A stretch of DNA of 64,000 nucleotides. Origin: an uncultured Myxococcales bacterium (lineage in GTDB: Bacteria > Myxococcota_A > Polyangia > Fen-1088). The notes below the pieces were generated by a model that saw only the letters and a list, made by a program, of their open reading frames with translations, had not been told where the DNA came from and searched no databases. The translations under genes and the position numbers were made by a program. The stretch lies in contig CAZIOH010000007.1 in assembly GCA_964540815.1 (NCBI GenBank), forward strand, positions 43,867 through 107,866, written 5' to 3'. Positions 1 through 64,000 of the stretch are shown one piece after another (position 1 is the first letter of the stretch; the number at the start of each line of letters is the position of its first letter).

Positions 1-1475
1 GCGGGCCAGGCCCGATCACCCCGGACCCTGCCACCGCCGCGCGCCTCGCGCCCGAGCTGGCCGAGGCCTGCGCGCGCGAGCGGGTGCCGGTCTCGGCCGC
101 GCCCGTCCGGGGTTCCCTGTCCCGGGAGGCCTTCCTCATCTACGTGCTCGAGATCATGCGACGCCGCGCCGGCGCCGAGGTCGCCGTGATCAACCGCGCG
201 GCGGTGAGGCGGACGCCCTTTCCACTCGTCGGACGCATCACCCGCGGCGATCTGCTCGGTGCCCTGCCCTACCCGGCGGTGATCGGAACGGCCCGCATGA
301 CCGGTGGCGCGCTCGAAGCCACCCTCGGTCCCAGCGTGACCGCGAGCTCGGCACCGGGCACGGGTCCATCGCGGACGGAGGAGTCGAGGCTGGCGACTGT
401 GGGGCTCACGCGCTCGGGAGGCGCGCTGCTCGTCAACGGCCGCCCGCTCGACAAGGCCCGCGACTACCAGATCGCCACCATCGGCTTCGTGGCCTCGGGG
501 GGCGATGGTCTGGTCGCCGCGGGAGCGATGCGCTGGAACCCCGTCGAGGGCGCCCCCGATCTGCGCGCGGCGGTGGCCAGCTTCCTGGAGGCCGACACCG
601 CCGCCGCGGACGGCGATCCCACGGTCGATCCCCGAACCGACTTTGGTGCCGGGGCCGACGCCCGGACCCTGGTGATCGGCCTGACCGATCTCGGAGTCGA
701 CGTGTCGGATACCCGCATCTCCAACCGAGCCGACTACGGCGACGCGCAGCTCGCGCGCGCGGACCAGCTCGTGCTGAAGGGGGACGCAACCGGAATCCTG
801 CAGCTCCGCCATCCCATTCACGAGGCCGATACCCGCCTCAACCTGAAGTATGCCTGGACGCGCAGTCGCCCCATCGACGCACCAGCCACCTCGGGGGAGA
901 CCACCGATCTGATCACCTTCTCCTCGCTCTACAACTATCGAGGTTGGCGGCTCCGGCGGCCGAACCCGCGGCGCGAGGTCCCCGATCCCTACGCCCGGAT
1001 CGGCATCGAATCGGAGTTCACCCGCCCGCCGGTGACCCCGACCCAGCCGCGCACCTTCCACCATCTCGAGCTCACCCAGACCATTGGTGCCATGTTCACG
1101 CTGGTGCCGGCGCTGAAGGTGCGCGCGGGCGCGGGCGGGCGCAAGGAGCTGCTGGCCACGGCCGAAGAGGGTCGCTGGCGTCCCGTCCTCGAGGCCGGAG
1201 CGGGGCTGTCACCGGTGGGATTTCCCCTCCCGGGGACGCCGCTCGCGGTGAAGCTCGAGGGCCTGCTCGACTACACCTTCGTGGATCCGGCGGGCCTCCG
1301 CGAGCATGAGCTGCGTGGCAGCGGCAAGCTCTCGGTGCCCTTGTTGCCGCTGCTGTTCATCACCGCCGGGCTGGACGTCTTCGCGGTCGAGCGCCAGGGG
1401 CAGGGGTGGGGGGCCTCGTACGACACCACGGTCGGTCTGCGCATCCACCTCGACGCCGCCCACCAATCGCTCTGA
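1..1475 (+). CDS. 5'-nucleotidase family protein, C-terminal domain plus about 300 aa of uncharacterised C-terminal region (5'-partial; the frame is open from the window edge)
   Basis: Frame is open from nt 3 with no stop before the listed ORF. Motif RITRGDLLGALPYPAVIGTARMTGGALEATL resembles the 5'-nucleotidase C-terminal substrate-binding domain. Stop at 1473-1475. Confidence 0.6.
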   Translation, partial: GPGPITPDPATAARLAPELAEACARERVPVSAAPVRGSLSREAFLIYVLEIMRRRAGAEVAVINRAAVRRTPFPLVGRITRGDLLGALPYPAVIGTARMTGGALEATLGPSVTASSAPGTGPSRTEESRLATVGLTRSGGALLVNGRPLDKARDYQIATIGFVASGGDGLVAAGAMRWNPVEGAPDLRAAVASFLEADTAAADGDPTVDPRTDFGAGADARTLVIGLTDLGVDVSDTRISNRADYGDAQLARADQLVLKGDATGILQLRHPIHEADTRLNLKYAWTRSRPIDAPATSGETTDLITFSSLYNYRGWRLRRPNPRREVPDPYARIGIESEFTRPPVTPTQPRTFHHLELTQTIGAMFTLVPALKVRAGAGGRKELLATAEEGRWRPVLEAGAGLSPVGFPLPGTPLAVKLEGLLDYTFVDPAGLREHELRGSGKLSVPLLPLLFITAGLDVFAVERQGQGWGASYDTTVGLRIHLDAAHQSL

Positions 1476-1515
1476 CCCGGGCCTGACGGACGACACGGAG
1501 ACGGAGAAGGAGACC

Positions 1516-4500
1516 TCAGGGATCTCGACCCCTGAGTGCCTTCGCGAGGCGGCTGAGGTTCGCCACCGCCGCGACCAATTCTGTGGGCTCGATGGGTTTG
1601 GACAGGTGCATGTTGAACCCCGCCTGCAGCGCCCTCCTGCGATCGTCGACGGTGGTGTACCCCGTCAAGCACGCCGCCGGCGTGTCGCCGCCGCGCTCGG
1701 CGGGAAGGGCGCGGACCCGCGCGATCAAGCCGTAGCCGTCCTCGTGGTGCATCCCGATGTCGCACAAGAGCACATCGGGTGCCTCCGCTTCGAAGGCCAA
1801 GAAGGCCGCCGCCGCCGAGGCCGCCATCTTCACGACCGCCCCGCACTCGGCCAGGACCGCCGCCACCAGCTCGCGGGCGTCAGGCTCGTCGTCGACGACC
1901 AGGAGGCGGAGCTCGCGCAGCTCCGCCGGCCGCTCGAACTCGAGCCGGGTGTGCGCCGCCGCCCGAGCCGAAGCCGGCGCGGGTGGTGCGCGCCGCAACA
2001 CGGCCACCGGAACCCGAACGATGAAGGTCGCCCCCTGCCCGAGCCCATCGCTGCGCGCCTCGATGGTCCCGCCATGCATCTCGACCAGGTTCTTCGCGAT
2101 GGCGAGACCGAGACCGAGCCCGCCGTGCTGTCTGGTGGTGGACGAGTCAGCTTGCTTGAAGCGATCGAAGACCTGCGGGAGAAACGTGGCCGAGATCCCC
2201 TGTCCGCTATCGGAGACGCAGAGTTCGAGGTGCGAGTCGTCGCGACGAAGCACGACGCGAATCAGGCCACCGCGCGGGGTGAACTTGGTGGCGTTGGTGA
2301 GGAGGTTCCACACGATCTGCTGAAGCCTCCCCGCGTCGCCGGACAGCATGCCTTCGGTATCGAGGACCACCGAGAGGCGCAGTCCCTTCGCCTCGACGGC
2401 TGGGCGCGCCGACTCGACCGCGGCCTCGATGACGCGAGCAAACGAGACCGTCTGGACGTCGAGCGGCAGCTTCCCCGAGGTGATCCGCGAGACGTCGAGC
2501 AGGTCATCGACCAGCTGGGCCTGGCTGACGGCGCTCCGCTCGATGGTCTCGAGCGCGGTGGCGGCCCGGTCCGCGGACAGCGACCCGGTCCGCAAGAGCC
2601 GGGTCCATCCCAGGATGGCGTTGAGTGGATTGCGCAGCTCGTGGCTGACCACGGCCAGGAATTCGTCCTTGGCACGGCTGGCCGACTCGGCGGCCTGTCG
2701 GGAGCTCTCGGCGCGGGCGAGCAGGCCCTGGCGCTCCGCCTCGGCCGCTCTTGCGCAGGTGACGTCGAAGAACGAAGACACCACGCCCGAGACCTTGCCG
2801 TGCAGATCGAACAGGGGCTGCGCGTTGACGGACAGCCACACCAGTCGACCGTCAGGCCGCGGCACGCCCATGATCTGGTTCGAGACCGGGCGTCCCTCGT
2901 GAAGCGCACGCACGGACGCCCGCTCTTCGTTGGGCAGCGGCGTGCCGTCCTCTCGGACCCTGCGCCAGCGTGGGTCGAACGAGGTCCGGGCGGCGAGCTG
3001 GTCGGCAGGGAGGCCGAGGAGGCGCTCGGCGCTGGCGTTGGCAAAGTGAATGGCGCCGTCGACGCCGAGCAGGAGGACGCCTTCTTCGAGCGCGGCCATG
3101 ATGGCCCGGCCGCGCTCCTCGCTGTCTCGCAGCGCGAGCTCGGTGCGTTTGCGATCGGTGATGTCGGCGAACGACGAGATGCCTGCCACCAGGCGGTGCG
3201 CGTCATCATAGATCGGCGCCGAGTTGACCAGCAGCGTGCGGTGGCTGCCGTCACGCCGCACGAAGCGGACCTCCTCATCGAGGACGAGCTCTCCGCGCAG
3301 GGCGCGGAGCAGCGGGAACTCCCTGATGGCGTAGGGCCGACCGTCACGGTGCAGGGCGGTGTACGCACCGAACTCGGCGAGGGACTCGGTGTGCAGCGCG
3401 GGGTGGCCGATGATGGTCTCGGCGAGCGCGTTCGAGAGGAGGGTCTTCCCGGATGGGTCCGCGATCATGATGCCAGCCGGCATCTGGTTGATTGCGCCCT
3501 CCAGGAACTGCCGGGACGCTTCGACCGAGCGCCGCGCGACCACCTGCTCGGTGACGTCGACGGCAAAGAGCATCACCCCGTCGATCACCCCGTGGGAGTC
3601 GCGGGTGACCTGGTTGATCCCGTCGAAGTACCGTTGCTCCAGGCGACCGTCGTCCTGGCGATCGAGCCGCGCCGGAAACTCCCGTGCCGTGAAGGGCTCT
3701 CCGGTGGCATAGATTCCTTCGAAGATATCCCAGACGCCTTGGGCGTTCAGCTCGGGCAAGGCCTCCCGGCCCGGCTTGCCGATCAGATCCTCGGGCCGCC
3801 GACCCACCAGGCGACAATAGCGGTCGTTCGCGAGCTCGAAGATCAACCGCGGCCCGTGCAAGACCGCAATCGACGCCGGCGCCCCGAGCAGGAAGGACTG
3901 CAACCGCTGGCGCTCGCTCTCGGCGTAGGCCATGGCGGTGGTGTTGGCGATGGCGGCCACGATCTGCTCTCCGGCCAGCTCGAAGAAGGCCTGGTAGTCC
4001 GCATCGAAGGCGCGGCGTGGGCTGAGGCCAGCCACGAGAAAACCGTGGGCCGCGCCCAGGCCGGGTCGCTCGAGGGAGAGCACGATCGCGCTGGTGATCG
4101 GTTCTGGATACGGGCCGCCGTGGATCTCGCCGAGGCGCGCCTGAACGTCGCCGATCTTCCAGGAGCGGGCCGGCGGCGTGAGCGCCGGGGGAAAGAGCGG
4201 CCAGATCGCGGGCTCGGCATCAGAGGGCGCCAGCGGGAGCGTGGCTGGGCGCGCGGCGGGCTGGTCGTCGAGCCCGGTCCACGCCACCAGCCTCGCGCGG
4301 TTCGGATCCCCGCCTCGCAGATAGAAGAGGGCAAAGGGCACGTCCTCGCTGGACTCGGCCAGAGTGTCGCGGGCCACCTGGCACACCTCGAGCGGCGTCC
4401 GCACGCTGGACAGGCCCGCCGCGAGCTTGCGAAGGGCGCGCAGCCGTCGTTCGGCGAGGACGCGCTCGGTCGTCTCGTATATCACGCCGAGCACCCCACC

Positions 4501-4947
4501 GATGCCTCCGCGGTCATCGCTGAGGGGGCTGTACGAGAGGGTGAAGAAGCACTCTTCCAGATAGCCGTTGCGGTCGAGCGGGAGGCTGCCATCGGCCAGC
4601 GCCACCGCTTCGCCCGCCATCACCCGATGAAACATGGGGCCGACGATGTGCCAGAGCTCGGCGAAGCTGTCCGCGGTCCGGCTGCCCATGGCGCCGGGAT
4701 ACTTGCTCGCGCCCAGGACGGGGCGGTACGCGTCGTTGTGGAGGAAGATGAACTCGGGTCCCCAAAGGATTCGCATCGCGAAGCGGGAAGCGAGCATCAT
4801 TCCGACTGCCGTCCGCAGCGTGGTCGGCCAGCCAGACACCGGACCGAGCGGATTTTTGGACCAGTCAATCGCACGAAGCAGCGCACCGGCATCACCGCCA
4901 CCGGCCAGGCAGGGGTCGACGACCGGCTCGGCTGACGAAGCGCTCAT
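1516..4947 (-). CDS. Hybrid sensor histidine kinase (GAF, multiple PAS, HisKA, HATPase_c, C-terminal receiver)
   Basis: H-box EFLAVVSHELRNPLNAILGW, ATPase G-boxes (GGLGLGLAI), C-terminal LLVVDDEPD...LLCDIGM receiver. Start placed at the internal ATG (MSASSAEP, 4947..4945). The ORF-track extension up to 5451 overlaps the divergent response regulator gene and is Arg/His-rich junk. Confidence 0.8.
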   Translation of the reverse strand: MSASSAEPVVDPCLAGGGDAGALLRAIDWSKNPLGPVSGWPTTLRTAVGMMLASRFAMRILWGPEFIFLHNDAYRPVLGASKYPGAMGSRTADSFAELWHIVGPMFHRVMAGEAVALADGSLPLDRNGYLEECFFTLSYSPLSDDRGGIGGVLGVIYETTERVLAERRLRALRKLAAGLSSVRTPLEVCQVARDTLAESSEDVPFALFYLRGGDPNRARLVAWTGLDDQPAARPATLPLAPSDAEPAIWPLFPPALTPPARSWKIGDVQARLGEIHGGPYPEPITSAIVLSLERPGLGAAHGFLVAGLSPRRAFDADYQAFFELAGEQIVAAIANTTAMAYAESERQRLQSFLLGAPASIAVLHGPRLIFELANDRYCRLVGRRPEDLIGKPGREALPELNAQGVWDIFEGIYATGEPFTAREFPARLDRQDDGRLEQRYFDGINQVTRDSHGVIDGVMLFAVDVTEQVVARRSVEASRQFLEGAINQMPAGIMIADPSGKTLLSNALAETIIGHPALHTESLAEFGAYTALHRDGRPYAIREFPLLRALRGELVLDEEVRFVRRDGSHRTLLVNSAPIYDDAHRLVAGISSFADITDRKRTELALRDSEERGRAIMAALEEGVLLLGVDGAIHFANASAERLLGLPADQLAARTSFDPRWRRVREDGTPLPNEERASVRALHEGRPVSNQIMGVPRPDGRLVWLSVNAQPLFDLHGKVSGVVSSFFDVTCARAAEAERQGLLARAESSRQAAESASRAKDEFLAVVSHELRNPLNAILGWTRLLRTGSLSADRAATALETIERSAVSQAQLVDDLLDVSRITSGKLPLDVQTVSFARVIEAAVESARPAVEAKGLRLSVVLDTEGMLSGDAGRLQQIVWNLLTNATKFTPRGGLIRVVLRRDDSHLELCVSDSGQGISATFLPQVFDRFKQADSSTTRQHGGLGLGLAIAKNLVEMHGGTIEARSDGLGQGATFIVRVPVAVLRRAPPAPASARAAAHTRLEFERPAELRELRLLVVDDEPDARELVAAVLAECGAVVKMAASAAAAFLAFEAEAPDVLLCDIGMHHEDGYGLIARVRALPAERGGDTPAACLTGYTTVDDRRRALQAGFNMHLSKPIEPTELVAAVANLSRLAKALRGRDP

Positions 4948-5136
4948 GCGACCGGAAAGATAACCACAGGGGTAGGCTCCCGCGAATGGGCGCCCATCAC
5001 GCTCGATCCGGGCCTCCAGCCATACGCGGCCCACCCCAGTTGTAACCATCTGGAAACAATCCGCGGCCTCGAGAGAGACCGTAGGGCCTGAAAGCAGCGG
5101 CGCCGCAAGAGGTCGCCAGACGGCACGCTTCTTGAT

Positions 5137-5553
5137 GTGAGCATGCAGGAGGTGAAGATGGCCCCTACCCACATGGTAACCTCTGTACTGGTCGTGGACG
5201 ACGACGCCGACGTCAGGGAGGGGCTCTGCGACCTGCTCGTCGAGGAAGGGTTCTCGGTGGCGTCGGCTGCCAATGGAGCCGATGCGCTGGATCATCTCAG
5301 GCAACCCTGTCTGCCCGACGTGGTCCTTCTGGATCTGCGAATGCCGGAGATGGACGGGTACGAATTCCTGAAGTGTCGGCAGGCGGACGAGAAGCTGCGC
5401 GATGTGCCGGTGATCGTGGTGAGCGCGACGCCCGAAGCCCACCGGTTGCACTTCCCGATCCGGGCCATGCTCGTGAAGCCGCTCAACTTTCAGCGACTGC
5501 TCGCCCTGCTCAACGGGGGGGCACCGCTGGCGGCGTCACCCACCACCGGTTAG
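5137..5553 (+). CDS. Single-domain response regulator (CheY-like receiver)
   Basis: VLVVDDDADVRE...DVVLLDLRMPEMDGYEF...VPVIVVSA. Divergent from the hybrid HK with a 190-nt shared promoter region. Start could be 5137, 5143 or 5158. Confidence 0.8.
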   Translation: MSMQEVKMAPTHMVTSVLVVDDDADVREGLCDLLVEEGFSVASAANGADALDHLRQPCLPDVVLLDLRMPEMDGYEFLKCRQADEKLRDVPVIVVSATPEAHRLHFPIRAMLVKPLNFQRLLALLNGGAPLAASPTTG

Positions 5554-5668
5554 CAGCCATGCCTTCGGTCAGCGTCCGATGGGACGACTGTCCTGACCGC
5601 GCGCGAGGACCGGCCCGGATCGTCGGCCGAAGGTGATGTCGCTTCGACGGCGGCGCACGGAGCGAGGA

Positions 5669-6694
5669 CTACCCCGAGCGCGGGGGCCGAACTGGCGCCG
5701 CGGGGACCTCCTGCACCACCTCGCGTGCGGGCTTGTCCGCGCGCAGGCCCTGAAACGAGGGATGTCTGAGCTTGCCGTCCCGGGTCAGCTCGCCGAAGGC
5801 GATCTCGGCCACCAGCTGCGGCTTCACCCAGTGAATCTGCCGGCCTGCGCCAGGGATGGCACTGGCGAACGGTGAGCGGTCCGTCACGATGGCATCCAGC
5901 CGCCTCCGCAGCTCGAGCGCCACCTTCTGGGAGAACCCGGTGCCGACCTTTCCCGCCGGCACGAGGGCGTCGGCGCGGTAGAAACCCACGAGGAGGGCAC
6001 CGATGCCCTCCCGCGCGCCCTCGGGCTCGGTGAACCCGCCGATCACCAGCTCCTGCCGGCGCAGCGCCTTGGTCTTGACCCAGCCCGGACCGCGGCCGCC
6101 ATGGTACGGGTCGTTCCGGCGCTTCGAGACGATGCCCTCGAGCCCCGCGGCGCGGGCCTTCTGGAAGAAGGCCGGTCCGTTCCCGAGAACGTGGTCGGTA
6201 TAACGGATCACGCCGCCGGACCCGCTCCGCCTGTCGGACCCGAGGAGGCGCGCCAGGGCCACCTTGCGCTCCTCGAGGGGCAACGGCCGCAGATCGCGAC
6301 CGCCGAGGAAGAGCAGATCGAACGCGAAGTAGACCAGCTGCCCGGGGGCGTCGCCCCCGAGGTGATTCTGCAGCGCCTGAAAGCTGGTGGTCCCGTCCGG
6401 CCTCAGGATGGCGATCTCACCGTCGAGGAGCGCGCCGCTCGCGTCGAGCCCGGCCGCAGCATCGGCCACGGGCTGGAAGCGGTCGGTCCAGTCTTGGCCC
6501 GTGCGGGTGAAGAGCGTCACCCGCGGGCCCACGACGCGGCACTCGATTCGATACCCGTCGAACTTGACCTCGTGGAGCCAGTCGTCCCCAGCGGGCGCTC
6601 GGTCGACCAGGGTGGCCAGCTGCGGGGGAACGAAGGCGATGGTCGCGTGGTCCGTTCCCCCCGGGCCGGCTCCCATCTTCTTTGCCATCCTCAT
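5669..6694 (-). CDS. ATP-dependent DNA ligase (LigD-ligase-domain-like, stand-alone)
   Basis: Motif I KxDGxR present as EVKFDGYR. Overall adenylation plus OB-domain layout of NHEJ-type ligases. 341 aa. Confidence 0.8.
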   Translation of the reverse strand: MRMAKKMGAGPGGTDHATIAFVPPQLATLVDRAPAGDDWLHEVKFDGYRIECRVVGPRVTLFTRTGQDWTDRFQPVADAAAGLDASGALLDGEIAILRPDGTTSFQALQNHLGGDAPGQLVYFAFDLLFLGGRDLRPLPLEERKVALARLLGSDRRSGSGGVIRYTDHVLGNGPAFFQKARAAGLEGIVSKRRNDPYHGGRGPGWVKTKALRRQELVIGGFTEPEGAREGIGALLVGFYRADALVPAGKVGTGFSQKVALELRRRLDAIVTDRSPFASAIPGAGRQIHWVKPQLVAEIAFGELTRDGKLRHPSFQGLRADKPAREVVQEVPAAPVRPPRSG

Positions 6695-7601
6695 CCCACC
6701 CGTTCTACCTGGGCGGAGGCGCCCAGCAAGTGCCCGGCGGGGCAGGTATCGCCTGCCTCGAGGGTCTGGTTGGAGTGGCGAGATGGCAGAACCGTCGCAG
6801 GGTCAAGGACCGCGCTTTGACTTCGGGACCGAGCATGAAAGAAACCTCCCCCCAGGCCATGAACACCGGCGCTCCCGGACCGTCGCTCGCCGACGAAAGA
6901 AACGTCGGCGGCCCGCGGCCCAGCGATGGAATTCTGCCGATCGTGGGTCTCGGCGGATCGGCTGGCGGCATCGCGGCGTTGCAGGGATTCTTGGCGGCGA
7001 CGCCGGTGGATTCCGGGATGGCGTTCGTGGTCATCCTGCACCTTTCGCCGCATCACGAGAGCACGCTGGCGGAGATGTTCCAGCGCTCAACGGCGATGCC
7101 GGTGGTGGCGGCGACGAACGGGGTGACGGTCAAACCGAACTCCGTGTACGTGATCCCACCGGCGGTCATCGTATCCTCATCGTGGACGACAACATGGACG
7201 CGGCCGACTCGCTCGGCCAGCTTCGCGAGATGATGGGGAACCACGTCCTCACGGCCTATGACGGGGAGTCCGGCATCGAGGCGGCGCGGGCGTTCCAGCC
7301 CGGCGTCGTGCTGTGCGACATCGGCATGCCGAAGATGAACGGGTACGACACCGCCCGCAGCATCCGGGCCGAGGCGTGGGGCAAAGACACGGTCCTGGTG
7401 GCGCTGACCGGATGGAGTCAGGAGGACGACCTGCGAAAGAGTGCGGACGCCGGGTTCGATCACCACTTGATCAAGCCGGTCGAAGCCGCCGCGCTGATGA
7501 AGCTATTGGCCGGCTTGCGGACGGCAAGCCTGAAGTCGGGGCAGAGAAAATCCGACGGCTGGAGCTCTTTCAGCCCACAGAAGACCCCGAAGTCTCGATA
7601 G
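6682..7601 (+). pseudogene. Remnant of a multidomain chemotaxis-type sensor: CheB-methylesterase N-terminal fragment joined out of frame to a C-terminal receiver domain
   Basis: Frame 1 (6682..7233) reads IVGLGGSAGGIAALQGFLAATPVDSGMAFVVILHLSPHHESTLAEMF...NSVYVIPP (CheB_methylest). Frame 0 continues from about 7160 as HRILIVDDNMDAADS...VVLCDIGMPKMNGYD...HLIKPV (REC). No start codon precedes the REC. Junction near 7165-7185. Confidence 0.45.
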
Positions 7602-7849
7602 CCCCGGGTGTCGCCGTGACGGCGTTCCAGCGGCAGCCTCGTCCGCCGGTTCTTGATCCTCCTGTCGGGTCGCGAAGGGTCGTGTCACCGCGGTCATGAG
7701 CGTGGACGGGAGGGGCGCACGCCGTCGACGCGCCCGAGGGTTGGTGATCAGCCGGTCGTCCCCCGGTGCTTCCCCCGAAGGAACGCAGTCCGGACGATGG
7801 GGAGCTCGTCGGCTCGCCGGAGCGTGGCGAGGCATGCGATGATGTGCCG

Positions 7850-8800
7850 ATGCCAAGATTCGCTGTCCAAGTCGGGGAAGTCGTGCATGCGCCCGGGCCG
7901 CAGGTGGTAGCGGGGCGAGTCCGTCGGATCTCGCGCCGAGGGTCTCGGGTCGCCATCGCCTTGGGTGTCCTGCTGCCCCTCGCTCCCGTCCCAAGAGCCG
8001 TGTACGCAGCGGTGACCATCACCACCCAGCGGGGAACGCGCCCTGCCTCGACCCTCCGTGCTGACGGCGATCGCCTGCGAATCGATCACCCCGCGCCTGA
8101 ACCCGGCGGGCGGGCGACCGTCATCCTGCTGGACGCGGCGGCCAAGCGGATGGTCACCCTGGACGAATCGACCAAGAGCTACACGGAGATCACCGAAGAG
8201 GACATGAAGCGGCTGAGCGGACAGATGGAGGGCTTTCGCGCGCAAATGCAAGAGCGGATGAAGAGCATGCCGCCCGAGCAGCGTCAAAAGATGGAGGAGC
8301 TGATGACCCGCGGCGGCGGTGGCCTGGGGGCTGGCGCCGTTTCCAAGAAGCAGAGCGATTGGGTATTCGAAGCGCTCGGGCAGAAGAAGACCGTCAACGG
8401 GTTCAGGTGCGAGATGTATCGCGTGAAGGTGGATGGAAAGCCCCGCGAGGAGGACTGCATTTCGCCGTGGAGCGCAGGCGTGGTCAAGCGTGAGGATTTT
8501 GCGGGTCTGGCGAGATTCGGCGAGGAGATGGTGAAGGGGCTCGGCGGAGGCGGCGCAACACGGGCCGGCGAAGCCTTCCTCAGGTTCGACAAGGCCCCGG
8601 GCCTCCCCATCTCGCGCGTGCCGCTCGATGCGGACGGCAAACCGGGCGAGGAGGAGCAGATCAAGACCATCAAGCGAGGGGAGATCGCGCCGGCCCTGTT
8701 CGCCGTTCCCTTGGGGTTCACGAAGAAGGAGCTTCCTTTCAAGCCGGGCGGCCCGGGTGGGCCGGGTGGCGCCCGCAGAGGAACGGGCGACGCTCATTGA
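7850..8800 (+). CDS. Secreted hypothetical protein (DUF4412-like)
   Basis: Signal-peptide-like RRISRRGSRVAIALGVLLPLAPVPRAVYAAV. Body with ordinary protein composition (KSYTEITEEDMKRLSGQMEGFRAQMQERMKSMPPEQRQKMEELM). Start at ATG 7850; the 7766 extension is less likely. Confidence 0.55.
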   Translation: MPRFAVQVGEVVHAPGPQVVAGRVRRISRRGSRVAIALGVLLPLAPVPRAVYAAVTITTQRGTRPASTLRADGDRLRIDHPAPEPGGRATVILLDAAAKRMVTLDESTKSYTEITEEDMKRLSGQMEGFRAQMQERMKSMPPEQRQKMEELMTRGGGGLGAGAVSKKQSDWVFEALGQKKTVNGFRCEMYRVKVDGKPREEDCISPWSAGVVKREDFAGLARFGEEMVKGLGGGGATRAGEAFLRFDKAPGLPISRVPLDADGKPGEEEQIKTIKRGEIAPALFAVPLGFTKKELPFKPGGPGGPGGARRGTGDAH

Positions 8801-9101
8801 GGCTCCCGAGCGCCGTCACCGGGACCGTCACCGTCTGATTCGGCCAGCGACGCCGCCGCGTGCTGGCGCTGGGTGGCCGACCTCCTCCCTGGCTGTGGTC
8901 GCCCAGGTGCCGCTCGCCTGATGGCGTTTCCACCAATACCCATGATGCCCCCCGCCGTTACCGGTGCCGCCCTTTCTGCGCCGCGGCCCCTGCCGCCGCT
9001 CCGGGCGGGAACGATGAGGAATGGCGCCGGCCCCGAGCTTTGGCGCTCGATCTTGGGCTGGCACGATGCGTGTAGGAATGGAGGCCTCAGGAGGACTCCA
9101 C

Positions 9102-9734
9102 ATGGAAACGACAGATGACCGGAGCTCGGAAAGCGAGCACGGGAAGGGCAATCACGGGGAAGGCAATCACGGAAGGATCGCGTGTCTCCTCGCCGATGGG
9201 TTCGAGGATTCGGAATTCGATGTTCCCCGCCAGCGGCTGGAAGCTGCCGGCTACCACGTCGACGTCATTGGCGCGAAGGTCGGCCAGGAGCTGAGAGGTT
9301 ACAAGGGACGCGTGACGACCCGGACAACGCTGGCCGTCGGCGATGCCAGGGCCGAAGCCTACGAAGGCCTGCTGATTCCTGGCGGGCACTCTCCGGACGC
9401 TCTGCGGGCCGATCAGCGCTTCGTGAGCTTCGTTCAGACCTTCGAGCAGACGAAGCGCCCCCTGGCGGCCGTCTGCCACGGGCCGCAGTTGCTGATGACG
9501 GCCGGCCTGGTGAAGGGGCGCAGGTTGACCGCGTGGCCGACGATCCAGGAGGACCTGCGTCAGGTCGGCGCCCATGTCGAGGACGAGCAGGTGGTTGTAG
9601 ACGGCAACTGGATCACCAGCCGCAAGCCCGAGGATCTGGAGGCCTTCAGCGCCAAGCTGATCGAGGAGCTCGGCGAGCTGGAGTCACGCGGGCTATGGCC
9701 GCTGACCGATAGTCCCTCGCAGCTCGGTGTGTGA
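9102..9734 (+). CDS. DJ-1/PfpI family protein (class I glutamine amidotransferase-like)
   Basis: AGGAGG Shine-Dalgarno 8 nt upstream of ATG 9102. LIPGGHSPDALRAD...AAVCHGPQLL nucleophile-elbow Cys-His signature of the PfpI/DJ-1 family. Confidence 0.8.
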   Translation: METTDDRSSESEHGKGNHGEGNHGRIACLLADGFEDSEFDVPRQRLEAAGYHVDVIGAKVGQELRGYKGRVTTRTTLAVGDARAEAYEGLLIPGGHSPDALRADQRFVSFVQTFEQTKRPLAAVCHGPQLLMTAGLVKGRRLTAWPTIQEDLRQVGAHVEDEQVVVDGNWITSRKPEDLEAFSAKLIEELGELESRGLWPLTDSPSQLGV

Positions 9735-9851
9735 CTGCCGCGAGCCGCGTCTCGAAACGCCTCCTCTCGCCAGCGCCCTCGCTCGTTGCCGAGCATCGAT
9801 CGCACCGCCGAGGTAACCTCATTCGATGCGTGAGCCGGCACGGCCGCGCAC

Positions 9852-10316
9852 ATGGATGAGATCGCCGATGCCGAGCCCGGCGTGTGGATGCGGCGCCTGG
9901 ACGCGGAGATAGTGCCACCCCTCAGCGACTACGCCGCCTTCTGGTCGGCAGGGATCGCCTTTGTCTTCCTCACCTGCGGCCGCTGGCAGCACTATCACAC
10001 CCCCAACGATACGCCCGAGAAGCTCGACTACCCGAAAATGGCGGCGCTCGCTCGCTGGTTAGAGCGCTGGACCCGCGATACATGCGCCCGTTCCGAGCCG
10101 CGGATACGGTTCGCCAACACGCGCGACGACGCGGCCAGCGTGCGCACCCTGATTGCCCTGACCCAGGCGTTGGAACCGATCGCACCACGGGCAGCCCTTG
10201 GCCGGCGTCTGGCCGAGTCGTTGCTCGCCAGGTGCGACGCGCGAGGGCGCTTGGCGAAGGCCGACCTGCAGGTCATCCAAGCCCTGATGCACGAACTGGA
10301 GTCGGATCTCGGCTGA
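9852..10316 (+). pseudogene. C-terminal fragment of an M28-family metallopeptidase
   Basis: GRWQHYHTPNDTPEKLDY is the conserved C-terminal region of M28 aminopeptidases. No N-terminal catalytic part in any frame between 9735 and 9852. Confidence 0.5.
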
Positions 10317-10361
10317 CGATTCGGTTCGGTCGGCCTACTCGGTGGTCGTGTGCGCTTCCCC

Positions 10362-11651
10362 CTACTTGGGGGCCTTCCAGATCTTGCCGGCGCCGGCGGC
10401 GGTGCCGCCTTCCGTCCAGTAGACGTTCGCATCATCGAGCGCGATCGCGCCGGGCCAGTTGAGACCGGTCGCGACGTTGGTCGGCGCATTCCCACAGCCT
10501 CCGACCGCGCACTTTCGAACCAGTCCAGTGCCGGTCACCGGCGCGCCGCCCGTAAAGTAAGGCCCCGCTTCCGTCCAGTATACGTTGATCCCGTCGGTGG
10601 CGACGGCGATCGGCGCGTCGAGCCCGCTCGCAAGCACCGTCGGCGCCGTCCCGCACCCTGACTTCGCGCACGCGAGGACCATTCCAATCTCGGGATTACC
10701 GTCGGTGAAGTAGACGTTGTTGGCGTCGAGCGCGACCTGTCGGGCGTCCGCCACGTCAGCCGAGCCCGCCATCAGGACCGTCGGAGCACCACCGCACCCG
10801 GCGAGCGGACACCTGAAGAGCGTGTTTGGCGCTTGCGCGACCCAATAGATCCCGCTCGCGTCGACGGCAACCCCGACGTTGCAGGGAGAATAGCCCGCCG
10901 ACCAGATCGTCACTTCCGACGAGCCGCAGCCTCCGATCGGACAGGCATAGAGCGTCGCCGAGAACTCGGTCCAGTAGAAATTACCCTGAAAGACTGCCAG
11001 GCCCTGCGCACCCTCGGAACCGATCACAACCGGCTGATCGCCGCAGCCTGCGACGCCGCACTTGACCAGTCTGCGCCCGCGGCCGTCGCTCCAGTCGCTC
11101 CAGTAGACGCTCCCGCCGTCCGAGGTGAATGGAGCAGGCGCCGCCGTGCTCGGCCCCTGGGCCAGGTTGGACGCCAGGGCCACGGGATCGCCGCCACAAC
11201 CCGCTACCGGGCACTTCAAGATCCGCCCGCCGGTCCAACCCAGGGGGGCCTTCCCGTCCTTCGTGGCGTTCGTTCCCAGGGTCATCCAGTAGAGGTTCAC
11301 GCCGTCGACGGCGATTCCCACCGGCACGTCCTGGCCCGACGCCATGACGACGGCGCCAGCGGCCCCGGCCGTCGTGCTGAACGTACCCATCGATCCGGGA
11401 CCGAGCACCGCGGGCCCAACACCCGTCGCCATCGAGCCGGGGCTGCTAGAAGCCGAGGCCGATCCCGGGACGCTCGTGGCACCCGAGGTCATCCCACCCG
11501 GCGTCATGCCGCCCGCGTCCGCCGCCGAACCTGGGGTCGTTTGGTCGGCAGTTCCTTCGATGGGTATGGAGCCACCAGACCCCATTGAGCAACTGCTGAG
11601 GAGCGCACAGCATGCAAGTGCCGGTGAAGTCCGCCAGTAGGTTCCAACCAT
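10362..11651 (-). CDS. Lipoprotein with about 7 YWTD-like beta-propeller blades carrying a conserved (A/C)P(L/V/I)(A/G)GCG(G/D/N) loop
   Basis: Lipobox ALLSSC after the MVGTYW... start (11651). Repeats VYWTE/VYWSD/FYWTE/IYWVA/VYFTD and KCPVAGCGGDP, KCGVAGCGDQP, ACPIGGCGSS, RCPLAGCGGAPT, CAKSGCGTAPT, KCAVGGCGNAPT. Confidence 0.6.
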   Translation of the reverse strand: MVGTYWRTSPALACCALLSSCSMGSGGSIPIEGTADQTTPGSAADAGGMTPGGMTSGATSVPGSASASSSPGSMATGVGPAVLGPGSMGTFSTTAGAAGAVVMASGQDVPVGIAVDGVNLYWMTLGTNATKDGKAPLGWTGGRILKCPVAGCGGDPVALASNLAQGPSTAAPAPFTSDGGSVYWSDWSDGRGRRLVKCGVAGCGDQPVVIGSEGAQGLAVFQGNFYWTEFSATLYACPIGGCGSSEVTIWSAGYSPCNVGVAVDASGIYWVAQAPNTLFRCPLAGCGGAPTVLMAGSADVADARQVALDANNVYFTDGNPEIGMVLACAKSGCGTAPTVLASGLDAPIAVATDGINVYWTEAGPYFTGGAPVTGTGLVRKCAVGGCGNAPTNVATGLNWPGAIALDDANVYWTEGGTAAGAGKIWKAPK

Positions 11652-11890
11652 GTCGACCTCCGGCCACTTCGGTTGGCCAACTGGCAATAGTAGACTCTTC
11701 ATGCTCGAAAGCCACAACGGGGACATTGTCCGGCAACAGCGTTGTCGCCACCTGCTCCATTGTCGAGCAAGAGCGTGGTCGACGACGTGCTCGCCCTCAT
11801 CGGCGATTCTCGCAATCGAACCCGCGGTGCTCCCTTCGCTGTCTCACAGGATCACCCGACCGCACCTGCGTTTCAGGGCCCACGGCGGGC

Positions 11891-12715
11891 TCACCAGGTC
11901 TGCTCGGCGGCACGCACGAGGATTTCATTCACCGCGACGCGACGGTCCCGCGTCACCATGTAAGCCACGGCATCGGCGATGTCCTCGGGCCGAAGCCTCT
12001 CGACCGATTCGAACTGGGTACGAGCGGCCCGCTGCACGTCCGCGGGGAGGTGCGAGACCAACTCGGTGTCGACGACCCCCGGCTCGACGACACCGACGCG
12101 GACACGGCGCCCGAGCACCTCTTGGCGCAGCGACTCCGAGAAGCCTTGGAGCCCGAACTTCGTGAGGTTGTAGACGCTGCTCCCCGGGCGGGCCACCCGC
12201 CCCGCCGTCGAGCTGATATTGACCAGGTCGGCGACCCCGCGCGGCGAGTCCGCGGCGGCGCGCACGAGGTGCGGCAGCGCCGCGTGGGTGACGTAGAGGA
12301 GGCCCTCCACGTTGAGCGCGATCATGCGATCCCAGTCGTCGATCGTCGCGTCGAGCGCCGGCCCGAGCATCATGGAGCCCGCGTTGTTGACCAGGGTGTC
12401 GAGGCGCCCGAGCTCGTCCAGCACCCGCGCAACCCCCGCCGCGGCTTGACGCCTGTCGGTGACATCCGCCTCGAGCACGAGCGCGTTCCCCCCTTGCGCG
12501 CGGATCTCCCCGGCAAGCGTCTCCAGCCGCTCACGGCGCCGGGCCAGCAGCGCGACCGTCGCACCTTCGGCCGCCAAGCGCCGTGCGGTTGCCTCGCCGA
12601 TGCCGCTGCTCGCGCCCGTCACGAGAGCTACCGTCTTCTCCAGAGGCCCCGTTACGACGGCGGCGTCGGAACCATCAGATGAACGATTGGTTTCACGGTT
12701 CTCACTCTGCGACAT
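11891..12715 (-). CDS. SDR-family oxidoreductase (short-chain dehydrogenase/reductase)
   Basis: TGASSGIGEATARRLAAEGA cofactor-binding motif, NNAG, catalytic Y..K (SSVYNLTKFG). Confidence 0.85.
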   Translation of the reverse strand: MSQSENRETNRSSDGSDAAVVTGPLEKTVALVTGASSGIGEATARRLAAEGATVALLARRRERLETLAGEIRAQGGNALVLEADVTDRRQAAAGVARVLDELGRLDTLVNNAGSMMLGPALDATIDDWDRMIALNVEGLLYVTHAALPHLVRAAADSPRGVADLVNISSTAGRVARPGSSVYNLTKFGLQGFSESLRQEVLGRRVRVGVVEPGVVDTELVSHLPADVQRAARTQFESVERLRPEDIADAVAYMVTRDRRVAVNEILVRAAEQTW

Positions 12716-12963
12716 GCGAGGATGTCCTTAGCGGCGGGTCTGTCCATGATCTTGCAGAGTCTACACCGCCGTTTTGCTCATGCCGTGAGGAGGGTCGACG
12801 CGCGTTTCGTGGCCTGATCGTCGCGAAGCGTCCCGACCGCGGTTGGTCCCGCGCCGTCGCGTAGCGGCGGGCTTCTCCGAGTGACTCCGGCGGGCAGGCC
12901 TTGTCAAAGAGAGCGATGGGCGCCAATGGGGACTGGGGCTCGGTCGTTGCGGACCTTATCGCC

Positions 12964-13962
12964 CTACGCGTGGCGCGACTCGGAATGGCGGGCGAAGGCG
13001 CGTACGAGCAGGGTCCGAGGCGCGTAGCAGGCGATCAGCATCCCGCCCATGAGCAACGCGAACCAGACCACAGGCCCGAACATGAGCGCGATCATCAGGT
13101 GCATGCCAAGTCCGACCACCAGCGCGGCCGTGCGGGTCCACGGCAGGGTGAACCAGAGCGGCGCGCCGAGTTCGAAGCCGAGCGTGATCGCCTGGAGGAT
13201 TCGCCAGCCCACCGCGGGGAGCGCGTTCATCACCTGCCACCCGACCGCCGTCTGGTAGTCGTCATGGAGGTGGCTCCACAGGACATCGCCCGACAACCAG
13301 TCGCCCCGTGCTTTCGCGATTCCCGACCCCGAGTACATGACCAGCAAGAAGGCCTGAAAGAACCGGACGGCTCCTCCTGAGACCTGCTCGGTCGGAGGGA
13401 GCGCGCCGGGCGAGGCCCGGCGGCTGCGTCGCCACGCATCGATGCCGAAACGAACGCCGCACGGGCTCGCCGAGAGCGCCAGCGACAGGACCGGGGCAGC
13501 CTTGGAGACCGTGAAGGCCTCGAGGCGATCCGCCAGGACCAGGTAGACGGTGAGCGCCGCAAAGGCCCCCGCGGCCTTGCGCGGGTGAAAGCCCACGGCG
13601 AGGCTGATTCCGGCGATGGCGGTCGCAGCCACGATCGCCCAGGCCGCCCAGCTTGGCACCGGGGGCAGGTAGAGCGGCTGTCGCCAGTCACCGCCCCCGA
13701 GATCCGGGGGATGGAAACCCTTCGAAGTCAGCCACTCGTCGGCGTGAATCATCCGCGACGACAGGAAGGCGAGCACGGCGACCGGCACCACGATGCGCAG
13801 CAGGACCAGCCGCTCGACCGGCTGAGGACCGAAGAGCCAGTCCGCGGCCCGTCGCGACGACCCGATCTCGGGGCGCCGGGGCCCTGCTTGGCCGCGCTCG
13901 TGTGGGGCGGCGGTCCCCCCCGTGTCCGAGGGAGCGCGTCGGCGCCCCGAGCCACCGGTCAC
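12964..13962 (-). CDS. HTTM-domain membrane protein (vitamin-K-dependent gamma-carboxylase-like)
   Basis: LVLLRIVVPVAVLAFL...W...GFHPPD... multi-TM HTTM pattern through to the C-terminus. GTG start at 13962..13960 overlaps the upstream gene's TGA (GTGA). The ORF-track N-terminal 176 aa are Arg/Gly-rich junk. Confidence 0.65.
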   Translation of the reverse strand: MTGGSGRRRAPSDTGGTAAPHERGQAGPRRPEIGSSRRAADWLFGPQPVERLVLLRIVVPVAVLAFLSSRMIHADEWLTSKGFHPPDLGGGDWRQPLYLPPVPSWAAWAIVAATAIAGISLAVGFHPRKAAGAFAALTVYLVLADRLEAFTVSKAAPVLSLALSASPCGVRFGIDAWRRSRRASPGALPPTEQVSGGAVRFFQAFLLVMYSGSGIAKARGDWLSGDVLWSHLHDDYQTAVGWQVMNALPAVGWRILQAITLGFELGAPLWFTLPWTRTAALVVGLGMHLMIALMFGPVVWFALLMGGMLIACYAPRTLLVRAFARHSESRHA

Positions 13963-14435
13963 GAGCGCTCCTGGCAGCGTTGCTCGCGAGCTGCGGAACC
14001 CGTCACGTACCAGTACCGTCTGGCGAGCGTGGCGGGATACGCCGAGAGGGGCTTTCGCTCGTAGCGCGGGTCGGCGACTCCCGGTGGTGGGATCGGGATG
14101 CGCAGGCTGAGAATCATCACGCCCCCGATTCGCTGTCCGGGGCGAGACCGATTCTGTGAGGCCACTATGTACGCGTCGAGCTCCCGCAAGACACGAGCCT
14201 CGCGGGAATAGAAGAACATCCCGCGATGGAATCGATTCTCCTTGTCGTTGGCGCGAATGGGAAAGAACGGGCGTACGTCGATCTCGTCGAACTGGCGCCG
14301 GTCGCAGAGCCAGCCCTTCACGCGCCACTCGATGGCGTCCTCGGCCGCGCGCGGAAACAACTCGGCGATCTGCGTGAAGAAGCGCACCGGGGCCGGGAGC
14401 GCGCGCCCCACCGCCCGCACGCCCGCCGCGTCCAT
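13959..14435 (-). CDS. Hypothetical protein translationally coupled to the HTTM gene
   Basis: Ordinary composition (FFTQIAELFPRAAEDAIEWRVKGWLCDRRQFDEIDVRPFFPIRANDKENRFHRGMFFYSREARVLRELDAYIV). Stop TGA overlaps the HTTM GTG. Start placed at M50 of the track ORF (14435). Confidence 0.45.
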   Translation of the reverse strand: MDAAGVRAVGRALPAPVRFFTQIAELFPRAAEDAIEWRVKGWLCDRRQFDEIDVRPFFPIRANDKENRFHRGMFFYSREARVLRELDAYIVASQNRSRPGQRIGGVMILSLRIPIPPPGVADPRYERKPLSAYPATLARRYWYVTGSAAREQRCQERS

Positions 14436-14926
14436 CCAGACCGCGCCGAGATAGCCGACCGCCAGCGCCAATCGCAAGTGGCCGCGCCAACCTCCGCCCC
14501 GCGCGGGTCCCCGATCGTGCGGGTAGCGACCACCCGCCTTTCCCGCCTTTCTTCTGGCTTCCCCAGGAACACCCGCTACCATCCGGACAGTCTATCCCCG
14601 GACGACCGTTGTTCGCCCGATCTGATGGCCCCGATCACTCCAGCGCGTCGCGCGGACTCGTGTGGCCCAGGCCGTGTTCTGCGCCTGGTCAATCGAAGCG
14701 GCGGCGGTCGTGGCGCCCACGTCACCGCGCTGGGTGTGGACGCGATCACGCCCGGCCGGGCTCCGGAGGACGGAAACTCTCGAGTCCCCAAGGAATATTG
14801 AGCAGCGCCGGGGGCGAGCCGAGACTACTCATGGGGTGGGTATGTCAGGAACATGAGGACATCTCAGGATCCGGACACCTCCTCCCAGCTATCCCTTCCG
14901 CTTTCCCCCCAAAATCGGAGGCCATC

Positions 14927-16363
14927 ATGCGCTCTTGGTATCTCATCTTGCCGGTCCTGCTCACCGGCGGGGTCGCATCGAACTGTCGCTTCGATTCCGC
15001 CGGCCCGAGCGGTCGGAGCGGAGCGGGCGGAAGCTTCGCGAGTGGTGGCCGGGGTATCATCCTCAACGGGTCGGGGGGAAGGACGGTAGGTCCCTGCACC
15101 GGTCTCCGCTGCAGGCAACCGAGCTGCGCGGGCCCAGGATGCATGGTTCAGGGGTGCCCGACCGGCGTGACGACGGCCGTGATGGGCACCGTGCTCGATC
15201 CGGCGGGCAAAGTCCCCCTCTACAACGCGACGGTCTTCGTCCCCAATGCCCCGCTGGCCGACTTTCACGACGGGCCCTCCTGTGACTCGTGTGCTTCGTC
15301 GGTCTCGGGCGATCCGGTCACGCAGGTGCAGAGCGACGAGGCCGGCCAGTTCACCCTCACGGACATGCCGGTCGGCGACAACATTCCCATCGTCGTGCAG
15401 ATCGGCAAATGGCGGCGCCAGACCACCATCTCGAATGTCCCTCCCTGCGTGACGACCGCGTTCACGGACCCCGACCAAACCCGCCTGCCGCGCAACCAGA
15501 GCGAGGGTCACCTCCCGCGGATCGCGCTCTCGACCGGGGGTGCCGATGCGCTCGAGTGCTGGCTGCGCAAGATCGGGATTGCGGACAGCGAGTTCACCCC
15601 TGAGACAGGCGCGGGGCGCATCAACCTCTATGCCGGCGGCATGAACACCGGCAACAACTCCGGCGACGGGACCCTCGGCTACGACCCCACCCTCAATGGC
15701 GGCGCCACCTTCACCCGCTCCCTGGGCTGGTGGGACAGCGTCGACAACCTCAACAAGTACGACATCATCTTGCTGTCCTGCGAGGGAGTGGAGAACTCCA
15801 CCAACAAGAGCGCGGCAGCGGTGCAGGCCATGCAGACCTTCGCCGACGCCGGCGGCCGGGTGTTTGCATCGCACTGGCACAACTGGTGGATCGAGCACGG
15901 CCCGGCCCCCTGGCCCACGGCGGCGACGTTCAACCACCGCCGCGATCCCCCGAGCCCCCTCACCGGCACCATTGACCAGACGTTCCCCAAGGGCGTGGCA
16001 CTGGCCACATGGCTGCTCAACGTCGGCGCGTCGACGCCGCCCGGGGGCACCCTGCTGGTGAACGGCGCCAAGCGGACCCTGACCGGGGTGAACGCCCCGA
16101 CCCAGCGCTGGATCTACAATACCGAACAACAGACGGTGCAGTACTTCTCCTTCACCACGCCATACGGCTCCGGGAGCTGCGGCAAGGTGGTGTTCAGCGA
16201 TCTGCACGTGACCTCCGGCTCGGGAGGGATGATGAACGACAGCTCCTCGCCCACCTTACCCTTTCCCACCGGTTGCCGAACCGTCGACCTCTCGGCGCAG
16301 GAGAAGGCGCTCGAGTTCATGCTCTTCGACCTCTCCGGCTGCATCCTCCCCATGATTCCTTAG
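14927..16363 (+). CDS. Secreted lipoprotein with a carboxypeptidase-regulatory-like N-terminal domain; function unknown
   Basis: GGAGG 6 nt before ATG 14927. MRSWYLILPVLLTGGVASNC signal/lipobox. GTVLDPAGKVPLYNATVFV beta-sandwich-like. Conserved HWHNWW region. Confidence 0.65.
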   Translation: MRSWYLILPVLLTGGVASNCRFDSAGPSGRSGAGGSFASGGRGIILNGSGGRTVGPCTGLRCRQPSCAGPGCMVQGCPTGVTTAVMGTVLDPAGKVPLYNATVFVPNAPLADFHDGPSCDSCASSVSGDPVTQVQSDEAGQFTLTDMPVGDNIPIVVQIGKWRRQTTISNVPPCVTTAFTDPDQTRLPRNQSEGHLPRIALSTGGADALECWLRKIGIADSEFTPETGAGRINLYAGGMNTGNNSGDGTLGYDPTLNGGATFTRSLGWWDSVDNLNKYDIILLSCEGVENSTNKSAAAVQAMQTFADAGGRVFASHWHNWWIEHGPAPWPTAATFNHRRDPPSPLTGTIDQTFPKGVALATWLLNVGASTPPGGTLLVNGAKRTLTGVNAPTQRWIYNTEQQTVQYFSFTTPYGSGSCGKVVFSDLHVTSGSGGMMNDSSSPTLPFPTGCRTVDLSAQEKALEFMLFDLSGCILPMIP

Positions 16364-16389
16364 AAAATCGGCGACCCTGGCCGTCGGGC

Positions 16390-16980
16390 TCACCTCATGG
16401 ACGTCATGGTGGCCCGAGCCTGAGCTTCCCGGCCTTTGCAGATCGGCGTCGGCGCCGGCGCCGGCGAGGCCAGCGCCTGCCCCTCACGCTCGGCGCGGGC
16501 GACGGCGCCCGTCTTGAACGCCCAGCCACCGGCCTGGCGTAGCTCCGTCAGCCGCGCGCGCGCCGCCAACTGCGCCGGCGAAGCGGCGACGGGCTCCGCC
16601 TCGGCGCCCACGGACAGAGACTGCACCTCTCGCTCGGCACGGGCGACGGCGCCGGTCTTGTATGCCCAACCGCCAGCCTGGCGCAGCTCAGTCAACCGCG
16701 CCAGCGCAGCCGCCTGCTCGGGCGACGGCGCCGCAGGAGCCGGACACCCGTGCGCCCAGGCGACGGCTTGCGCTCTCTCCCGTTCGTCCCGTGCTGCTTC
16801 GCGCTGGGCCCGCTCGACGAGGCCAGTCTTGTACGCCCAGCCTCCCGCCCTCGCGAGCTCGGTGGCGCGGTCTCGAGCCGCGTTCGCGCCTGCCGCGATG
16901 CGCGTCTGTGAGGTGCCACGGTCGCTCGCTTGCGCGTTGGCACCCGTGGACCAGCCGAGCGCGAGCGCCGTGATGATCAT
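16390..16980 (-). CDS. Small secreted protein with three tandem 40-aa repeats (LTELRQAGGWAYKTGAVARAERE)
   Basis: Signal peptide MIITALALGWSTGANAQA. Repeats visible at both the protein and nucleotide level (16440-16900). Confidence 0.55.
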   Translation of the reverse strand: MIITALALGWSTGANAQASDRGTSQTRIAAGANAARDRATELARAGGWAYKTGLVERAQREAARDERERAQAVAWAHGCPAPAAPSPEQAAALARLTELRQAGGWAYKTGAVARAEREVQSLSVGAEAEPVAASPAQLAARARLTELRQAGGWAFKTGAVARAEREGQALASPAPAPTPICKGREAQARATMTSMR

Positions 16981-17232
16981 GCTACCCACTCTGGACAGTT
17001 CGCCTTTCGTGAACATGGTACTCCTTCCCTCTCTTCGCCCCGGTCGCAGGCTTTGATCAACCGTGCGGCGTCGGGGACGAATCGAAATCTCCCACCTGCC
17101 TCGTTAAAGTGTCGTTAAAAAGGCGGAGCCCTCGCGAGACGCCAATCTTGGATTTCGCCGCGTTGACGAAAGCGAACGACCAGGGACGACGGCCTGCACG
17201 ACGTGGGTGGCGGCGGGCTCGCTGGCGCGACC

Positions 17233-18816
17233 TCAGGTCACGAAGCCGGGCAACGGGCCGGTGTATTGCGCCACGCTCCCCAGCGACGGCAGCGTGACAC
17301 CGAAGATGGGGGCCAGCGCCAACCAGAAATCATTGAAGGGCCGGTTACCCGTTCCGCCGGTCGTATCGAGATCGATCTGCTTCGGCAGCGAGCCGCCCGT
17401 CACCTTCAGGAAGGTGCCGCCCTTGATCCGGGTGTTCTTCCCGCCAAGGACGATCAATGGCATGTTGAGCTGGCCGTGGTCCCAGCGGGTGGATTCGTCG
17501 TTGACGTACACGACGACGGTATTGTCGAGCAAGGTGTTGCCATCGAGGTCGGTCGCGGCGTCGAATGCTTGCAAGGCCTGCGAGGTCTGGTCGCTGTAGA
17601 AGCGATCGATGGCGGCCCCCCAGGCGAGGATGGCCCTTCCGGTGGTGTCCGCCGGTTCCAGGCCGAGTACCGCATAGTGGGGAGCGGCCAGCAGCGGGGC
17701 GTAGCCGGGTAGCATCGCGCCGTCGAAGGAGGTCGGAAAGAGGACATTGCTGGTACCTGCTGCCCACATGAACGTTCCCACGCGGATGAGATCACATAGA
17801 AACGCAGCCTTGATGATCTCGAGCTGGGTTCGCCCGAGCACCTGATGGGGATGGCTCGTGGGATCGCCTGGGATGTAGTAGTCCACGCCGGAGAGCGCAG
17901 AGACGCCGGTCGGCAGAAACTGAGCGCCGTTTGCCCCTACTCCCGTCTGCGCGAACATGGGCGGGCGCGGCGGGCGGATGCACACGGCCTGGGGGGGCAA
18001 CGACGCCCGGATGGCGGCCTCGAGACCCTGGATGGCGTCCGCGTGGGCGTCGAGCTTCACCTTCTCGGACGCCGGGATGAGCGTCCGGAGGCGCGTCAGA
18101 TCGCTCCGCATGTAGTCGAGGACGCTGAGCTTCTCGGCGAGCAACGCGGCCGAATCGCTGCCTACCGGCAGGGCGCCGCCGAAGAGACGATTGAAGGCAT
18201 TGAGCGGCTGGGTCTCGGGGTAGAGGGGCTGGCGGGCGAGAGCGATGTCGGGGTTCGCCGTCGGGGAAAGGTAGGAGAGCACGCGCGGCGCCACCTCGTC
18301 CCGATCCGAGCGAATGTCAGCCGCCAACTGCAACGACCCGAACGGGGTCCGGCCGCCGATGGGGGATCCCGCGCCCCCGAGCACCGGCGAGCGCGACAGG
18401 AGAAGCTGGTCGATCGAAGGACCGCCCGCCGCGTGATCCTGCTGGCCGATCTGGCCGAGGGTGGGCACGCCGGTCATGAGCGCGACCATCCCGCCCTCGG
18501 CGCTGTTTTGTCCGCCGCTGCCTCCGTTCAATGACGCGCACACCAGGTTGAGGCCGTCGATCATCGCCAACTTCGACTGCAAGGGCGCGAACGGCGCGCT
18601 GTTGGACGGCAGCGTGAAGCTGGTGGTCGTCACCGCCGCCGTGGGGCGCCACAGATCGAGGTCGCTGCCACAGGGGCGCTGGATGACCAGGAAGCGGAGC
18701 GGAGCGGGCATCCCCTGCGCCCGGGCTTCGATCCCGCGCAAGAGCGGCGCCAGCAAGGCGATGGAGCCGCCGCAGCTCCGCAGAAACGCGCGGCGGGCGA
18801 TCCGATACGCACTCAT
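17233..18816 (-). CDS. DUF1552-family protein with Tat signal
   Basis: MSAYRIARRAFLRSCGGSIALLAPLL twin-arginine signal. GGAGG upstream. ATG overlaps the upstream gene's stop (ATGA at 18813-18816). The track ORF up to 19557 is a junk extension. Confidence 0.8.
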   Translation of the reverse strand: MSAYRIARRAFLRSCGGSIALLAPLLRGIEARAQGMPAPLRFLVIQRPCGSDLDLWRPTAAVTTTSFTLPSNSAPFAPLQSKLAMIDGLNLVCASLNGGSGGQNSAEGGMVALMTGVPTLGQIGQQDHAAGGPSIDQLLLSRSPVLGGAGSPIGGRTPFGSLQLAADIRSDRDEVAPRVLSYLSPTANPDIALARQPLYPETQPLNAFNRLFGGALPVGSDSAALLAEKLSVLDYMRSDLTRLRTLIPASEKVKLDAHADAIQGLEAAIRASLPPQAVCIRPPRPPMFAQTGVGANGAQFLPTGVSALSGVDYYIPGDPTSHPHQVLGRTQLEIIKAAFLCDLIRVGTFMWAAGTSNVLFPTSFDGAMLPGYAPLLAAPHYAVLGLEPADTTGRAILAWGAAIDRFYSDQTSQALQAFDAATDLDGNTLLDNTVVVYVNDESTRWDHGQLNMPLIVLGGKNTRIKGGTFLKVTGGSLPKQIDLDTTGGTGNRPFNDFWLALAPIFGVTLPSLGSVAQYTGPLPGFVT

Positions 18817-20672
18817 CTCGTGCCTCCGGCGCGGGCGCGCGCGAAATCCGCGAGCAGGATTTGCCTGAACAGGGCCGACGCGGTTCCATCCGACTGACGG
18901 AACGCCGCGCGCAGGGCGTTGACCTCGCAGATGTTGCCGGGAGCAATCGCTTTGCCGATGGCGTAACCGGACATCTTGAGCACGGCGCAATCGGACAGCA
19001 GCCCGATCGTGGCCGGGGCCGCCGCAAACGCCTGCGGTCCGGAAAACGATGCGGGCGCAAGCGGCGAAGGCGGCACGAACGTGACCGACGGGTCGACGCT
19101 TCGGCCAACCTCGTCCGTCGTGGTGAACTTTCCGACCGCGTCGAAGTTCTGCAGCATCCGGCCGTACGGATCGAGCTGCCCGTGGCAATCGGAGCACAGC
19201 GGGCTTGCAAGCCGCGCATCGGACCGCGTCACCTCGCTGTCGCCCGTCGCATCGACCTTCCACGCCTCGGGCGAGGTCAGAAGAACTTCCTGGGGAACGG
19301 GCTCCTGACAGAACACGTTGTCTTGTATCAGCCTGCCGCGATTGATGATGCCGCCCGTGGTGGGATCGGACACCGCCCACAGGAAGGACGGCTGGGTCAA
19401 CATGCCGATGCGTGGCTCCGCCACCGGCCACGTCAAGGCGACGAACGTGGCGGGCAGCGGCTCGGTGAAGGGCAAACCGTAAAGAGTCGCCAGCCGCTGG
19501 TTGACGAACACCTTCTGCGAGGTGAGGAGATCGGTGACCTTGCCGGCGCTCGTCCACAGCACGTCAGCGATGAAGCGCCGGCCCGAGCTCAGCAACTCCC
19601 CCACGATGGCCGTGCTGTCCTGGTCCGCGGTCGCGAGTGGCGACAGCAGCACCTGATCCTTCGCCCCCTTGTTGAGCACGTCGTCCAGCCCGAACCAGGT
19701 GCCGACCAGGTTCGTCAGGTTCGAGCGCGTCGCCGGCAGCGCCAGCAGGCGGTCGAGCTGCGCCAGGATCCCCGCCCTGGTCGCGAGCCCCGCGTCGCCA
19801 GTCGCCGCCGCCGCCGCCAGCAGTTCGGCGTCCGGCGTCGTGCCGAGCAGGAGAAACCCGAGCTGCGTGGCGACCTCGTACGGGGTCAGGGTCGTGTCGG
19901 GATAGGCGCCCGTCACCGCATCCGCCGTCGCCGGGCTCGGCCCGAGCTCGCTCCGATACAAGAACGAGGGCGACAGGATCAACGCCTCGATCATCAAGCC
20001 GATGCCGTGGTCGAAGCCTTGGTTGGCGCCCACGGCGTAGACCTTCAAGAGATCGGTCACCTCGGCATCGGCGAGAGGCCGGCGGAGCGCGAGCAGCCCA
20101 AATGACCGCGCGAAGCGCGTCGCACATGCGTCGTCCGTCTCGCCGGTCATGCACGCGGCGACCTGCGAGACCCTGGGCGCGATCCGGGCGACCACCGACT
20201 CGGCGCCGCCGTAAAGAGCGAAGAGATCCTGGGAGGTGACCAACAGGTCCGGTCCGCCCGTCAAGGACGGGAGGTTGCCATTGGACGCGCTGGTGAGCGC
20301 CGGCGGCGCGGCGCCCAGCAGATCCTGGGTCACGCTCGCAAACTGGTTGTACGACAGGCGCCACAATCGGCGGCCGATGGGGAGCAGCGGCGTGCAGCCG
20401 AGAGTGGTCTCCCCGCCGTCGCCCCCGGCGCTGGTGCCCTGTCCGGCCGCATCCCCCTCCCCGCCGCCGCCACCCACACCGCCGCTGCCCGGAACCGCGG
20501 CGCCACCGCTACCGCCGGTGGCGGAAGAAGCACCGACCGTTCCCGCGGCTCCAGTTCTTCCTCCGACTCCCGCGAGCCCCCCGGTTCCGGGAGCTTGCGC
20601 GCTCCCCGAGCCGCAAGCAGCTGCCAGCAACGAAAGAAGCGGAATGACCGCGCGGCGGGGGGGGGCGAACAT
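18813..20672 (-). CDS. DUF1592/DUF1588-family lipoprotein (partner of DUF1552) with a CxxCH motif
   Basis: Lipobox LLAAAC. Family-typical regions (FLYRSELG, ...PLCSDCHGQLDPYG). 4-nt overlap with the downstream DUF1552 gene. Confidence 0.8.
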   Translation of the reverse strand: MFAPPRRAVIPLLSLLAAACGSGSAQAPGTGGLAGVGGRTGAAGTVGASSATGGSGGAAVPGSGGVGGGGGEGDAAGQGTSAGGDGGETTLGCTPLLPIGRRLWRLSYNQFASVTQDLLGAAPPALTSASNGNLPSLTGGPDLLVTSQDLFALYGGAESVVARIAPRVSQVAACMTGETDDACATRFARSFGLLALRRPLADAEVTDLLKVYAVGANQGFDHGIGLMIEALILSPSFLYRSELGPSPATADAVTGAYPDTTLTPYEVATQLGFLLLGTTPDAELLAAAAATGDAGLATRAGILAQLDRLLALPATRSNLTNLVGTWFGLDDVLNKGAKDQVLLSPLATADQDSTAIVGELLSSGRRFIADVLWTSAGKVTDLLTSQKVFVNQRLATLYGLPFTEPLPATFVALTWPVAEPRIGMLTQPSFLWAVSDPTTGGIINRGRLIQDNVFCQEPVPQEVLLTSPEAWKVDATGDSEVTRSDARLASPLCSDCHGQLDPYGRMLQNFDAVGKFTTTDEVGRSVDPSVTFVPPSPLAPASFSGPQAFAAAPATIGLLSDCAVLKMSGYAIGKAIAPGNICEVNALRAAFRQSDGTASALFRQILLADFARARAGGTR

Positions 20673-20821
20673 CTCCGTTGATGCAACCTTATCTCATTTC
20701 TTTGCGAGCTCGGCTTCGGCCGCGCCCGGGCGCCGCCGCAGCATGGCATTCGGATTGCGGCGCATAGGTCGTCGACGAGCCGTCGCGGCTCCGTGCTTGG
20801 CGGGCGCCGACCAAGGGCGCC

Positions 20822-21627
20822 TTCAACACCCTCGCTGATGCCGACGGGTTTGTCGTGGCCTACGGCAACGGCTTACCACGAGCGACAACTTTTCGGGCCA
20901 GCTCAACTCGGGAGAGTGGCGTTCGGAGTACACCGCGCTCGGCGGGACGGTGGATGAGCTCCCTTACCTTCAGCAGATCGTGAGCGACCTCGTGAACCTT
21001 GGTGTCATCGCCGTCGGAAACGCGGTGTACCTGGTTGGGCAGTCCAACGGCGGAGGGATGGCGCTCAGCGCAGCCTCACGGCAGCCGAATATCTATACCG
21101 GCGTTGCGGCGTGGTGCTTTCACCGCTCGCCGACGGCCGGGCGCGAGGCCTGGGCTTTAGCGATGCTGATATCGCGTCTCCCACGGTCATGCAACTGCCC
21201 GAGGTCGTTCAAGAGGGGCAAGGCCTCGACCGTTGCCGAGGCCGTCCGGATCATTGCCGACGCAGCCGACGCACTCGACTCCGCAGACCTCGAGAACTGG
21301 AGGGCGCCGACGACGATCGGTGTGCGCAAGAGCAACGACGATCGGCCCCACCCGCCGACGTCGGGCATAAAAGGACGGGTCGGTCCGGCCAGCCTCATCG
21401 AGATCGAAGGGCGACCTCCGCTGTGCCGTCAGCGGTGCGAGATGCTCCAGAGCACCATACCCACGCAAACCACGATGCCTCCCAGCAACACGGTACGGGC
21501 GCTGTGCATCAACCTCGTCCGGGCCACCGGTTTGCCGCCCCGCGGGGTTCGGCCGGTCAACACGACGACCACCACGAACACCACGGTCAGAGCCAGCCAG
21601 ACGATTGAATTCATACCGATAAGGTAG
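20822..21627 (+). pseudogene. Esterase (PHB-depolymerase/LpqC-like alpha/beta hydrolase) disrupted by a frameshift
   Basis: Frame 2 from 20822 reads FNTLADADGFVVAYGNGLP. Frame 1 then reads SDNFSGQLNSGEWRSEYTALGGTVDELPYLQQIVSDLVNLGVIAVGNAVYLVGQSNGGGMA (GxSxG). Frames do not join. Confidence 0.45.
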
Positions 21628-21947
21628 TCACGCCCGGGGAACCGTGATGGTCCTGCCCAGGGCCGTCCAACGCTGTGCTTCCGGGCTGCCACCTGTCCTC
21701 GATGCCTCCCTGAGCTTCGAGCTTGGCGGCCGTGCTCAGGAGGCTACCGCTCCGGACACCCAGGAGCACGACGCCCCTCGATCCCTGACGTCGCTGGCCC
21801 CCACCGCTCGCCGGCGAGCTCGGTGCCAGCACGAAGTCGATCGAGGTAGCCGAGGTACACGAAGGAGCGGTTGCGGTGCTTCCCGGTCGTCTCGACCAGA
21901 ACGCCCGCGGGCCACGAGCAGGTCCGCCGCCGAAAGTGATTGATTGA

Positions 21948-22412
21948 CGCGCAAAGACTTCCGGGCTGGTTCCTCACTGTGGTCACCTGGATCCCGAGCG
22001 ATTCGCGGTCTGGGGCGACTCGGCGGGCGGATACATGGCCGCCATGTTGGGCGTCACCGGGGACCAGCGTACGGTGTTCGACGGTCCCCAGCCCCGCTAC
22101 GCCGACGTATCCAGCGCGGTTCAGGCGGCCGTGGTCTGGTTTGGGGCGGAGGACCGTCTACCCGGGCGCGAGCTCAGCATCGCCGGCTATCTGCACGCCG
22201 CCCGAAATCTGCCCGCCTTCATGATCGCCAACGGCGACGCCGACCCGATCATCTCGCCCCGGCAGGCGCGGCGGCTTCATGAGGCCCTGCTTGCGGCAGG
22301 GGCGAGATCCACGCTCGTCATCCTGCCCGGCGCCGGTCACGAGGACCCCACGTTCACCGCGACCCAGATGCTCCCGACCATTTCCTTTCTCAAAGGAACC
22401 TTCGGTCGATAG
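21948..22412 (+). pseudogene. C-terminal fragment of an alpha/beta-hydrolase (esterase/lipase)
   Basis: Frame opens at 21948 directly after a stop. HLDPERFAVWGDSAGGYMAAML nucleophile elbow, then catalytic Asp/His region FMIANGDADPIISP...LPGAGHE. No N-terminal oxyanion-hole part. Confidence 0.5.
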
Positions 22413-22839
22413 TGACGCTCTCGGGGTAGGGGAAGGTGCCCCGGCACCCCTTGCAGAAGCGCACCGGGTCAGCGCTCCGCAATTCGCGACCTGATGAGCT
22501 TGCGCACGAGGGTCGTGGTCAGCGGGTCGGCCGGATCGAAGTGAAGCGAGCCCTTCGTCTGGCCGTAGCCCTCGAGGTCACCGGCCAGGGAGCTGAGAAC
22601 CGACCCGCTGAATGGGAGGTAGGAGCACCCTTTGGCGGTCGCTGAGAACCCAGCTACGGGCTGCCTGGGAAACACGGCCGCCCGCGTGCGCGGCTTGTCC
22701 GCGACTCGCCGGCAAGAGATCGCGGATTTCTTTGCGCGTGCGTCAATGACGGCGGCGGCCCAAGAGCGGCAGGACGTCCACACGTTGTTGATTCACTTCG
22801 CCGACTTTCCTTGAGCGTAGGGAATTCAACCCCGGGGTT

Positions 22840-22975
22840 TCCCATTTCGAGGCTCCGAACAGGACGGCCAAAGTCGGCCGTTTGAAACCGCCAGTTAGGG
22901 TGTCACGGCGACTTTGCCGCGGTTTTTGGCTGAATCCGACCAGGAGGTTGGACCGCTCTGCCGGGCAACCATCCT
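22840..22975. repeat. Dispersed repeat element, copy A (most complete, about 135 bp)
   Basis: Shares ttcga-ggctccgaacagRacggYc...tcggccKtttgaaaccgccRRttag with 36515-36600. Shares gactttgcc...tttggctgaatccgRccaggagRttggaccgNtctgScggg with 42290-42350. Lower GC than surroundings. Confidence 0.5.
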
Positions 22976-23227
22976 GTTGCAGGGGGATGACGAGCTCTCG
23001 CGGGGCACGCTCAGCGAGCTCGTGGCGATGGTAAAGAACTTCTGGATGACGCCGGTCTAAACGGCGAGAACGACTCTACGCCCTCTACCTGGAATCGTCG
23101 TCACCGACTCCCTGGAATCGTCGTCACCGGCTCCAACGGGCTCACAACACCTTGACCATCCGCGTACCTTCTGCCTATCGTGAGTTTCTGGTACGCCGGG
23201 ACACAATGAAGGGATGGGGTGGCTAAC

Positions 23228-24019
23228 ATGAGGACGCGATGTCAGTCTTTGGGTCTCTTCTCCATATTGATTTTTAGTGGATTGGGCACCATAAGCTGCG
23301 CAGGCGACGCAGGGACGGTGGAGGGAGGCGCGGACCCCAGCGTGGGGGCAACGGCAAACGCTCTTCATAGTGGGTGTTCCGCGGGGACAGCATGTCAGCC
23401 GACCAACCCTTGCGAGTTTGGGAAGGTGTCTTGTTTGCGAGGAAGGGCAACCTGTGTCGCGACCGGAAATCTGCCCGCCGGAACTGCGTGCGCAACCGGT
23501 TCTGTATGTGACTCAGGCGGAAGTTGCGTCCCTACTTGTCATGCGGGCAGCGCATGTCGGCCTGGGAATCCCTGTAAGTTTGGGGTGATTTCTTGTTCCA
23601 CGGGGGTTTCGGATTGTGTCGAGGCAGGGAACCTACCAGTCGGAACCGCGTGCGGGACCAATTCGACATGCAACTCAGGCGGCAGCTGCGTCTCTGCTTG
23701 TCATGCAGGCGGCGCATGTCAGCCTGGGAATCCCTGTAAGTTTGGGGTGATTTCTTGTTCCACAGGGGTTTCGGTTTGTGTCGAGGCAGGGAACCTACCG
23801 GTCGGAACCGCGTGCGGGACCAATTCGACATGCAACTCAGGCGGCAGCTGCGTCTCTGCTTGTCATGCAGGCGGCGCATGTCAGCCTGGGAATCCCTGTA
23901 AGTTTGGGGCGATTTCTTGTTCCACAGGGGTTTCGGTTTGTGTCGAGGCAGGGAACCTACCAGTCGGAACCGCGTGCGGGACCAATATGAGCTGTGACGG
24001 TAGCGGGACCTGCCGCTAG
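23228..24019 (+). CDS. Lipoprotein made of four 54-aa cysteine-rich repeats (Myxococcus-type Cys-rich repeat)
   Basis: Signal/lipobox FSGLGTISC. Repeats CHAG(G/S)AC(Q/R)PGNPCKFGVISCSTGVS.CVEAGNLPVGTACGTNSTCNSGGSCVSA x4, six conserved Cys each. Confidence 0.7.
   Translation: MRTRCQSLGLFSILIFSGLGTISCAGDAGTVEGGADPSVGATANALHSGCSAGTACQPTNPCEFGKVSCLRGRATCVATGNLPAGTACATGSVCDSGGSCVPTCHAGSACRPGNPCKFGVISCSTGVSDCVEAGNLPVGTACGTNSTCNSGGSCVSACHAGGACQPGNPCKFGVISCSTGVSVCVEAGNLPVGTACGTNSTCNSGGSCVSACHAGGACQPGNPCKFGAISCSTGVSVCVEAGNLPVGTACGTNMSCDGSGTCR
23375..24019. repeat. 162-bp tandem nucleotide repeat (4 units; units 2-4 near-identical) inside the Cys-rich lipoprotein gene
   Basis: tgtcatgcaggcggcgcatgtcagcctgggaatccctgtaagtttgggg... 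recurs at 23699 and 23861 with near-perfect identity. Confidence 0.8.
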
Positions 24020-24420
24020 CTCGCGGACATGAACTGCGCGCTCGGATCCAGCGGCGCAACCGACGCACGAGGCGAGTGTTCAGCGCCGCAGAGAAGTTGC
24101 GGATCATGAAGAAGGCGGACGCCTGCCTTGCCAGCGGTCAACTCGGGGCGGTGGAAGGAATGCTCCGCGAGGAGGGCATCTTCAGCTCGATGCTGTCGAC
24201 GTGACGAGCGCAGCTGAGCGCGTCCGGGGCCGCTGGCCTCGAGCCGCGAAAGACGGGCCGCAAGCCCAAGCTTGATGCGAAAGACCGCCGCAACGCCGAG
24301 CTCGTCAAGCGCACCGCCGTCCTCGAGCGCAAGCTGCACATCGCCAACGCGATCATCGCACTCCAGAAGAGAGCGGATGTGACAGTCAGCACGCCGTCGC
24401 CGGGTGAGCCGCGCGCCATC
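24004..24420 (+). mobile_element. IS3-family transposase OrfA remnant (HTH plus leucine-zipper part only; in-frame TGA; no OrfB)
   Basis: RRVFSAAEKLRIMKKADACLASGQLGAVEGMLREEGIFSSMLST*RAQLSASGAAGLEPRKTGRKPKLDAKDRRNAELVKRTAVLERKLHIANAIIALQKRA. The Trp codon of the conserved STW(R/K)xQ motif is TGA at 24200-24202. No ATG start. Ends against the convergent kinase gene. Confidence 0.55.
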
Positions 24421-24435
24421 CGGCGGGGGCTTTAC

Positions 24436-25791
24436 TCAACGCGGGGGCGGCGTTCGCTCCGAGCCATCGGCGCGCGCAGCCAGCTTCGCATCCAGCTCGC
24501 GAAACCGATCCGCCAGCGCCATGACGAACTTTCCGAGCCAGGTGTCGCTGCCGAGTCGACCGTGAAAGACCTCGCGCGTGACGACCTTGAGGGTGACCTC
24601 GGTGATCGCTTCGACGGTGGCGGTGCGCACGTCACCCGACAGCACGCCCGTTTCGCCGAACACGGCGCCCGGTTCGAGCGTGCGGAGCGCGCGCTTCTCG
24701 CCGTCGATGGTCTTCGAGACGGCGCAGCGCCCGCGCACGATGATGTACGCGGCGTCCGCAAAGTCGCCTTCGCGGATGATCACGGAGCCGGGGGCGAGGA
24801 CCATGGTCGGCAAATTCCAATCGCTGCGAAGGACCTCGTCGACCGCGTGGTGCAACTCGCGCACGCTGGCGAAGCGATCGGCGGGGTCGAGGGCCATGGC
24901 CTTGCGGACGATGCGCGCGAGGGCGGGCGGCGGCGCAATTGCGGCGGCGACCTCGATATCCTCGCATTCTCTCAGCTTGGCGCGGCTCAAGGCCTGGGTC
25001 ACCGATTTGGCATCGAACGGGGCGCGACCCGCCAGGATGAAATAGAGGACCGCCCCGAGACCAAAAATGTCGGTGCGCTCGCTGACGGCATCGACACGCC
25101 CGGTGGCCTGTTCGGGCGACATGTACGCGGGGGTACCGCGCGTGTTCTTGCGGAACCCCGGCGAGGCCGGCACCTCGACCTCCTGCGACTTCTGCGCCGC
25201 GATCCCCCAGTCCATGAGGTAAACCTCGCCGAACTCCCCCACCATGATGTTCGCGGGTTTGAGGTCGCAGTGAATGACCCCACGGCTGTGGGCAAAAGCC
25301 AGCGCGTCGCACACCTTCAAAAATGCCGCCAGGAGCTCGTGTAGCGAATCCGCCCGCGTCTCGCGCTCGACCTGCTCGGCGACGATCGCCTCGAGCGTCC
25401 GACCGCGAACCAGCTTCATCACGATGTAACCGGTCCTGCGCTCTTCGACTACCAGATCGTGAACCGGCACGATGTTGGGATGGTCGAGCTGCGCCATGAC
25501 CCGCGCCTCCTCGACGAACCGCCGCATGAAATCCGGGTTCTTCACCAGGCGCGGCGCCAGGACCTTCGTCGCCACCGAGCGCCGCAAGTTCGGATCGTAA
25601 GCCCGGTGCACCGACCCGGAGCCGCCCGATCCAATCTCCCCCTCATCCACCAGCCGTTCTTCCACTTGCGGCCGCACGAAGGCAGCGGCGGTCGCGTCGC
25701 GCTCCTCGGGAGGGCCGACCAGGGTCGTCGCCGTATATGCATCGCGCCGCCTGGGCAGCTTCGAAGGGCTCTTCCGCGGGGATTTCTTCAA
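24436..25791 (-). CDS. Ser/Thr protein kinase with C-terminal cyclic-nucleotide-binding (cNMP) domain
   Basis: Kinase subdomains GSGGSGSVHRA...ATKVL, HCDLKPANIM, DWGIA, GTPAYMSPE. C-terminal VIIREGDFADAAYIIVRGRCAV...FGE cNMP-binding fold. Confidence 0.8.
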   Translation of the reverse strand: MKKSPRKSPSKLPRRRDAYTATTLVGPPEERDATAAAFVRPQVEERLVDEGEIGSGGSGSVHRAYDPNLRRSVATKVLAPRLVKNPDFMRRFVEEARVMAQLDHPNIVPVHDLVVEERRTGYIVMKLVRGRTLEAIVAEQVERETRADSLHELLAAFLKVCDALAFAHSRGVIHCDLKPANIMVGEFGEVYLMDWGIAAQKSQEVEVPASPGFRKNTRGTPAYMSPEQATGRVDAVSERTDIFGLGAVLYFILAGRAPFDAKSVTQALSRAKLRECEDIEVAAAIAPPPALARIVRKAMALDPADRFASVRELHHAVDEVLRSDWNLPTMVLAPGSVIIREGDFADAAYIIVRGRCAVSKTIDGEKRALRTLEPGAVFGETGVLSGDVRTATVEAITEVTLKVVTREVFHGRLGSDTWLGKFVMALADRFRELDAKLAARADGSERTPPPR

Positions 25792-26046
25792 TCAAGTGCC
25801 TCGCTCGCGCATCGAATCATCGTAGCATCGCCTCACCACCCTCGCCTCAGGCCCGTCTGAAGCCCAAAGACGGCGCCGGTCTGGGCCTGCGTCACCCTGC
25901 CCAGGTCGCCGTTGCGCGTCTCGGCGCCGGCACCGAGACCCGTGTCCTCGCGAAACTCCGTTTGCGCGAATCGATGGAAGCACGCGAGCCGACGCCGCTC
26001 AGGGACCGCGACGGAACACTGCGCATCGTCGATAGCAGAGCGCAAT

Positions 26047-27111
26047 TCAGTACTCGCGGTTGACCATATAATCGAGGAGTGACCGGATGAAATCGAGGTC
26101 GTGACCCGGCGGGGCATCCGAGTACGCGTTCTCGAACTCTTGACGCGCGCCGTTGGCAAAAGCGTGGGCAGCCTGACGCGCGTACTCGAGGCTTCCGTAG
26201 GATCGCAAGAGTTCGTAGATCCAGGCCACCTCACGCTGGAGTCGCTGTGCTCTCGGCTTTGACAAGAACGTCGTCAGTCGCCGCCGTTCCTGTGCGCTGC
26301 TGGTCCTGAAAAGGTGTGCGAGGATAAGCGTCCGCTTGCCTTCGAACAAATCCCCGCCAATTTCCTTTCCGTAGGTACTTCGGTCGCCGGAGAGGTTCAG
26401 GATGTCGTCTTGAATCTGGAACGCAGTACCGAGAAAATAGCCAAATCGATTGAAGCCATCGAGATCGGTCCGGTCGGGCTCAGCGATGAGGGCGCCAATT
26501 CGCGCAGGATGAATAAAGCTGTACCAACCGGTCTTCTTCAGCACCATGAGCAAGTAGTCTTCTTCGGTGGTATGGCAATCGTTGTCGCGAATCCAACCAA
26601 GCTCCATCGCTTGGCCTTCGATTGTTTCGATCGACATGTGATCGAACTCGTCGAAAACCCTGGTCGCGAGTGAGGGGCCCAAGAGCGAGATATTCTGTCT
26701 CAGCAGCCGAACGCTCATCGCGTTCATCGCGTCGCCCACGTTGAGCGCCACGGGTACGCCGTATTGACGGTGCATCGTGGGACCATTCCGCCGGTATTCG
26801 CTTTCGTCCTCGATGTCGTCATGCACCAAGAAAGAGTTATGCAGAAGCTCGATGGCCGCGGCGGATGGCAGGGCACGCTCCTCGCCGCCTCCGAATGCCC
26901 GGCACGTCGCGAGACACAACGCTGGTCGAATGCCTTTGCCTTCGCGTGAGAGCTGGTCGGTGATCAGATCGTAGAGATGTCTCTTCGGCTCGCGGTCCGG
27001 GATGACGCTCAAGATCAGTGGCGTTACCTTTTGCCGATAGGACGCTAGTTGTCGCTCCAAGGTTCCACGATCGACGGAGAGGTCCGGCATAGCCGCGGCA
27101 TACGACGTCAT
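26047..27111 (-). CDS. Polyprenyl diphosphate synthase (trans-isoprenyl diphosphate synthase, GGPPS/FPPS-like)
   Basis: First and second aspartate-rich motifs FLVHDDIED and FQIQDDILN. ATG overlaps the upstream gene's stop (TGATG at 27109-27113). Confidence 0.85.
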   Translation of the reverse strand: MTSYAAAMPDLSVDRGTLERQLASYRQKVTPLILSVIPDREPKRHLYDLITDQLSREGKGIRPALCLATCRAFGGGEERALPSAAAIELLHNSFLVHDDIEDESEYRRNGPTMHRQYGVPVALNVGDAMNAMSVRLLRQNISLLGPSLATRVFDEFDHMSIETIEGQAMELGWIRDNDCHTTEEDYLLMVLKKTGWYSFIHPARIGALIAEPDRTDLDGFNRFGYFLGTAFQIQDDILNLSGDRSTYGKEIGGDLFEGKRTLILAHLFRTSSAQERRRLTTFLSKPRAQRLQREVAWIYELLRSYGSLEYARQAAHAFANGARQEFENAYSDAPPGHDLDFIRSLLDYMVNREY

Positions 27112-36000: not shown

Positions 36001-36254
36001 GTTACGCGGCCCTCGTATAGGATCACGGCGTCCCGGCATACCGCCTGGTAGCTTTCAAGAAGTTCAACAAGATCTTCCGGATCGAGTCTCTTGGATAGAC
36101 CGATCGAGTTGACGAGATCGCAAAAAAGGAAGGTGAGCGAACGCCGTTCACTCTCGAGGAGCCGCGTCCTTAGCGCCATTCCACAGGTGGCGCAGAACCG
36201 TGCTCCAGGCTGGATCGCGGCGCTACATCCTCTGCAAGACCCACTCGAATCCAT
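33018..36254 (-). CDS. Multidomain signalling ATPase: double zinc ribbon, class III adenylate/guanylate cyclase, AAA/NB-ARC ATPase and TPR
   Basis: CRGCSAAIQPGARFCATCG. Cyclase catalytic motifs FLFCDLVNS, GDGVVAFFG, RVGLHTGEAVVG. Walker A GEAGIGKS. Long TPR-like C-terminus. Stop overlaps the start of 32069..33034 by 17 nt. Confidence 0.8.
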   Translation of the reverse strand: MDSSGSCRGCSAAIQPGARFCATCGMALRTRLLESERRSLTFLFCDLVNSIGLSKRLDPEDLVELLESYQAVCRDAVILYEGRVTQFLGDGVVAFFGYPIAHEDDEVRATRAALRVVEDIKVVNQGIGKRLGVELHIRVGLHTGEAVVGQLGPSGSSQLLAVGENVNLAARIQSVAAPDTVVVSLATVKQIEGHFQVEALDPQSLKGFDEMVELFRIVAATGARTKLEAAARGQLTPRVGREREMALLASSWAEVQAGMFRVLLVRGEAGIGKSRLIHDFRQSALASGAEVMECFCSRLTDRAALAPIIEMLSAQVSKRAGDQTTPQAKLAALDDILREQGCSDEEVLPLMSSLFSIPGADEEPIRDLSPGRRRTRTLETIRSWLGSYARRSPVAFLVEDIHWADPSTLDLLDLIINEGSDGRTLICATARPEFRDRWLKPHVRTLDLPRLSGDAAEAIVTHVAGAHALQGLLVRQIVERSEGVPLFVEEVTKAVVESGAMPIANRNELEHSSDGEFVPATVQASIVARFDRLGEGRLVAQFGATIGREFVYPLVRAVTGMSDAELGRHLDRLCHSELVVSDGEPPNAVYTFKHALIQVAIRNTVLRKDRAVLHEKVFAKLRDELPELVEALPEMAAYHAEKAGLPGVAVPLLQEAGMRAFGRTAMAEAAKHLGHAIELVDALSEPARTTTEMELQATIGPAYMATLGWAVSQVERSSERLRDLATACGDVARLYQATWSLWTVYFLRGQLDPALEVAHQVLAMAVKSGDPLLRVTGHHAVGFTHERRGEYAEAIRHADEGLALFDLERERRIVTQFVFSSTCAILWFRGQSQLATGQVKDGIESLSRAAELVDELRHAPSRCFLLSQQCWSLADEDIGKVQRLAQSMRSLAIVEGFALWVHYADIFLAWAAARQHGDAAAAVDKIRAAMAQMHKDRSHVQDNELATILAETLLLAGRPEEAFGALEETLAAARRGQQRHLEAELFRFQGEAAKDMGDLSRAMTFYRQAIDSARSVGARLLELRASLGLARIGGARERAQLKTVFEGFTEGFDHIDMKKASAFLMARATGGELDVLRA

Positions 36255-36514
36255 TGGTCCGCCTCCCTACACGTTGCATCGCGTGATCCAGTAAGCGTAA
36301 GTAACATAAGGTGAGACAGAAACCAAGGGCGCGAATCGACGGATCCAGGGCATGGGACGCCCGCCCGTTCGGGAGTGTCTCCGGACCATGGGAACTGGCA
36401 GCTCATTCGCTCCCTGTGGACAACATCGTGATCCGCGTGAAATCAGGAGACAATTTCGCGAGACTAAGGTGGCCTCGAGAGCACAGGAAATTTGACCCAG
36501 GCTGCCCATTCTAG

Positions 36515-36600
36515 GCTCCCCTTTCGACTATCCGAGGCTCCGAACAGAACGGTCGAGATCGGCCTTTTGAAACCGCCGATTAGAAATCTTGGACGAAGCC
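36515..36600. repeat. Dispersed repeat element, copy B (5' half)
   Basis: cctttcgactatccgaggctccgaacagaacggtcgagatcggccttttgaaaccgccgattag matches copy A 22845-22900. Confidence 0.5.
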
Positions 36601-36728
36601 GCTTCGCGGGCTCTGCGGTGAGCGGATCCCAAGACGAACGAAAGACGGGTGCTGTCGTGTCAGCCCCACCCAACCGCTGATGGAGATGCCCAATCGATGG
36701 TCGTTGGGCGGCGTGGTAAGAGTTCACC

Positions 36729-37883
36729 GTGTCGCGAATGGGAGTGGCGCGGTCGGCGCTGATGGTTGGCCTGGTGACGTTGTTCTGGCTGAGGGCAGCC
36801 AGTGGCCAAGCGGACGATCGAGACGAATCCCTCGTGCGCGATGGAGTGCGGCTGCGGCGAGAGGGCAAGGACCAGGCCGCCTTGGCGGTGTTCCGGGCGG
36901 CATGGCGGGTCAAGCCCACACCGCGTGCTCTTGCGCAAATCGGCTTGGCTGAACTGGCGTTGGGGGACTGGGTGGCGGCCGACCATGACATCGAGTCGGC
37001 CCTCGAGAGCAAGGCCGATCCGTGGATTGCCAAGAACTTCAAGAGCTTGTCTGAATCGCTGGACGCGGTCCAGGGACACCTCGGTCGTCTACAGGTACTC
37101 GGATCACCCGTCGGGGCCATTGTGAGACTCGACGGGAGGAAAGCCGGCTCGCTGCCGATGCCGGAGCCCGCCAGCGTCCCCACGGGCGAGGTTGCAATCT
37201 CGGTAAGCGCTCCCAGCTACATTTCCATAATCCGGAGGGTTACCATTCCCAGTCCCGGCCTCGTGGTCCGGGAGACCATCAACCTGCAACGTGCCGATCC
37301 TGCGACTGACGTTGCCGTTACCTCGCCCCGACTGGAGCCGGGACCTCTCCCAGCGGCAGGGGAACCGCTCACCGCCTTCCGCCCGCCTCCGCCCCGCACC
37401 ATCTCGGCCGCCGAGTCGGCGCGTCAGTCTGAGGAACCAGCGACTGCGCGGACCATGTCCGACGTTGAACCGGTTCCGGCGGAAGGCCAAGAATCTGTCT
37501 GGCCCTGGCAAAAGACCTCCGCGGTGGTGGCGGGCGGAATGGGCGTTCTGTTCCTGGGGGGCGGGATCGGGGCTCAACTTCTGAGTGACTCGAGGAACAG
37601 GGATTTCAACCAGGTTACCGACGCGCCAAACGCGACCGGCCTGTGCAACCGGAAGCTTGACCATTCGGGGGGGGGGCCTTGCTCCGAGCTGCTCGATGAT
37701 GGGAATCGTTTTCATACGGCAGCGGTGATCGGATTCGCCGGCGCGGGCGCCGCGCTCGCAAGCTCGGTGTTGTTCTACTTCATGATCCCCTCTCGGCCCG
37801 ATGAGGCACACCTCACGGCGTTGGCTTTCTGTCAGGTTCCAGGAGAGAGGAGCACGTTATGCGCGCTTTCGGTGAGGTTCTGA
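36729..37883 (+). CDS. Secreted TPR-like plus PEGA-domain protein with C-terminal TM segment
   Basis: Signal peptide MVGLVTLFWLRAASGQA. PEGA-like GAIVRLDGRKAGSLPM...PTGEVAISV. C-terminal hydrophobic stretch. Paralog of 54505..55698. Confidence 0.65.
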   Translation: MSRMGVARSALMVGLVTLFWLRAASGQADDRDESLVRDGVRLRREGKDQAALAVFRAAWRVKPTPRALAQIGLAELALGDWVAADHDIESALESKADPWIAKNFKSLSESLDAVQGHLGRLQVLGSPVGAIVRLDGRKAGSLPMPEPASVPTGEVAISVSAPSYISIIRRVTIPSPGLVVRETINLQRADPATDVAVTSPRLEPGPLPAAGEPLTAFRPPPPRTISAAESARQSEEPATARTMSDVEPVPAEGQESVWPWQKTSAVVAGGMGVLFLGGGIGAQLLSDSRNRDFNQVTDAPNATGLCNRKLDHSGGGPCSELLDDGNRFHTAAVIGFAGAGAALASSVLFYFMIPSRPDEAHLTALAFCQVPGERSTLCALSVRF

Positions 37884-39511
37884 AGCTCGCGCGACCGAGA
37901 GGCGGGGGGACCAAGCGTGAGGCGTCCGCCCTTTCCCGTATCGATTGGTTGACGATTCCCGTGTTCCTCGCGGTGGTATCGGGTGGTGGCGGACCTGCTT
38001 GCACCTCACCCCGTTCGCAGGATCCGGCGATCGGAGGGATCGACGGAGCATCCGACTCTTACCCGCCACCGGACCACGCGATGTTCGGAACGGGCCGTTC
38101 ACCTTCGCCCGTCGACGCCGACCTGGGTACCAACACGCCGTCTCTCGGTGACGGTGACGGCGCCTCCGATCGCCCACCGCCGACCGGCAACGCACGGTCG
38201 AACGAAGCAAGCACCGGTGGCGTGTCTGGCGGCGGGTCGCCCTTCAAGGGGACGGGTGGGTCTTCGGGAGGTACGGGCGGGCCGCAAGCGACCGACACGG
38301 GCGGGACACGCGAGGCCACCGGCGGCTCGTCTGCCGGCACCGGGGGCAGGCCGGCAAACGCCACGGGCGGCGGCGCCGATACAGGCACAGGGGGCAGCCC
38401 AGCCACAACCTGCGCGGCAGGTAGCCACGATTGCGGCGGCGTGTGCATGGCCAGCGACAGCACGGCAAGTTGCGGCGCATCCTGTGTGGCTTGTCCGTCG
38501 GCTCCCACCGGCGGCACGGCGACTTGCGATGGAAAGACCTGTGGATATCTCTGCACAGCAGGTTCCCACCTATGTAACGGCGCGTGCGGGTCGAACAACG
38601 CGCTCGCCACCTGCGGGTCGTCGTGCACGCCATGCTCTGTGCCCGCGAACGGCTCCGCCACCTGCGACGGCACGTCGTGTGGGTTCACCTGCAATCCGGG
38701 GTTTCATGCCTGCGTCACAGGTTGCGTGTCGAACGCCAGTGCAAACAGTTGCGGCGCATCGTCTTGCTCTCCATGCGTGCCCCCCCCGAATAGCACCGCC
38801 ACCTGTGACGGGTTCGGGTGCGGTTTCGTGTGCTCAACGGGCTATACCAACTGCCCTGGGTCCGCGGGATGTCAGAACCTCTCTACCGACCTGATGAACT
38901 GTAGCGTATGTGGCGCGGTCTGCCCTCAACCCGCGTCTGGTTGGGGGTCGGCTGTCTGCGGCGCCCAAGGCTGCGACGTCTCGTGCGCGGCAGGATACTC
39001 CAGATGTACCGGGAGTCCGAGTGGATGCGGAAGGTCGAGCTGGGGATTCGATGACGGTACCACCCAGGAATTTTCGCCCTCCACCGTCCCGGGGCAGGGG
39101 CTGGCGGGATCGATTTCGTCGACGAGCGCTCGGTTCCACAGCGGCGGCAGGTCCCTTGCGATACCGGTCAAAGTCAGCGGGCCGACCGTGCGCGGGTTCA
39201 CAGTTTCCTCGACTTTCTGCAGCCCGGCGGGGGGGTTCTTACCTGCAACGGGAAAGACCGTGAGCATGTGGTTGTACATGGACGGGCCCGCCTTGCCTGC
39301 GGGCACCATCGTCACGAGTTACCTTTGGTGGAAAGATGCGAACAACACGGAATCGCCCAGCATATTGCCAACGACGGGCAGTTGGTTCCAGGTGACGACG
39401 CCCGCTGACACCAGTGGGACCGAAGTCAGCGCGGTGGGAATCTGGGCCTCTTTTGGTGACACGGGCGACTGGTCAGGCACCGTCTACGTCGACGACATCG
39501 TCTTCAGGTGA
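37859..39511 (+). CDS. Secreted Gly/Thr-rich, cysteine-rich repeat protein with C-terminal CBM-like beta-sandwich domain
   Basis: Repeats C.AGSH.C.G.C....ALATCG.SC..C (about 10 units). C-terminal GTVYVDDIVFR shared with the lipoprotein family at 45947, 55680 and 56477. Start uncertain. Confidence 0.55.
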   Translation: MRAFGEVLKLARPRGGGTKREASALSRIDWLTIPVFLAVVSGGGGPACTSPRSQDPAIGGIDGASDSYPPPDHAMFGTGRSPSPVDADLGTNTPSLGDGDGASDRPPPTGNARSNEASTGGVSGGGSPFKGTGGSSGGTGGPQATDTGGTREATGGSSAGTGGRPANATGGGADTGTGGSPATTCAAGSHDCGGVCMASDSTASCGASCVACPSAPTGGTATCDGKTCGYLCTAGSHLCNGACGSNNALATCGSSCTPCSVPANGSATCDGTSCGFTCNPGFHACVTGCVSNASANSCGASSCSPCVPPPNSTATCDGFGCGFVCSTGYTNCPGSAGCQNLSTDLMNCSVCGAVCPQPASGWGSAVCGAQGCDVSCAAGYSRCTGSPSGCGRSSWGFDDGTTQEFSPSTVPGQGLAGSISSTSARFHSGGRSLAIPVKVSGPTVRGFTVSSTFCSPAGGFLPATGKTVSMWLYMDGPALPAGTIVTSYLWWKDANNTESPSILPTTGSWFQVTTPADTSGTEVSAVGIWASFGDTGDWSGTVYVDDIVFR

Positions 39512-39783
39512 CCGAGCGCGCTGCCCTCGCCGAGATCGCCAGGAAGCGCTAGATGAGACGATTTCTCCGGGCGCTTGACAACTTCCGGGGCTGGTGACCG
39601 ATGTCTATGAAGATGACGATTGGGCGGCATGGAGCGCCTCGTAACCCGAGCGCTAGAGCGCTTGAAGCGAACAATAGCCGTGACCTGTGGAAGGGTGGAG
39701 GGATCGATGAGCTCAGTGTGGGAATTGGCATTCACGCGTTTGTGGAAGCGTTGGGGACCGCTGGAACGTCTTGGCCCGCAGCG

Positions 39784-41322
39784 ATGAGAAGTGCCGCCCG
39801 ATCAATGGTATTTTGCGTTGCAATTTCGGGCTGCGGTGATTCGTCAACAGCACCCGTTGCGGGGGTTGCCTCCGGCGGAGAGGGACCGGTTGCATCGGCA
39901 GGCGCCGGCGGGAGGATTGACTCGACAGGTTCCGGCGGCACCGGTAGTGGCGGCGCGGCATCCGACGTTGTGAGCACTGGCGGCGCGGCAACCGACGCTG
40001 CCAGCACGGGCGGCGCGGCACCTGGAGGCTCGAGCCCCGCAGTTCGACTGACGCTTTCAACAGAAGGAATTGCGTCGGCGACTGGAAGAGCCGTTCCGGA
40101 TCCGATAGGCACCAGTTGTGGACCGGGGTGCTTCACGTACGGCGAGGGGCAGACCGTGGAAATCGCGGCGGCCGGAGATCAGAGCGCCCTGTTCGCGGCT
40201 TGGAGCGGCGACTGCGTCGGCCATGGTCAAACGTGCACTCTCATCATGTCCGCAGACAAGAGCGCCCACGCTCATTTCAGACCGAACATGAACATCATGT
40301 TCGTCACCGAGAGTACGCTCGTCCCGGCGACCATCGGATCAGACCTAGCCAGGGCTGATAGCTTGTGCGCCGAATCGGCCGCAGCCGCATGGTTGGGCGG
40401 CTCGACGTGGAAGGCGTGGATGGCAACGAGCAGGGCCACCACGAATATCAACGCGGCGACACACGTCGGTCGGTCGACGACGGGCTGGATTCGCACCGAC
40501 GGAAGACCGTTCGCCACGAGCATGGCGAACCTTCTGGCTGGGAAGATTTACTATCCGCCACGGCTCACCGAACGGAACGCCATTCGGTCTGATGAATACG
40601 CGGTGGTCACTGGAGCGGACACGAATGGCGACGCCATTGAGAACGGGACCTGCGGCGACTGGACCTCCTCCGGATCCGCCTACAACGGAGACGTGACAAC
40701 GACGACTTCCAGTTGGACGTTTCAATTCCTTACCGCCGGCGATTCGTGCCGGACAACGAACTATCCAATCTACTGCTTCGAGAACGACAACGACATGATC
40801 GCGGTTCCGGCGCCGGTTGCCCCCGGGAATGTTCGGCGCGCGTTCTTGTCGGAGTCCCTGTGGGTTCCCGGAGGCGGCGTTGCGGCGGCCGACGCGGTCT
40901 GCCAGACGGATGCGATGACGGCTGGTCTCCCGAACGCGGCCGACTACCGTGCCCTGCTGACCACGTCTGTTGCCGCAACTGATCCGTCCCGCATCAACCT
41001 GGCCGGCCAACCCTGGGCTCGCCTGGACGACGCGCAGCTCGTTGCGACGGCTACCGACCTGGCAGCCCCTACAGCGGACAAGTTGCTCACTTCCCTGAAT
41101 GTCGGTCCGAGCGGAGGCTACATCGCTAACTTTGCCGCCTGGACCGGAACCGCTGCGACTCCTTCGATCAACAACCCGGGGCTCAACTGCAACAACTGGA
41201 CGTCCGGCTCTCCCAGCGTGTCTTCTGGGTGGGGATTGGCCAACGGATCCTCGCCGGCGTGGTGGGCGGGAAACATGCAAGCCTGCAACACTCCGTCGGC
41301 ACTGTACTGCTTCGAGCGATAA
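39784..41322 (+). CDS. Lipoprotein with a Gly/Ser/Thr linker and two homologous ~180-aa domains each ending in (P)(I/L)YCFE
   Basis: MRSAARSMVFCVAISGCG lipobox. Domain ends ...SCRTTNYPIYCFEND and ...ACNTPSALYCFER. Start at 39784 preferred over 39601. Confidence 0.6.
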   Translation: MRSAARSMVFCVAISGCGDSSTAPVAGVASGGEGPVASAGAGGRIDSTGSGGTGSGGAASDVVSTGGAATDAASTGGAAPGGSSPAVRLTLSTEGIASATGRAVPDPIGTSCGPGCFTYGEGQTVEIAAAGDQSALFAAWSGDCVGHGQTCTLIMSADKSAHAHFRPNMNIMFVTESTLVPATIGSDLARADSLCAESAAAAWLGGSTWKAWMATSRATTNINAATHVGRSTTGWIRTDGRPFATSMANLLAGKIYYPPRLTERNAIRSDEYAVVTGADTNGDAIENGTCGDWTSSGSAYNGDVTTTTSSWTFQFLTAGDSCRTTNYPIYCFENDNDMIAVPAPVAPGNVRRAFLSESLWVPGGGVAAADAVCQTDAMTAGLPNAADYRALLTTSVAATDPSRINLAGQPWARLDDAQLVATATDLAAPTADKLLTSLNVGPSGGYIANFAAWTGTAATPSINNPGLNCNNWTSGSPSVSSGWGLANGSSPAWWAGNMQACNTPSALYCFER

Positions 41323-42289
41323 GCTTGCAGGCGATAGCGCTTCGGCAGGAGGCGGGCCTCGACCCATCGAACCCTGCGCGAGATCCCGTACCCGATCGCA
41401 CTCTCTCAGCCTCCCCCACCACCACCCTGTCCCGTGCCTCCGGCCCCTCCGAAACCCCTTCGAAGAACGGTGAAGTTCCCGTCCTCCACTTTGACCCACG
41501 ACTGGAGCGGCCGGTGGACCAAGATTCCCGAGAAGATACCTTCGATGGGTTCACCCACGGCACCACTTCGGATGATCTGAATCGTGCAACAATCCGCCGA
41601 TCCGGCGCTGTTTGAATCTCTGGCACCGGCATCGAGATTGAGGTACTGGATCCCGGGGCATGCGTAAGTTCCTCGCGCCAGCGCCGGAAGGAAAATCTTG
41701 ATGCTGCCGTCGAAGCTGTAGCCGGCCACACCGGACGGATTCACATCGAAGCGCGTGAAAGACCGGGCGAATCCGTTCAACGTGGCCGTCATCGATTCCT
41801 CGGGACCCGCGGGCTGACCAAATTCGGCATCTCCTGCCGGACCCGACGGAAGATTCTCGCCCGCCGGCCGAGAAAGGAAGGCGGGAGGAACGCAGGACTC
41901 TGGCCAAGGCGCCGTGGTGATGGTGCCCCCGCCCGCACCTCCTCCCCAAGCGCTTCGTCAAGATCGCGCCAGACCTGACCTGGTCGGTGCTCCTCCTCGT
42001 CCTGACGGAGACGATCTCACCCTCTGTCCGACTGTCACCAGCCCACCATGGTTCGACAGACCTTGCCACCTACCCGCCGGCCCCCGACCCATCCGGCTCA
42101 TCAACCGGCTCATCCATGACCACCCTCATCGCGACGCTCGAACCTGCCGGTGGCGCTGCGGGGAGAGCTTTGCCCGAAGCCTGCCATCTGTGGCCTGCCA
42201 GGCCGCCAGACACCGCGCTATACGGCCTCACGCGGCGGCTCGCTCGCGCTCCCCGCCTTCCTCGGTCCCACTCACGAAAACCTATCTCT

Positions 42290-42350
42290 TCGTCAACTTT
42301 GCCCGCCATTTGGCTGAATCCGGCCAGGAGATTGGACCGATCTGGCGGGC
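42290..42350. repeat. Dispersed repeat element, copy C (3' half), abutting the truncated SDR gene
   Basis: ctttgcccgccatttggctgaatccggccaggagattggaccgatctggcggg matches copy A 22910-22968. Confidence 0.5.
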
Positions 42351-42528
42351 ATCGCCGCTGCCTGGGCGCCGGCGCGCTCCAGCTCGGCGACGATGGCGTC
42401 GAGCCGCTCCTTGCGACAGGCACCCAGGAAGACCTTCGCCCCCTTGGCGGCCAGGTGGCGAGCGGTGGCCACGCCGAGCCTCTGCTCGCTCCCGTGATCA
42501 CGACGACCTTTCCTGCGATGTTCGACAT
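42349..42528 (-). pseudogene. N-terminal fragment of an SDR oxidoreductase, truncated at the repeat element
   Basis: Reverse strand from 42528 reads MSNIAGKVVVITGAS, then frame-shifted SEQRLGVATARHLAAKGAKVFLGACRKERLDAIVAELERAGAQ. Coding ends at about 42349 where repeat copy C begins. Confidence 0.5.
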
Positions 42529-43165
42529 GGTTGGTCTCGCTTCCTGCTGGCCGCGTGGCCCTAATTTGATGGTCTCAACCTACGCCCGCGCACGCACTGG
42601 CGAAACCCACACGAGCCGCATGGGGCGCTTCACGCTGAGCGAGCAACTGTTCAAGGACGCCGGAGACATTGCCCGATACTTGCGCCACCTGGGCCTTCCC
42701 ACCGACGCATCACCGCCTTCACCCGCCCGTGGGCCACCCTTCTGGCAGAGGACCGTCTTGCGCCGCCGCCACCGGGAAGGACACCGTCTGCCCTCCGGGG
42801 CAAAGACCGTCCCGGCCTCCTCCCGTTCGCATCGTTCGGTCGCCCCGGGTCCCGTTCGGGCCCCGAACCAAAGCTTCCTTCCGCCACGACCCCGCCCCAC
42901 AGGGCCTTTGTATCGCCTCCGTCCCCGCGTTCTCGAGAAGGTTTGGAACGACGCCGACGCAACGTCGAGAACGAGCTGTTGCTCTACGACTTCTTTCGGC
43001 GCGAGGAGGGGTCTACCCCCGAGCGCCCCACTCATCGTCTGTAAGGACCTACATGCATCAGTTCATTGTGGCTGATTTCAGCCGAGATCGCGTCGTTGAG
43101 GGCCGCCGATCATGGATTGAAGTTCCACGGCTTACCGAGTAAGAGCAGGGAAGGAAGGACTCCCG

Positions 43166-44167
43166 ATGCCTGGCCCTGGATTTCCGGCAGCCCGAATTGG
43201 CGACCCCGTCACGCATGACGGGCTGGTCCCCTCAGGTATCATTGGACCGCAGCTCCCGGTACCTTGCCCACAATGCGGGACGCGGCCGGTCCTGGTCGAA
43301 GGGATGGCTGCTGCGCACGTGGGCGTGTCTTGTGTCTGCTCGGGGGCGACCTCGGTCGGGATAGCCCATCCGCCGCCACCGCCAGGGATCCCTCCGGCCC
43401 CCATCGCGACAGGTTCAGCGTCGGTCTTCATCCATGGGATGCCGGCCGCACGCTGGATCCCGAGCGGCGATCTGGGCGCCTGCGGAGTCTTCCTGGGGGA
43501 CGCCAAGCTGTCCGCTGGTCGGACCGTGTTCATCGGCGGTCCGGGTATGGGAATCGAGCCTGATGGCAGCTTCGTGACTCGGTACAGTCTCGTCATCACG
43601 ATCGCAGGTCCCCCTGAATTCCAGGCCACGGTCGTCAGCCGATTGGACCTCATCTCGACCACGAAGAGTGGGCGCACGGTCCTCGGACGAATCAACGCGA
43701 GCGGCAAGTCGATGAAGATCGTCAAGTACGACGGAGACAACAGCTTCTGCGGGCCGAACAATACCCTCTCCGATATTGCCGGACAGACACCAAAAGGAAA
43801 GCCCGTCTTTGACGGCCGCGGCAAGCCCGTCGAGGGACCGGATGGCAAGACTCAACTACTGGGAACGGGGGCGGGTGCAAACACCACACTCGAGCTGAAT
43901 CCGGATCTTACCCTGAAGAACCCACTCGCCCCTGAGAATCCCCTTCCGAATGACGCAATCCTGATGCACGAACTGAACCACGGCGCGCACCAGATGAGCG
44001 GTCAGGCGGACATGTCACCTCTCGGCGGCGGGTGGACGACTCAGGAGGAGAAGACGACGATTCTCGATGGGGATCCATCCGAGGCAGACTACTTGAAGGA
44101 GCGCGGCTATCCCTACCACCGGATCAATCATGGTCGTGGGTTCGCGCCGAATGATGATTCGCCTTGA
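43166..44167 (+). CDS. PAAR-domain protein with C-terminal HExxH zinc-metallopeptidase-like toxin domain (T6SS-type spike effector)
   Basis: Two literal PAAR motifs (FPAARIGDPVTHDG; GMPAARWIPSGDLGACG). C-terminal ILMHELNHGAHQM. Confidence 0.75.
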   Translation: MPGPGFPAARIGDPVTHDGLVPSGIIGPQLPVPCPQCGTRPVLVEGMAAAHVGVSCVCSGATSVGIAHPPPPPGIPPAPIATGSASVFIHGMPAARWIPSGDLGACGVFLGDAKLSAGRTVFIGGPGMGIEPDGSFVTRYSLVITIAGPPEFQATVVSRLDLISTTKSGRTVLGRINASGKSMKIVKYDGDNSFCGPNNTLSDIAGQTPKGKPVFDGRGKPVEGPDGKTQLLGTGAGANTTLELNPDLTLKNPLAPENPLPNDAILMHELNHGAHQMSGQADMSPLGGGWTTQEEKTTILDGDPSEADYLKERGYPYHRINHGRGFAPNDDSP

Positions 44168-44176
44168 GCCGACGCG

Positions 44177-44896
44177 ATGAGGTCGGCCATCCTGATCGTC
44201 GCGGCATGGTTCGTGTTTGCTGACCTCGGTCAGTCCATGATTTTCAACTTCAGCGCGGAGGCAGCTCCCATGCAACCCGATTCGTCGACAAATTCACCCG
44301 CGAAGCTCGATTGTTCGTTCGATGTCGCGTCCGGTCAGTACCTCAGGGTCAAGGTGAAGCTCATCAATCAAGGCGCGGTCGACTTGTTCGTCCTCAATCA
44401 CCTCTGGAAGCTGAACTCGCAGAGTAGCGACGTTGATGATCCCGAACACGTCTACCGCTTTGTGCGCAACTCGGAGTTGCGGCTCTTGTGGGGGATTGCT
44501 CCGCTGCCCCGGCTCAAGTCAACGCTCTACCGAAATACTCCTTACGCGACCGCTGTGAGACCAAGGTCTTCGCTCGAGTGGGACTATTCGACGAAGATTC
44601 CCGTCTCGGAATACAACGTGTATTTTGCAGGCTCTCATGGCGGCCCCTTTCAGGCCTCGATGGTCGAGCGCGTGGTTGTGATCGTCGAAGTCATAGAAGC
44701 GAAGTCCGGTGTTCTGACGAAGCCTTCCGGGCTTGGTTCTTCGGTCGAAGTCACTGATTCCGATGCCGTCGAGTCTCGCAAGTCCATTGTCTGTGCTTCT
44801 GGGGCGATCGAGCTCGCGACCTTGAGACGAACCGATCAGTTCAGTCGCCTCGACATGCCAAATGAAGCGCCTGAGCCGCTACACCTGGCTCCCTGA
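44177..44896 (+). CDS. Putative cognate immunity protein of the PAAR-HExxH effector
   Basis: Starts 9 nt after the effector stop, same strand. N-terminal hydrophobic signal/anchor MRSAILIVAAWFVFADLG. Lower GC. Confidence 0.5.
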   Translation: MRSAILIVAAWFVFADLGQSMIFNFSAEAAPMQPDSSTNSPAKLDCSFDVASGQYLRVKVKLINQGAVDLFVLNHLWKLNSQSSDVDDPEHVYRFVRNSELRLLWGIAPLPRLKSTLYRNTPYATAVRPRSSLEWDYSTKIPVSEYNVYFAGSHGGPFQASMVERVVVIVEVIEAKSGVLTKPSGLGSSVEVTDSDAVESRKSIVCASGAIELATLRRTDQFSRLDMPNEAPEPLHLAP

Positions 44897-45946
44897 CGAA
44901 GCAACTGACCCGGACGTGGGACGGTACGGAATCTCGCCCTACCCCGGCCCACAGGACACCATCAAGATGGGGACCCACCAGAGCAAAATGGATACCAGCG
45001 CAACCATGGGTTGAGCGATGAGTGCGCGTGCCGCCGACAAGACGTCAGCGACAAATCCGGTCGGCGCTGGCTTGGAATCGGGAATCGCTTCGTCGAAGCT
45101 CATGTCGTCACCCCTCTCACTCTACTCGTCCAGGGCAAAGGGAGGTGAGCTCACCGCGCCACTACCCTCCGACGGGGCGCCGCCTTGCCGTCCTCCGTCA
45201 TGACGTCGAGGACCAACCCATCGGCGATCTCCACTTCGCGCGTCGCCTCTCCGCTGTCGCTTCGTGGTCACGCACGCGGGCAGCACGGCCTGCGCGGGCC
45301 GGCGTCTTGGACCCTGCCCGCGGATTGGGAAGGGCCCTTCGGACGGACGATCTAGTGCTGAACGTCGCTCGCCATCGCAGCAGGCTGGAGGCGTCGGACT
45401 CGGCGGGGGCGGGGCTGGCGCCGCCAGCGCTTTTAGGGGTGTTCGCGAGACCTCCACCGTCGGACCGCCGGTCGCGCTGTCGACCTCGCCCATAATCGAA
45501 CAGGAGGGGTAGTAGTGACTTGCGTGTCGGCCAAACGAGCGCGGACGATCAGGCGCTGGCCATGGTGCCTTTCTAAGAAGGGCGGAACGCTCCTGTCGGA
45601 AGGGCAGGTCTCTCAGGCCTCTCTGGCATTCGAAGAAGGCGAAAGACTGGATCCGAGCGGCGGAACGATCCCGTAGTGTCCCGAGAGCCATCGCCGCCGT
45701 TCACCCCGCCTCGCGGTGGTAGTAGTTCAAGAGGCTGCCGAGATCCGCGCGCTGCTCGTCATTGTGAGCATGACCTCCTTCAGAACCCGAACCTCTTCCT
45801 GCACATAGGCGAGCTTCCGCTGGATCCGCTTCCCGGAAGATGTGGCGGGCAATCGTTCCGCCGTGATGGGCCACCTCATCGCCTGGCGGGAGGCTCGACA
45901 TCTCGGCCCCGTTACGCCGATCTGCCTGCGTGGGCGGACCAGTCGA

Positions 45947-46732
45947 TCACTTGAAGAACGCAATGTCATCGATCCAGACGTCGAAGACGGGCGCCGCCGC
46001 GGGGATGCCGAACTCGACATTGGTCACATTGGCCACGTCGAGCGTGGGCCGCGGCAGACCAAAGCTGCGTTGCCCGAGCTGGCCGAAGTTAAAGGTGAAG
46101 CGCTGCCAGGCCGCGGTCAGCGTCAATGTGCTCCCGAAGTCGTCGTAGCACGCGGTGGGACCAGAGGTGAGGGTCTTGTCGCAGTGACCGCCGGCTGGGT
46201 TGGAGTACTGATCGCCGATGCCGAAGCGGACCGAACCGACGGACGTCTCGCCCTTGCGGGCCCAGAAGGTGATCCCCCGCGCGGCCGTGGCGTCATACGG
46301 CGTATCGACGTATTCGCCGCCAATCATGGCGACCCTGAAGCTGAAGCCGAAACCCGAGCCCCAGTCCGAAAAGCCGCTGCCGGTGACCCGCATCGCGCGC
46401 TTGCTGGTTCCGCAGCGCGGCTCGGGGATTGGCTCCATCGGAAACATCGTCTCGGGCGCCGGGTTGAGCGTTCCCGCGGTCATATCGTCATACGTGTACC
46501 AGATGGACACCCGACCATCCTTTGCCAGGATGAACTGATCGCCGTCCTCCATGTCGTCGATGTAGTCGAGCAGGCCAGGGTCGGGGACGGAACACAGCGG
46601 ATCGAGCTTCACCTCGGTGCTCGAGCCACCCCCGCATCCGCCCAAGGCCGTCGCAACCAGCACCGCGCCCACGGGAAACCAGAACCAAGGCAATGAAGTG
46701 GGCGACGGTGATGACGTATGTCCATGCATGGC
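45947..46732 (-). CDS. Lipoprotein with CBM-like beta-sandwich domain (paralog family with 56477..57337)
   Basis: Lipobox ATALGGCGG. Conserved GGHCDKTLTSGPTACYDDF and C-terminal PVFDVWIDDIAFFK (compare GGRCDPTATDNPRTACYDSF and LTFDIWIDDLYFVPR). Confidence 0.6.
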   Translation of the reverse strand, partial: AMHGHTSSPSPTSLPWFWFPVGAVLVATALGGCGGGSSTEVKLDPLCSVPDPGLLDYIDDMEDGDQFILAKDGRVSIWYTYDDMTAGTLNPAPETMFPMEPIPEPRCGTSKRAMRVTGSGFSDWGSGFGFSFRVAMIGGEYVDTPYDATAARGITFWARKGETSVGSVRFGIGDQYSNPAGGHCDKTLTSGPTACYDDFGSTLTLTAAWQRFTFNFGQLGQRSFGLPRPTLDVANVTNVEFGIPAAAPVFDVWIDDIAFFK

Positions 46733-46855
46733 GTTCCTCGCGGGTTGGTGAGTGTCTTTCCCAGCTGCTTCTTCGCGCACGGCGCGGGCGTCGGCGGCCG
46801 GCGCAATGGAATCATTCTCACTGCTTCTGGTTCACATCAGAGCGCTCGAGCCGGG

Positions 46856-48217
46856 TCAGGCGAAGCCCGACAGCGGCCCGGTGCACCATTCGGCCTTCCC
46901 GAAGGTCGTCGCCGGAATGTCCATGGCCTGCAGGATCGAGACCAGCAGGTTGTTGTGAGGGGGATCGCCGGTGAACGATAGAAAGCGACCGGTGCGCACG
47001 GCACCCCCGGCCTGACCGGCGAGCACGTAAGGGGCCAGCTTGCGGCTGTGGTTGTTTCCCTTGCCGAGCTCGTTGCACCAGAAGACCAGCGACGCGTCCA
47101 GGAGCCGGCTGCCGTCGACCTCCTGCGCGCCGGCCAGCTTGCCGACCAGGGCGGCGAAGCGCTCGGCATACCAGTGGTTGATGCGGGTCAGCTTGTCGAC
47201 CGCCTGCGCGTCGTCGTCGGGCAGGTGTGACAGATCGTGGTGAACGTCCGTGATCGGTTGCGGAAGCCAGGTGAAGCGGGTCTGCGACACCGAGCGCGAC
47301 CATTGCAGCGACGCCACGCGCGTCAGGTCGCACGCGAGCGCAACCACCAGCAGATCGATCTGCAGATCTCCGATTGCTGGAAAGTCGTCATTCGTGCCCC
47401 CGCCCCCGGCGGGCAAGGAGGGCGCGCCGGGATCGCGGCAGGACGGACTCGGCACGGCGAGTGAGTCGAGGCGCGTCTCGATGTCGCGAACGATGGTGGC
47501 ATGCGCGTCCAGGCGCACCCGATCGGCCGCTCCGACCCGCGCCCTGACCGCTTGAAACTGGCCGAGCACGGCGTCGAGGACGCTCCTCCGTCGTGCACGC
47601 AGGCGCGCCAGGTCCTCGGCCGAGGCCCCCCCCGCCGCGCCAAACAGCCGGGCATACGCCCGCTCGGGGCTCTCTTCGGGCGGGACCGGCTGATCGGGAC
47701 CAACGTAGCTCATGCGACCCCAGTTGTCCGCGGCCCCAACCTGAACTCCCAGCTCCAAGGAACGCAGACGGGTCCCGGACCCGAGCGTCGCCGCCACCTG
47801 CTGATCGACCGAGATTCCGTTGGCCCAACCCGAGGCGCCCGCGCTCGCTCCCCCCTGGAACGGGCCCGGATTGAGGCTCTGGCCGGTCAGCATGCCGCCG
47901 ATCCCGTTCTGGTGACCGTCGCCGCCGCCGCCCTGCTGAAAGAGGCCCGAGACCACCAGCAGGTCGGCTTGAAGAGCGCCGAGGGGATCGAGGATCGGCG
48001 CCAGCGCGAAGTCGGTCTCGGTACCCGAGGGAACCCAGTTCGGGAAGATGGTGCCGTTCGGGGTGAAGACCACCACGAATCGCTTGGGAATCACGGTCGC
48101 GGCCCGCGCGTGGCCGGGGTCCATCGCCTCGAGCAAGGGGAGCGTGAAGGCGGCGCCCGCCGTGCGCAGAACCGCGCGGCGGGAAAGGAGCGGACGACCT
48201 GTCTTGATGACGATCAT
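46856..48217 (-). CDS. DUF1552-family protein with Tat signal (second copy)
   Basis: MIVIKTGRPLLSRRAVLRTAGAAFTLPLLEA. Homologous throughout to 17233..18816. ATG overlaps the upstream stop (48214-48217). Confidence 0.8.
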   Translation of the reverse strand: MIVIKTGRPLLSRRAVLRTAGAAFTLPLLEAMDPGHARAATVIPKRFVVVFTPNGTIFPNWVPSGTETDFALAPILDPLGALQADLLVVSGLFQQGGGGDGHQNGIGGMLTGQSLNPGPFQGGASAGASGWANGISVDQQVAATLGSGTRLRSLELGVQVGAADNWGRMSYVGPDQPVPPEESPERAYARLFGAAGGASAEDLARLRARRRSVLDAVLGQFQAVRARVGAADRVRLDAHATIVRDIETRLDSLAVPSPSCRDPGAPSLPAGGGGTNDDFPAIGDLQIDLLVVALACDLTRVASLQWSRSVSQTRFTWLPQPITDVHHDLSHLPDDDAQAVDKLTRINHWYAERFAALVGKLAGAQEVDGSRLLDASLVFWCNELGKGNNHSRKLAPYVLAGQAGGAVRTGRFLSFTGDPPHNNLLVSILQAMDIPATTFGKAEWCTGPLSGFA

Positions 48218-49893
48218 GGCGCGATGACCTCCGGGGCTCGTCGATATCGAAAGGCGTCGGTCTGGGTCAGGGCGACCATCAGCTCGCGAACGTCGCCACC
48301 CTTGGCGGAGGCGGCGTCCATCAACGCTCCGAGCGTGCAGGAGTCAGCGGCGGTCTCGGCGCGGCCGTAGCCGAAACGGAACCACTGCGTGACGTAGCAG
48401 CGCTGAACTTCCGGGCTGGCCGCCAGGCGGTCGGCGAGCTCGACCGCGCCGTCGAACGGCCCGTCCGAGTCGGTGCCGGTCAAGGCGCCGTGGGCGTCGA
48501 TGGTCAGCCCCGACTCGGTTGTTCGCCAATGGCCGAGGCCGTCGTAGTGCTCGAACCCGAAGCCGATCGGATCCAGCATGGTGTGACAGGTGGCGCAGAA
48601 CGGGTCGGCGGTGTGCGCGGCGAATCGCTGGCGGGTCGTCTGGCGCGGATCGAGGGCGGGGGGCCGAATCTCGACGTTGCTCGGCGGCGGCGGTGGCGTC
48701 GTGCAAAAGAGCTGCTCGCGAACGAACCGTCCTCGGTGGACCGGCGAGCTCTGATTTGCCTTCGCGTAGACCGCCAAGATGGATGCCTGGGTGAGGAGGC
48801 CGGCCCGGTTGGTGGACCCGAGGCCCACCTGGACCAGGTCGCCGCCGCCGGGGTAGGCCACGCCATAGAAGTCCGCCAGGGTGCTGTCCACGAAGGTGTA
48901 TCGCGCCGACAGCAACGCCGAAAGCGTCCCCTCGTGGTTCCAGATGACCTCGTCGATGAATCGCGCAGTCTCGGCTCGAAACGCATCCCGCAGCGAAGGC
49001 GAATACGCGGGATAGACCACGCGATCCTTGTCCAGCTGATCGAGGCGATCGAGGCCCAGCCAGCCGGCGTGAAACGCCGCCGTGACCTCGTGGGCGCGCG
49101 CGTCGCCGAGCAACCTTCGCGCCTCCCGCTCGAGATCCTCAGGAAGCGTCAGTCGGTCCTCGGCGGCCGCCGCCAGCAGGGCGTCGTCGGGCGTCGAGCC
49201 CCACATGAGATACGACAGGCGCGTCGCCAACTCGTGGGACGAGAGCGGAACCGCACCCGGGAGATCGGAGGCTGCGCCATTGCCGAGCTCGATCCGGTAC
49301 AGGAACTGCGGACTCTCGAACAGGACCTGGACCACACGCCCGATCCCCTCGGTGAAGCCACCGTCGTTCTGCCCGGCGACAAAGACGGTCTGGAGCGCCG
49401 CGGTCTCATCCGATTCCAACGGACGGCGCCAGACGCGACCACCGAAGGCACCAATGAAGCTGTCGGCACATCGGCTGTCCGGGGAGGTCGTCGCGCACGG
49501 AAGAAACCGACCGAGGTCCTGGAGCATCACCGACGATGCCTGCTCCGCGAGAGCCACCGTTTGCTCCACCAGGAGATCGCTGGTTCCGAGGACGTCGGCG
49601 TTGTTGTCGAAGCCGAGCGCCTGCTCGTCGGGGGGAAGTCCCGATGTGTCGACCAGCCCCGGCCCCAGGAGATCGCGGAGCGTTCGCCCGTACTCCGCGC
49701 GCGTCAGTCGGCGCAGCGGCGACGGACCCGAGTCGCGCGATGCGCAGAGCGGGGCCGCGCGTCCGCCAACGCGCGGTGGGGGCGAGTCGGCGTGGCTCCG
49801 GCAGCCAGTCCATGTCGCCGTGACCAGTCCCGCGAGGCCGAGCAACGACACACACGACCTCACGTGGGGTGTCTGGATGGCCATCGTCGTCAT
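48214..49893 (-). CDS. DUF1592/DUF1588-family lipoprotein with CxxCH motif (second copy)
   Basis: GGGAGG Shine-Dalgarno before ATG 49893. Lipobox TATWTGC. ...DPFCATCHTMLDPIGFGFEHYD. Homologous to 18813..20672. Confidence 0.75.
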   Translation of the reverse strand: MTTMAIQTPHVRSCVSLLGLAGLVTATWTGCRSHADSPPPRVGGRAAPLCASRDSGPSPLRRLTRAEYGRTLRDLLGPGLVDTSGLPPDEQALGFDNNADVLGTSDLLVEQTVALAEQASSVMLQDLGRFLPCATTSPDSRCADSFIGAFGGRVWRRPLESDETAALQTVFVAGQNDGGFTEGIGRVVQVLFESPQFLYRIELGNGAASDLPGAVPLSSHELATRLSYLMWGSTPDDALLAAAAEDRLTLPEDLEREARRLLGDARAHEVTAAFHAGWLGLDRLDQLDKDRVVYPAYSPSLRDAFRAETARFIDEVIWNHEGTLSALLSARYTFVDSTLADFYGVAYPGGGDLVQVGLGSTNRAGLLTQASILAVYAKANQSSPVHRGRFVREQLFCTTPPPPPSNVEIRPPALDPRQTTRQRFAAHTADPFCATCHTMLDPIGFGFEHYDGLGHWRTTESGLTIDAHGALTGTDSDGPFDGAVELADRLAASPEVQRCYVTQWFRFGYGRAETAADSCTLGALMDAASAKGGDVRELMVALTQTDAFRYRRAPEVIAP

Positions 49894-50235
49894 GTCCCGA
49901 TCCTCCCTTCCCGCGTCGTTCGCTCCTGCGGTCGTATCCGACGCGGCGACCCGCGGTGCCAAGGAAGGAGAGCAACAGCCGTGCCGGACGGATTCGGTCC
50001 CGGAAGGGTGATCCACCGCGGCGTAGTCGCAGGATTGCGGCGCGAAGCCATGGATCCGGACGTCCGCGCGACGTCCAGCGGACGTACGCGGCGATCCCTC
50101 GGGTGTGGGGAGTCCATCGATCTCGGCATAGGGGAAAGGGTCTGCGCGGGAACACCTCCGAGCACCGTTGCAAAATGTGGCTCCTTCCGTCCAATTCCGC
50201 GGATCCCGCAGGCGTGATATGGATCGTCTGTTGCC

Positions 50236-51660
50236 ATGGGCTCAGATGTGGGGAACACGACGGTTGCGGCAACGAGCGGCGAGGCGCGAGGCATCACGGC
50301 GCCGGATCTGGCGCTGGTGTGGCTCTTTCCCCGACCATCCGAATCGGCGGTGAGTCTCCGCTGGGAGGGACCGGAGGAACGGGTCATCGGCCGGGAAGAG
50401 GGATGTGCGATTCGCCTGCTCGGGAGCGACGTCTCCCGCCGCCACGCCACGCTGCGAAGGACCGGGCCTGAGTTCGGCACCGAGCTCGTGGATCTCGGCA
50501 GCCGCAACGGCATCCACGTCAACGGCTGCCAGGTATCGGCCGCGTATCTCAAGGGCGGGGACGTCGTTCGCCTGGGGGGCTGGATCGGCGTGGTGACGGA
50601 TACGCCGGGAGTCTTCAAGGAGATCGCGCCCGGGTTGCTGGGAGGGGCGGCGCTCCAGGCCGCGCTCGCTCCCTTCGGGCGCGCGGCGGCGAGCGATCTG
50701 CCCATCGTCATCGAGGGCGAGACTGGCACCGGCAAGGAGGTCGTCGCGCGCGGTATCCACCAATGGAGCGGGCGGGCGGGACCCTTCGTCGGGGTCAACT
50801 GCGCCGCCCTACCAGAGGCCCTCGCCGAGGGTGAGCTGTTCGGGTACCGGCGTGGCGCCTTCACGGGCGCGGACAAGGCGAGCCCAGGATTTTTTCGCAG
50901 CGCCGACCGCGGGACGTTGTTGCTCGACGAGGTGACGGATCTCCCTGCGGCCCTGCAAGCAAAACTGTTGCGCGTGCTCGAGGAGCGCGAGGTCCAGCCC
51001 CTTGGAGAGGCGCGGCCGGTCCCGATCGACGTCCGCGTCGTGGCGGCCGGCCAGGTCTCGCTGCTTGAAGCGTCCCGCCAGGGTCGTTTCCGACCCGATC
51101 TGCTGGCCCGACTCGACGGCGTCACGGTCAAGCTGCCTCCGTTGCGCAGCCGGCGCGAGGACGTGCCGCCGTTGTTTTCACATTTCCTGGCGGAGCTGGG
51201 TCAAGGCCATGCGCCCGCCGTGGATGGTGACCTCGTCGAGCGGCTGTGTCTGCACGACTGGCCTTTCAATGTTCGCGAACTGCTCCTGCTGGCTCGCCGC
51301 CTGGTGGTGCTGCACGGCGGGGAATCCACCCTCCGGGCACTCCACCTGCCGGATCGAATGAGCGGGCGGCCCGGGCCACGGACTCCGACCGATGGCGTCC
51401 AGGCGAAGTCCTCGCCCGCCAGCCCGCCGGCGGCGGCCGCATCCACGGCTCCCGCCGAGCCCGTGGAGCTTCCGGCGCTCGTCACCGCCCTGCGCGCGTC
51501 GAGCGGGAACGTCGCCCGCGCGGCGGCAATGCTCGGCATCACGCGACAGCGGGCGTATCGACTGATGGACGGTAAGGCCATCGATCTCGAGGGGCTGCGC
51601 GGTCAAGAGCCAGCGCCCGAACACGGTCAAGGGCAAGAACCGAAGGCGGGTGGGCGATGA
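50236..51660 (+). CDS. Sigma-54-dependent transcriptional activator with N-terminal FHA domain (FHA, AAA+ sigma54-interaction, Fis-type HTH)
   Basis: FHA core RVIGREEGCAIRLLGSDVSRRHATL...GSRNGIHVNG. Walker A GETGTGKE. GAFTGA motif. C-terminal HTH ARAAAMLGITRQRAYRLM. Confidence 0.85.
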   Translation: MGSDVGNTTVAATSGEARGITAPDLALVWLFPRPSESAVSLRWEGPEERVIGREEGCAIRLLGSDVSRRHATLRRTGPEFGTELVDLGSRNGIHVNGCQVSAAYLKGGDVVRLGGWIGVVTDTPGVFKEIAPGLLGGAALQAALAPFGRAAASDLPIVIEGETGTGKEVVARGIHQWSGRAGPFVGVNCAALPEALAEGELFGYRRGAFTGADKASPGFFRSADRGTLLLDEVTDLPAALQAKLLRVLEEREVQPLGEARPVPIDVRVVAAGQVSLLEASRQGRFRPDLLARLDGVTVKLPPLRSRREDVPPLFSHFLAELGQGHAPAVDGDLVERLCLHDWPFNVRELLLLARRLVVLHGGESTLRALHLPDRMSGRPGPRTPTDGVQAKSSPASPPAAAASTAPAEPVELPALVTALRASSGNVARAAAMLGITRQRAYRLMDGKAIDLEGLRGQEPAPEHGQGQEPKAGGR

Positions 51661-54503
51661 ATGCCATGCCCCAGACCACGCGGGTCGGCGAGTTCATCGG
51701 GGGCAAGTACCGCATCGTGCGCGTGCTCGCCGAGGGCGGCATGGGGGTCGTCTACGAGGCCCAGCACGCGGTGGTCAAGCGCCGCTTCGCGGTCAAGTTC
51801 CTGCGCCCCGATCTGGCCCACCAGCGTGGCCTTCTGAGCCGCTTTTACCGTGAGGCCCAGGCCGCCGGCGCGCTCGAGAGCGAGAACATCGCCGCCACCA
51901 TCGACTTCGGCATCCTGAGCGACGGCACGCCCTACATCGTCATGGAGTACCTGACCGGTGAGAGCCTGCGTGCGCTGCTCGAGCGCGAAGGCCGCCTGGC
52001 GCCCGCGCGGGCGGCCGACCTCTGTGTGCAGGCCTGTCGCGGGATGGAGGCGGCGCACGCGTCGGGCATCATCCACCGCGATCTCAAACCCGAGAACCTG
52101 TTCCTGTGCCGGCGCGACGATGGAACCGACCTGCTCAAGATCCTCGATTTCGGCATCGCGAAGCTCGAGCAGATCGAGACCAACAACGCCGCCACGCGCA
52201 CCGGAGCGATCTTGGGAACCCCCGCGTACATGTCCCCCGAGCAGGCCCGGGGCGAAAAGACCATCGATCACCGGACCGACGTCTACGGCCTGGCCGGGAT
52301 CCTGTTCGAGATGCTCTCGGGAAAGCATCCGCATCCAGGCGATTCGCACAATGCGATCTTGCACCACATCTCGACGCAGCCGGCGGTGCCGCTTCATTCC
52401 GTGCAACCCGACCTCCCCGCTCCGCTGGCGACTGCCGTCGAGCACGCCCTGGCATCGGATCCGGCGAATCGACATGCGTCGGTCGAGGCCTTCACGCGGG
52501 AGATCGCCCCGTTCGCGCGACGACAGGTGTGGCCACCCGCGAAGGACACCGGCGGGGCTTCAGGTGTGAGCGTCACCTCGTCGACTCCCGGTGTGCGGCC
52601 GGCAAGCGGGGTGGCGCCAGGCGGCGTGGCCCAGGCTTCCACCGGACCGCTCGACCGAGGCGGGTCAGCGGTCATCGCAGGCCCAAGGCCGCGTCCACCG
52701 CTGCGGCTGCGGCCGGTCATGGTCGGTGCTGGACTTCTGGCCGCGGTGGTCGCGACGGCGATCGGGATCAGCCTGCGCCTCCACCGCCGGCCGGATCCGG
52801 GGAAGACCGCGGACGGGGCCGGGGGCAAGGAGACGGTTCGAACCTCGCACGATCGGGTGCAGCGGACCGTGGGCGATCGGACGCTGCCCAAGGAGGCCCG
52901 ATTCTTCGTGCCCGCCACGATGCCCGGCGCCGTTCAGCAAATCGCGACCTTGATCAAGCAGAAGGCGTTCCTGGACGCCGCCCCGCTCACGGCGATGCAG
53001 GCGACGCCGCAAGGCATATGGCTGGCCGGCGGAACGCCCGACGAGGTCCGGGCCGCCGTAGGAAACGTCATCGTTCGCGCCGCGCCCGACCAGCGGGTTC
53101 CGGTCCTGGTGGCGAACAACATCCCATTCCGCGACTGCGCGCAGTACTCCGCCGGTGGCGCGACGAATGCCGCTGAGTACAAGGCGTGGATCGACGGGTT
53201 CGCAAGCGGGATAGGCAATGGCCGGGCGGTGGTCATCCTCGAGCCCGATAGCCTGGGCATCATTCCCTATAACACCACGATCTCCGGCGAGTCCGACTGG
53301 TGCAAACCGACGATCGCGGACGCGCAGGGCCGGACGATCCCGGCGCCGGGAGCCACGCCCAGCGAGCGCTACGCCCTGATCAATGACGCGGTGGACAGCA
53401 TCGTCGCCAGGGCGCCGAACGCATCCGTGTACCTGGATGGCACGCACGCCGGTTGGCTGAGCGTGGGGGAGATTGCGAGCCACCTGGTCAAGGCCGGAGT
53501 CCGTCGTGCGCAAGGATTCTTCGTCAACGTGGCGAACTTTCAGCCCACGCCGCAGTCGATTGAATATGCGACCTGGATTTCGAAGTGCATTCACTACGCC
53601 AGCAACCCGGCGGAACGGGGCCGCCGGTTGGGGCGGTACGGCGACTGCGCTAGCCAATATGGGCCCACGGGCCCGAAGCCCTACGACGAGTGGGCCGAGA
53701 CCGAGAAGTGGTACGTCGACAACGTCGACCGGGCGCCCAACCCGCCATCCGGGCCATCGGCGCTGACCCACTTCGTGATCGACACCAGCCGGAATGGCCG
53801 CGGCCCGATGGATGCCGCTCGCTTCGCTGCGGCTCCGTATGACCAACCGGCGGACGTCATCAAGGGTCTGGCGAGCGGCAACTGGTGTAACCCGCCGGAC
53901 ACCGGTCTCGGGTTGCGTCCCACGGCGAATACCGGCGTCGCGCTCGTCGACGCATATCTGTGGGTGAAGGTCCCAGGTGGCTCCGACGGATCGTGCGACA
54001 TCGCGGGTGGAGCTCGCGCATGGGACTACGCCCGGTACAACCCCTGGGGCATGGAGGGGGATGCGCAGAAACACTTCGATCCGCTGTGGGGAGCGGTCGA
54101 TCCCGGCGCCGGCGAGTGGCTGGCCGAGTATGCCTTGCAACTGGCGCGGAACGCGAACCCACCCCTGCAGGCTCCCGGGCCGATCACCGTCCTGCAGGCC
54201 CCGAGGGGCGGCAGCGAGGTCGACCAGGGCGGCCATCGCCGCGAGGTCCGCGCACGCCAGACTCGCTCCTCCTCGGCTTCCGACACGCGCGGCTTGGAGC
54301 CACCGACTGGCGGCGCCCCCGGTATCCTTGCGCAGGCCCCGTCCGGACGTCCAGCCGGACGTCCGGACGGACGTGCCGAAGGGCATCCGGCACTCCCCGC
54401 CGCGCTCACGGAAACCCCTGAGCACGCGCCGACGACGGCCCGTGTGCCCGAGCCGCGCGCACCCCGGATCACCTTCGACCCGAACAACCCGTACGGTGAC
54501 TGA
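51657..54503 (+). CDS. Membrane Ser/Thr protein kinase with extracellular glycoside hydrolase family 6 (GH6)-like domain
   Basis: Kinase motifs (GGMGVVYEA, HRDLKPENLFL, DFGIAKL, GTPAYMSPE). TM VMVGAGLLAAVVATAIGISL. GH6 signatures VLVANNIPFRDCAQYSAGGA and VVILEPDSLGI. ATGA overlap with the activator gene. Confidence 0.8.
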   Translation: MNAMPQTTRVGEFIGGKYRIVRVLAEGGMGVVYEAQHAVVKRRFAVKFLRPDLAHQRGLLSRFYREAQAAGALESENIAATIDFGILSDGTPYIVMEYLTGESLRALLEREGRLAPARAADLCVQACRGMEAAHASGIIHRDLKPENLFLCRRDDGTDLLKILDFGIAKLEQIETNNAATRTGAILGTPAYMSPEQARGEKTIDHRTDVYGLAGILFEMLSGKHPHPGDSHNAILHHISTQPAVPLHSVQPDLPAPLATAVEHALASDPANRHASVEAFTREIAPFARRQVWPPAKDTGGASGVSVTSSTPGVRPASGVAPGGVAQASTGPLDRGGSAVIAGPRPRPPLRLRPVMVGAGLLAAVVATAIGISLRLHRRPDPGKTADGAGGKETVRTSHDRVQRTVGDRTLPKEARFFVPATMPGAVQQIATLIKQKAFLDAAPLTAMQATPQGIWLAGGTPDEVRAAVGNVIVRAAPDQRVPVLVANNIPFRDCAQYSAGGATNAAEYKAWIDGFASGIGNGRAVVILEPDSLGIIPYNTTISGESDWCKPTIADAQGRTIPAPGATPSERYALINDAVDSIVARAPNASVYLDGTHAGWLSVGEIASHLVKAGVRRAQGFFVNVANFQPTPQSIEYATWISKCIHYASNPAERGRRLGRYGDCASQYGPTGPKPYDEWAETEKWYVDNVDRAPNPPSGPSALTHFVIDTSRNGRGPMDAARFAAAPYDQPADVIKGLASGNWCNPPDTGLGLRPTANTGVALVDAYLWVKVPGGSDGSCDIAGGARAWDYARYNPWGMEGDAQKHFDPLWGAVDPGAGEWLAEYALQLARNANPPLQAPGPITVLQAPRGGSEVDQGGHRREVRARQTRSSSASDTRGLEPPTGGAPGILAQAPSGRPAGRPDGRAEGHPALPAALTETPEHAPTTARVPEPRAPRITFDPNNPYGD

Positions 54504-54504
54504 C

Positions 54505-55698
54505 ATGGCACGCGATCTGCTGGCTCGGCCCAAGAGCATGCGTGTTCCGTGGCTTACATGGATCGGGTTGTTCCTGCTCGCCTCGACCCCCGTCCTCGCC
54601 GAGACCACGGTCGCAAGGCAGGCCGACGACCCAGGGTCGGCTCCGCGAGGAGGCGGGGCTCCGCCCGAAGAAGCGTCCCAAGAAGCCCGCGAGGCGGCGC
54701 GCGGGCATTTCGCCCAGGGACTGGAGCGCGCAGGCCAGGCTGACTACGAGGGTGCCCTCCGCGAATTCACCGAGGCCTACGCGCTGAGCGCGCATTTCGC
54801 CGTCCTGTACAACATCGGCCAGGCCCAGATCGCTCTCGGCCACCCACTGGAGGCCGTCGAGACCTTGTCGAAGTACCTGCGCGATGGTCAAGAACAGGTT
54901 CCATCCGACCGCCGCTTGCAGGTGCAGGCTCAGGTCGAGCTCCTGCAGTTCCTCTTTGCCGAGCTGACCGTCACGACCGACCGCCCTGGGGCCCTGATCT
55001 TCATCGATGGTCGCGAGGTCGGCCGCACCCCCCTCTACCAGTCCGTTCGCTTGCCCGCCGGGACGCACACGGTGTCCGCCGTGGTGCAAGGGATGGCCCC
55101 GATCGTTCGCAGCGTGACCATCGCGCATGGGGAACGCCAGGTTGTGAACCTGGCGATGCCCGCCACCCCCGCGGTGGCGGCCAAGGACACGGGTGCACCT
55201 GCACCCGCACAGACGCCCGCACCCGCGTCCGGGGCTGGTAAAGCCACGGAGGGGCGCGCTCGCTCCGAGCCCGATCTCACGCTGGGAACGCCCAGCAGTG
55301 GGCGCACCCTGCCGGCGTTGGCGTACGCCGCCGTCGGAATTGGCGTGGCGCTGGGGGGGGCGGCGCTCGCGGTGTATCTCGGCAACCGAGGACGCTACCA
55401 GGACTGGGAAGCCAGCAACGCGGCACTCGAGAACGACAAGGGCGCCATCGACCATTACGCCCAGCAGACCGCCAACAATCGGCTCGCGGATTCACTCACG
55501 CGGGACAACCACCTCGTCGCCGGGCTCTCCATTGCCGGCGGTGCGTTGGTGGCGGGCGGGCTGACCTTCTTGATCCACGACCGGTTGCGAGGTGGGAGAG
55601 AAGGGGCTCGCGCGGACGACTCGACTGGCGCGTTCGGCCTGACCTGGGCCCAGCAAGGATCGGCGTCGGGCGCCATTTCTTGGAGCAAGCGGTGGTAG
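54505..55698 (+). CDS. Secreted TPR-like plus PEGA-domain protein with C-terminal TM segment (paralog of 36729..37883)
   Basis: Signal MRVPWLTWIGLFLLASTPVLA. PEGA PGALIFIDGREVGRTPLYQSVRLPAGTHTVSAVV. TM LAYAAVGIGVALGGAALAVYL. Starts 1 nt after the kinase stop. Confidence 0.65.
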   Translation: MARDLLARPKSMRVPWLTWIGLFLLASTPVLAETTVARQADDPGSAPRGGGAPPEEASQEAREAARGHFAQGLERAGQADYEGALREFTEAYALSAHFAVLYNIGQAQIALGHPLEAVETLSKYLRDGQEQVPSDRRLQVQAQVELLQFLFAELTVTTDRPGALIFIDGREVGRTPLYQSVRLPAGTHTVSAVVQGMAPIVRSVTIAHGERQVVNLAMPATPAVAAKDTGAPAPAQTPAPASGAGKATEGRARSEPDLTLGTPSSGRTLPALAYAAVGIGVALGGAALAVYLGNRGRYQDWEASNAALENDKGAIDHYAQQTANNRLADSLTRDNHLVAGLSIAGGALVAGGLTFLIHDRLRGGREGARADDSTGAFGLTWAQQGSASGAISWSKRW

Positions 55699-56477
55699 CC
55701 GGCTACGCGGACGGGCAGGGTGCGCGAGCGAGCGCGGGCGTGTCGGCGAGCGCGACCGCGACCGCGGCCGCGACGACATGGGGGATGGGCGCGATCCTGT
55801 CGGCCCTGGCGCTCTCGGCCTGTTTCGACGTGCAGAAGATCGATCCGGGCAAGGAAGCCTTTGTCATCTCCGACTTCGAGCAGGGCCAGGCCGTCGCGAA
55901 CAGCGCCCTGTTCGATCGATGGTTTTGTATCACCTTCAATCCGCAGCTCGGCCAGGATCCCGGTCAGACGGTGACCTGCGCCGTGGAGGACTACCCGGGC
56001 GACCAGAGCCAGTTCGGCTTGATGGCCACGTTCGCGCTCCACAACGGACTCCCCGACGCCCAGTACGCGGGCGCGACCTTGATGACGATCGCAGATGACG
56101 CGGCGGTCGATTTCAACGGCTTTCAGTATCTCTCCTTCAAGCTGAGGGTGGAGTTTGGCGGGCCCCCGCCGCCCACGGCGCAGGTGGATGTGCAGCTCGG
56201 CTGTAACTCCGTCGCGGGTCAGGACACGAATGACCATCAAGAGTACTTCGACCTGTTCCACCTGATCGCAGCGACCCCCACCTGGTCGACGTTTCAACTC
56301 CCACTTTCTTCGTTCATGCAACGCATGGACGAGACAAACCTTTTCAAAGGTGGGCCCAAGGCGTGTCTCGGGCTGGTTGACAGTGTTCGTTTTGAAGTCA
56401 ACGCACTCTTGATGCAGGGCCAGTCGGCAAGCGGCACGCTTCATATCGACGATGTGCGCCTGGAGGGCCCCGTCTAA
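55680..56477 (+). CDS. Lipoprotein with CBM-like beta-sandwich domain
   Basis: Lipobox ILSALALSAC. C-terminal SGTLHIDDVRLEGPV. Start uncertain (55680 or ATG at 55785). Confidence 0.5.
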   Translation: MEQAVVAGYADGQGARASAGVSASATATAAATTWGMGAILSALALSACFDVQKIDPGKEAFVISDFEQGQAVANSALFDRWFCITFNPQLGQDPGQTVTCAVEDYPGDQSQFGLMATFALHNGLPDAQYAGATLMTIADDAAVDFNGFQYLSFKLRVEFGGPPPPTAQVDVQLGCNSVAGQDTNDHQEYFDLFHLIAATPTWSTFQLPLSSFMQRMDETNLFKGGPKACLGLVDSVRFEVNALLMQGQSASGTLHIDDVRLEGPV

Positions 56478-57337
56478 TGACGCCCAGACGGTCTTGCCTC
56501 GAGATCGAGAAGCCGCTCACCCCGCCGTCTTCCGTGGTGGTGATGGTCTGTGTGCTGACCGGGGTCTCGGCCTGCTCGAGTGGTGCGCCAGAGACCGGCT
56601 ACACTCTCATCGATGACATGGAGGGCACGAGCGGCATCATCGAATGGACTGCCCTGGTCGGAAGCCCGGGCAGCTGGGACTCTTTTTCGGACCAGCCGGG
56701 CAGCGTTCTGCCGTTGCCACGAGACGAGGGGGGCGTGTGGTCTCAGGATCTGGTGCCAGCTCCGTACCAGACCCGGCCCGGGATCACGAGCACGCATGCA
56801 GCCCGCCTTCGAACCACGACTCCACTCGTCAACCAATGGGGGGCCGCGATGGGTTTCGACTTCGCGGACCTCCCGACCTTACCGACTTCCTCGACATCCA
56901 CGGGGCATTCGACGATGTCGGCGGTGGGCGTCGACTTGACGGCGTTCCGGGGCATCTCTCTGTGGGCAATGGCGTCTGGCACCGGCACGACGACCGTTGA
57001 CCTAGAGGTCGACGATTCGAATACCCACCCGAGCGGCGGGCGTTGCGACCCGACGGCGACCGACAACCCCCGAACCGCCTGCTACGACTCGTTCAGCTTC
57101 CCGCTCGACCTCACGGGCACGTTCACGCGGTACACCATCGACTTCTCCCAGTTGAAGCAGGCCGCGTTCGGCCATCAGACGATGCCGAGCGTGCTGACCC
57201 AGGACAACGTGTACGGAATGTCGTTCGCCGTCCGTCCCCCCGGCGGCTTCTGCCCGCCCACCACGATGTGCGCAGGAGCACTCCCGACGTTGACGTTCGA
57301 CATCTGGATCGACGATCTGTACTTCGTCCCCAGGTGA
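56477..57337 (+). CDS. Lipoprotein with CBM-like beta-sandwich domain (paralog of 45947..46732)
   Basis: Lipobox VLTGVSAC. GGRCDPTATDNPRTACYDSF. C-terminal LTFDIWIDDLYFVPR. Confidence 0.6.
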   Translation: MTPRRSCLEIEKPLTPPSSVVVMVCVLTGVSACSSGAPETGYTLIDDMEGTSGIIEWTALVGSPGSWDSFSDQPGSVLPLPRDEGGVWSQDLVPAPYQTRPGITSTHAARLRTTTPLVNQWGAAMGFDFADLPTLPTSSTSTGHSTMSAVGVDLTAFRGISLWAMASGTGTTTVDLEVDDSNTHPSGGRCDPTATDNPRTACYDSFSFPLDLTGTFTRYTIDFSQLKQAAFGHQTMPSVLTQDNVYGMSFAVRPPGGFCPPTTMCAGALPTLTFDIWIDDLYFVPR

Positions 57338-57828
57338 GGCGCCCTCCGAATACCCATTCCTTCCGTGGCCTCGACGGCGGATCATGGCCGCTGTTTCGCG
57401 GGAGGAGGCTTTCGGGGTGTGCGGCGGCGTGGCCGTCGCACCACGCGGATCCGTCCGCTTCCCAGCCCGGTCGCAAGTGCATCACCATTGCCGCCAGCAC
57501 TTGGTCAATGCCCACCCGCCACAGGGGGCGCAGAAGATCCGTCGCCCACATGACCTGATCGGCCAGCGTCGAGACGGCCAGGCTCGTGCCCATCCGCTCA
57601 AAGCGCCCCTTCTGCCGATGCAACGGCAGGCCATCGTCGTACTTGTCGACCACCAGGGATCGAAATCTCCTGAGCCTGCGCCTGAGCAGGATACATCCCC
57701 ACGCCGCGCGCCGGGCCAGCGCCAGAAGTCTGCGCGGGCCCACGCCCCTTGATCGTGGGGCGCAGGCAGAGACTCTGGGCCGGACCGGCGCTCGGGACCT
57801 CGCATTTTCGCGGCCCTGGATCACGCCA

Positions 57829-59271
57829 TCAAGGCAGCAGCGGAGGATTTGCGTTCCGCGCGAGCTGTAGCGCCTGCTCCGGGAACCACGCGCCGGCCGC
57901 CGGGTCGACCAGCCCCCACAACGGGTCAAAGTGGATTTGTGCGTCGCCCGTGAGGGCCCAGGGGTTGTAGACCGAGAAGTCCCAGGCGCGCGCCCCGCCC
58001 GCGATGTCGCATGATCCGTCGGATCCAGCCGGAGTCTTCACCCAAAGAACCGCGTCTTCGAGCGGAACGCCCGTGTTCGCTGACGGTCGCAGGCCCAAGC
58101 CGGCACCAAAGGCGTTGCACCAGCTTCCCGCGTTCAGCCCGGCGATGACGTTCGCCGGCTGGCTGAAAGGCGGGGCCACGAACGGCGCCGTGTCGAGGAC
58201 ACCCTGACCATTGCGGCCGGTGTCGATGACGAAGTGAGACAGCGCCGCCGGTCCCGCTGGCGGATTGGCCGCATTGTCGACGTTGTCCGCGTACCACTGA
58301 TCGGTCAGCCCCCATGTTGAAAAATCGGTGGGCGTGGCCGGAAAGTATTGGCTGGCGCAGTAGTCGTAGTGACCAAGCCGCCAACCGCCTTCCGCGGCAT
58401 TGCTCGCATAGTAAATGCACTTCGAGATCCAGGCGCCGTACTTTGTCAGCTGCGCCGTCGGCTGGTAATTCGACACGTTGACGAACAGTCCCTTGGCGCG
58501 CTGGACGCCCGCCTTGACCAGGCGAGAGGCGGCCTCCCCGACGGGAAGCCAGCTGCTGTGCGTGCCGTCGAGATACACCGAGGCGTTGGGCGCGCTGCCG
58601 TTGATGCTGTCGACGGCGTGGTTCATCTGCGCGTACCGTTCGGTCGGATTCGCGCCCGGGGCGGGAACTAAATTGCCCGAAGCATCCGTCACCGTGGGCT
58701 TGCACCAGTCGGCTTGACCGTCGATGGTCGTGTTGTAAGGGATGATGCCCAGACCGTCGGGCTCGAGGATGACCAGAGCCCTTCCGGAGCCAATGCCTTG
58801 GGCGAAGCCGTCGATCCAGGCGTCGTAGGCGGCCGTGTCGGCCGCGCCTCCTCCTGAGTACTGCGCGCAGTCACGGAAAGGGACGTTGTACGCGACCAGG
58901 ATGGGGACACGGTGTGCCCGTGCGGCGTGCGCCATCGTATCGTGCACGGCGGCCTCGACCTCGGCGGGCGTGCCTCCATTGAACCACACGGCTTGTGGCG
59001 TCGCTTCCATCGCGAACAACCGCGAGGCGTCGCGAAAGTGCCGGCCCTTTACCAGATCCTCGATCTGGGCAACGGCCGCGGGAGCGGCCGGCGGAACGTA
59101 AAAGCGCGTGTTCGCCGCCGGATCTCCGGCGCACGGAGCTTGTGCCTCGAGCGCTGCCTCCGTGACGGTCGCCTCCGGCTCCGTGCCCGGCCCCGATGGA
59201 TCCCCCGCGCACCCCAGCAGGATCAGCATTTCACACACACAGACACTCCCAACCAACATCTGCTTCTTCAT
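57829..59271 (-). CDS. Glycoside hydrolase family 6 lipoprotein (paralog of the kinase-fused GH6 domain)
   Basis: MKKQMLVGSVCVCEMLILLGCAG lipobox. ILVAYNVPFRDCAQYSGGGA and LVILEPDGLGI GH6 signatures. Collinear with residues 400-900 of 51657..54503. Confidence 0.8.
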   Translation of the reverse strand: MKKQMLVGSVCVCEMLILLGCAGDPSGPGTEPEATVTEAALEAQAPCAGDPAANTRFYVPPAAPAAVAQIEDLVKGRHFRDASRLFAMEATPQAVWFNGGTPAEVEAAVHDTMAHAARAHRVPILVAYNVPFRDCAQYSGGGAADTAAYDAWIDGFAQGIGSGRALVILEPDGLGIIPYNTTIDGQADWCKPTVTDASGNLVPAPGANPTERYAQMNHAVDSINGSAPNASVYLDGTHSSWLPVGEAASRLVKAGVQRAKGLFVNVSNYQPTAQLTKYGAWISKCIYYASNAAEGGWRLGHYDYCASQYFPATPTDFSTWGLTDQWYADNVDNAANPPAGPAALSHFVIDTGRNGQGVLDTAPFVAPPFSQPANVIAGLNAGSWCNAFGAGLGLRPSANTGVPLEDAVLWVKTPAGSDGSCDIAGGARAWDFSVYNPWALTGDAQIHFDPLWGLVDPAAGAWFPEQALQLARNANPPLLP

Positions 59272-60349
59272 TGTTTCCCATCCCTCTCTTGGTTTGACGC
59301 GGCACCCGTCGAATGTGAACAAACCCGATCCTTCGACGGATTGCTTCCGCCGCGGCGGCCCACGATGACGATGGCCATAGCAACCGCCGCGCCAGCGACG
59401 ACCGACAAAGACAGCGGCCGAGTCCGGGCACCGTCGAGCGTGAGGAGCCGTAATGTCGCGGAATGGTCGGCGTCCATGTTGGGCTGGTCATCGCGGACGC
59501 CGGGACCGGACGTCCGCGAGATGTCCGCGGTCGCTCGTCGGCAGCGTGCGCGTGGCCTGAGCGGCTTCAGGCGTGCGCGCAACAGGAGCTCGACGTGTCC
59601 GGCCAGGATAGGGTCATGTCTCATCCCGAGGCCCACGGGCCGGATGACGGGGGCGCCCCCATCGCTTCGTGGTCGCAAGCGGCCCACCGCTCGCCGTGGC
59701 GATCCGCCATGTCCATCGAACGACGAACGCCGCGTCCCGGGCATCGAGGTCAGCGAGAGCTGTGACCGACACAAATGTTTTCACTCCTGCTCGACCGCTG
59801 AATGGCACGATATGGGAATGTGATCCCGTACCCGGCGGTAGCCGGGGCTCCGGCCGTTCCCATGCGGGCAGGAACATGACCGGCCAAGGACTGCGCCCGC
59901 TGGCAGAAGCGGATTGGAGGTCCCCTTTTTAGGCCGACTGCCACCGTCTATGTTGCCGTCCGAAAGGCCTTCCGAAGCCGGCCCAGGCCACGCCGCGGGC
60001 CTCCTAACTCGCCCCACGGCTCGGACCTGTCCGCTCGGAATCACGAGGTCGACGCCCGCGCCCAGGGGGATCTCCGAAGATGGTGTCGACCCGGCTGTGA
60101 GGCACCCCGTGCCGCACGAGGACTCAGCGACGTTGATCTGCCTCGCACTCTACCTGCGACCCGATGGGTCGGCTGGATCGATTGTGAAAGATCGGCGGCG
60201 ATGAGTCCTGTGATCCTGGCGCCGAGACTCAATAATCTCTTGGGGACAATGGCCTTGAGATGCGTCCCCTGGATAGCGTTAGCGTGTTGCAGAGCAGGTG
60301 CGCTGGCAGGTCCGCTCGCCGTCCATCTGGGCGTCGAGTTTACCCTCGC

Positions 60350-61413
60350 CCCTGGGCAGGGCGCCGAAACAGCCGACCTTGGAACACCCACCGCAAGGGT
60401 TCGGTTTGTCCGGGTCATCGAGGACGGTCGCTCCCGCACGAGATCAATTGCCCGGTCCCTGGTGACCACGAGGTTCTCGTACGGGTGCATGCTGCAGCCG
60501 CGAGCATCGGCGACCACCACGTCGTCACCGGGAAGCCCTACGTGGTCCGGCTCAGTCCACATTGCGGCCTGCTTCGACCCCGGAGCCACGTACCGGGTAT
60601 GGCCCTTTCGGGTCGCGTGGAGGCTGTCGGGGCGAAGGTGACCACGCTTCAAGCGGGCGACGAGGTCTACGGCGATGCACCGACTGGTGCATTTGCCGAA
60701 TACGCGATCGTTTCTGCCGAGCGGCTCGCGCCCAAGCCCGTCAACCTGTCGTTTGAAGAGGCAGCTGCGACCCCATGGGCGGTTACCCCGGTCCAGGCAC
60801 TGCGCGACGTGGGAGGTCTCCAGGCCGGCCAGAAGGTATTGATCAGGTATTGATCAACGGCGCCTCAGGCGGCGTCGGGAGCTGGGCGATCCAGCTCGCC
60901 AAGGCGCTCGGAGCCGAGGTGACGGCGGTACGTAGCGGACGCAACGCGGAGATGGTGCGCGCGCTCGGCGCGGATGCTGTCATCGACTACACGAAGGAAG
61001 ACTTCATGTCGGGTGGAGGCCGCTTCGATCTGGTCTTTGACACGGTCGGTAACCGCGCGCTCTCGGACTTCAGAAAGGTGCTCTGTCCCACCGGAACCTA
61101 TGTCTCATGCAGCGGCGGCAAGTCGACGTTGCGCTGGTTGTTTCGGCTCGCGGCGGTGTCTCTGACGTCACTGTTCACGCGTCAGAGGCTGAAGATGCTC
61201 ATCGTGTCCCCCAACCGGGCGGACCTGCTTTCTCTGAAGGAGATCGTCGAGGCCGGAAGGGCGAAACCCGTCATCGAGCGTCGCTACGCTCTGAGCGAGG
61301 TCTCGGATGCGCTCCGCCATGTCGGCGGGGGACACGCTCGGGGGCAGGTCGTCATCCGGATCGCGGATCAGCCGTCGTCACTCACACAGTCCTTTGGATC
61401 GCGATCTTGTTGA
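60350..61413 (+). pseudogene. MDR-family (quinone oxidoreductase/zinc-ADH-like) oxidoreductase with at least two frameshifts
   Basis: Frame A reads VRFVRVIEDG. Frame B reads PVPGDHEVLVRVHAAAASIGDHHVVTGKPY...GQKVLIRY*. Frame C reads VLINGASGGVGSWAIQLAKALGAEV... to the C-terminus. An 11-bp tandem duplication aggtattgatc at 60834-60855 causes the B to C shift. Confidence 0.55.
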
Positions 61414-62118
61414 GAGAGTGGCGCTGCTCTTGGGCGCTCTTGCGCGAGCGGGTCGCCCAGCTCTCCTCGCTGTGTCTCGAGCCAATGCGCGGCCAATGAG
61501 GCATGGTGTCCTTTGGCGTGGTCGTCGGCCGGGCGCGAAGAATGCGCTCGCCAAGATCTGGAACGCCGAGGCCGAGGACAAGGGACACGGCCAAACGTCT
61601 TCGCCGCCGACTGCTGCACCCAAGTGGCCCAAGGCGGCCGCCAAGATCACCCACGACCTCGACCTGCTGCTGGCCATGTATGATTGCCCCGCCGAACTCT
61701 GGATCCATCTGGCCTCGGGCGGCGCCGCGGGAACGGCAGCACCGCGGCCCTCGCCGAGAGCCAGCCCGACTCCGAGCAACCATCCGACGAGGCCGGTGAG
61801 GCCCCCCTTTGACCGCTGGCGCGCGGTGATGACTCGGCGCCGTCCATCGAGAGCAGCGAGGCCGGCCCCGATGCCGGCCAGACCGCCACCGCGAAGGCTG
61901 CCCCCCCGAACGAGGAACCCGCCGCCTGCGTGCGGCCCTGGCCCCTCAGATTAGATTCCGCTGCTCATGGTCGGTCGCCGGCTCGGAATGATGCTGGTTG
62001 CCGACGAGCAGCAAGTCCTTCACCAGATCCCTGCCGCTGTTCTCGCGTAGCATGACCAATATACCAATCGCAGCACCTCGAGCGGCCCCCCAGGTGGACG
62101 ACAATAGCTGCCTCAGGA

Positions 62119-62472
62119 TCACCTGGTCGGGACGAGTCCAAGGAAGAGCTCCAACCCCTGATCGATGGAGATGAGTTCATCGGATGTGAGGCCGCCGAAA
62201 ACGCGGCGAATACGCCGCTTGTCGATTGACCGGAGCTGGTCGATCAGCGCGTACGAAACCTTCGTCAGGCCGCTCTTGCCGGGGGTCAGCATTGGATAAA
62301 GGGCCCCCTCCCCGGCCGTTCCAGTTACCGGCACCACCGCTATCAATGGAAAGCGCTGGTCGATGTTCACCGCAGAATCGCTCACCGTGATGCAAGGCCG
62401 GACGCCTCGCTGCTCGTGACCCACGGTGGGATCGAGCTCGACCAGAACGACCGTACCTCGACCCAAGTTCAC
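62119..62472 (-). CDS. MazF/PemK-family endoribonuclease toxin
   Basis: GTVVLVELDPTVGHEQRGVRPCITVS...IAVVPVTG...SYALIDQLRSIDKRRI. GTG start overlaps the antitoxin stop (TAGTG). Confidence 0.7.
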   Translation of the reverse strand: MNLGRGTVVLVELDPTVGHEQRGVRPCITVSDSAVNIDQRFPLIAVVPVTGTAGEGALYPMLTPGKSGLTKVSYALIDQLRSIDKRRIRRVFGGLTSDELISIDQGLELFLGLVPTR

Positions 62473-62777
62473 TACGGATCCTCGGTCCAGCCCTGTCCCT
62501 CCACCCAAAGCACCGCCGTACCGGCCGACATATCGACCAGCCCTTGATCGTCCGCGGGGATATTCGCGGCCCAGTCGGCGAAGCCAGCCTCGGCGAGCTC
62601 GGCGGCTTCAGGGTGCGGCGCCCTGAGCGAGCGCACCAGGCCCGCCCGGCGACGGCTGACCAGCTCGTGCGCAACCGCCTCGGCTATGAAGCGACTGCGG
62701 TTGCGCTCCAAGCGGTCGATTCCCTCGAGAAGCTCGACGGGCAAGGTCACGGTAACTCGTTCCGTGGCTGCTGGCAT
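62472..62777 (-). CDS. Ribbon-helix-helix (CopG/MazE-like) antitoxin
   Basis: VTVTLPVELLEGIDRLERNRSRFIAEAVAHEL RHH fold. Immediately upstream of the toxin. Confidence 0.65.
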   Translation of the reverse strand: MPAATERVTVTLPVELLEGIDRLERNRSRFIAEAVAHELVSRRRAGLVRSLRAPHPEAAELAEAGFADWAANIPADDQGLVDMSAGTAVLWVEGQGWTEDP

Positions 62778-62792
62778 TTTGTATGCTTAGTT

Positions 62793-62804
62793 ATATGATC
62801 ATAT
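62793..62804. promoter_or_regulatory. Perfect 12-bp palindrome ATATGATCATAT in the AT-rich region 16 nt upstream of the antitoxin start; candidate autoregulatory operator
   Basis: Seen directly. Sits in the only AT-rich stretch of the region (62760-62830). Confidence 0.35.
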
Positions 62805-64000
62805 CCTGAAGTAGCAAGCGCCAAGTGGGAGACCGGCCCACAAGCTAGTCTCTCCCCGATCTTATGCGAGCGAGCGCTCAAGAATCATGAACGCGAACCC
62901 TGACGCTCACCTCGATCTGGCCGACTGCGCCCCTCCAGGTGCTCACCCCGCCGGCTCGATGGTCGCGGGCCGGAAGACGAGCACGGCGACGTCGTATCGA
63001 TAGTCCTCGCCGCCGCAAAGGACCTCGGTGAGGACCATCGGGCCAAGGGTCCGGCCGGCGATGGTGACCTCGACCGGGGCTCCTCCGACGCGAGGCAAGC
63101 AGCCCTCCGCAAAGAGCGCCAAGACCGACGGCATCATCGCGTACACCGTTGCACTGCCGTCCTCGCCGACCACGCCCCGATGCCTGTCCACGGGGAAAGG
63201 ATCCGATTGGTTTCCGTGTCGTCGCATCGCAGGATCTCGTTTCTGCGCTGGCCGCCGCCGGCTCGCCGCCGACGGACGGCTCGACTACCACCACACGCGC
63301 TACGGTTGGGGGCCCGCTCCTATTGGGATCGCGGGGTGATCAAGCGGCGACCCTCCGGCACTTCTGTTTCGTGAGGTCGGGCTTCTTGTTCTCGGTCTTC
63401 GCCTCTTGATCTTCGCGCTCGGCGCGCTTGCCCATCTACGAAGCGGACCCCTGCACGTACGACCGGCGCCATGTCGTGGGCATCGATTCGGCGCCAGGTT
63501 TCCTTTGCGACGGTGAGCAGCCTTGAACGTCATGTCTGCGATCGCAGTCTCCGCCTCACCGCGGGTCTCTGCGAACATCACGGCGTGGAGTTGCTCCTCG
63601 GCCGCGGCCTGCAGGGCGATGGCCGTCCATCTCGCCGGCAGGGTCAACTCCGATCCCGAACCCCATATTCAGGCAGGTCCGCCTGGGGAGTGCCGAAGAG
63701 CTCGAGGATGCCGAGCAGGCGCGTTCCGTCGGTGACATTCCAGATCTTGATGCGGCGCTGTGACCTGTTGAGTCGCAGCCGCCTGGGCGACGTGGCTCGA
63801 CTACCACCACCCGCGTTACGGCTCGGCCGCCGTGACCGATGCACCGTCGCTGAAATTTCCGTCCGCGATGACCTCCGCGGGTCGAAAAAAAGCGTGCGCT
63901 TCATCCCCAGCGGCGAGAGAACCCGATTCGCCACCGCTTGACGGTAGCTGACGCCCCCGGCCCTCTCCAGGGCCAGTCCCGCCAGGGCGAAGTTCGGGTT

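What the first reader, a model, noticed from the sequence alone, without database searches (positions are those of the whole stretch)
17233..20672. DUF1592-family lipoprotein with CxxCH motif translationally coupled to a Tat-exported DUF1552 protein
The two genes share a 4-nt ATGA start/stop overlap. The DUF1592-type protein is a lipoprotein and contains PLCSDCHGQLDP, a c-type-haem-binding-like CxxCH. The DUF1552 partner carries a twin-arginine signal, implying it is exported folded and possibly with a cofactor. This pair is widespread in Planctomycetes, Verrucomicrobia and myxobacteria and, as far as I know, remains functionally uncharacterised. The export route and motif hint at a periplasmic redox or binding module.
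Basis: partly seen in the sequence, partly recalled or inferred. Interest (0 to 1): 0.5.

Follow-up and report, generated by a model that had tools for sequence, protein, structure and literature searches.

The report
Haem-motif lipoprotein with degenerate sulfatase-fold partner
This is a real copy of a very large, already-described but functionally unknown bacterial gene pair: a membrane-tethered protein with a haem-attachment motif, plus a Tat-exported partner that has a sulfatase-like fold and, in this copy, has lost most of its family's conserved histidine cluster.

Summary
Gene A (18813-20672, minus strand, 619 aa) matches Pfam DUF1595, DUF1592 and DUF1588/PSCyt3. It has a lipobox and one CSDCH. 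Gene B (17233-18816, minus strand, 527 aa) matches DUF1552 and has an ARRAFLR Tat motif. The two genes overlap by ATGA, with a GGAGG just upstream.

The pairing of PSCyt3 genes with DUF1552 genes is already published, with no function assigned (He et al. 2017).

New results here:
- **Motif conservation.** C-x2-3-C-H is present in every family member that covers the site, down to about 30% identity.
- **Fold of A.** It is all-alpha and has no solved relative. It is not a cytochrome c fold, and no second haem ligand is conserved.
- **Histidine cluster.** The family carries a co-varying set of residues (H106, HHxxSH, H447). The flagged B has lost H106, H381, S384 and H385. Its clade is still under purifying selection.
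- **Pairing and context.** Copies with an intact cluster are always coupled to an A gene, and in Polyangia they often sit in sugar-utilisation loci. Copies with a degenerate cluster do not sit there, and some lack an A gene.
- **Second pair.** A canonical pair lies at 46856-50016 in the same window.

Verdict: a divergent variant of a known, uncharacterised module. Interest is moderate.

The parts
18813..20672 (-). Gene A: 619-aa lipoprotein of the PSCyt3/PSD type (DUF1595-DUF1592-DUF1588-DUF1585)
   Evidence: ORF and translation. Pfam hits. A 100% identical protein, P0001, is called on metagenome contigs. AlphaFold model has pLDDT 84.3 and is all-alpha from residue 93 onward.
20613..20672 (-). 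Lipoprotein signal peptide of A, ending in the lipobox L-A-A-A-C20
   Evidence: Read directly from the sequence. The Cys is in the same column in 89% of 122 diverse relatives. A lipobox-like pattern is found in 95 of 120 close homologs.
20397..20612 (-). Gly/Ala/Ser/Thr-rich tether (residues 21-92 of A), predicted disordered
   Evidence: Composition is 31 G, 12 A, 7 S and 7 T out of 72 residues. pLDDT is below 50 for residues 1-87.
19947..20126 (-). DUF1595 / PSD5 domain (residues 183-242 of A)
   Evidence: Pfam E 8.8e-16, 58.5 bits.
19473..19889 (-). DUF1592 / PSD4 domain (residues 262-400 of A)
   Evidence: Pfam E 1.1e-22, 81.4 bits.
19116..19412 (-). DUF1588 / PSCyt3 domain (residues 421-519 of A)
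   Evidence: Pfam E 5.3e-16, 59.1 bits.
19182..19196 (-). C493-S-D-C496-H497, the putative haem c attachment motif
   Evidence: Sequence. C493, C496 and H497 are each 100% conserved in 122 diverse members. All 136 representatives that cover the site have CxxCH or CxxxCH.
18852..19049 (-). DUF1585 / PSD2-like region (residues 542-607 of A), below the Pfam threshold
   Evidence: 24.5 bits against a cut-off of 25.8. The paralog in the window scores 67.8 bits.
18823..18827 (-). GGAGG Shine-Dalgarno for gene B, lying inside the 3' end of gene A
   Evidence: Sequence.
18813..18816 (-). ATGA overlap between the stop of A and the start of B
   Evidence: The same RTGA overlap occurs in 34 of the 36 distinct pairs (both window pairs included), and a 1-nt overlap in the other 2.
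17233..18816 (-). Gene B: 527-aa Tat-exported DUF1552 protein with an alkaline-phosphatase-superfamily fold
18718..18816 (-). Tat signal peptide of B (residues 1-33; RR at 18790-18795; A-R-A then Q)
   Evidence: Sequence. An RRxFL-type motif is present in 117 of 120 homologs; the other three lack the N-terminus.
17662..17682 (-). Degenerate family motif P-H-Y-A-V-L-G (residues 379-385 of B), where the subfamily consensus is P-H-H-P-P-S-H
   Evidence: Alignments, profile-profile alignment, and the truncated Pfam match.
48214..50016 (-). Paralogous gene A2: canonical DUF1587-1595-1592-1588-1585 lipoprotein with CATCH. The probable true start is the ATG at 49893.
   Evidence: Pfam. 29% identical to A over residues 103-614. 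Start codon and lipobox W-T-G-C.
46856..48217 (-). Paralogous gene B2: canonical DUF1552 (453 aa) with an intact HHDLSH motif, a Tat motif and an ATGA overlap with A2
   Evidence: Pfam E 1e-87, profile positions 1-307 of 307. Sequence and junction.

Best explanation
The two genes encode a co-translated, two-subunit periplasmic module of the known 'PSCyt3/PSD + DUF1552' type.

**Gene A.** The product is exported unfolded by Sec and lipidated at Cys20. It hangs from a membrane on a roughly 70-residue flexible tether. Its compact all-alpha body most likely carries one covalently bound haem c on C493-x-x-C496-H497. That haem is probably five-coordinate, or is completed by a ligand that is not conserved.

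**Gene B.** The product folds in the cytoplasm, is exported by Tat, and has the alkaline-phosphatase/sulfatase fold.

**The family in general.** In typical members, B carries a cluster of conserved residues: H106, H380-H381-x-x-S384-H385, E440/441 and H447. I infer that these sit at the canonical active-site end of the fold and bind a metal. Those members are always coupled to an A gene. In Polyangia they often lie in sugar-uptake and sugar-catabolism loci. The typical module is therefore most likely a metal-dependent enzyme that acts on a sugar- or glycan-derived substrate. The haem lipoprotein would be its membrane-anchored partner, for electron transfer or for capturing substrate.

**The flagged copy.** It belongs to a Polyangia clade in which B has lost H46, H47, H106, H381, S384 and H385. 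It keeps the Tat signal, the coupling to A and A's CxxCH, and it remains under purifying selection. It most likely works as a catalytically altered or non-catalytic (binding or scaffolding) version of the module.

**Shown:** gene structure, coupling, export signals, folds, motif conservation, the degeneracy of B, and the genomic contexts.

**Inferred:** haem attachment, A-B complex formation, metal binding by the His cluster, and the class of substrate.
For: - **Domains and signals:**
- **Coupling:** 34 of the 36 distinct pairs (both window pairs included) overlap by 4 nt and 2 by 1 nt. GGAGG lies upstream of B.
- **Cys-Cys-His:** invariant in 122 diverse members. The family is large, with 14,236 clusters at 50% identity and E <= 1e-3.
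- **CxxxCH:** it replaces CxxCH in one clade only. Both spacings are known haem c attachment motifs (general knowledge).
- **His cluster:** H106 and HHxxSH are kept together in 62 of 121 subfamily members and lost together in nearly all the others. The loss maps to one large clade plus about two smaller events. The same residues are at least 95% conserved in the 26%-identical canonical subfamily: H102, H326, H327, S330, H331, E383 and H390 of B2.
- **Pairing:** every His-intact B with enough upstream sequence is paired with an A gene. The four unpaired B genes checked with upstream room (L006, L009, L029, L049) are His-degenerate where typed; L049 was not typed.
- **Contexts of intact pairs:** XylR and LacI regulators, Porin_4, Laminin_G_3, CE2/GDSL esterases, three GH54 genes, and Leloir-pathway plus sugar-ABC operons.
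- **Purifying selection in the flagged clade:** dN/dS is 0.21-0.30 for B and 0.33-0.44 for A.
Against: - No experiment exists for any member of either family.
- The six other conserved Cys of the mature protein suggest a disulfide-rich protein, so CxxC could be structural or could bind a metal.
- No alkaline-phosphatase-fold enzyme is known to be redox-active, so the reason for a haem partner is unclear.
- I placed the His cluster at the active site from the secondary-structure order and from co-variation.
- Most loss of the His cluster is a single phylogenetic event. The co-variation therefore rests on about three events.
- Many of the sugar-locus contexts are orthologous loci in related MAGs, so they are not independent.
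- The flagged pair itself has no informative neighbours.
Confidence: 0.5

Rival explanations
1. The CxxCH of A does not bind haem. It is a structural disulfide or a metal site (Zn, Fe or Cu) in a disulfide-rich periplasmic lipoprotein. On this view A is a non-redox substrate-binding or scaffolding partner, working like a glycan-binding surface lipoprotein, for the alkaline-phosphatase-fold protein B.
For: - No cytochrome c fold is detected in a confident model.
- No distal ligand is conserved. The nearly invariant H450 of the subfamily is Q in the query, and R in the paralog A2 and in some loci.
- The mature protein has eight conserved Cys.
- The motif sits at the C-terminal end of the Pfam domain, which is unlike class I cytochromes.
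- A is an all-alpha lipoprotein of about 550 aa found next to porins and sugar genes.
Against: - The His directly after the second Cys is 100% conserved across roughly 30%-identity relatives. A disulfide would not require it.
- The only variant tolerated is CxxxCH, which is itself a known haem c motif.
- Export is by the Sec/lipoprotein route, as cytochrome c maturation requires. Only 10 of 120 close homologs have an RR in the first 15 residues.
Confidence: 0.25
2. The module is a periplasmic oxidoreductase built like SorAB and similar systems. B would be a Tat-exported catalytic subunit whose His cluster holds a redox-active metal (Fe or Cu). A would be its dedicated c-type cytochrome, passing electrons to or from the respiratory chain during oxidation of a sugar or other small substrate.
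For: - The layout is 'Tat-exported enzyme plus adjacent Sec-exported CxxCH protein' with tight translational coupling.
- The conserved site is rich in His rather than Asp or Ser.
- Pairing with A is strict only when the His cluster is intact.
- The spacing of A's motif (CxxxCH) changes in one of the clades in which B lost the cluster.
- A domain-comparison study lists DUF1587, DUF1588, DUF1592 and DUF1595 as present in facultatively anaerobic Pseudomonas and absent from obligately aerobic ones (PMC7789669).
Against: - All structural neighbours of B are hydrolases, transferases or mutases. None is a redox enzyme.
- The flagged pair and its clade keep A, its CxxCH and the coupling even though B has lost the cluster.
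- No quinone-interacting or other electron-transfer gene is consistently adjacent.
Confidence: 0.15
3. B is simply a divergent sulfatase or phosphoesterase that removes sulfate or phosphate from glycans. A is an unrelated co-expressed lipoprotein.
For: - The best structural matches are carbohydrate S1 sulfatases.
- He et al. report sulfatase genes near PSCyt genes in Verrucomicrobia (PMC5615132).
- An FGE-sulfatase family gene lies between two pairs in L067.
Against: - Neither B nor B2 has a C/S-x-P/A-x-R formylglycine motif.
- The end of strand beta-1 carries Q-R (query), H-H (subfamily) or F-T (B2) where sulfatases have the metal-binding Asp residues (placement inferred).
- No Pfam Sulfatase, Phosphodiest or Metalloenzyme hit appears even at E <= 10.
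- The 4-nt overlap with A is conserved in every pair.
Confidence: 0.1

Closest known systems
PSCyt3/PSD 'group III' proteins paired with DUF1552 genes, first defined in Rhodopirellula baltica (Studholme et al. 2004, cited from memory) and described in Verrucomicrobia by He et al. 2017 (PMC5615132)
   Same: The domain set is the same: PSD5, PSD4, PSCyt3 and a weak PSD2. The CxxCH is present, and a DUF1552 gene is immediately adjacent. Function is unknown in all cases.
   Different: - The host is an uncultured Polyangia (Myxococcota) lineage, not a PVC bacterium.
- Pfam does not detect PSD3/DUF1587 in A.
- B is about 75 residues longer than canonical DUF1552 and has lost the His/Ser motif.
The canonical pair in the same window (46856-50016)
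   Same: Same gene order, same ATGA overlap, lipobox and CxxCH in A2, Tat motif in B2.
   Different: - Identity is only 29% (A) and 26% (B).
- B2 matches the full Pfam model (295 bits) and keeps HHDLSH.
- That pair lies beside a sigma-54 activator and within 10 kb of two GH6-domain genes.
DUF1501 + PSCyt1/PSCyt2/PSD1 modules of the PVC superphylum (Kamneva et al. 2012, PMC3542564)
   Same: The logic is the same: a CxxCH-bearing multi-domain secreted protein next to a protein that often carries a Tat signal and has no known function. These modules are highly amplified, and some members carry carbohydrate-binding domains.
   Different: The Pfam families differ on both sides. I did not test any DUF1501 protein here, so a shared fold with DUF1552 remains untested.
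S1 (formylglycine) sulfatases and phosphonate monoester hydrolases of the alkaline-phosphatase superfamily
   Different: - Sequence identity is 9-15%.
- There is no C/S-x-P-x-R motif.
- The metal-binding Asp residues at the end of strand beta-1 are missing (inferred).
- There is no sequence-profile match.
- The conserved residues are mostly His.
Tat-exported enzyme plus Sec-exported c-type cytochrome pairs such as sulfite dehydrogenase SorAB (general knowledge)
   Same: The two subunits use different export routes, the genes are adjacent and co-expressed, and the smaller redox partner carries CxxCH.
   Different: In SorAB the Tat subunit holds a molybdenum cofactor, and the cytochrome has a small class I fold. 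Here the Tat subunit has a hydrolase-type fold, and the CxxCH protein is a 600-aa all-alpha lipoprotein with no cytochrome c fold.

Membership tests
PSCyt3/PSD group III protein (Pfam DUF1588 with DUF1592, DUF1595, DUF1585, DUF1587) | DUF1588/PSCyt3, DUF1592/PSD4 and DUF1595/PSD5 matches above their gathering scores | tested here: met
   59.1, 81.4 and 58.5 bits against cut-offs of 27, 23.3 and 34.2.
PSCyt3/PSD group III protein | DUF1585/PSD2 and DUF1587/PSD3 domains | tested here: inconclusive
   PSD2 scores 24.5 bits against a cut-off of 25.8, and PSD3 is not reported. However, BLASTP aligns residues 103-614 of A to residues 101-592 of the paralog A2, which includes A2's PSD3 and PSD2 regions.
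PSCyt3/PSD group III protein | Conserved CxxCH inside the PSCyt3 region | tested here: met
   CSDCH at residues 493-497. The column is invariant in 122 diverse members.
PSCyt3/PSD group III protein | Adjacent DUF1552 gene | tested here: met
   ATGA overlap with the DUF1552 gene. The same arrangement holds in all 36 distinct pairs examined.
DUF1552 (Pfam PF07586, 'HXXSHH') | Profile match above the gathering score | tested here: met
   128.8 bits against a cut-off of 30, but only profile positions 1-272 of 307 are matched.
DUF1552 (Pfam PF07586, 'HXXSHH') | The His/Ser motif that gives the family its name (HHxxSH in these sequences), plus the conserved H106 equivalent | tested here: not met
   The query has P-H-Y-A-V-L-G and A106. 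The subfamily consensus is P-H-H-P-P-S-H with H106, and B2 has H-H-D-L-S-H with H102.
Tat substrate | Twin-arginine motif (S/T-R-R-x-F-L-K type), then a hydrophobic region and an A-x-A site | tested here: met
   A-R-R-A-F-L-R, then GGSIALLAPLL, then A-R-A followed by Q. The motif is present in 117 of 120 homologs. Actual Tat dependence cannot be tested with these tools.
Bacterial lipoprotein | Signal peptide ending in a lipobox with an invariant Cys | tested here: met
   L-A-A-A-C20 after a basic, hydrophobic N-terminus. The Cys column is 89% conserved. Position -3 is Ala rather than Leu/Val/Ile, so the box is acceptable but not ideal. This judgement rests on the PROSITE-type pattern, recalled from general knowledge.
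c-type cytochrome | CxxCH haem attachment motif on a Sec-exported protein | tested here: met
c-type cytochrome | Recognisable cytochrome c fold or a conserved sixth ligand | tested here: not met
c-type cytochrome | Covalently bound haem | not testable with these tools
   This needs haem staining, spectroscopy or mass spectrometry of the expressed protein.
S1 sulfatase / alkaline-phosphatase superfamily | Alkaline-phosphatase-type alpha/beta core fold | tested here: met
S1 sulfatase / alkaline-phosphatase superfamily | C/S-x-P-x-R formylglycine motif (sulfatases) | tested here: not met
   No match to [CS]-x-[PA]-x-R in B or B2.
S1 sulfatase / alkaline-phosphatase superfamily | Canonical metal ligands (Asp at the end of strand beta-1; Asp-His/Asn after the central strand) | tested here: inconclusive
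   Strand beta-1 (residues 41-46) is followed by Q-R in the query, H-H in the subfamily and F-T in B2. The strand at 433-438 is followed by N-D-E...D446-H447. Positions were assigned from secondary-structure order, not from superposed coordinates.

The most novel reading that the evidence does not exclude
The haem of the lipoprotein and the histidine cluster of the alkaline-phosphatase-fold partner together form one inter-subunit redox centre. That would be a previously unknown class of periplasmic haem/metal enzyme built on a sulfatase scaffold. It would be used by Polyangia, Planctomycetes and Verrucomicrobia to process sugars or glycans oxidatively. The flagged pair would then be a natural 'His-less' derivative that has been repurposed. 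Three observations point this way: pairing is strict only when the cluster is intact, A lacks a conserved sixth haem ligand, and the spacing of A's motif changes in one clade that lost the cluster.
Probability: 0.1. Interest if true: 0.8.

Novelty: new variant of a known kind. Interest (0 to 1): 0.4.

Why it matters
The A family alone has more than 14,000 clusters at 50% identity in public data. It is amplified to many copies per genome in Polyangia, Planctomycetes and Verrucomicrobia, and no member has a known function.

Three results make the problem experimentally approachable:
- The Tat partner has a sulfatase-like scaffold with a co-varying histidine cluster.
- Copies with an intact cluster are always coupled to the haem-motif lipoprotein, and they often sit in galactose, arabinan or xylan-type loci.
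- Natural variants that have lost the cluster exist, including the flagged one.

These results point to which residues to mutate, which substrates to try, and which natural pairs to compare. On its own, the flagged pair is a divergent member of a known uncharacterised module. It is not a new system.

Tried and rejected
- **Sequence searches against the PDB.** Both proteins, and the B profile, gave only chance hits.
- **NCBIfam.** No family matched either protein.
- **AFDB search for B.** I wanted it to test kinship with DUF1501, but the library was unavailable.
- **H450 of A as the sixth haem ligand.** Rejected. It is Q in the query, R in the paralog A2 and in some loci, and Y in another, and it does not track the state of B.
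- **The neighbours as part of the module.** Rejected. None of the four tested (the 208-aa repeat protein, the convergent Cys-rich 584-aa ORF, the 225-aa ORF, the HTTM protein) has a tblastn match in any related locus.
- **Promoter and terminator scan of 16.2-21.2 kb.** It found no promoter and one terminator-like site at 17178-17194, which is fewer than shuffled sequence gives. Not informative.
- **Weak Pfam hits for B at E <= 10.** There were none to Sulfatase, DUF1501 or phosphodiesterase families.
- **A Tat signal on A.** A's N-terminus contains RR, but only 10 of 120 close homologs have RR there. I treat it as a Sec/lipoprotein signal.
- **Coordinates.** I could not measure Cys-Cys distances, a haem cavity, or the 3D clustering of the His residues.

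Full report
**1. What is there**

On the minus strand, an ORF at 18813-20672 encodes a 619-aa protein, called A here. A second gene, called B, starts at the ATG at 18816 and ends at 17233, and encodes 527 aa. The mechanical ORF list extends B upstream to a GTG at 19557. That extension lies inside gene A, so it is not the real start.

The stop of A and the start of B share ATGA, and a GGAGG lies 7 nt upstream of B's ATG. GC3 is 0.85-0.86 in both called frames. The long ORF on the opposite strand has 0.65 at its own third codon position. The same two genes, at the same lengths, are called on several metagenome contigs that carry an identical A protein.

**2. Family assignments**

Pfam places A in DUF1595/PSD5 (residues 183-242), DUF1592/PSD4 (262-400) and DUF1588/PSCyt3 (421-519). 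A DUF1585/PSD2 match (542-607) falls just below threshold. B is DUF1552, at E 4e-37. NCBIfam has nothing for either protein.

- A starts MFAPPRRAVIPLLSLLAAAC. A lipobox Cys at residue 20 is followed by a 72-residue Gly/Ala-rich stretch that the model leaves disordered.
- B starts MSAYRIARRAFLRSCGGSIALLAPLLRGIEARAQG, a good Tat signal. 117 of 120 homologs have the RRxFL-type motif, and the other three lack the N-terminus.

**3. What is already known**

He et al. 2017 (PMC5615132, main text and Text S1) state that PSCyt3 pairs exclusively with PSD4, and often with PSD2, PSD3 and PSD5. [quoted passage not shown]

Kamneva et al. 2012 (PMC3542564) describe the analogous DUF1501 + PSCyt1/2/PSD1 modules. 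They speculate about electron transport and about an enzyme exported by Tat.

Full-text searches for the DUF names and Pfam accessions found no functional study. The kind of pair is therefore known, and its function is not.

**4. The CxxCH**

- Among the 120 closest homologs, 106 have CxxCH. The other 14 have CxxxCH in the same column.
- An exhaustive HMMER search of 1.84 billion representatives found 14,236 clusters at E <= 1e-3.
- Of the 146 new representatives returned, 136 have CxxCH or CxxxCH. The 10 without it are fragments whose match ends before the motif.
- In 122 full-length members at roughly 30-50% identity, C493, C496 and H497 are each 100% conserved.
- C174, C183, C455 and C562 are conserved at 98-100%. 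C93 and C582 are at 87% and 93%. The lipobox Cys is at 89%.

I consider haem c attachment the most likely reading. The invariant His immediately after the second Cys, the only tolerated variant being CxxxCH, and Sec-type export all fit that reading. It remains unproven.

**5. The Tat partner**

There is no similarity at the sequence level. There are no PDB hits with a profile and no other Pfam hit at E <= 10. The sulfatase C/S-x-P-x-R motif is absent.

**6. A co-varying histidine cluster, lost in the flagged copy**

In the Polyangia subfamily, about half of the members (62 of 121) carry three features together: H46-H47 at the end of strand beta-1, H106 at the start of the helix after strand beta-2, and P-H-H-P-P-S-H at 379-385.

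In nearly all the others, H106 is Ser or Ala and the motif reads H-Y-x-x-L-S or similar. A neighbour-joining tree shows one large clade that has lost the cluster, plus about two smaller losses.

A profile-profile alignment with the 26%-identical canonical subfamily (probability 100%) lines these positions up with residues that are at least 95% conserved there: H102, H326, H327, S330, H331, E383 and H390 of B2.

The flagged B reads Q46-R47, A106 and P-H-Y-A-V-L-G. It keeps only H380, D440/E441 and D446-H447. Consistently, its Pfam match ends at profile position 272 of 307. An intact subfamily member (P0134) and B2 both match positions 1-307.

From the order of strands and helices in the model, and from general knowledge of the superfamily, I infer that H46/H47 and H106 occupy the positions of the beta-1 metal ligand and the nucleophile helix.

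The flagged clade is not decaying. Against its two nearest relatives, dN/dS is 0.21-0.30 for B and 0.33-0.44 for A.

**7. Pairing and context**

A scan of species-representative genomes returned 59 loci. Nearly all are from uncultured Polyangia/Myxococcota MAGs, often with several copies per MAG.

From these loci, the contig look-ups and the window itself I extracted 36 distinct A-B pairs. Thirty-four overlap by 4 nt and two by 1 nt. Every His-intact B with enough upstream sequence is paired in this way.

Four B genes have no A within about 6 kb: those in L006, L009, L029 and L049. Upstream of them lie a fasciclin gene, an ECF sigma factor gene, unknown genes, and an Fe-ADH gene. L049 was not typed.

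The CxxxCH form of A goes with one B class, H-H / S106 / H-Y-x-x-L-[SN].

| Kind of pair | Neighbouring genes |
|---|---|
| His-intact | XylR- and LacI-type regulators, Porin_4, Laminin_G_3 proteins, CE2/GDSL esterases |
| His-intact | three GH54 arabinofuranosidase-domain genes |
| His-intact | sugar ABC transporter, GalE, GalK, (GalT) directly upstream |
| His-degenerate: window, L069, L071-L073 | kinases, sigma factors, an OEP and other genes. L071 alone has a GH5 cellulase about 5 kb away. No sugar-utilisation locus |

A pooled scan of 70 neighbouring ORFs from 21 intact-pair loci gave these counts: epimerase 6, ABC permease 5, galactokinase 4, 2OG-Fe(II) oxygenase 4, CARME 4, GDSL 3, Porin_4 3, GalT 2. 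Many of these loci are orthologous, so the counts overstate how independent they are.

None of the window pair's own neighbours recurs in any related locus.

**8. A second pair in the window**

The region 46856-50016 (minus strand) holds a canonical pair. A2 carries DUF1587, DUF1595, DUF1592, DUF1588 and DUF1585, has CATCH, and probably starts at the ATG at 49893 with lipobox W-T-G-C. B2 is DUF1552 at E 1e-87, has HHDLSH, and has a Tat motif. The two overlap by ATGA. This pair lies next to a sigma-54 activator and within 10 kb of two genes with GH6 domains.

**9. Interpretation**

The module is best read as a stoichiometrically co-expressed periplasmic pair. One subunit is a tethered lipoprotein that probably carries haem. 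The other is a Tat-exported protein on an alkaline-phosphatase scaffold, whose typical form carries a His-rich site that is presumably a metal site.

The genomic contexts suggest that typical members act on sugars or glycans. Whether the haem transfers electrons, senses something, or is purely structural cannot be decided from sequence.

The flagged copy is a derivative that has lost most of the His cluster but is still under selection. It is probably catalytically altered or non-catalytic.

The rival explanations are set out separately with their probabilities. They are that CxxCH does not bind haem, that the module is a SorAB-like oxidoreductase, and that B is a plain sulfatase or phosphatase.

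**10. Verdict**

This is a new variant (partner with a degenerate motif, Polyangia-specific subfamily) of a known, uncharacterised kind.

Interest is moderate, at 0.4. A specialist would not be surprised by the pair itself. However, the fold assignment, the co-varying His cluster, its link to pairing, and the sugar-locus contexts give concrete handles on a very large family of unknown function.

Noticed in passing
window 46856-50016 (-): A second, canonical DUF1587-1595-1592-1588-1585 + DUF1552 pair. It has an ATGA overlap, CATCH, an intact HHDLSH and a Tat motif. Its proteins are only 29% and 26% identical to the flagged pair.
   Followed up: yes
window 51657-54503 (+) and 57829-59322 (-): A 948-aa protein fuses an N-terminal Ser/Thr protein kinase domain to a GH6 (cellulase family) domain. 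A second, 497-aa GH6 protein lies about 3 kb away. A kinase-GH6 fusion is unusual and could be a carbohydrate-sensing kinase.
   Followed up: no
window 50236-51660 (+): A sigma-54 activator with an N-terminal FHA domain lies directly next to the canonical pair and is co-directional with the kinase-GH6 gene. Its stop overlaps that gene's start at 51657-51660.
   Followed up: no
L006, L009, L029, L049 (B at about 6000-7550 in L006, L029 and L049, and about 5720-7280 in L009): These are 'orphan' DUF1552 genes with no PSCyt3-type gene within about 6 kb. The upstream genes are fasciclin, an ECF sigma factor, unknown genes, and Fe-ADH. L006, L009 and L029 have a degenerate His cluster; L049 was not typed.
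   Followed up: partly
L014, L072, L073 (A genes ending at about 6004 in L014 and 7004 in L072 and L073): One clade of A proteins has CxxxCH (for example CADNCH, CATNCH, CADSCH) instead of CxxCH. In all six pairs I could link, its partner B is of the class H-H / S106 / H-Y-x-x-L-[SN].
   Followed up: partly
L016 2695-7620; L067 7001-15593: Unusual arrangements. L016 has A-B followed by a second, unpaired B copy. L067 has one A-B pair, then a 263-aa ORF and an FGE-sulfatase family gene on the opposite strand, then a second pair in the reverse order (B then A).
   Followed up: no
window 16390-17016 (-): A 208-aa secreted protein lies 216 nt downstream of B. It has three repeats of AGGWA[YF]KTG[AL]V[AE]RA[EQ]RE. 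It has no Pfam match and no relative in any related locus.
   Followed up: partly
window 23219-24019 (+), repeat at 23511-23986: A Cys-rich secreted ORF contains a 162-nt tandem repeat (2.9 copies, 96% matches). The repeat encodes a 54-aa unit with eight Cys. There is no Pfam match.
   Followed up: partly
window 22035-22412 (+): A 125-aa ORF matches only the C-terminal part of the prolyl oligopeptidase (S9) and dienelactone hydrolase families. It may be a gene remnant or an ORF with a miscalled start.
   Followed up: no
window 26047-33034 (-): A cluster on one strand: polyprenyl synthase, an FAD amine-oxidase/desaturase-like protein, DUF3237, an encapsulin shell protein (Linocin_M18), an unknown 244-aa ORF, and a DUF3237-globin fusion. 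It may be an encapsulin cargo system.
   Followed up: no
window 43166-44167 (+): A PAAR motif fused to a Peptidase_M91 effector domain, which looks like a type VI secretion toxin. It lies in the lower-GC part of the window.
   Followed up: no
window 26000-46000: GC content is 0.60-0.65 here, against 0.67-0.72 in the flanks (2-kb windows). The region may have a different origin from the rest of the window.
   Followed up: no
window 12964-14490 (-) and 39601-41322 (+): An HTTM (vitamin K-dependent carboxylase-like) domain protein lies a few kb downstream of the flagged pair on the same strand. Separately, there is a DUF1554 protein, which is another of the DUF families first described in Rhodopirellula.
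   Followed up: no
L065 10534-13581 and similar loci (L011, L023, L030): Downstream of His-intact pairs in the galactose-operon context, one block of genes recurs: a roughly 224-aa unknown, a 2OG-Fe(II) oxygenase, a CARME-type methyltransferase and a small PSCyt1 (cytochrome c-like) protein. This may be an extended operon.
   Followed up: partly

What the first reader, a model, noticed from the sequence alone, without database searches (positions are those of the whole stretch)
22840..42528. Three-copy dispersed repeat element, one copy truncating an SDR gene
Copy A (22840-22975) contains two segments. Copy B (36515-36600) has only the first and copy C (42290-42350) only the second, each at about 85-90% identity. 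All three are lower in GC than their surroundings. Copy A runs into the stop of a short ORF (...LSELVAMVKNFWMTPV*). Copy C begins exactly where an SDR N-terminal coding region (MSNIAGKVVVITGAS..., 42528 downward) breaks off. This indicates insertion or recombination at the element. The element could be a MITE, the terminal region of an uncharacterised transposon, or a recombination hotspot.
Basis: seen in the sequence. Interest (0 to 1): 0.5.

Follow-up and report, generated by a model that had tools for sequence, protein, structure and literature searches.

The report
Dispersed repeat with dif-like core
The three look-alike stretches are real copies of a short, non-coding, many-copy repeat that carries a chromosome-resolution-like (dif-like) site, attracts one particular jumping gene, and marks places where strains of this bacterium have rearranged their DNA.

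Summary
A profile search finds exactly three copies in the window: A 22812-22964 (complete), B 36478-36609 and C 42224-42349 (partial or hybrid). Metagenome contigs of the same population hold at least 22 further loci. The unit is 153 nt, with sharp ends (5'-GGAGCATAGG...GATCTAGCGGG-3'). It is non-coding, has no Rfam match, no terminal inverted repeats and no target duplications, so it is not a classical MITE.

It is also not the end of the transposon found beside many copies. That 1,768-bp IS1202-family IS has its own TGT...ACA inverted repeats and 5-bp duplications. It sits inside nine independent copies at one position. This is exactly 5 bp from a 28-bp dif/xrs-like core, the geometry published for 'dif-site hunter' IS.

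Variant forms of the repeat switch sequence at that core. Truncated genes (the SDR, a GH28, a P-type ATPase) abut its ends. All four combinations of two left and two right flanks of copy C exist in the population, with the crossover in a 29-nt identical stretch, which shows recombination between copies.

How the repeat itself spreads is unresolved. It is a new variant of a known kind and of moderate interest.

The parts
22812..22964 (+). Copy A: complete 153-nt repeat unit (Type I), decayed, about 82% identical to the family consensus
   Evidence: nhmmer E 8e-41 over model 2-152. blastn to the consensus covers positions 3-153 at 82%. It is present at 99.8% identity in every strain contig covering this locus.
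22886..22913 (+). dif/xrs-like core of copy A (AACCGCCAGTT-AGGGTG-TCACGGCGACT), degenerate in this old copy
   Evidence: Register taken from the family table. In the consensus the XerD-arm position reads TTACGTCAACT, which is 10/11 to the dif consensus TTATGTHAANT that I recalled from memory.
36478..36609 (+). Copy B: hybrid unit (Type IV). It has the left arm of the repeat (model 2-89, about 71%, with a 20-nt insertion), then a different right arm GGACGAAGCCGCTTCGCGG (36591-36609).
   Evidence: nhmmer E 7e-14. The same alternative right arm follows the same switch point in an unrelated locus, L104. It is identical in all strain contigs.
42224..42349 (+). Copy C: left-truncated Type III variant. 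Its last 59-62 nt (42291-42349) are the family's shared right arm. The core-like stretch is 42271-42298.
   Evidence: blastn to the 211-nt Type III unit of L124 gives 89.6% over 134 nt. nhmmer gives E 5e-13 for model 95-153.
42240..42268 (.). 29-nt stretch identical in all four flank combinations. The crossover between two repeat copies lies here, bounded by SNPs at 42239 and 42269.
   Evidence: Alignment of X-P (window), Y-P (L007), X-G (L002) and Y-G (L082, L022).
42351..42528 (-). SDR pseudogene fragment: N-terminal roughly 60 codons with one frameshift, cut off at the repeat's right end
   Evidence: adh_short profile positions 1-53 of 195, E 3.5e-12. The two reading frames are seen.

Best explanation
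The three copies belong to a family of short, non-coding dispersed repeats carried in many copies by this bacterial population. GC content and gene content suggest Myxococcota, but that was not tested.

The standard unit (Type I) is 153 nt with sharp ends, 5'-GGAGCATAGG...GATCTAGCGGG-3'. It is built around a 28-bp core laid out like a Xer recombination site (dif/xrs): an 11-nt arm, a 6-nt spacer and an 11-nt arm. The XerD-arm position is good (TTACGTCAACT). The XerC-arm position is weak (ATCGCCGACTT).

Shown:
1. The family is multi-copy, with unrelated flanks that begin at fixed end positions.
2. A 1,768-bp IS1202-family insertion sequence has landed in at least nine independent copies at one position (within 2 nt), in one orientation. 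It has TGT...ACA ends, about 25 of its first 32 terminal nt in inverted repeat, a 486-aa transposase and 5-bp duplications. Its left end lies 5 bp from the XerC-arm position. This is the published behaviour of 'dif-site hunter' IS. The repeat is therefore the IS's target, not its remnant.
3. Variant units (Type III, Type IV, the L114 form) share one arm and switch to other sequence within a few nt of the 6-nt spacer.
4. Genes are cut off at both ends of copies, and the missing halves do not lie on the other side.
5. Two copies have recombined in the population. All four combinations of left flanks X/Y and right flanks P/G exist. The window carries the recombinant X-P.

Inferred:
- The core is, or was, a working site-specific recombination site, which generated the modular variants.
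- Homologous recombination between dispersed copies shuffles flanks. The simplest case is an inversion between two inverted copies. This would explain the missing duplications and the unmatched gene halves.
- The mechanism that first spread the unit is unknown.
For: Family and ends:
- The metagenome scan gave 44 true hits, collapsing to 22 distinct right flanks.
- The consensus search found 12 full copies at 80-97% identity plus partial ones.

The IS:
- Full copy at L128 629-2396.
- NCBIfam ISNCY_2, E 2.7e-133.
- DDE region with Q at E+7 (GRVERMNKTLQ).
- TIR alignment score 32.
- 5-bp direct repeat TCAAC on both sides of the L128 copy.
- IS copies or remnants at the same site in L128/63/78, L065, L091, L121, L125, L098, L032/45/59, L040/48/62 and L044/70. 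These carry both sequence variants of the right arm.

Target geometry:
- Related IS in other genomes sit 5 bp from good dif-like sites. L141: AGGTGACATAA-GAAATA-TTATCGGACAT + TGCGT. L143: AGTGGACGTAA-CAGATG-TTATCGGCGCA + TTTTT. L145: AGTTTACATAA-TATCTG-TTATCGGACAT + TCGCT.
- The repeat reads AGTTGACGTAA-CATTCT-AAGTCGGCGAT + TCAAC in the same register. The distal arm is 10/11 identical to L143.
- Published rules are in PMC10132070 and bioRxiv 10.1101/2022.12.17.520857. They include targets with poor XerC arms.

Modular switches at model positions 85|86, 91|92 and 93|94, and the L114 form with a good XerC arm ACTGCGCGTAA.

Truncated genes.

Four flank combinations. The parental pair occurs together in sample ERZ27245405 (L002 + L009). 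The recombinant pair occurs together in Ga0265331 (L011 + L022).
Against: - The XerC-arm position of the standard unit lacks the inner ATAA/GTAA motif.
- The partner sequences in Types III and IV are not convincing Xer arms, so Xer action on these copies is unproven.
- The one rearrangement that could be dated (X/Y x P/G) crossed over left of the core (42240-42268 against core 42271-42298). That event was homologous recombination, not site-specific.
- Nearly all loci were fetched through a right-arm pattern, so 'the IS always sits in the repeat' is biased. Only L128 was found independently.
- All data are metagenome contigs from several samples. Copy number per genome and relative orientation of copies are unknown.
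- No empty site was found, so mobility of the unit is inferred from flanks only.
- Per-position conservation of the core (0.89-0.95) is only slightly above the rest (0.81-0.92).
Confidence: 0.6

Rival explanations
1. It is an ordinary non-autonomous transposon (MITE-like) of a family that makes no inverted repeats or duplications, such as IS110/IS1111, IS200/IS605, IS91 or IS607. Its autonomous parent was not sampled. The dif-like core is incidental and merely happens to attract the IS.
For: - Sharp ends with unrelated flanks at at least 22 loci.
- Insertion into genes.
- Clustering with other IS debris.
- Two subfamilies (I and III) share the right 62 nt and the left tetranucleotide GGAG. This is what end recognition by one enzyme would give.
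Against: - No conserved target motif at either flank, as IS200/605, IS91 or IS110 would give.
- No parent element with these ends in about 0.9 Mb of population contigs.
- It does not explain why variant units switch exactly at the core.
- It does not explain why no copy has matching gene halves on its two sides.
Confidence: 0.25
2. The repeats are solo ends and an internal-deletion derivative (a true MITE) of the ISNCY/IS1202-family IS found beside them.
For: The IS is flanked on both sides by the two halves of the unit. A TCAAC microhomology sits at the apparent deletion junction. This was my own working model up.
Against: - The IS has its own TGT...ACA ends, a strong TIR and 5-bp direct repeats inside the unit.
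- Relatives of the IS in other genomes have the same ends without any such flanking repeat.
- The unit's own tips are not TGT and share no inverted repeat.
- Junction positions vary by 1-2 nt between copies, as for independent insertions.
Confidence: 0.04
3. The similarity is what remains of segmental duplications of upstream regions of paralogous gene clusters (PEGA / Cys-rich / DUF1554). It is not a discrete element.
For: Copies A and B lie upstream of secreted-protein genes, and the L002 variant of copy C lies upstream of a second PEGA/Stig1-like pair.
Against: At at least 22 loci the similarity stops at the same two end positions, with unrelated genes beyond them (ATPase, methyltransferase, protease, SDR, GH28).
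Confidence: 0.02
4. It is a small RNA gene or a cis-regulatory or terminator-like element kept by selection.
For: It contains short hairpins: ACGGCCGAAATCGGCCGT and TGGCTGAATCCGGCCA. It is often intergenic.
Against: - No Rfam match at gathering score or at E<=1.
- Folding is no better than shuffles (z -0.54).
- Hairpin variants accumulate mismatches rather than compensatory pairs.
- Copies interrupt genes.
Confidence: 0.05

Closest known systems
Secondary chromosomal dif-like sites and plasmid pdif sites of Acinetobacter (boundaries of 'dif modules')
   Same: - A 28-bp XerC-spacer-XerD-type core present many times in one replicon set.
- It is hit by IS1202-family IS 5 bp from the XerC side in a fixed orientation.
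- DNA on either side is exchanged in modules (PMC10132070; titles and abstracts).
   Different: - Here the core is embedded in a conserved 153-nt unit with 74-nt and 51-nt arms and sharp outer ends.
- The copies are chromosomal, in a GC-rich soil or rhizosphere bacterium.
- They are mostly in direct rather than alternating orientation.
- The XerC arm is poor.
- Xer action is not shown.
ISAjo2 / ISAba32 group of the IS1202 family ('dif-site hunters'), for the associated IS
   Same: - TGT...ACA ends.
- An extra internal copy of the inner IR motif near each end.
- 5-bp duplication.
- A single 486-aa HTH + DDE transposase with Q at E+7.
- Left end 5 bp from the XerC-arm position.
   Different: - At 1,768 bp it is longer than the 1.5-kb Acinetobacter members.
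- Its preferred target is a dispersed repeat, not a plasmid pdif or the terminus dif.
- An internal-inversion variant exists (L040/L062).
MITEs and other short dispersed bacterial repeats (Correia/NEMIS, ERIC, RUP, BOX, REP/BIME)
   Same: It is short, non-coding, multi-copy and lower in GC than the genome. It is found in intergenic DNA and inside genes, and it serves as a substrate for rearrangement and as a target for IS (REP elements also attract specific IS).
   Different: - No terminal inverted repeats and no target duplication, unlike MITEs.
- Not a palindromic unit, unlike REP.
- No overall hairpin.
Integron attC sites / cassette arrays
   Same: Recombination-site-sized units (about 60-150 nt) occur in the same orientation at 1.2-2.6 kb spacing in some contigs (L070, L062, L104). 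Variable DNA lies between them.
   Different: No R''/L''/L'/R' palindromic architecture, no GTTRRRY core and no integrase nearby. The intervening DNA is largely IS debris and gene fragments.

Membership tests
MITE (miniature inverted-repeat transposable element) | Terminal inverted repeats | tested here: not met
   Best local alignment of the first 50 nt against the reverse complement of the last 50 nt scores 5, against a shuffle mean of 6.3.
MITE (miniature inverted-repeat transposable element) | Target-site duplication flanking each copy | tested here: not met
   For 12 complete copies the longest shared word between the flanks is no better than shuffles. An all-against-all test of 22 x 22 flanks gives only chance-level 6-7-mers.
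MITE (miniature inverted-repeat transposable element) | Short, non-coding, multi-copy, with unrelated flanks | tested here: met
   The unit is 153 nt. There are at least 22 distinct right and 23 distinct left flanks. Differences between copies A and C are non-synonymous in the shared reading frame (my reading).
MITE (miniature inverted-repeat transposable element) | Ends shared with an autonomous parent IS | tested here: not met
   The only IS associated with it has different ends (TGTAGCGG... / ...CTTGACA) lying inside the unit.
IS1202 family, ISAjo2/ISAba32 group (the associated IS, not the repeat) | Length 1.3-2.0 kb with a single 400-500-aa transposase, HTH + DDE with Q seven residues after E | tested here: met
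   1,768 bp; 486 aa; D at QIDGS (residue 142), D at YSDK (residue 203), GRVERMNKTLQ. NCBIfam ISNCY_2 scores 444.7 bits against a cut-off of 250. Family criteria.
IS1202 family, ISAjo2/ISAba32 group (the associated IS, not the repeat) | 5'-TGT...ACA-3' ends with imperfect TIRs, and a second internal copy of the inner IR motif | tested here: met
   IRL is TGTAGCGGCAAAGTTCAAATGTCC. IRR (reverse complement) is TGTCAAGGCTAAGTAGAAATGTCC. AAGTAGAAATGTCCGC is repeated near both ends. Criteria.
IS1202 family, ISAjo2/ISAba32 group (the associated IS, not the repeat) | 5-6-bp target duplication | tested here: met
   L128 TCAAC, L141 TGCGT and L144 TTGGC, each seen on both sides.
IS1202 family, ISAjo2/ISAba32 group (the associated IS, not the repeat) | [quoted passage not shown] | tested here: met
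   Good dif-like sites in that register in L141, L143 and L145. The repeat's core is in the same register in all nine interrupted copies.
Xer recombination site (dif / xrs / pdif) | 11-6-11 layout with a XerD arm close to TTATGTHAANT | tested here: met
   The consensus reads TTACGTCAACT, 10/11 to the recalled consensus. It is 10/11 to the arm of the L143 target and 9/11 to that of L141. The dif consensus itself is recalled from the literature, not computed here.
Xer recombination site (dif / xrs / pdif) | XerC arm ending in the inner ATAA-type motif, palindromic with the XerD arm | tested here: not met
   The standard unit has ATCGCCGACTT. Only the L114 form has ACTGCGCGTAA. Published IS targets with poor XerC arms exist.
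Xer recombination site (dif / xrs / pdif) | Binding and strand exchange by XerC/XerD | not testable with these tools
   The only indirect evidence is that variant units switch sequence at model positions 85|86, 91|92 and 93|94, around the 6-nt spacer.
REP / BIME | Short imperfect palindrome units, intergenic, often in clusters of alternating orientation | tested here: not met
   The unit is not palindromic. Copies interrupt genes.
Integron attC | R''-L''...L'-R' imperfect palindrome with a GTTRRRY core | tested here: not met
   No such symmetry in the fold or in the inverted-repeat test. Reading the consensus, no GTTRRRY lies at either boundary.
IS200/IS605-type or IS91-type derivative | Conserved tetra- or pentanucleotide target abutting one end | tested here: not met
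   Flank bases next to both ends are variable.

The most novel reading that the evidence does not exclude
The repeats are the working recombination sites of a chromosomal, Xer-type (or other tyrosine-recombinase) module-shuffling system in a myxobacterium-like genome. This would be an analogue of Acinetobacter pdif modules or integron cassettes. DNA segments bounded by directly repeated 153-nt sites would be excised, exchanged and re-inserted at the dif-like core. A dedicated IS1202-family 'site hunter' has co-evolved with them.
Probability: 0.2. Interest if true: 0.8.

Novelty: new variant of a known kind. Interest (0 to 1): 0.5.

Why it matters
If the core is a working recombination site, Xer-site-based module shuffling would extend from Acinetobacter plasmids to the chromosome of an unrelated, GC-rich environmental lineage. 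It would also offer a natural system for studying how IS1202-family transposases find dif-like sites.

Even on the conservative reading, three things follow:
- The repeat explains why contigs of this population break or differ at these points.
- It documents a strain-level rearrangement with a mapped 29-nt crossover.
- It explains the pseudogene fragments in the window.

Tried and rejected
1. Genome-contig scan with TTGGCTGAATCCGNCCAGGAG. It returned only one chance hit, in a Chloroflexota MAG with no flanking similarity.
2. Rfam at gathering score on the whole window, and at E<=1 on a young copy: nothing.
3. PLSDB plasmids, distant blastn with the consensus: no match.
4. My working model up to one search was that the unit is an internal-deletion MITE of the ISNCY IS. 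I dropped it when the family paper pointed to TGT ends, and the true IS ends, TIR and 5-bp repeats were found inside the unit.
5. Search for an empty site of copy A through the neighbouring kinase gene. All strains carry the copy. The 266-aa neighbour is not on record.
6. Search for the missing halves of the truncated genes next to other copies' left ends: none recognised.
7. Search for solitary inverted tips that could mark a larger parent element: one uninformative hit.
8. A second IS-like transposase fragment (HTH_32/HTH_21 N-terminus) lies about 480 nt from the unit in two loci, and I considered it as a possible parent. The fragments are only 50% identical to each other and too short to classify, and the link is not consistent elsewhere.
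9. Organism name: the exact-sequence cluster look-up returned no taxon.
10. Promoter reading of the consensus by eye: no convincing sigma-70 or sigma-54 motif. Not pursued with the scanner.
Full report
**1. The observation**

The three stretches are really similar.
- The repeat finder pairs 22848-22898 with 36533-36583 (84%) and 22925-22967 with 42309-42351 (91%).
- A permissive in-window blastn gives E 2.5e-9 and 6e-12 and finds nothing else.
- A profile built later from 12 full copies on other contigs finds exactly three hits in the window: 22812-22964 (E 8e-41), 36478-36585 (E 7e-14) and 42291-42349 (E 5e-13).
- GC is 0.54-0.61 against 0.66 for the window.
- The SDR fragment is real. It matches adh_short profile positions 1-53 of 195, is frameshifted and ends at the repeat.
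- The 30 residues after copy A match no family.

**2. Other copies**

Exact-protein look-ups showed that the window's population is present in many ENA and JGI metagenome assemblies.

44 of the hits have extended similarity, and they collapse to 22 distinct right flanks.

Alignment defines a 153-nt unit ('Type I'):

GGGAGCATAGGAAATTTAACCCAGGGTTTCCCCTTTCGAGGCTCCGAACAGCACGGCCGAAATCGGCCGTTGAAATCGCCGACTTAGAATGTTACGTCAACTTTGCCGCCGTTTTGGCTGAATCCGGCCAGAAAGCTGGACCGATCTAGCGGG

Similarity stops abruptly at both ends. Twelve full copies are 80-97% identical to this consensus. Copy A is a full but old copy (82%).

**3. The repeat is not a MITE and not an RNA family**

- The two ends share no inverted repeat: score 5 against a shuffle mean of 6.3.
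- No target duplication is detectable, either within copies or between the flanks of different copies.
- The unit folds no better than shuffled sequence (z -0.54).
- Rfam finds nothing.
- PLSDB plasmids hold nothing similar.

**4. The neighbouring transposon**

Seven right arms are followed on the left by the start of a transposase gene. The protein is an ISNCY_2 transposase (444.7 bits, E 2.7e-133).

A 99%-identical full-length protein, P0001, led to a 2,860-nt contig, L128, holding a complete copy. I first read the 153-nt unit as an internal-deletion derivative of this IS. The IS1202-family papers state that family ends are 5'-TGT...ACA-3' and that one subgroup makes 5-6-bp duplications and sits 5 bp from the XerC side of dif-like sites.

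Re-reading L128 with that in mind gives the following.
- The IS runs from 629 (TGTAGCGGCAAAGTTCAAATGTCC...) to 2396 (...GGACATTTCTACTTAGCCTTGACA), which is 1,768 bp.
- Its TIR alignment scores 32.
- It has a second internal copy of the inner repeat motif.
- It is flanked by TCAAC on both sides.
- The transposase has the family's Q at E+7.

Relatives at 70-77% protein identity in unrelated contigs have the same ends and 5-bp repeats (L141 TGCGT, L144 TTGGC). None has any trace of the 153-nt unit. The unit is therefore the target, not a derivative.

IS copies or remnants occupy the same position (within 2 nt) in nine independent units. These units belong to both sequence variants of the right arm. 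The IS copies themselves are 99-100% identical, which fits recent independent insertions.

One caveat applies. All of these loci except L128 were fetched through the right-arm pattern.

**5. The dif-like core**

In transposase orientation, the relatives' left flanks read as follows. The first three are good XerD-spacer-XerC sites, each followed by the 5-bp duplication.

| Locus | Distal arm | Spacer | Proximal arm | 5-bp duplication |
|---|---|---|---|---|
| L141 | AGGTGACATAA | GAAATA | TTATCGGACAT | TGCGT |
| L143 | AGTGGACGTAA | CAGATG | TTATCGGCGCA | TTTTT |
| L145 | AGTTTACATAA | TATCTG | TTATCGGACAT | TCGCT |
| The repeat | AGTTGACGTAA | CATTCT | AAGTCGGCGAT | TCAAC |

- The repeat's distal (XerD) arm is 10/11 identical to that of L143. 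On the other strand it reads TTACGTCAACT, 10/11 to the dif consensus TTATGTHAANT as I recall it.
- The proximal arm keeps TCGGCG but lacks the inner TTAT.
- Published targets of such IS include sites with poor XerC arms.
- One contig, L114, carries the family's right arm joined to a good XerC arm: ACTGCGCGTAA-AAAACG-TTACGTCAACT.

**6. Modular variants**

- Type III is a 211-nt unit starting GGAGGGCCCAGCTCC, seen at four loci. It shares only the last 62 nt with Type I, from the first base of the XerD-arm position (91|92).
- Window copy B and the unrelated locus L104 share a different right arm, GGACGAAGCCGCTTCGCGG, from 93|94.
- Another partial copy begins at 85|86.

The switch points thus cluster on the 6-nt spacer (86-91), where Xer enzymes exchange strands. 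The partner sequences are mostly not convincing Xer arms, so I treat site-specific exchange as likely (about 0.6) and not as shown.

**7. Copy C and strain variation**

Contigs carrying the PAAR/Peptidase_M91 toxin gene to the right of copy C fall into two classes. One has the window's left flank X. The other has a different flank Y, which joins at 42224.

Contig L002 has flank X, then a right-arm variant, then entirely different DNA: a GH28 C-terminal fragment, a second PEGA/Stig1-like pair, DUF1801 and a lactamase_B gene. L082 and L022 have Y followed by that same GH28 side.

All four combinations therefore exist. The SNPs at 42239 and 42269 place the crossover in a 29-nt identical stretch. 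X-G and Y-P occur together in one sample, and X-P and Y-G occur together in another. This is what an inversion between two inverted copies predicts, but orientation could not be checked and mixed strains are not excluded.

The crossover lies left of the core, so this particular event was homologous recombination.

**8. Truncated genes**

| Gene fragment | Which end of the repeat it abuts | Locus |
|---|---|---|
| SDR N-terminus | right | copy C |
| GH28 C-terminus | right | L002 |
| P-type ATPase N-terminus | right | L075/L059 |
| Methyltransferase N-terminus | left | L014 |
| Trypsin-like C-terminal part | left | L062 |

In no case does the other side of the unit continue the gene. At one right flank, two contigs carry different left parts (Type I in L075, Type III in L059/L124). 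Flank shuffling by recombination between copies would explain both this and the absence of duplications. It is an inference.

**9. Verdict**

- It is wrong on two points: the repeat is neither a classical MITE nor the end of the neighbouring transposon.
- The associated IS is a new member of the IS1202 'dif-site hunter' group.
- The repeat is a new variant among short dispersed repeats and secondary dif-like sites.
- How the unit spreads remains open.

Noticed in passing
window 23390-24013 (inside ORF 23219-24019, + strand): There are 162-nt tandem repeats (three to four units, 72-88% identical) inside a Cys-rich secreted-protein gene. The number of units differs between strain contigs (209-aa and 266-aa products).
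   Followed up: partly
window 43166-44896: A PAAR-motif protein with a Peptidase_M91 C-terminal domain (333 aa) is followed by a 239-aa ORF that could be its immunity partner. This polymorphic-toxin locus lies immediately right of copy C and the SDR fragment. The same gene is found on more than 22 contigs with two different left contexts.
   Followed up: partly
window 45669-45830: This is another short repeat. It matches L002 19299-19372 (92%) and a 235-nt repeat present twice in the Y flank of L007 (88-90%). It is unrelated to the 153-nt family.
   Followed up: no
window 22475-22658 (- strand): A DUF1801 pseudogene fragment, 86% identical at DNA level to the intact 143-aa gene in L002 19718-20149. 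Its N-terminal half is missing just left of copy A.
   Followed up: partly
L040 3753-4513 and L062 8559-8890: This is a variant of the IS in which the right-end tip (TGTCAAGGCTAAGTAGAAATGTCCGC) is fused directly to the 5' leader and transposase start. It is as if the internal segment had flipped between the inverted AAGTAGAAATGTCCGC motifs.
   Followed up: partly
L007 1641-1931, L070 3929-4240, L075 246-557, L032 8477-8785: Fragments of a second IS-like transposase N-terminus (HTH_32/HTH_21; GRPRK...WGY motif) recur near copies of the repeat. In two loci they lie about 480 nt from the unit in the same relative orientation. The family could not be assigned.
   Followed up: partly
L109 3069-3244: A repeat copy carries a 23-nt insertion at the IS target position that ends in TGTCAAGGC, the tip of the IS right end. 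It looks like a footprint left by loss of the IS.
   Followed up: no
window 53078-54173 and 57832-58927: These are long inverted repeats (about 1.05 kb in three blocks, 70-73% complementary). They probably come from paralogous genes on opposite strands.
   Followed up: no
window 29000-33034 (- strand): An encapsulin (Linocin_M18) gene lies next to two DUF3237 genes, a globin-domain gene, an amine-oxidase-like flavoprotein and a polyprenyl synthase, between copies A and B.
   Followed up: no

What the first reader, a model, noticed from the sequence alone, without database searches (positions are those of the whole stretch)
50236..54503. FHA-sigma54 activator translationally coupled to a Ser/Thr kinase whose sensor domain is a GH6 cellulase fold
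The activator stop and the kinase start overlap (ATGA at 51657-51660). The kinase has an intracellular catalytic domain, one TM helix and a ~500-aa extracellular domain with both GH6 signatures (…IPFRDCAQYSAGGA, VVILEPDSLGI). An FHA domain on a sigma54 enhancer-binding protein next to a kinase is a ready-made phospho-Thr relay. A GH6 fold on the outside suggests sensing or binding of beta-1,4-glucan/cellodextrins. That is plausible for a cellulolytic myxobacterium. I do not recall a receptor kinase with a GH6 ectodomain.
Basis: partly seen in the sequence, partly recalled or inferred. Interest (0 to 1): 0.75.

Follow-up and report, generated by a model that had tools for sequence, protein, structure and literature searches.

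The report
Kinase with a cellulase-derived sensor
A membrane protein kinase of an uncultured soil myxobacterium carries on its outer side a copy of a cellulose-cutting enzyme whose cutting residues are no longer conserved, and with its partner gene switch it probably turns on working enzymes of the same type when their sugar chains are present.

Summary
ORF 50236-51660 is an FHA/sigma54 activator. ORF 51657-54503 is a Hanks Ser/Thr kinase, one TM helix and a GH6 domain (Pfam E 5e-58), and the two ORFs overlap at ATGA. The fusion is a conserved family: more than 110 protein clusters, all from uncultured Polyangia/Myxococcota, with a single evolutionary origin. About 19 of 23 loci keep the activator gene overlapping the kinase start by 4 nt.

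Free-standing GH6 proteins of the same subfamily keep the catalytic Tyr and Asp residues (42-43 of 43). Only 26 of 116 kinase-fused domains keep the full set. Kinase catalytic residues and conserved GH6 Trp residues stay invariant. The window's copy has Tyr to Asn. This points to a sensor, not an enzyme.

I found conserved cis-elements: tandem CGGACGTCCG palindromes 57-180 nt upstream of TGGYACG-N4-TTGCT sigma54 promoters. They lie in front of GH6 or GH8 lipoprotein genes and a PEGA/TPR operon. The window has exactly three such sites, all flanking this operon. One drives a GH6 lipoprotein 67% identical to the sensor.

The closest analogue is RsgI6-GH10/sigmaI6 of C. thermocellum. I found no description of this kinase-based version. 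It is a new variant of a known kind. The ligand and the phospho-relay are inferred, not shown.

The parts
50236..51660 (+). FHA-sigma54 enhancer-binding protein (474 aa). FHA is nt 50383-50577, the AAA+ sigma54-interaction domain is 50650-51129 (GETGTGKE, GAFTGA, LLLDEV), and HTH_8 is 51457-51549.
   Evidence: Pfam; NCBIfam bEBP families; motif conservation in 22 orthologues.
51657..54503 (+). Receptor Ser/Thr kinase with GH6 ectodomain (948 aa); its start overlaps the activator stop (ATGA 51657-51660).
   Evidence: An identical protein, P0001, is found on 6 metagenome contigs.
51708..52475 (+). Hanks-type kinase domain (aa 18-273). K47, E66, HRD140-142, N147 and DFG164-166 are present, as are activation-loop Thr180/Thr182.
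   Evidence: Pfam. These residues are invariant in 114-116 of 116 family members.
52713..52781 (+). Single transmembrane helix (aa 353-375), flanked by Arg-rich stretches and preceded by a disordered Ser/Thr/Pro-rich juxtamembrane linker (aa about 295-352).
   Evidence: Kyte-Doolittle scan; AF2 helix 361-374 and low-pLDDT linkers.
52890..54170 (+). GH6-derived sensor domain (aa 412-838). Asp493, Asp531 (EPD), Asp594 and Asp777 are retained. The conserved Tyr is replaced by Asn487 (codon 53115-53117).
54171..54503 (+). Disordered C-terminal tail (aa 839-948) ending in the conserved peptide ITFDPNNPYGD. The same DNA carries the UAS for the next operon.
   Evidence: The tail motif (T/A)FD(P/S/T)xNPY is found in 29 of 116 family members; low pLDDT; UAS.
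54345..54373 (.). UAS1: GGACGTCC at 54345 and 54357, plus a degenerate third copy. This is the putative activator binding site for promoter P1.
   Evidence: The same arrangement occurs in L004, L024, L026, L042, L043, L044, L063 and L069.
54506..54521 (+). P1: sigma54-type promoter TGGCACGCGATCTGCT, 3 nt after the kinase stop.
   Evidence: Conserved position and sequence in 8 other loci; composite-site statistics.
54538..55698 (+). Exported TPR + PEGA protein with a C-terminal TM. Gene callers start it at 54505, inside P1; ATG 54538 begins the signal peptide.
   Evidence: orthologues follow the kinase in many loci.
55692..56477 (+). Lipoprotein p261 (lipobox LSAC); conserved partner of the PEGA gene. 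Only a weak, non-significant CBM11-like hint.
56477..57337 (+). Lipoprotein p286 (lipobox VSAC); conserved third gene of the PEGA operon, with no family assignment.
57829..59271 (-). Free-standing GH6 lipoprotein (480 aa; MKKQ...LLGC lipobox). It is 67% identical to the sensor over 423 aa without gaps and has the full catalytic set, including Tyr (VAYNVPFRDC).
   Evidence: Pfam E 8.8e-57.
59379..59394 (-). P2: sigma54-type promoter TGGCGCGGCGGTTGCT, 107 nt upstream of the GH6 lipoprotein ATG.
59494..59515 (.). UAS2: GGACGTCC (59508-59515) plus a degenerate GGCGTCCG copy, about 115 nt upstream of P2.
50058..50087 (.). UAS3: GGACGTCC, GACGTCC and GGACGTAC in the divergent intergenic region upstream of the activator gene.
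49971..49986 (-). P3: sigma54-type promoter CGGCACGGCTGTTGCT, 77 nt upstream of ATG 49895 of the divergent operon.
46856..49895 (-). Divergent operon: DUF1592-family protein (48214-49895) and DUF1552/HXXSHH protein (46856-48217). These are putative window-specific members of the regulon.
   Evidence: Pfam; gene calls; composite site. This association is not seen in other loci.

Best explanation
This is a polysaccharide-sensing signalling module made of a receptor Ser/Thr kinase and a sigma54 activator.

The kinase sits in the inner membrane with its catalytic domain in the cytoplasm. On the periplasmic side it carries a GH6 fold that descends from an enzyme and now serves mainly to bind ligand. 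In this copy the four Asp residues remain, but the Tyr is replaced by Asn; I recall from the literature that this Tyr distorts the sugar at the cleavage site.

Proposed chain of events:
1. A beta-1,4-glucan chain or cello-oligosaccharide binds the sensor (inferred).
2. The kinase autophosphorylates on Thr (inferred).
3. The FHA domain of the co-translated activator docks on the phospho-Thr and/or the activator is phosphorylated. This releases its AAA+ domain to assemble (inferred).
4. The activator binds tandem CGGACGTCCG palindromes through its HTH_8 domain (inferred from conserved co-occurrence).
5. It opens sigma54 promoters.

In the window these promoters precede three units: (i) a GH6 lipoprotein 67% identical to the sensor, (ii) the TPR/PEGA gene plus two lipoprotein genes directly downstream of the kinase, and (iii) a divergent DUF1592/DUF1552 operon. 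In other genomes the same elements precede canonical GH6 and GH8 glucanase lipoproteins. The logic is therefore: sense the substrate with a disabled copy of the enzyme, then induce the working enzyme.

Shown here: the domain architecture, its conservation, relaxed catalytic residues, and the conserved cis-elements and their targets. Inferred: the ligand, the phospho-relay steps and the direction of regulation.
For: Architecture and motifs.

Family. More than 110 clusters (90% identity) of Pkinase+GH6 proteins. They have a single origin in an NJ tree. Only 2 of the 150 best GH6 representatives are kinase-fused.

Linkage. The FHA-sigma54 gene is immediately upstream in about 20 of 22 loci. The 4-nt overlap is kept in about 19 of 23 loci.

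Sensor rather than enzyme. Free same-subfamily GH6 proteins (n=43) have Tyr 43/43, acid Asp 42/43 and base Asp 43/43. Kinase-fused domains (n=116) have Tyr 57, acid Asp 80 and base Asp 87 of 113. Only 26 of 116 have the full set, with more than 20 different substitution patterns. Fisher p = 3e-11, 4e-5 and 2e-4. Kinase K/E/HRD/N/DFG are invariant, and ten Trp positions of the ectodomain are kept in 91-100% of members (106-116 of 116). The only free protein lacking the acid Asp lies inside the kinase clade. The T. fusca Cel6A Y73S mutant was crystallised with intact cellotetraose (PDB 2bof, listed). This suggests, though I did not verify it, that loss of this Tyr leaves binding in place with little cleavage.

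Output. Tandem GGACGTCC lies 57-180 nt upstream of TGGYACG-N4-TTGCT. These sites precede GH6 genes in L002, L003, L004, L007, L015, L020, L022, L023, L026, L030, L043, L044, L046, L055, L056 and the window. They precede a GH8 gene in L036, and PEGA genes in 9 loci. Canonical GH6 genes with no kinase-GH6 gene adjacent (L028, L043, L044) lack both elements. The window has exactly 3 composite sites, all flanking this operon, against 0.125 expected and 0 of 200 simulations reaching 3.

Analogy. RsgI6-GH10 has low activity, still binds, is 57% identical to Xyn10D, and sigmaI6 induces xylanase genes (PMC4711584).
Against: - No experiment exists for any member, and the organism is uncultured.
- The window's own ectodomain keeps all four Asp residues, so residual hydrolysis cannot be excluded.
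- The GH6 subfamily, which has large insertions relative to solved endoglucanases, has no characterised member that I found. The best solved relative shares 28% identity in the Foldseek alignment, so substrate specificity is extrapolated from the family.
- The ectodomain is periplasmic, so insoluble cellulose cannot be the direct ligand.
- P1 lies only about 17 nt before the first plausible start codon, implying a very short leader.
- The Fisher tests treat related sequences as independent.
- Binding of the activator to GGACGTCC is inferred only from position.
- No other cellulose-utilisation genes are in the 64-kb window.
Confidence: 0.62

Rival explanations
1. The protein is primarily a membrane-anchored, catalytically active GH6 glucanase. 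Catalysis or product release on the periplasmic side, rather than simple binding, is what matters. The kinase either reports turnover or is regulated independently.
For: The window protein keeps Asp493, Asp531, Asp594 and Asp777. 75 of 116 family members keep all four Asp residues and 26 keep the full set. JGI annotates many members as 'endoglucanase'.
Against: The Tyr is lost in 59 of 116 members, the acid Asp in 36 of 116 and the base Asp in 26 of 113. Free enzymes of the same subfamily keep them in 42-43 of 43. Selection has therefore not maintained catalysis in this clade, although it maintained the fold, the Trp residues and the kinase. A fully equipped paralogue is encoded 3.3 kb away.
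Confidence: 0.13
2. The module monitors a glucan made by the cell itself or present in the envelope, such as a cellulose-like exopolysaccharide or matrix, or prey/biofilm polymers. It controls periplasmic trimming enzymes and envelope proteins rather than nutritional cellulose use.
For: The sensor and the regulated GH6/GH8 enzymes are periplasmic or lipid-anchored and carry no CBM. From my own knowledge, GH8 (BcsZ-type) and GH6 (Streptomyces CslZ) enzymes are known partners of glucan synthesis. The regulon also contains envelope proteins (TPR/PEGA, lipoproteins, an ECF sigma factor, DUF1592/DUF1552) rather than transporters or beta-glucosidases. No other cellulolytic genes are in the window.
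Against: No glycosyltransferase or cellulose-synthase gene is in the window or in the three fully listed loci. The free-standing subfamily also occurs in Actinomycetes and Chloroflexota with lectin, Ig-like or collagen-like accessory modules, which are typical of secreted degradative enzymes.
Confidence: 0.17
3. The activator is not controlled by this kinase. The adjacency reflects co-expression only, and the FHA domain reads another kinase, or the kinase has other substrates.
For: Myxobacterial genomes encode many Hanks kinases; the window has another at 24436-25791. In L003 the activator operon carries a separate 473-aa kinase, while the kinase-GH6 gene is divergent.
Against: The 4-nt translational coupling is kept in about 19 of 23 loci over 50-65% protein divergence. 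Natural fusion ORFs join activator and kinase domains (P0090, P0114, P0117). The UAS lies directly behind the kinase gene in nearly all loci.
Confidence: 0.08

Closest known systems
RsgI6 (GH10 module)/sigmaI6 biomass sensor of Clostridium thermocellum
   Same: A transmembrane signal transducer whose outer sensing module is a glycoside-hydrolase fold with very low activity that still binds polysaccharide. That module is highly similar to an enzyme of the regulon it controls (57% identity to Xyn10D; here 67% to the neighbouring GH6 lipoprotein). The output is transcription of enzymes of the same type (PMC4711584).
   Different: - Chassis: anti-sigma factor with an RsgI_N domain, autoproteolysis and RseP cleavage releasing sigmaI, versus Hanks kinase, phospho-Thr, FHA and a sigma54 AAA+ activator.
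- GH family: GH10 versus GH6.
- Cell type: Gram-positive surface versus diderm periplasm.
- There is no sequence relationship between the signalling parts.
FHA-domain enhancer-binding proteins of Myxococcus xanthus (Jelsbak, Givskov & Kaiser 2005, PNAS 102:3010; reference seen, content from my own knowledge)
   Same: The same activator architecture (FHA + sigma54 AAA+ + HTH) in the same phylum. These proteins were proposed to link Ser/Thr kinase signalling to sigma54 promoters.
   Different: As far as I know, no cognate receptor kinase, ligand class, DNA site or target enzyme set has been tied together for those proteins. Here all four can be proposed from sequence. I could not read the paper.
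PknB-type receptor kinases with PASTA ectodomains (Mycobacterium, Bacillus PrkC)
   Same: A Hanks kinase, one TM helix and an extracytoplasmic glycan-binding domain, with FHA proteins as readers of the phosphorylated kinase (my own knowledge). The best NCBIfam hit of the kinase domain is PknB_PASTA_kin, at 267 bits against a 450-bit cut-off, so it is not a member.
   Different: The sensor is a 427-aa GH6 barrel instead of PASTA repeats.
GH6 endoglucanases Mtb CelA1/Cel6 (1up0) and T. fusca Cel6A/E2 (1tml; Y73S mutant 2boe/2bof)
   Same: The same fold (TM-score to target 0.78-0.82) and the same RDC, EPD, YxD and SDG motifs.
   Different: 28% (1up0) and 21-22% (T. fusca Cel6A) identity in the Foldseek alignments. 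Four large insertions, about 135 extra residues. The Tyr equivalent to Y73 is Asn. The domain is fused to a kinase. The subfamily has its own motifs (WDYxRYNPW, FDPLWGMV).
Plant chitinase-related receptor-like kinase CHRK1 (tobacco); recalled from memory, not checked here
   Same: A receptor Ser/Thr kinase whose ectodomain is a glycoside-hydrolase fold (GH18) lacking catalytic residues.
   Different: It is eukaryotic, with a different GH family and different downstream signalling. The resemblance is purely conceptual.

Membership tests
Glycoside hydrolase family 6 (fold/sequence family) | Significant match to the family profile (Pfam PF01341) and the distorted alpha/beta-barrel fold | tested here: met
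   E 5e-58, 197.7 bits against a cut-off of 27. phmmer to 1up0 gives E 2.7e-38. Foldseek to 1up0/1tml gives E 1e-18/4e-17 and TMt about 0.8. The GH6 region of the full-length model has pLDDT mostly above 85.
Glycoside hydrolase family 6 (active enzyme) | Catalytic acid Asp in the EPD motif, plus the RDC Asp, the YxD Asp and the putative base Asp in (E/S)DG | tested here: met
   Asp531, Asp493, Asp594 and Asp777 align with T. fusca D117, D79, D156 and D265. In the kinase-fused family as a whole they are not maintained: acid Asp in 80 of 116, base Asp in 87 of 113.
Glycoside hydrolase family 6 (active enzyme) | Conserved Tyr of signature 1 (T. fusca Y73 / T. reesei Y169), needed for substrate distortion | tested here: not met
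   Asn487 occupies this position (VLVANNIPFRDC). The free paralogue and 43 of 43 free subfamily members have Tyr.
Glycoside hydrolase family 6 (active enzyme) | Hydrolysis of beta-1,4-glucosidic bonds with inversion | not testable with these tools
   This needs enzyme assays.
Hanks-type (eukaryotic-like) Ser/Thr protein kinase | Gly-rich loop, VAIK Lys, alphaC Glu, HRDxKxxN, DFG, (S/A)PE | tested here: met
   GEGGMG, K47, E66, HRDLKPEN 140-147, DFG 164-166 and SPE 193-195 are present. Pkinase E 9.6e-41.
Bacterial enhancer-binding protein (sigma54 activator, AAA+) | Walker A, GAFTGA sigma54-contact loop, Walker B, and a C-terminal HTH | tested here: met
   GETGTGKE, GAFTGA, LLLDEV and HTH_8 are present. 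Sigma54_activat E 2.9e-55. All are invariant in 22 orthologues.
FHA phospho-threonine-binding domain | Conserved Gly-Arg, Ser-x-x-His and Asn-Gly loops | tested here: met
   G52-R53, S67-R-R-H70 and N91-G92 are present. Pfam FHA E 2.6e-14. They are invariant in 22 orthologues. Phosphopeptide binding itself is not testable here.
Sigma54-dependent promoter with upstream activator sites | -24 GG and -12 GC elements with exact spacing (TGGCACG-N4-TTGCW), and activator sites about 70-200 nt upstream | tested here: met
   P1 54506-54521, P2 59394-59379(-) and P3 49986-49971(-) each have GGACGTCC repeats upstream at 72-149 nt (about 72-100 nt for P3, about 113 nt for P2, 149 nt for P1). The sites are conserved in position across loci. 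Sigma54 dependence of transcription is not testable here, and rpoN itself is not in the window.
RsgI-type anti-sigma carbohydrate sensors | N-terminal RsgI_N anti-sigmaI domain and a cognate sigmaI gene | tested here: not met
   The cytoplasmic part is a Pkinase domain and there are no RsgI or sigmaI hits. The system works like this family but is not a member.
PknB/Stk1 PASTA kinases | PASTA repeats in the ectodomain; NCBIfam NF033483 above its cut-off | tested here: not met
   267.5 bits against a cut-off of 450, with the match limited to the kinase domain. There is no PASTA hit.

The most novel reading that the evidence does not exclude
A whole lineage of uncultured Polyangia uses a previously undescribed receptor pathway. 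A Hanks kinase has a GH6 pseudo-enzyme, or nearly dead enzyme, as ectodomain that acts as a cello-oligosaccharide or beta-glucan receptor. It signals through phospho-Thr/FHA to a dedicated sigma54 activator. That activator binds CGGACGTCCG repeats and switches on surface or periplasmic GH6/GH8 glucanases and a TPR/PEGA envelope complex. If so, this would be, as far as I know, the first bacterial Ser/Thr-kinase-to-sigma54 pathway in which ligand class, receptor, reader, DNA site and target genes are all defined. It would also be a second, independent invention of the 'disabled enzyme as sensor for its own regulon' principle known from RsgI6.
Probability: 0.5. Interest if true: 0.8.

Novelty: new variant of a known kind. 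Interest (0 to 1): 0.7.

Why it matters
Myxobacteria encode hundreds of eukaryotic-like kinases and many FHA-type sigma54 activators. For almost none is the signal, the partner or the target known.

This module offers a complete, testable chain read from sequence alone. It names a ligand class (from the GH6 fold), a receptor kinase, its co-translated FHA reader, a 10-bp palindromic DNA site, sigma54 promoters and enzyme targets.

It also shows convergent use of a catalytically decayed glycoside hydrolase as the sensor for the regulon that encodes its active relatives. Until now this principle was documented for the clostridial RsgI/sigmaI system.

On the practical side, it flags more than 110 database proteins labelled 'endoglucanase' or 'GH6 protein' that are probably receptors rather than cellulases. 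It also gives a candidate glucan-inducible switch for synthetic biology in myxobacteria.

Tried and rejected
1. A plain sigma54 consensus scan of the window (TGGCAC-N5-TTGC, up to 2 mismatches) gave 59 hits against 59.4 expected. It is uninformative alone and became informative only when combined with the GGACGTCC element.
2. GGACGTCC alone is not enriched in the window: 6 hits against 3.1 expected, with 12 of 100 shuffles reaching 6. The signal lies in the pairing and position.
3. The sigma70-promoter and terminator scan of 49.8-59.7 kb was at chance level. The promoter of the activator-kinase operon itself remains unknown.
4. I rejected the gene-caller start of the PEGA gene at 54505. It lies inside the conserved promoter P1, and the signal peptide starts at ATG 54538.
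5. Function of p261 and p286: Pfam gave only CBM_11 at E 0.023, below the cut-off. Profile searches against PDB gave nothing significant; the best was CBM11 1v0a at E 0.28. Both are left unassigned.
6. The ectodomain-only AF2 model from a 13-sequence alignment was mediocre (pLDDT 71, C-terminal third below 60). It was replaced by the full-length model with 111 sequences.
7. Literature searches for a kinase-GH6 fusion, or for an FHA-EBP/Hanks-kinase pathway, found nothing relevant. One search failed on syntax. The Jelsbak 2005 paper is not held.
8. The idea that the free GH6 and the sensor in one genome are recent duplicates is rejected. Fused domains form one old clade, and in most loci the regulated free GH6 is a different, canonical type with only 26-30% identity.
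9. A chimeric assembly or chance adjacency is rejected, because the architecture recurs in more than 110 clusters and 22 genome loci.

Full report
**1. Observation**

The two ORFs are as described: 50236-51660(+) of 474 aa and 51657-54503(+) of 948 aa, overlapping in ATGA at 51657-51660.

Pfam finds in the first ORF an FHA domain (aa 50-114, E 2.6e-14), Sigma54_activat (aa 139-298, E 2.9e-55), AAA_lid_14 and HTH_8. In the second it finds Pkinase (aa 18-273, E 9.6e-41) and Glyco_hydro_6 (aa 439-783, E 5e-58, 197.7 bits against a gathering score of 27).

A single hydrophobic segment lies at aa 353-375. The full-length AlphaFold model, built on an alignment of 111 family members, has mean pLDDT 77. 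It shows a confident kinase domain, a disordered juxtamembrane linker, a helix at 361-374, a confident GH6 barrel (aa 412-838) and a disordered tail.

The ectodomain matches solved GH6 endoglucanases by sequence: Mtb Cel6 1up0 at E 2.7e-38 and T. fusca Cel6A 1tml at E 1.7e-29. It also matches by fold: Foldseek E 1e-18 and TM-score to target about 0.8.

Myxococcota are diderm (established knowledge). The GH6 domain is therefore periplasmic rather than strictly extracellular.

**2. Catalytic residues in the window's copy**

The HMMER alignments to Mtb Cel6 and T. fusca Cel6A place Asp493 (RDC), Asp531 (EPD, the catalytic acid), Asp594 (YLD) and Asp777 (GSDG, the proposed base) opposite T. fusca D79, D117, D156 and D265. 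The residue roles are from my knowledge of the GH6 literature.

The conserved Tyr of the first GH6 signature (T. fusca Y73, T. reesei Y169) is Asn487. With the PROSITE patterns as I recall them, signature 2 matches and signature 1 fails only at this Tyr. PDB entries 2boe/2bof/2bog are the T. fusca Y73S mutant, and 2bof holds intact cellotetraose. That suggests, but does not prove, that replacing this Tyr leaves a protein that binds and barely cleaves.

**3. The fusion is a conserved family of narrow distribution**

A search of 5.8 billion proteins returned more than 110 clusters (90% identity) with Pkinase+Glyco_hydro_6. They are 750-975 aa long and 50-69% identical to the query. Nearly all come from metagenomes, and where named they are called 'endoglucanase' or 'Polyangia bacterium GH6 protein'.

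A scan of one genome per species found this GH6 subfamily (motifs WD[YF]x[RKQ][YHF]NPW and FDPLWG[MA]V) in 68 loci. The kinase-fused form occurs only in Polyangia/Myxococcota MAGs. Free-standing forms occur there too, and in Actinomycetes and Chloroflexota. The only isolate is Micromonospora sp. KC723.

In an NJ tree the fused ectodomains form one clade, so there was a single fusion event. Among the 150 best GH6 representatives at 50% identity, only two are kinase-fused. Others carry collagen, Ig-like or ricin-lectin modules.

The window itself is a metagenome contig. The identical protein is found on 6 contigs in JGI and ENA samples. The closest genome is 'Myxococcales bacterium fen_1088' at 86-89% identity. 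Nothing shows that the organism is cellulolytic, and the large ORFs of the window encode no other cellulose-related function.

**4. Sensor or enzyme?**

Free-standing proteins of the same subfamily were taken from the genome loci (n=43). They have Tyr in 43/43, the acid Asp in 42/43 and the base Asp in 43/43.

| Residue (T. fusca Cel6A numbering) | Free-standing, same subfamily (n=43) | Kinase-fused (n=116) |
|---|---|---|
| Tyr (Y73) | 43/43 | 57 (Asn 25, Ser 20, Phe 10) |
| Acid Asp (D117) | 42/43 | 80 |
| Base Asp (D265) | 43/43 | 87 of 113 |

Only 26 of the 116 fused proteins keep the full constellation, and more than 20 different substitution patterns occur. Fisher tests give p = 3e-11, 4e-5 and 2e-4. 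These are overstated because the sequences are related, but the variety of patterns argues for repeated losses.

In the same proteins the kinase Lys, Glu, HRD, Asn and DFG are invariant. Structural residues of the GH6 domain are also invariant or nearly so: six Cys, Asp594, and ten Trp positions including W600, W743 and W769.

The one free protein lacking the acid Asp (L008, a secreted 685-aa protein with EPN) sits inside the kinase clade.

So selection has kept the fold and the kinase but not catalysis. This is the signature of a ligand-binding receptor domain. The window's copy and its two closest relatives belong to the 'Tyr to Asn, four Asp kept' class, so some residual activity cannot be excluded.

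**5. The activator is the kinase's partner**

About 20 of 22 kinase-GH6 loci have an FHA-sigma54 activator gene immediately upstream. Its stop overlaps the kinase start by 4 nt (ATGA, GTGA or TTGA) in about 19 of 23 distinct loci. Some database ORFs are read-through fusions of the two genes (P0090, P0114, P0117).

The FHA loops that bind phospho-Thr (GR, SRRH, SRNG), Walker A, GAFTGA, Walker B and the HTH are invariant in 22 activators. The kinase has conserved activation-loop Thr180/Thr182 and a Ser/Thr-rich juxtamembrane linker.

The direction and chemistry of the relay are inferred from what is known of FHA proteins and PknB-type kinases. It could be docking on the phosphorylated kinase, phosphorylation of the activator, or both.

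**6. The output: a conserved UAS plus sigma54 promoter**

Reading the DNA downstream of kinase-GH6 genes in unrelated loci revealed one pattern. Two copies of the palindrome (C)GGACGTCC(G) lie 12-41 nt apart. They are followed after 57-180 nt by TGG(C/T)(A/C)CG-N4-TTGCT, which is the sigma54 -24/-12 consensus including the extended G. A gene follows.

The genes so preceded are:
- canonical GH6 lipoproteins (L002, L003/L005, L007, L015, L020, L022, L023, L055, L056; Pfam up to 344 bits);
- GH6 lipoproteins of the sensor's own subfamily (window, L004, L026, L030, L043, L044, L046);
- a GH8 lipoprotein (L036, E 7e-23);
- TPR/PEGA proteins (window and 8 further loci);
- a 153-aa lipoprotein (5 loci);
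- an ECF sigma factor (2 loci).

Canonical GH6 genes with no kinase-GH6 gene adjacent lack both elements (L028, L043, L044). Actinomycete loci have no GGACGTCC pairs.

In the window the composite pattern occurs exactly three times, all around this operon. A Markov simulation expects 0.125, and 0 of 200 simulations reach 3.
- P1 (54506-54521) lies just after the kinase stop, with its UAS (54345-54373) inside the kinase tail-coding region.
- P2 (59394-59379, minus strand) lies 107 nt upstream of the GH6 lipoprotein gene, with its UAS at 59494-59515.
- P3 (49986-49971, minus strand) lies 77 nt upstream of the divergent DUF1592/DUF1552 operon, with its UAS at 50058-50087.

That the activator's HTH binds GGACGTCC is inferred from geometry and co-occurrence.

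**7. The regulated paralogue**

The free GH6 at 57829-59271(-) is a lipoprotein with an LLGC lipobox. It is 67% identical to the sensor over 423 aa without a gap, and it has the Tyr and all Asp residues. In most other loci the regulated GH6 is instead a canonical short enzyme only 26-30% identical to the sensor. The common theme is therefore the enzyme class, not recent duplication.

**8. Model**

The steps shown and the steps inferred are separated in the Best explanation section. In brief:
- a periplasmic GH6-derived receptor binds soluble beta-1,4-glucan fragments;
- the kinase autophosphorylates;
- the FHA activator is engaged, assembles on the CGGACGTCCG repeats and opens sigma54 promoters for glucanases and envelope proteins.

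Basal enzyme would generate the ligand, which gives positive feedback (inference).

**9. Comparison with known systems**

The closest functional analogue is RsgI6/sigmaI6 of C. thermocellum. Its outer module is a GH10 with very low activity that still binds xylan and cellulose. That module is 57% identical to Xyn10D, and sigmaI6 activates xylanase genes (PMC4711584). The signalling chassis is unrelated: an anti-sigma factor with regulated proteolysis.

To my knowledge they have not been tied to a defined receptor, ligand or DNA site. PknB/PASTA kinases share the receptor-kinase-plus-FHA logic but not the sensor or the output.

Text searches found no paper that mentions a Pkinase-GH6 fusion or such a pathway. 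The library is incomplete, so absence is not proof.

**10. Verdict**

The finding is a new variant of a known kind: a CAZyme-derived sensor on a transmembrane regulator, and a receptor Hanks kinase read by FHA. It is well defined and directly testable.

The main uncertainties are the ligand, whether the window's copy keeps some hydrolytic activity, and whether the system serves nutrition or envelope/matrix glucan control. Interest is 0.7.

Noticed in passing
window 54171-54503 (kinase aa 839-948); also the C-termini of P0002-P0004, P0010 and others: 29 of 116 kinase-GH6 proteins have a long disordered tail ending in a conserved peptide, (T/A)FD(P/S/T)xNPY(R/G/K)x-stop. These are the ones followed by the TPR/PEGA gene. 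The 473-aa kinases without GH6 that precede PEGA genes (L026, L043) end the same way. It may be a docking peptide for the TPR protein, which is speculation.
   Followed up: partly
window 54505 vs 54538: Gene callers start the PEGA gene at ATG 54505, which lies inside the conserved sigma54-type promoter. ATG 54538 begins the signal peptide, which implies a leader of only a few nucleotides.
   Followed up: partly
family alignment, kinase position 144 (window HRDLKPEN): 50 of 116 family members have HRDLNPQN, with Asn in place of the catalytic-loop Lys, while all other kinase catalytic residues are invariant. The window has the canonical Lys.
   Followed up: no
window 55692-57337; paralogue at 45842-46696(+): Two conserved lipoproteins (p261, p286) follow the PEGA gene in many loci. 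Both begin with an (I/L)DD(F/M)E(D/G)G motif and end with (I/V)DD(V/L)x(L/F), reminiscent of CBM-like beta-sandwiches. The only hits are non-significant ones to CBM11. A p286 paralogue lies at 45842-46696.
   Followed up: partly
L003 5373-9239(-) and 10001-13827(+): In this locus the FHA activator operon carries a separate 473-aa kinase plus the PEGA trio, while the kinase-GH6 and a canonical GH6 are divergent. The window looks like a merger of the two modules into one operon.
   Followed up: partly
L008 9857-11914(+): A secreted 685-aa GH6 with EPN instead of EPD and an approximately 230-aa C-terminal extension nests inside the kinase-fused clade. It is possibly a sensor domain that lost its kinase.
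   Followed up: partly
window 43166-44167(+): A PAAR-motif protein is fused to a Peptidase_M91 effector domain, a T6SS-type toxin candidate. It is followed by a lower-GC stretch (0.58) at about 44000-45000.
   Followed up: no
window 33018-36254(-): A 1078-aa adenylate/guanylate cyclase + AAA_16 + TPR (MalT-like) regulator.
   Followed up: no
window 24436-25791(-): Another Hanks kinase, fused to a cyclic-nucleotide-binding domain.
   Followed up: no
window 46856-49895(-) and 17233-19557(-): A DUF1592-family/DUF1552 (HXXSHH) gene pair lies divergent from the activator and is preceded by a UAS plus sigma54 promoter. A second DUF1552 protein is elsewhere in the window. The function of these pairs is unknown.
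   Followed up: partly
window 36729-37883(+): A second protein with a weak PEGA-domain hit (E 8e-4, below the cut-off).
   Followed up: no
window 1516-5451(-): A 1311-aa hybrid histidine kinase with multiple PAS domains and a receiver domain.
   Followed up: no

What the first reader, a model, noticed from the sequence alone, without database searches (positions are those of the whole stretch)
54505..59271. Glucan-related gene neighbourhood: paralogous GH6 lipoprotein and CBM-like lipoproteins immediately downstream of the kinase
Downstream of the kinase lie a PEGA/TPR membrane protein and two CBM-like lipoproteins (55680..56477, 56477..57337). A convergent stand-alone GH6 lipoprotein (57829..59271) is collinear with the kinase ectodomain. 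This is the arrangement expected if a secreted enzyme was duplicated and captured as a sensor domain (enzyme-to-receptor exaptation). The lipoproteins may be co-regulated targets or co-receptors.
Basis: inference. Interest (0 to 1): 0.55.

Follow-up and report, generated by a model that had tools for sequence, protein, structure and literature searches.

The report
Glucanase-domain kinase with its sigma-54 regulon
In an uncultured soil myxobacterium, a membrane kinase carrying a copy of a glucan-cutting enzyme sits beside the activator, predicted enhancers and sigma-54 promoters that appear to switch on the free enzyme and three sugar-binding-like lipoproteins, a sugar-sensing circuit not found described in the literature searched but testable.

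Summary

The region is part of a larger unit conserved in at least 15 uncultured Polyangia genomes: FHA/sigma-54 activator, Hanks kinase, PEGA protein, lipoproteins, GH6.

A palindromic decamer, CGGACGTCCG, occurs exactly three times in the 64 kb. Each copy lies 70-140 bp upstream of one of the only three strong sigma-54 promoter matches. These precede the PEGA-lipoprotein operon, the free GH6, and a divergent operon ending in a third CBM11-like lipoprotein. The pairing holds for 37 of 40 sites across loci (background 7%), so co-regulation is well supported, though only by prediction.

The exaptation story needs revising:
- Fused and free GH6 form sister clades with moderate support, but the split is old.
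- Most orthologous kinases lack GH6. They keep only a disordered tail ending in FDPxNPY.
- Half of the fused domains, including this one (N487), have lost the otherwise invariant ring-distorting tyrosine.

Verdict: a new variant of known kinds, with no experimental test yet.

The parts
50236..51660 (+). FHA-domain sigma-54 enhancer-binding protein (474 aa), the predicted output regulator
   Evidence: Pfam FHA 2.6e-14, Sigma54_activat 2.9e-55, AAA_lid_14, HTH_8. GAFTGA, Walker A GETGTGKE and FHA GR...SxxH...NG residues are visible in the translation.
51657..54503 (+). Hanks Ser/Thr kinase (948 aa). Kinase domain is aa 18-273, TM about aa 354-375, periplasmic GH6 domain aa 415-837 (nt 52899-54167), disordered tail aa 838-948 ending ITFDPNNPYGD.
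   Evidence: Pfam Pkinase 9.6e-41 and Glyco_hydro_6 5e-58. HRDLKPEN and DFG are present. N487 aligns with TfCel6A Y73; D493, D531, D594 and D777 are retained.
54344..54377 (.). Predicted enhancer (UAS) for the PEGA operon. Three 12-bp-spaced copies of CGGACGTCCG (1, 0 and 2 mismatches) lie inside the kinase tail coding sequence, where they encode GRPAGRPDGR.
   Evidence: Conserved in L001, L013, L002, L014, L016 and L022.
54506..54521 (+). Sigma-54 -24/-12 promoter-like site, TGGCACGCGATCTGCT, immediately after the kinase stop codon
   Evidence: One of only 3 sites with at most 1 mismatch in 64 kb. Conserved position in 7 aligned loci.
54505..55698 (+). Secreted PEGA protein with a weak TPR-like N-terminal region and a C-terminal membrane anchor. 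The start used on sigma-54 transcripts is probably 54538.
   Evidence: PEGA 3.2e-11, TPR_19 below cut-off. Signal peptide MRVPWLTWIGLFLLASTPVLA. Conserved ATG/GTG about 17 nt after the -12 box. Always follows tail-type kinases.
55680..56477 (+). Lipoprotein 1, CBM11-like beta-sandwich (start uncertain; lipobox Cys codon at 55821)
56477..57337 (+). Lipoprotein 2, CBM11-like beta-sandwich
57829..59271 (-). Free GH6 lipoprotein (480 aa) with a complete active-site set (Y128, D134, S139, D172, D235, D418)
   Evidence: Glyco_hydro_6 7.9e-57. 67% identical to the kinase ectodomain with no gaps. Active-site columns. Closest solved structures are M. tuberculosis CelA1 and T. fusca Cel6A.
59379..59394 (-). 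Sigma-54 promoter-like site, TGGCGCGGCGGTTGCT, 108 bp upstream of the free GH6 start
   Evidence: Conserved as TGGCGCGTCCATTGCT in L001 and L013 and TGGCCCGTTCGTTGCT in L002.
59494..59516 (.). Predicted enhancer for the free GH6: exact CGGACGTCCG at 59507-59516 plus a degenerate neighbouring copy
   Evidence: An 88.6% identical 35-bp block occurs in L001 and L013. Alignment.
50057..50088 (.). Predicted enhancer in the divergent intergenic region: CGGACGTCCG and CGGACGTACG, 22 bp apart
49971..49986 (-). Sigma-54 promoter-like site, CGGCACGGCTGTTGCT, 78 bp upstream of the PSCyt/PSD gene
   Evidence: L035 (another MAG) has the decamer plus a -24/-12-like site before a PSCyt-DUF1552 pair.
45947..49893 (-). 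Divergent operon: PSD/PSCyt protein (48214-49893), DUF1552/HXXSHH protein (46856-48217) and a third lipoprotein (45947-46780) that is a paralogue of lipoprotein 2
   Evidence: Pfam hits. Lipoprotein 2 paralogue found by phmmer, E 7e-17. Translation shows lipobox LGGC and IDDMEDG...FDVWIDDIAFFK.

Best explanation
The region is the output half of a compact signalling unit specific to Polyangia.

1. A membrane Hanks kinase has a periplasmic part made of a GH6 domain plus a disordered tail ending in FDPNNPYGD.
2. It signals through phospho-threonine to the FHA domain of the adjacent sigma-54 activator (inferred).
3. The activator assembles on repeats of the palindrome CGGACGTCCG (inferred from sequence co-occurrence).
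4. It fires three sigma-54 promoters (predicted). These drive (i) the PEGA protein plus two CBM11-like lipoproteins, (ii) the free, catalytically complete GH6 lipoprotein, and (iii) a PSCyt/DUF1552 pair plus a third CBM11-like lipoprotein.

The kinase's GH6 domain is an old paralogue of the free enzyme. It keeps the catalytic aspartates but has Asn in place of the tyrosine that distorts the -1 sugar. It most likely acts as a beta-1,4-glycan or oligosaccharide binding sensor with weak or no hydrolysis (inferred). The free GH6 and the CBM-like lipoproteins would generate or capture the ligand, giving positive feedback.

Shown by computation: domain content, paralogy, folds, conserved synteny, conserved motif and promoter architecture. 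Inferred: phospho-relay, DNA binding, ligand, feedback.
For: Domains.

Paralogy: 67% identity, 423 aa, no gaps. Fused clade 80% and sister to the free clade at 75% in NJ with 200 bootstraps.

CBM11-like folds.

Synteny: EBP-kinase-PEGA-lipo1-lipo2-GH6 recurs in L001, L002, L013-L017, L021, L022, L025, L026 and L030.

Regulatory DNA:
- Exact CGGACGTCCG occurs 3 times in 64 kb against 0.38 expected.
- There are only 3 sigma-54 sites with at most 1 mismatch, and each lies 70-140 bp downstream of a decamer in the right orientation for a gene.
- 37 of 40 decamer clusters in the window plus 27 loci are followed by a -24/-12-like site within 260 bp, against a 7% background.
- Alignments show both elements conserved where the flanking DNA has diverged.
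- The same logic holds in the distant locus L012, which has three decamers, a promoter, a CBM-like protein and a GH6.

Sensor-like drift: the Tyr aligned with TfCel6A Y73 is invariant in 107 of 107 non-fused homologues, but the 23 scorable sequences of the fused set read Y11/N9/S2/F1. Ser498, the EPD Asp and a GW motif are also lost in some fused members. The Y73 column was verified against 1TML and the Y73S mutant entries 2BOE/F/G.

The fused domain is under purifying selection: 88% identity between window and L001, against 77% for the free enzyme on the same 142 columns.

Precedents: PknH-EmbR (PMC8636726), FHA-EBPs in M. xanthus (Jelsbak 2005, cited in PMC4320627), and GH/CBM sensor domains on anti-sigma and ECF proteins (PMC10766802).
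Against: - There are no expression, binding or phosphorylation data. Promoters and enhancers are consensus and conservation predictions only.
- Most orthologous module kinases lack GH6, so GH6 cannot be the core sensor of the module.
- All catalytic Asp residues are retained in the window's fused domain, so it may still be an enzyme.
- The ligand is unknown. No member of this long (about 423 aa) GH6 subfamily was identified as characterised, and a GH6 lipoprotein (CslZ) can also cut chitin and peptidoglycan (PMC9040799).
- The trees are NJ only. WIN_fused is barely closer to other fused domains than WIN_free is, so long-branch attraction cannot be excluded.
- The loci are related by descent, so the 37 of 40 count is not 40 independent trials.
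Confidence: 0.45

Rival explanations
1. The real sensor is the PEGA/TPR protein together with the CBM11-like lipoproteins. They act as co-receptors that engage the kinase's conserved periplasmic C-terminal peptide (FDPxNPY). The GH6 domain in the window's kinase is an add-on, either a tethered enzyme or an auxiliary binder, and not the primary input.
For: GH6-less kinases of about 470-490 aa, with only a TM segment, a disordered tail and FDPxNPY, are the majority form of the module. The terminal motif is conserved at protein level with synonymous third-position changes. Where the downstream gene was visible, kinases ending in the motif (10 loci plus the window) are followed by a PEGA protein, while tail-less L012 has none. 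TPR-like regions commonly bind terminal peptides (general knowledge).
Against: The TPR assignment is below the Pfam cut-off. No interaction prediction could be run. If these proteins are also the induced targets, the sensor would be made by its own output, which is possible as a feedback design but not demonstrated.
Confidence: 0.3
2. The unit monitors or remodels the cell's own envelope glycans (peptidoglycan strands or a secreted cellulose-like polymer) rather than sensing external cellulose as food. It would be an envelope or developmental circuit.
For: All components are periplasmic or lipid-anchored. No transporter or cytoplasmic catabolic genes are in the unit. The Streptomyces GH6 lipoprotein CslZ acts on the cell's own glycan and also cleaves peptidoglycan and chitin (PMC9040799). 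Hanks kinases that sense wall fragments are well known, for example PASTA kinases (PMC4632501).
Against: No glycan synthase is linked to the cluster in any locus examined. The best fold match of the lipoproteins, CBM11, binds beta-1,4 and mixed-linkage glucans (title of 1v0a; specificity from memory). GH6 enzymes are overwhelmingly cellulases.
Confidence: 0.2
3. The genes are merely neighbours. The decamer and the -24/-12 matches are GC-rich chance sequences, and the lipoproteins are unrelated to the kinase.
For: Window-wide, sigma-54 matches with up to 2 mismatches are not enriched (29 against 22 expected). Nor are decamer matches with up to 1 mismatch (9 against 10.8).
Against: Exact decamers are enriched (3 against 0.38). 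All three pair with the only three strong promoter matches. The pairing and the gene order are conserved across loci whose proteins are only 36-70% identical.
Confidence: 0.03

Closest known systems
PknH-EmbR of Mycobacterium tuberculosis (a transmembrane Hanks kinase with an extracellular sensor domain, next to an FHA-domain transcription activator that controls cell-wall glycan genes)
   Same: A membrane Ser/Thr kinase gene lies adjacent to an FHA-containing transcription activator, and the output is genes acting on glycans (PMC8636726). The kinase and FHA domains were confirmed here.
   Different: EmbR is a SARP/OmpR-type activator, not a sigma-54 AAA+ activator. The PknH ectodomain is not a glycoside hydrolase. 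Targets and organisms are unrelated.
FHA-domain sigma-54 enhancer-binding proteins of Myxococcus xanthus (Jelsbak, Givskov and Kaiser 2005, cited in PMC4320627)
   Same: Same activator architecture (FHA, AAA+ sigma-54 module, HTH) in a myxobacterium, proposed to be driven by Ser/Thr kinases.
   Different: As far as I recall, most of those EBPs have no assigned partner kinase, binding site or compact regulon. Here all three can be read from one locus. The organisms are uncultured Polyangia, not Myxococcus.
RsgI anti-sigma factors of Clostridium thermocellum, and ECF52/ECF53 proteins with predicted glycosyl-hydrolase or CBM ectodomains
   Same: A carbohydrate-active module sits on the outside of a transmembrane regulator and is used, or proposed, to sense polysaccharide and induce glycoside-hydrolase genes (PMC10766802).
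   Different: Signal transduction there works by anti-sigma release or proteolysis. Here it would run through a Hanks kinase, an FHA-EBP and sigma-54. No anti-sigma domain is present.
T. fusca Cel6A and M. tuberculosis CelA1 (GH6 endoglucanases), and Streptomyces CslZ (a GH6 lipoprotein)
   Same: GH6 fold and catalytic residues. CslZ is likewise a CBM-less, lipid-anchored GH6 (PMC9040799).
   Different: The domains here are about 423 aa, with three insertions relative to the roughly 290 aa solved endoglucanases. They belong to a subfamily shared with Actinobacteria, such as Acidothermus (56% identity), for which I identified no characterised member (not searched systematically).
CBM11 of C. 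thermocellum Lic26A-Cel5E (PDB 1v0a)
   Different: Sequence identity is only 12-18% and there is no Pfam CBM hit. They are stand-alone lipoproteins rather than modules of an enzyme. Ligand binding is untested.

Membership tests
Glycoside hydrolase family 6 (free lipoprotein 57829-59271) | Match to the Glyco_hydro_6 profile above the curated cut-off | tested here: met
   193.8 bits against a cut-off of 27.
Glycoside hydrolase family 6 (free lipoprotein 57829-59271) | Catalytic acid Asp (EPD, TfCel6A D117), Asp of RDC (D79) and ring-distorting Tyr (Y73) | tested here: met
   Y128, D134, D172, D235 and D418 are present. These columns are invariant in 107 non-fused homologues.
Glycoside hydrolase family 6 (kinase ectodomain, aa 415-837) | Profile match and catalytic Asp residues | tested here: met
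   197.7 bits. D493, D531, D594 and D777 are retained.
Glycoside hydrolase family 6 (kinase ectodomain, aa 415-837) | Conserved Tyr equivalent to TfCel6A Y73 / TrCel6A Y169 | tested here: not met
   N487 aligns with Y73 of 1TML and with Ser of the Y73S mutant entries 2BOE/F/G. The 23 scorable sequences of the fused set read Y11/N9/S2/F1.
Glycoside hydrolase family 6 (both copies) | Hydrolysis of beta-1,4-glycosidic bonds | not testable with these tools
   Needs enzyme assays.
Hanks-type Ser/Thr protein kinase | Pkinase profile match with an intact catalytic loop HRDLKPEN and a DFG motif | tested here: met
   140.3 bits. D142 and D164 motifs are present.
Bacterial sigma-54 enhancer-binding protein with an FHA input domain | Sigma54_activat AAA+ domain with a GAFTGA loop, a C-terminal HTH_8, and an N-terminal FHA with GR/SxxH/NG residues | tested here: met
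   Pfam hits. The motifs are readable.
Sigma-54 dependent promoter | -24 GG and -12 GC elements (TGGCAC-N5-TTGCW) upstream of a gene, with an upstream activator site | tested here: met
   Three sites with at most 1 mismatch, each downstream of a CGGACGTCCG cluster and upstream of a gene, conserved across loci. Met at sequence level only.
Sigma-54 dependent promoter | Transcription that depends on sigma-54 and on the activator | not testable with these tools
   Needs transcription start mapping and mutants or in vitro transcription.
CBM family 11 (lipoproteins 1 and 2) | Sequence membership (profile match) | tested here: not met
   No Pfam family at E up to 0.01 and no NCBIfam family.
CBM family 11 (lipoproteins 1 and 2) | Beta-jelly-roll fold superposable on CBM11 | tested here: met
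CBM family 11 (lipoproteins 1 and 2) | Carbohydrate binding | not testable with these tools
   Needs binding assays.
Bacterial lipoprotein | Signal peptide ending in a lipobox [LVI][ASTVI][GAS]C | tested here: met
   LSAC (lipoprotein 1), VSAC (lipoprotein 2), LLGC (GH6) and LGGC (45947-46780), read from the translations. No dedicated predictor was run.
PEGA / TPR protein | PEGA domain above the cut-off; TPR repeats above the cut-off | tested here: inconclusive
   PEGA is met (43.4 bits against 20.8). TPR_19 scores 22.6 against 25, so it is not met. Orthologues carry only weak or faint TPR hits.
RsgI / ECF-type polysaccharide sensors | An anti-sigma or ECF sigma domain on the cytoplasmic side | tested here: not met
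   The cytoplasmic part is a protein kinase. This is an analogy of logic only.

The most novel reading that the evidence does not exclude
Polyangia possess a transmembrane glycan-sensing device not found described in the literature searched. The periplasmic C-terminal peptide (FDPxNPY) of a Hanks kinase is read by a PEGA/TPR protein and CBM11-like lipoproteins acting as co-receptors. The enhancer for their own operon is written into the codons of the kinase's disordered tail (GGACGTCC = Gly-Arg-Pro). In some lineages a glucanase paralogue that has lost its ring-distorting tyrosine has been inserted as a built-in substrate-trapping sensor. This would be a natural record of an enzyme turning into a receptor domain.
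Probability: 0.3. Interest if true: 0.75.

Novelty: new variant of a known kind. Interest (0 to 1): 0.55.

Why it matters
- Myxobacteria encode hundreds of Hanks kinases and dozens of sigma-54 activators, yet very few kinase-activator-target chains are known. Here a whole chain can be read from sequence: input domain, kinase, FHA activator, binding site, promoters and target genes. It is conserved in many soil genomes, which gives a concrete and testable model.
- A recent review lists hybrid two-component systems, ECF/anti-sigma systems and catabolite repression as the common routes controlling carbohydrate-active enzyme genes (PMC10766802). This locus adds a Hanks-kinase/sigma-54 route.
- It offers a graded natural series for studying how an enzyme becomes a sensor: the free enzyme, fused copies that keep the Tyr, fused copies that lost it, and kinases with no GH6 at all.
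- The enhancer embedded in coding sequence is a neat case of dual constraint on DNA.
- Limits: the organisms are uncultured and nothing has been tested experimentally.

Tried and rejected
- Direct similarity between the two lipoproteins: none by BLASTP. They are related only by fold.
- Pfam and NCBIfam naming of the lipoproteins, the 168-aa ORF 59268-59774 and the 122-aa ORF 57384-57752: no hits. The 168-aa ORF overlies the GH6 promoter and enhancer and is probably not a gene. The 122-aa ORF is unsupported.
- Sigma-70 promoter and intrinsic terminator scan of 57300-59900: nothing found.
- Recent local duplication of the free GH6 into the kinase: rejected by the identities (67% paralogue against 78-80% orthologues).
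- Shared indels that would prove a single fusion event: none seen in the alignment.
- Polarity of GH6 gain or loss from a kinase-domain NJ tree: not resolved. GH6-bearing kinases are scattered among GH6-less ones.
- Organism name: the cluster look-up gave no names. The closest named records are uncultured Polyangia, Polyangiaceae or Myxococcota MAGs.
- Function of the 710-aa ORF that follows lipoprotein 2 in L014: no Pfam hit.
- Gene downstream of the second GH6-kinase in L015: runs off the contig.
- Literature linking GH6 to Hanks kinases: none found in the library. Jelsbak 2005 could not be opened.

Full report
**What is there.** The window is about 68% G+C. Between 50.2 and 59.3 kb it encodes the following:
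- An FHA/sigma-54 activator (50236-51660).
- A 948-aa Hanks kinase (51657-54503). After one membrane helix it carries a Glyco_hydro_6 domain and a 110-aa low-complexity tail.
- A secreted PEGA protein (54505-55698).
- Two lipoproteins with no family assignment (55680-56477 and 56477-57337).
- On the other strand, a 480-aa GH6 lipoprotein (57829-59271).

Kinase residues 415-837 align with the free enzyme over 423 residues at 67% identity without a gap. The PEGA match is solid, but the TPR match is below Pfam's cut-off.

**Conserved neighbourhood.** The exact locus occurs on many metagenome contigs. More distant versions were found through lipoproteins 1 and 2 in metagenome contigs and in 24 MAG contigs, all from uncultured Polyangia, Polyangiaceae or Myxococcota. 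A context scan shows a recurring order: activator, kinase, PEGA, lipoprotein 1 (one or two copies), lipoprotein 2 (one to three copies), sometimes an unassigned ORF, then GH6. In L001, L002 and L013 the free GH6 is co-directional. DNA alignment shows that in the window the segment of about 57829-59536 is inverted. That segment carries the gene, its promoter and its upstream motif.

**Regulatory DNA.** Because the adjacent regulator is a sigma-54 activator, I searched for TGGCAC-N5-TTGCW. Only three sites in 64 kb have at most one mismatch:
- 54506-54521 (+), directly after the kinase stop codon.
- 59379-59394 (-), 108 bp before the GH6 start codon.
- 49971-49986 (-), 78 bp before a divergent PSCyt/PSD gene.

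Reading the upstream DNA revealed a palindromic decamer, CGGACGTCCG. It occurs exactly three times in the window, against 0.38 expected. Each copy has a degenerate neighbour and lies 70-140 bp upstream of one of the three promoters. The same pairing occurs in L001, L002, L012 and most MAG loci. Of 40 decamer clusters, 37 are followed within 260 bp by a -24/-12-like site, against a 7% background. Alignments show these two elements conserved while the surrounding non-coding DNA has diverged. The loci are related by descent, so this is evidence from conservation rather than 40 independent trials.

The predicted regulon in the window is three units:
- PEGA, lipoprotein 1 and lipoprotein 2.
- The free GH6.
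- PSCyt/PSD, DUF1552 and the third CBM-like lipoprotein.

In L035 the decamer and a weaker (2-mismatch) promoter-like site also precede a PSCyt-DUF1552 pair elsewhere in another genome.

**Two by-products of the regulatory analysis.**
- The enhancer of the PEGA operon lies inside the kinase's tail codons (GGA CGT CC = Gly-Arg-Pro). This explains the GRP repeats seen in many orthologues.
- The ATG at 54505, taken as the PEGA start, is formed by the -24 box. A conserved ATG/GTG lies about 17 nt after the -12 box (54538 in the window) and opens a normal signal peptide. Transcripts from the sigma-54 promoter would therefore have a very short leader.

**The kinase family.** Most kinases of this module are 470-490 aa. 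They consist of a kinase domain, one membrane helix and a periplasmic disordered tail of about 110-130 aa. The tail ends in a conserved motif, (T/R)FDPxNPY(R/GN/GD). Synonymous changes in the codons of this motif show it is selected as protein. The window kinase is this architecture with a GH6 domain inserted between the helix and the tail. L015 and L030 carry both a GH6-less kinase next to the activator and a second, GH6-bearing kinase nearby. L012 has a tail-less GH6 kinase followed by three decamers, a promoter, a CBM-like protein and a classical short GH6. An exhaustive search of 1.84 billion representative proteins found only about four clusters of kinase-GH6 fusions, so the fusion is rare.

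**Phylogeny.** I built an NJ tree of 131 GH6 domains (421 columns, 200 bootstraps).
- All fused domains form one clade (80%). The window's copy is its earliest branch.
- That clade is sister (75%) to a clade of 29 free lipoprotein GH6s that includes the window, L001 and L002 copies.
- Every fused-clade member with a visible N-terminal region shows a membrane helix or a kinase remnant, and none shows a lipobox. Five members are fragments that begin inside or just before the GH6 domain.

The split is old. The window's free GH6 is 78-80% identical to its orthologues, against 67% to its fused paralogue. The window's kinase domain is most similar (77-79%) to GH6-less kinases and only 67% identical to other GH6 kinases. 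No shared indel marks the fused clade. I therefore cannot distinguish one fusion followed by shuffling or losses from repeated capture. The trees are NJ only, and the fused clade is fast-evolving.

**Enzyme or sensor.** The columns aligned with TfCel6A D79, D117, D156 and D265 are kept in the window's fused domain. The tyrosine aligned with Y73 is Asn487. The alignment to 1TML, and to the crystallised Y73S mutant entries 2BOE/F/G, confirms the column. That tyrosine is invariant in all 107 non-fused homologues. Among the 23 scorable sequences of the fused set it is replaced in 12, which read Y11/N9/S2/F1. A serine, the catalytic acid and a GW motif are also lost in some members. Y73 is the residue credited with distorting the -1 sugar ring (Larsson et al. 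2005, title cited in PMC9040799 and PMC5968413). From memory, Y73S strongly lowers activity while the enzyme still binds substrate. The fused domain is not decaying: between the window and L001 it is 88% identical, against 77% for the free enzyme on the same columns. This pattern fits a glycan-binding sensor with reduced catalysis, but it is inference.

**Model and rivals.** The best-supported model runs as follows. Ligand, most likely beta-1,4-glucan oligomers, binds at the periplasmic face of the kinase. The activated kinase presents phospho-threonine to the FHA domain of the activator. The activator assembles on CGGACGTCCG repeats and drives three sigma-54 promoters. These raise the free GH6 and the CBM-like lipoproteins, closing a feedback loop.

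The main rival is that the PEGA protein and the lipoproteins are the actual sensors, acting through the FDPxNPY tail, with GH6 as an accessory. This fits the many GH6-less kinases. A second rival is that the unit surveys the cell's own envelope glycans, as the GH6 lipoprotein CslZ does in Streptomyces (PMC9040799). Chance adjacency is effectively excluded.

**Comparison with known systems.** The logic resembles three known systems:
- PknH-EmbR (PMC8636726).
- The FHA-type sigma-54 activators of M. xanthus (Jelsbak 2005, cited in PMC4320627).
- Anti-sigma and ECF regulators with glycoside-hydrolase or CBM ectodomains (PMC10766802).

It is a member of none of the last group, because its cytoplasmic part is a kinase. 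Library searches found no paper linking GH6 to a Hanks kinase. No NCBIfam model names any of these proteins above its cut-off. I rate it a new variant of known kinds, of moderate interest. The circuit is unusually complete and testable, but it rests entirely on prediction and comes from uncultured bacteria.

Noticed in passing
window 54468-54500; also L001, L002, L013-L017, L022, L025, L026, L030 kinase 3' ends: The kinase's periplasmic tail ends in a conserved peptide, (T/R)FDPxNPY(R/GN/GD)*. Third-codon positions vary while the peptide is kept. Its partner and function are unknown. Where the downstream gene was visible, kinases ending in this motif are followed by the PEGA protein.
   Followed up: partly
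window 54344-54377 and orthologous tails (L002 1233-1278 has four 12-bp repeats): The predicted enhancer lies inside coding sequence. The GGACGTCC repeats are read as Gly-Arg-Pro repeats in the kinase tail, so DNA-level constraint appears to dictate a protein repeat.
   Followed up: partly
window 57829-59536: The free GH6 with its promoter and enhancer is inverted relative to L001 and L013, where it is co-directional with the lipoproteins. The 490-bp spacer 57338-57828 has no counterpart in L001 or L013.
   Followed up: partly
window 17233-20672 (-): There is a second, paralogous PSCyt/PSD plus DUF1552 (HXXSHH) pair (phmmer E 8e-45 and 3e-16). No CGGACGTCCG decamer lies nearby.
   Followed up: no
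window 24436-25791 (-): Another Hanks-type kinase gene (kinase domain E 2e-32), unrelated to the module.
   Followed up: no
window about 26000-46000: G+C falls to 0.60-0.65 against 0.67-0.72 in the flanks. This may be a horizontally acquired or otherwise atypical segment.
   Followed up: no
window about 60600-61410 and 62119-62777: Gene calls on identical contigs (L006) show an alcohol dehydrogenase split into ADH_N and ADH_zinc_N pieces, possibly a pseudogene. They also show a PemK-family toxin with a small upstream ORF, likely a toxin-antitoxin pair.
   Followed up: no
L014 18623-20838: This MAG carries a second tandem copy of the unit: a GH6-less kinase with a variant terminus (..GNPYAKP), three decamers, a sigma-54 site and a PEGA gene, about 8 kb downstream of the first copy.
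   Followed up: no
P0039 and P0057 (contigs of about 420 kb): These GH6-plus-tail proteins are called without a kinase domain, although they group with kinase-fused GH6 domains. They could be split genes, mis-called starts or true kinase-less membrane forms.
   Followed up: no
window 59268-59774 (-) and 57384-57752 (+): These ORFs are called as genes on some identical metagenome contigs (L011) and have no family hits. The first overlies the GH6 promoter and enhancer and is probably spurious.
   Followed up: partly
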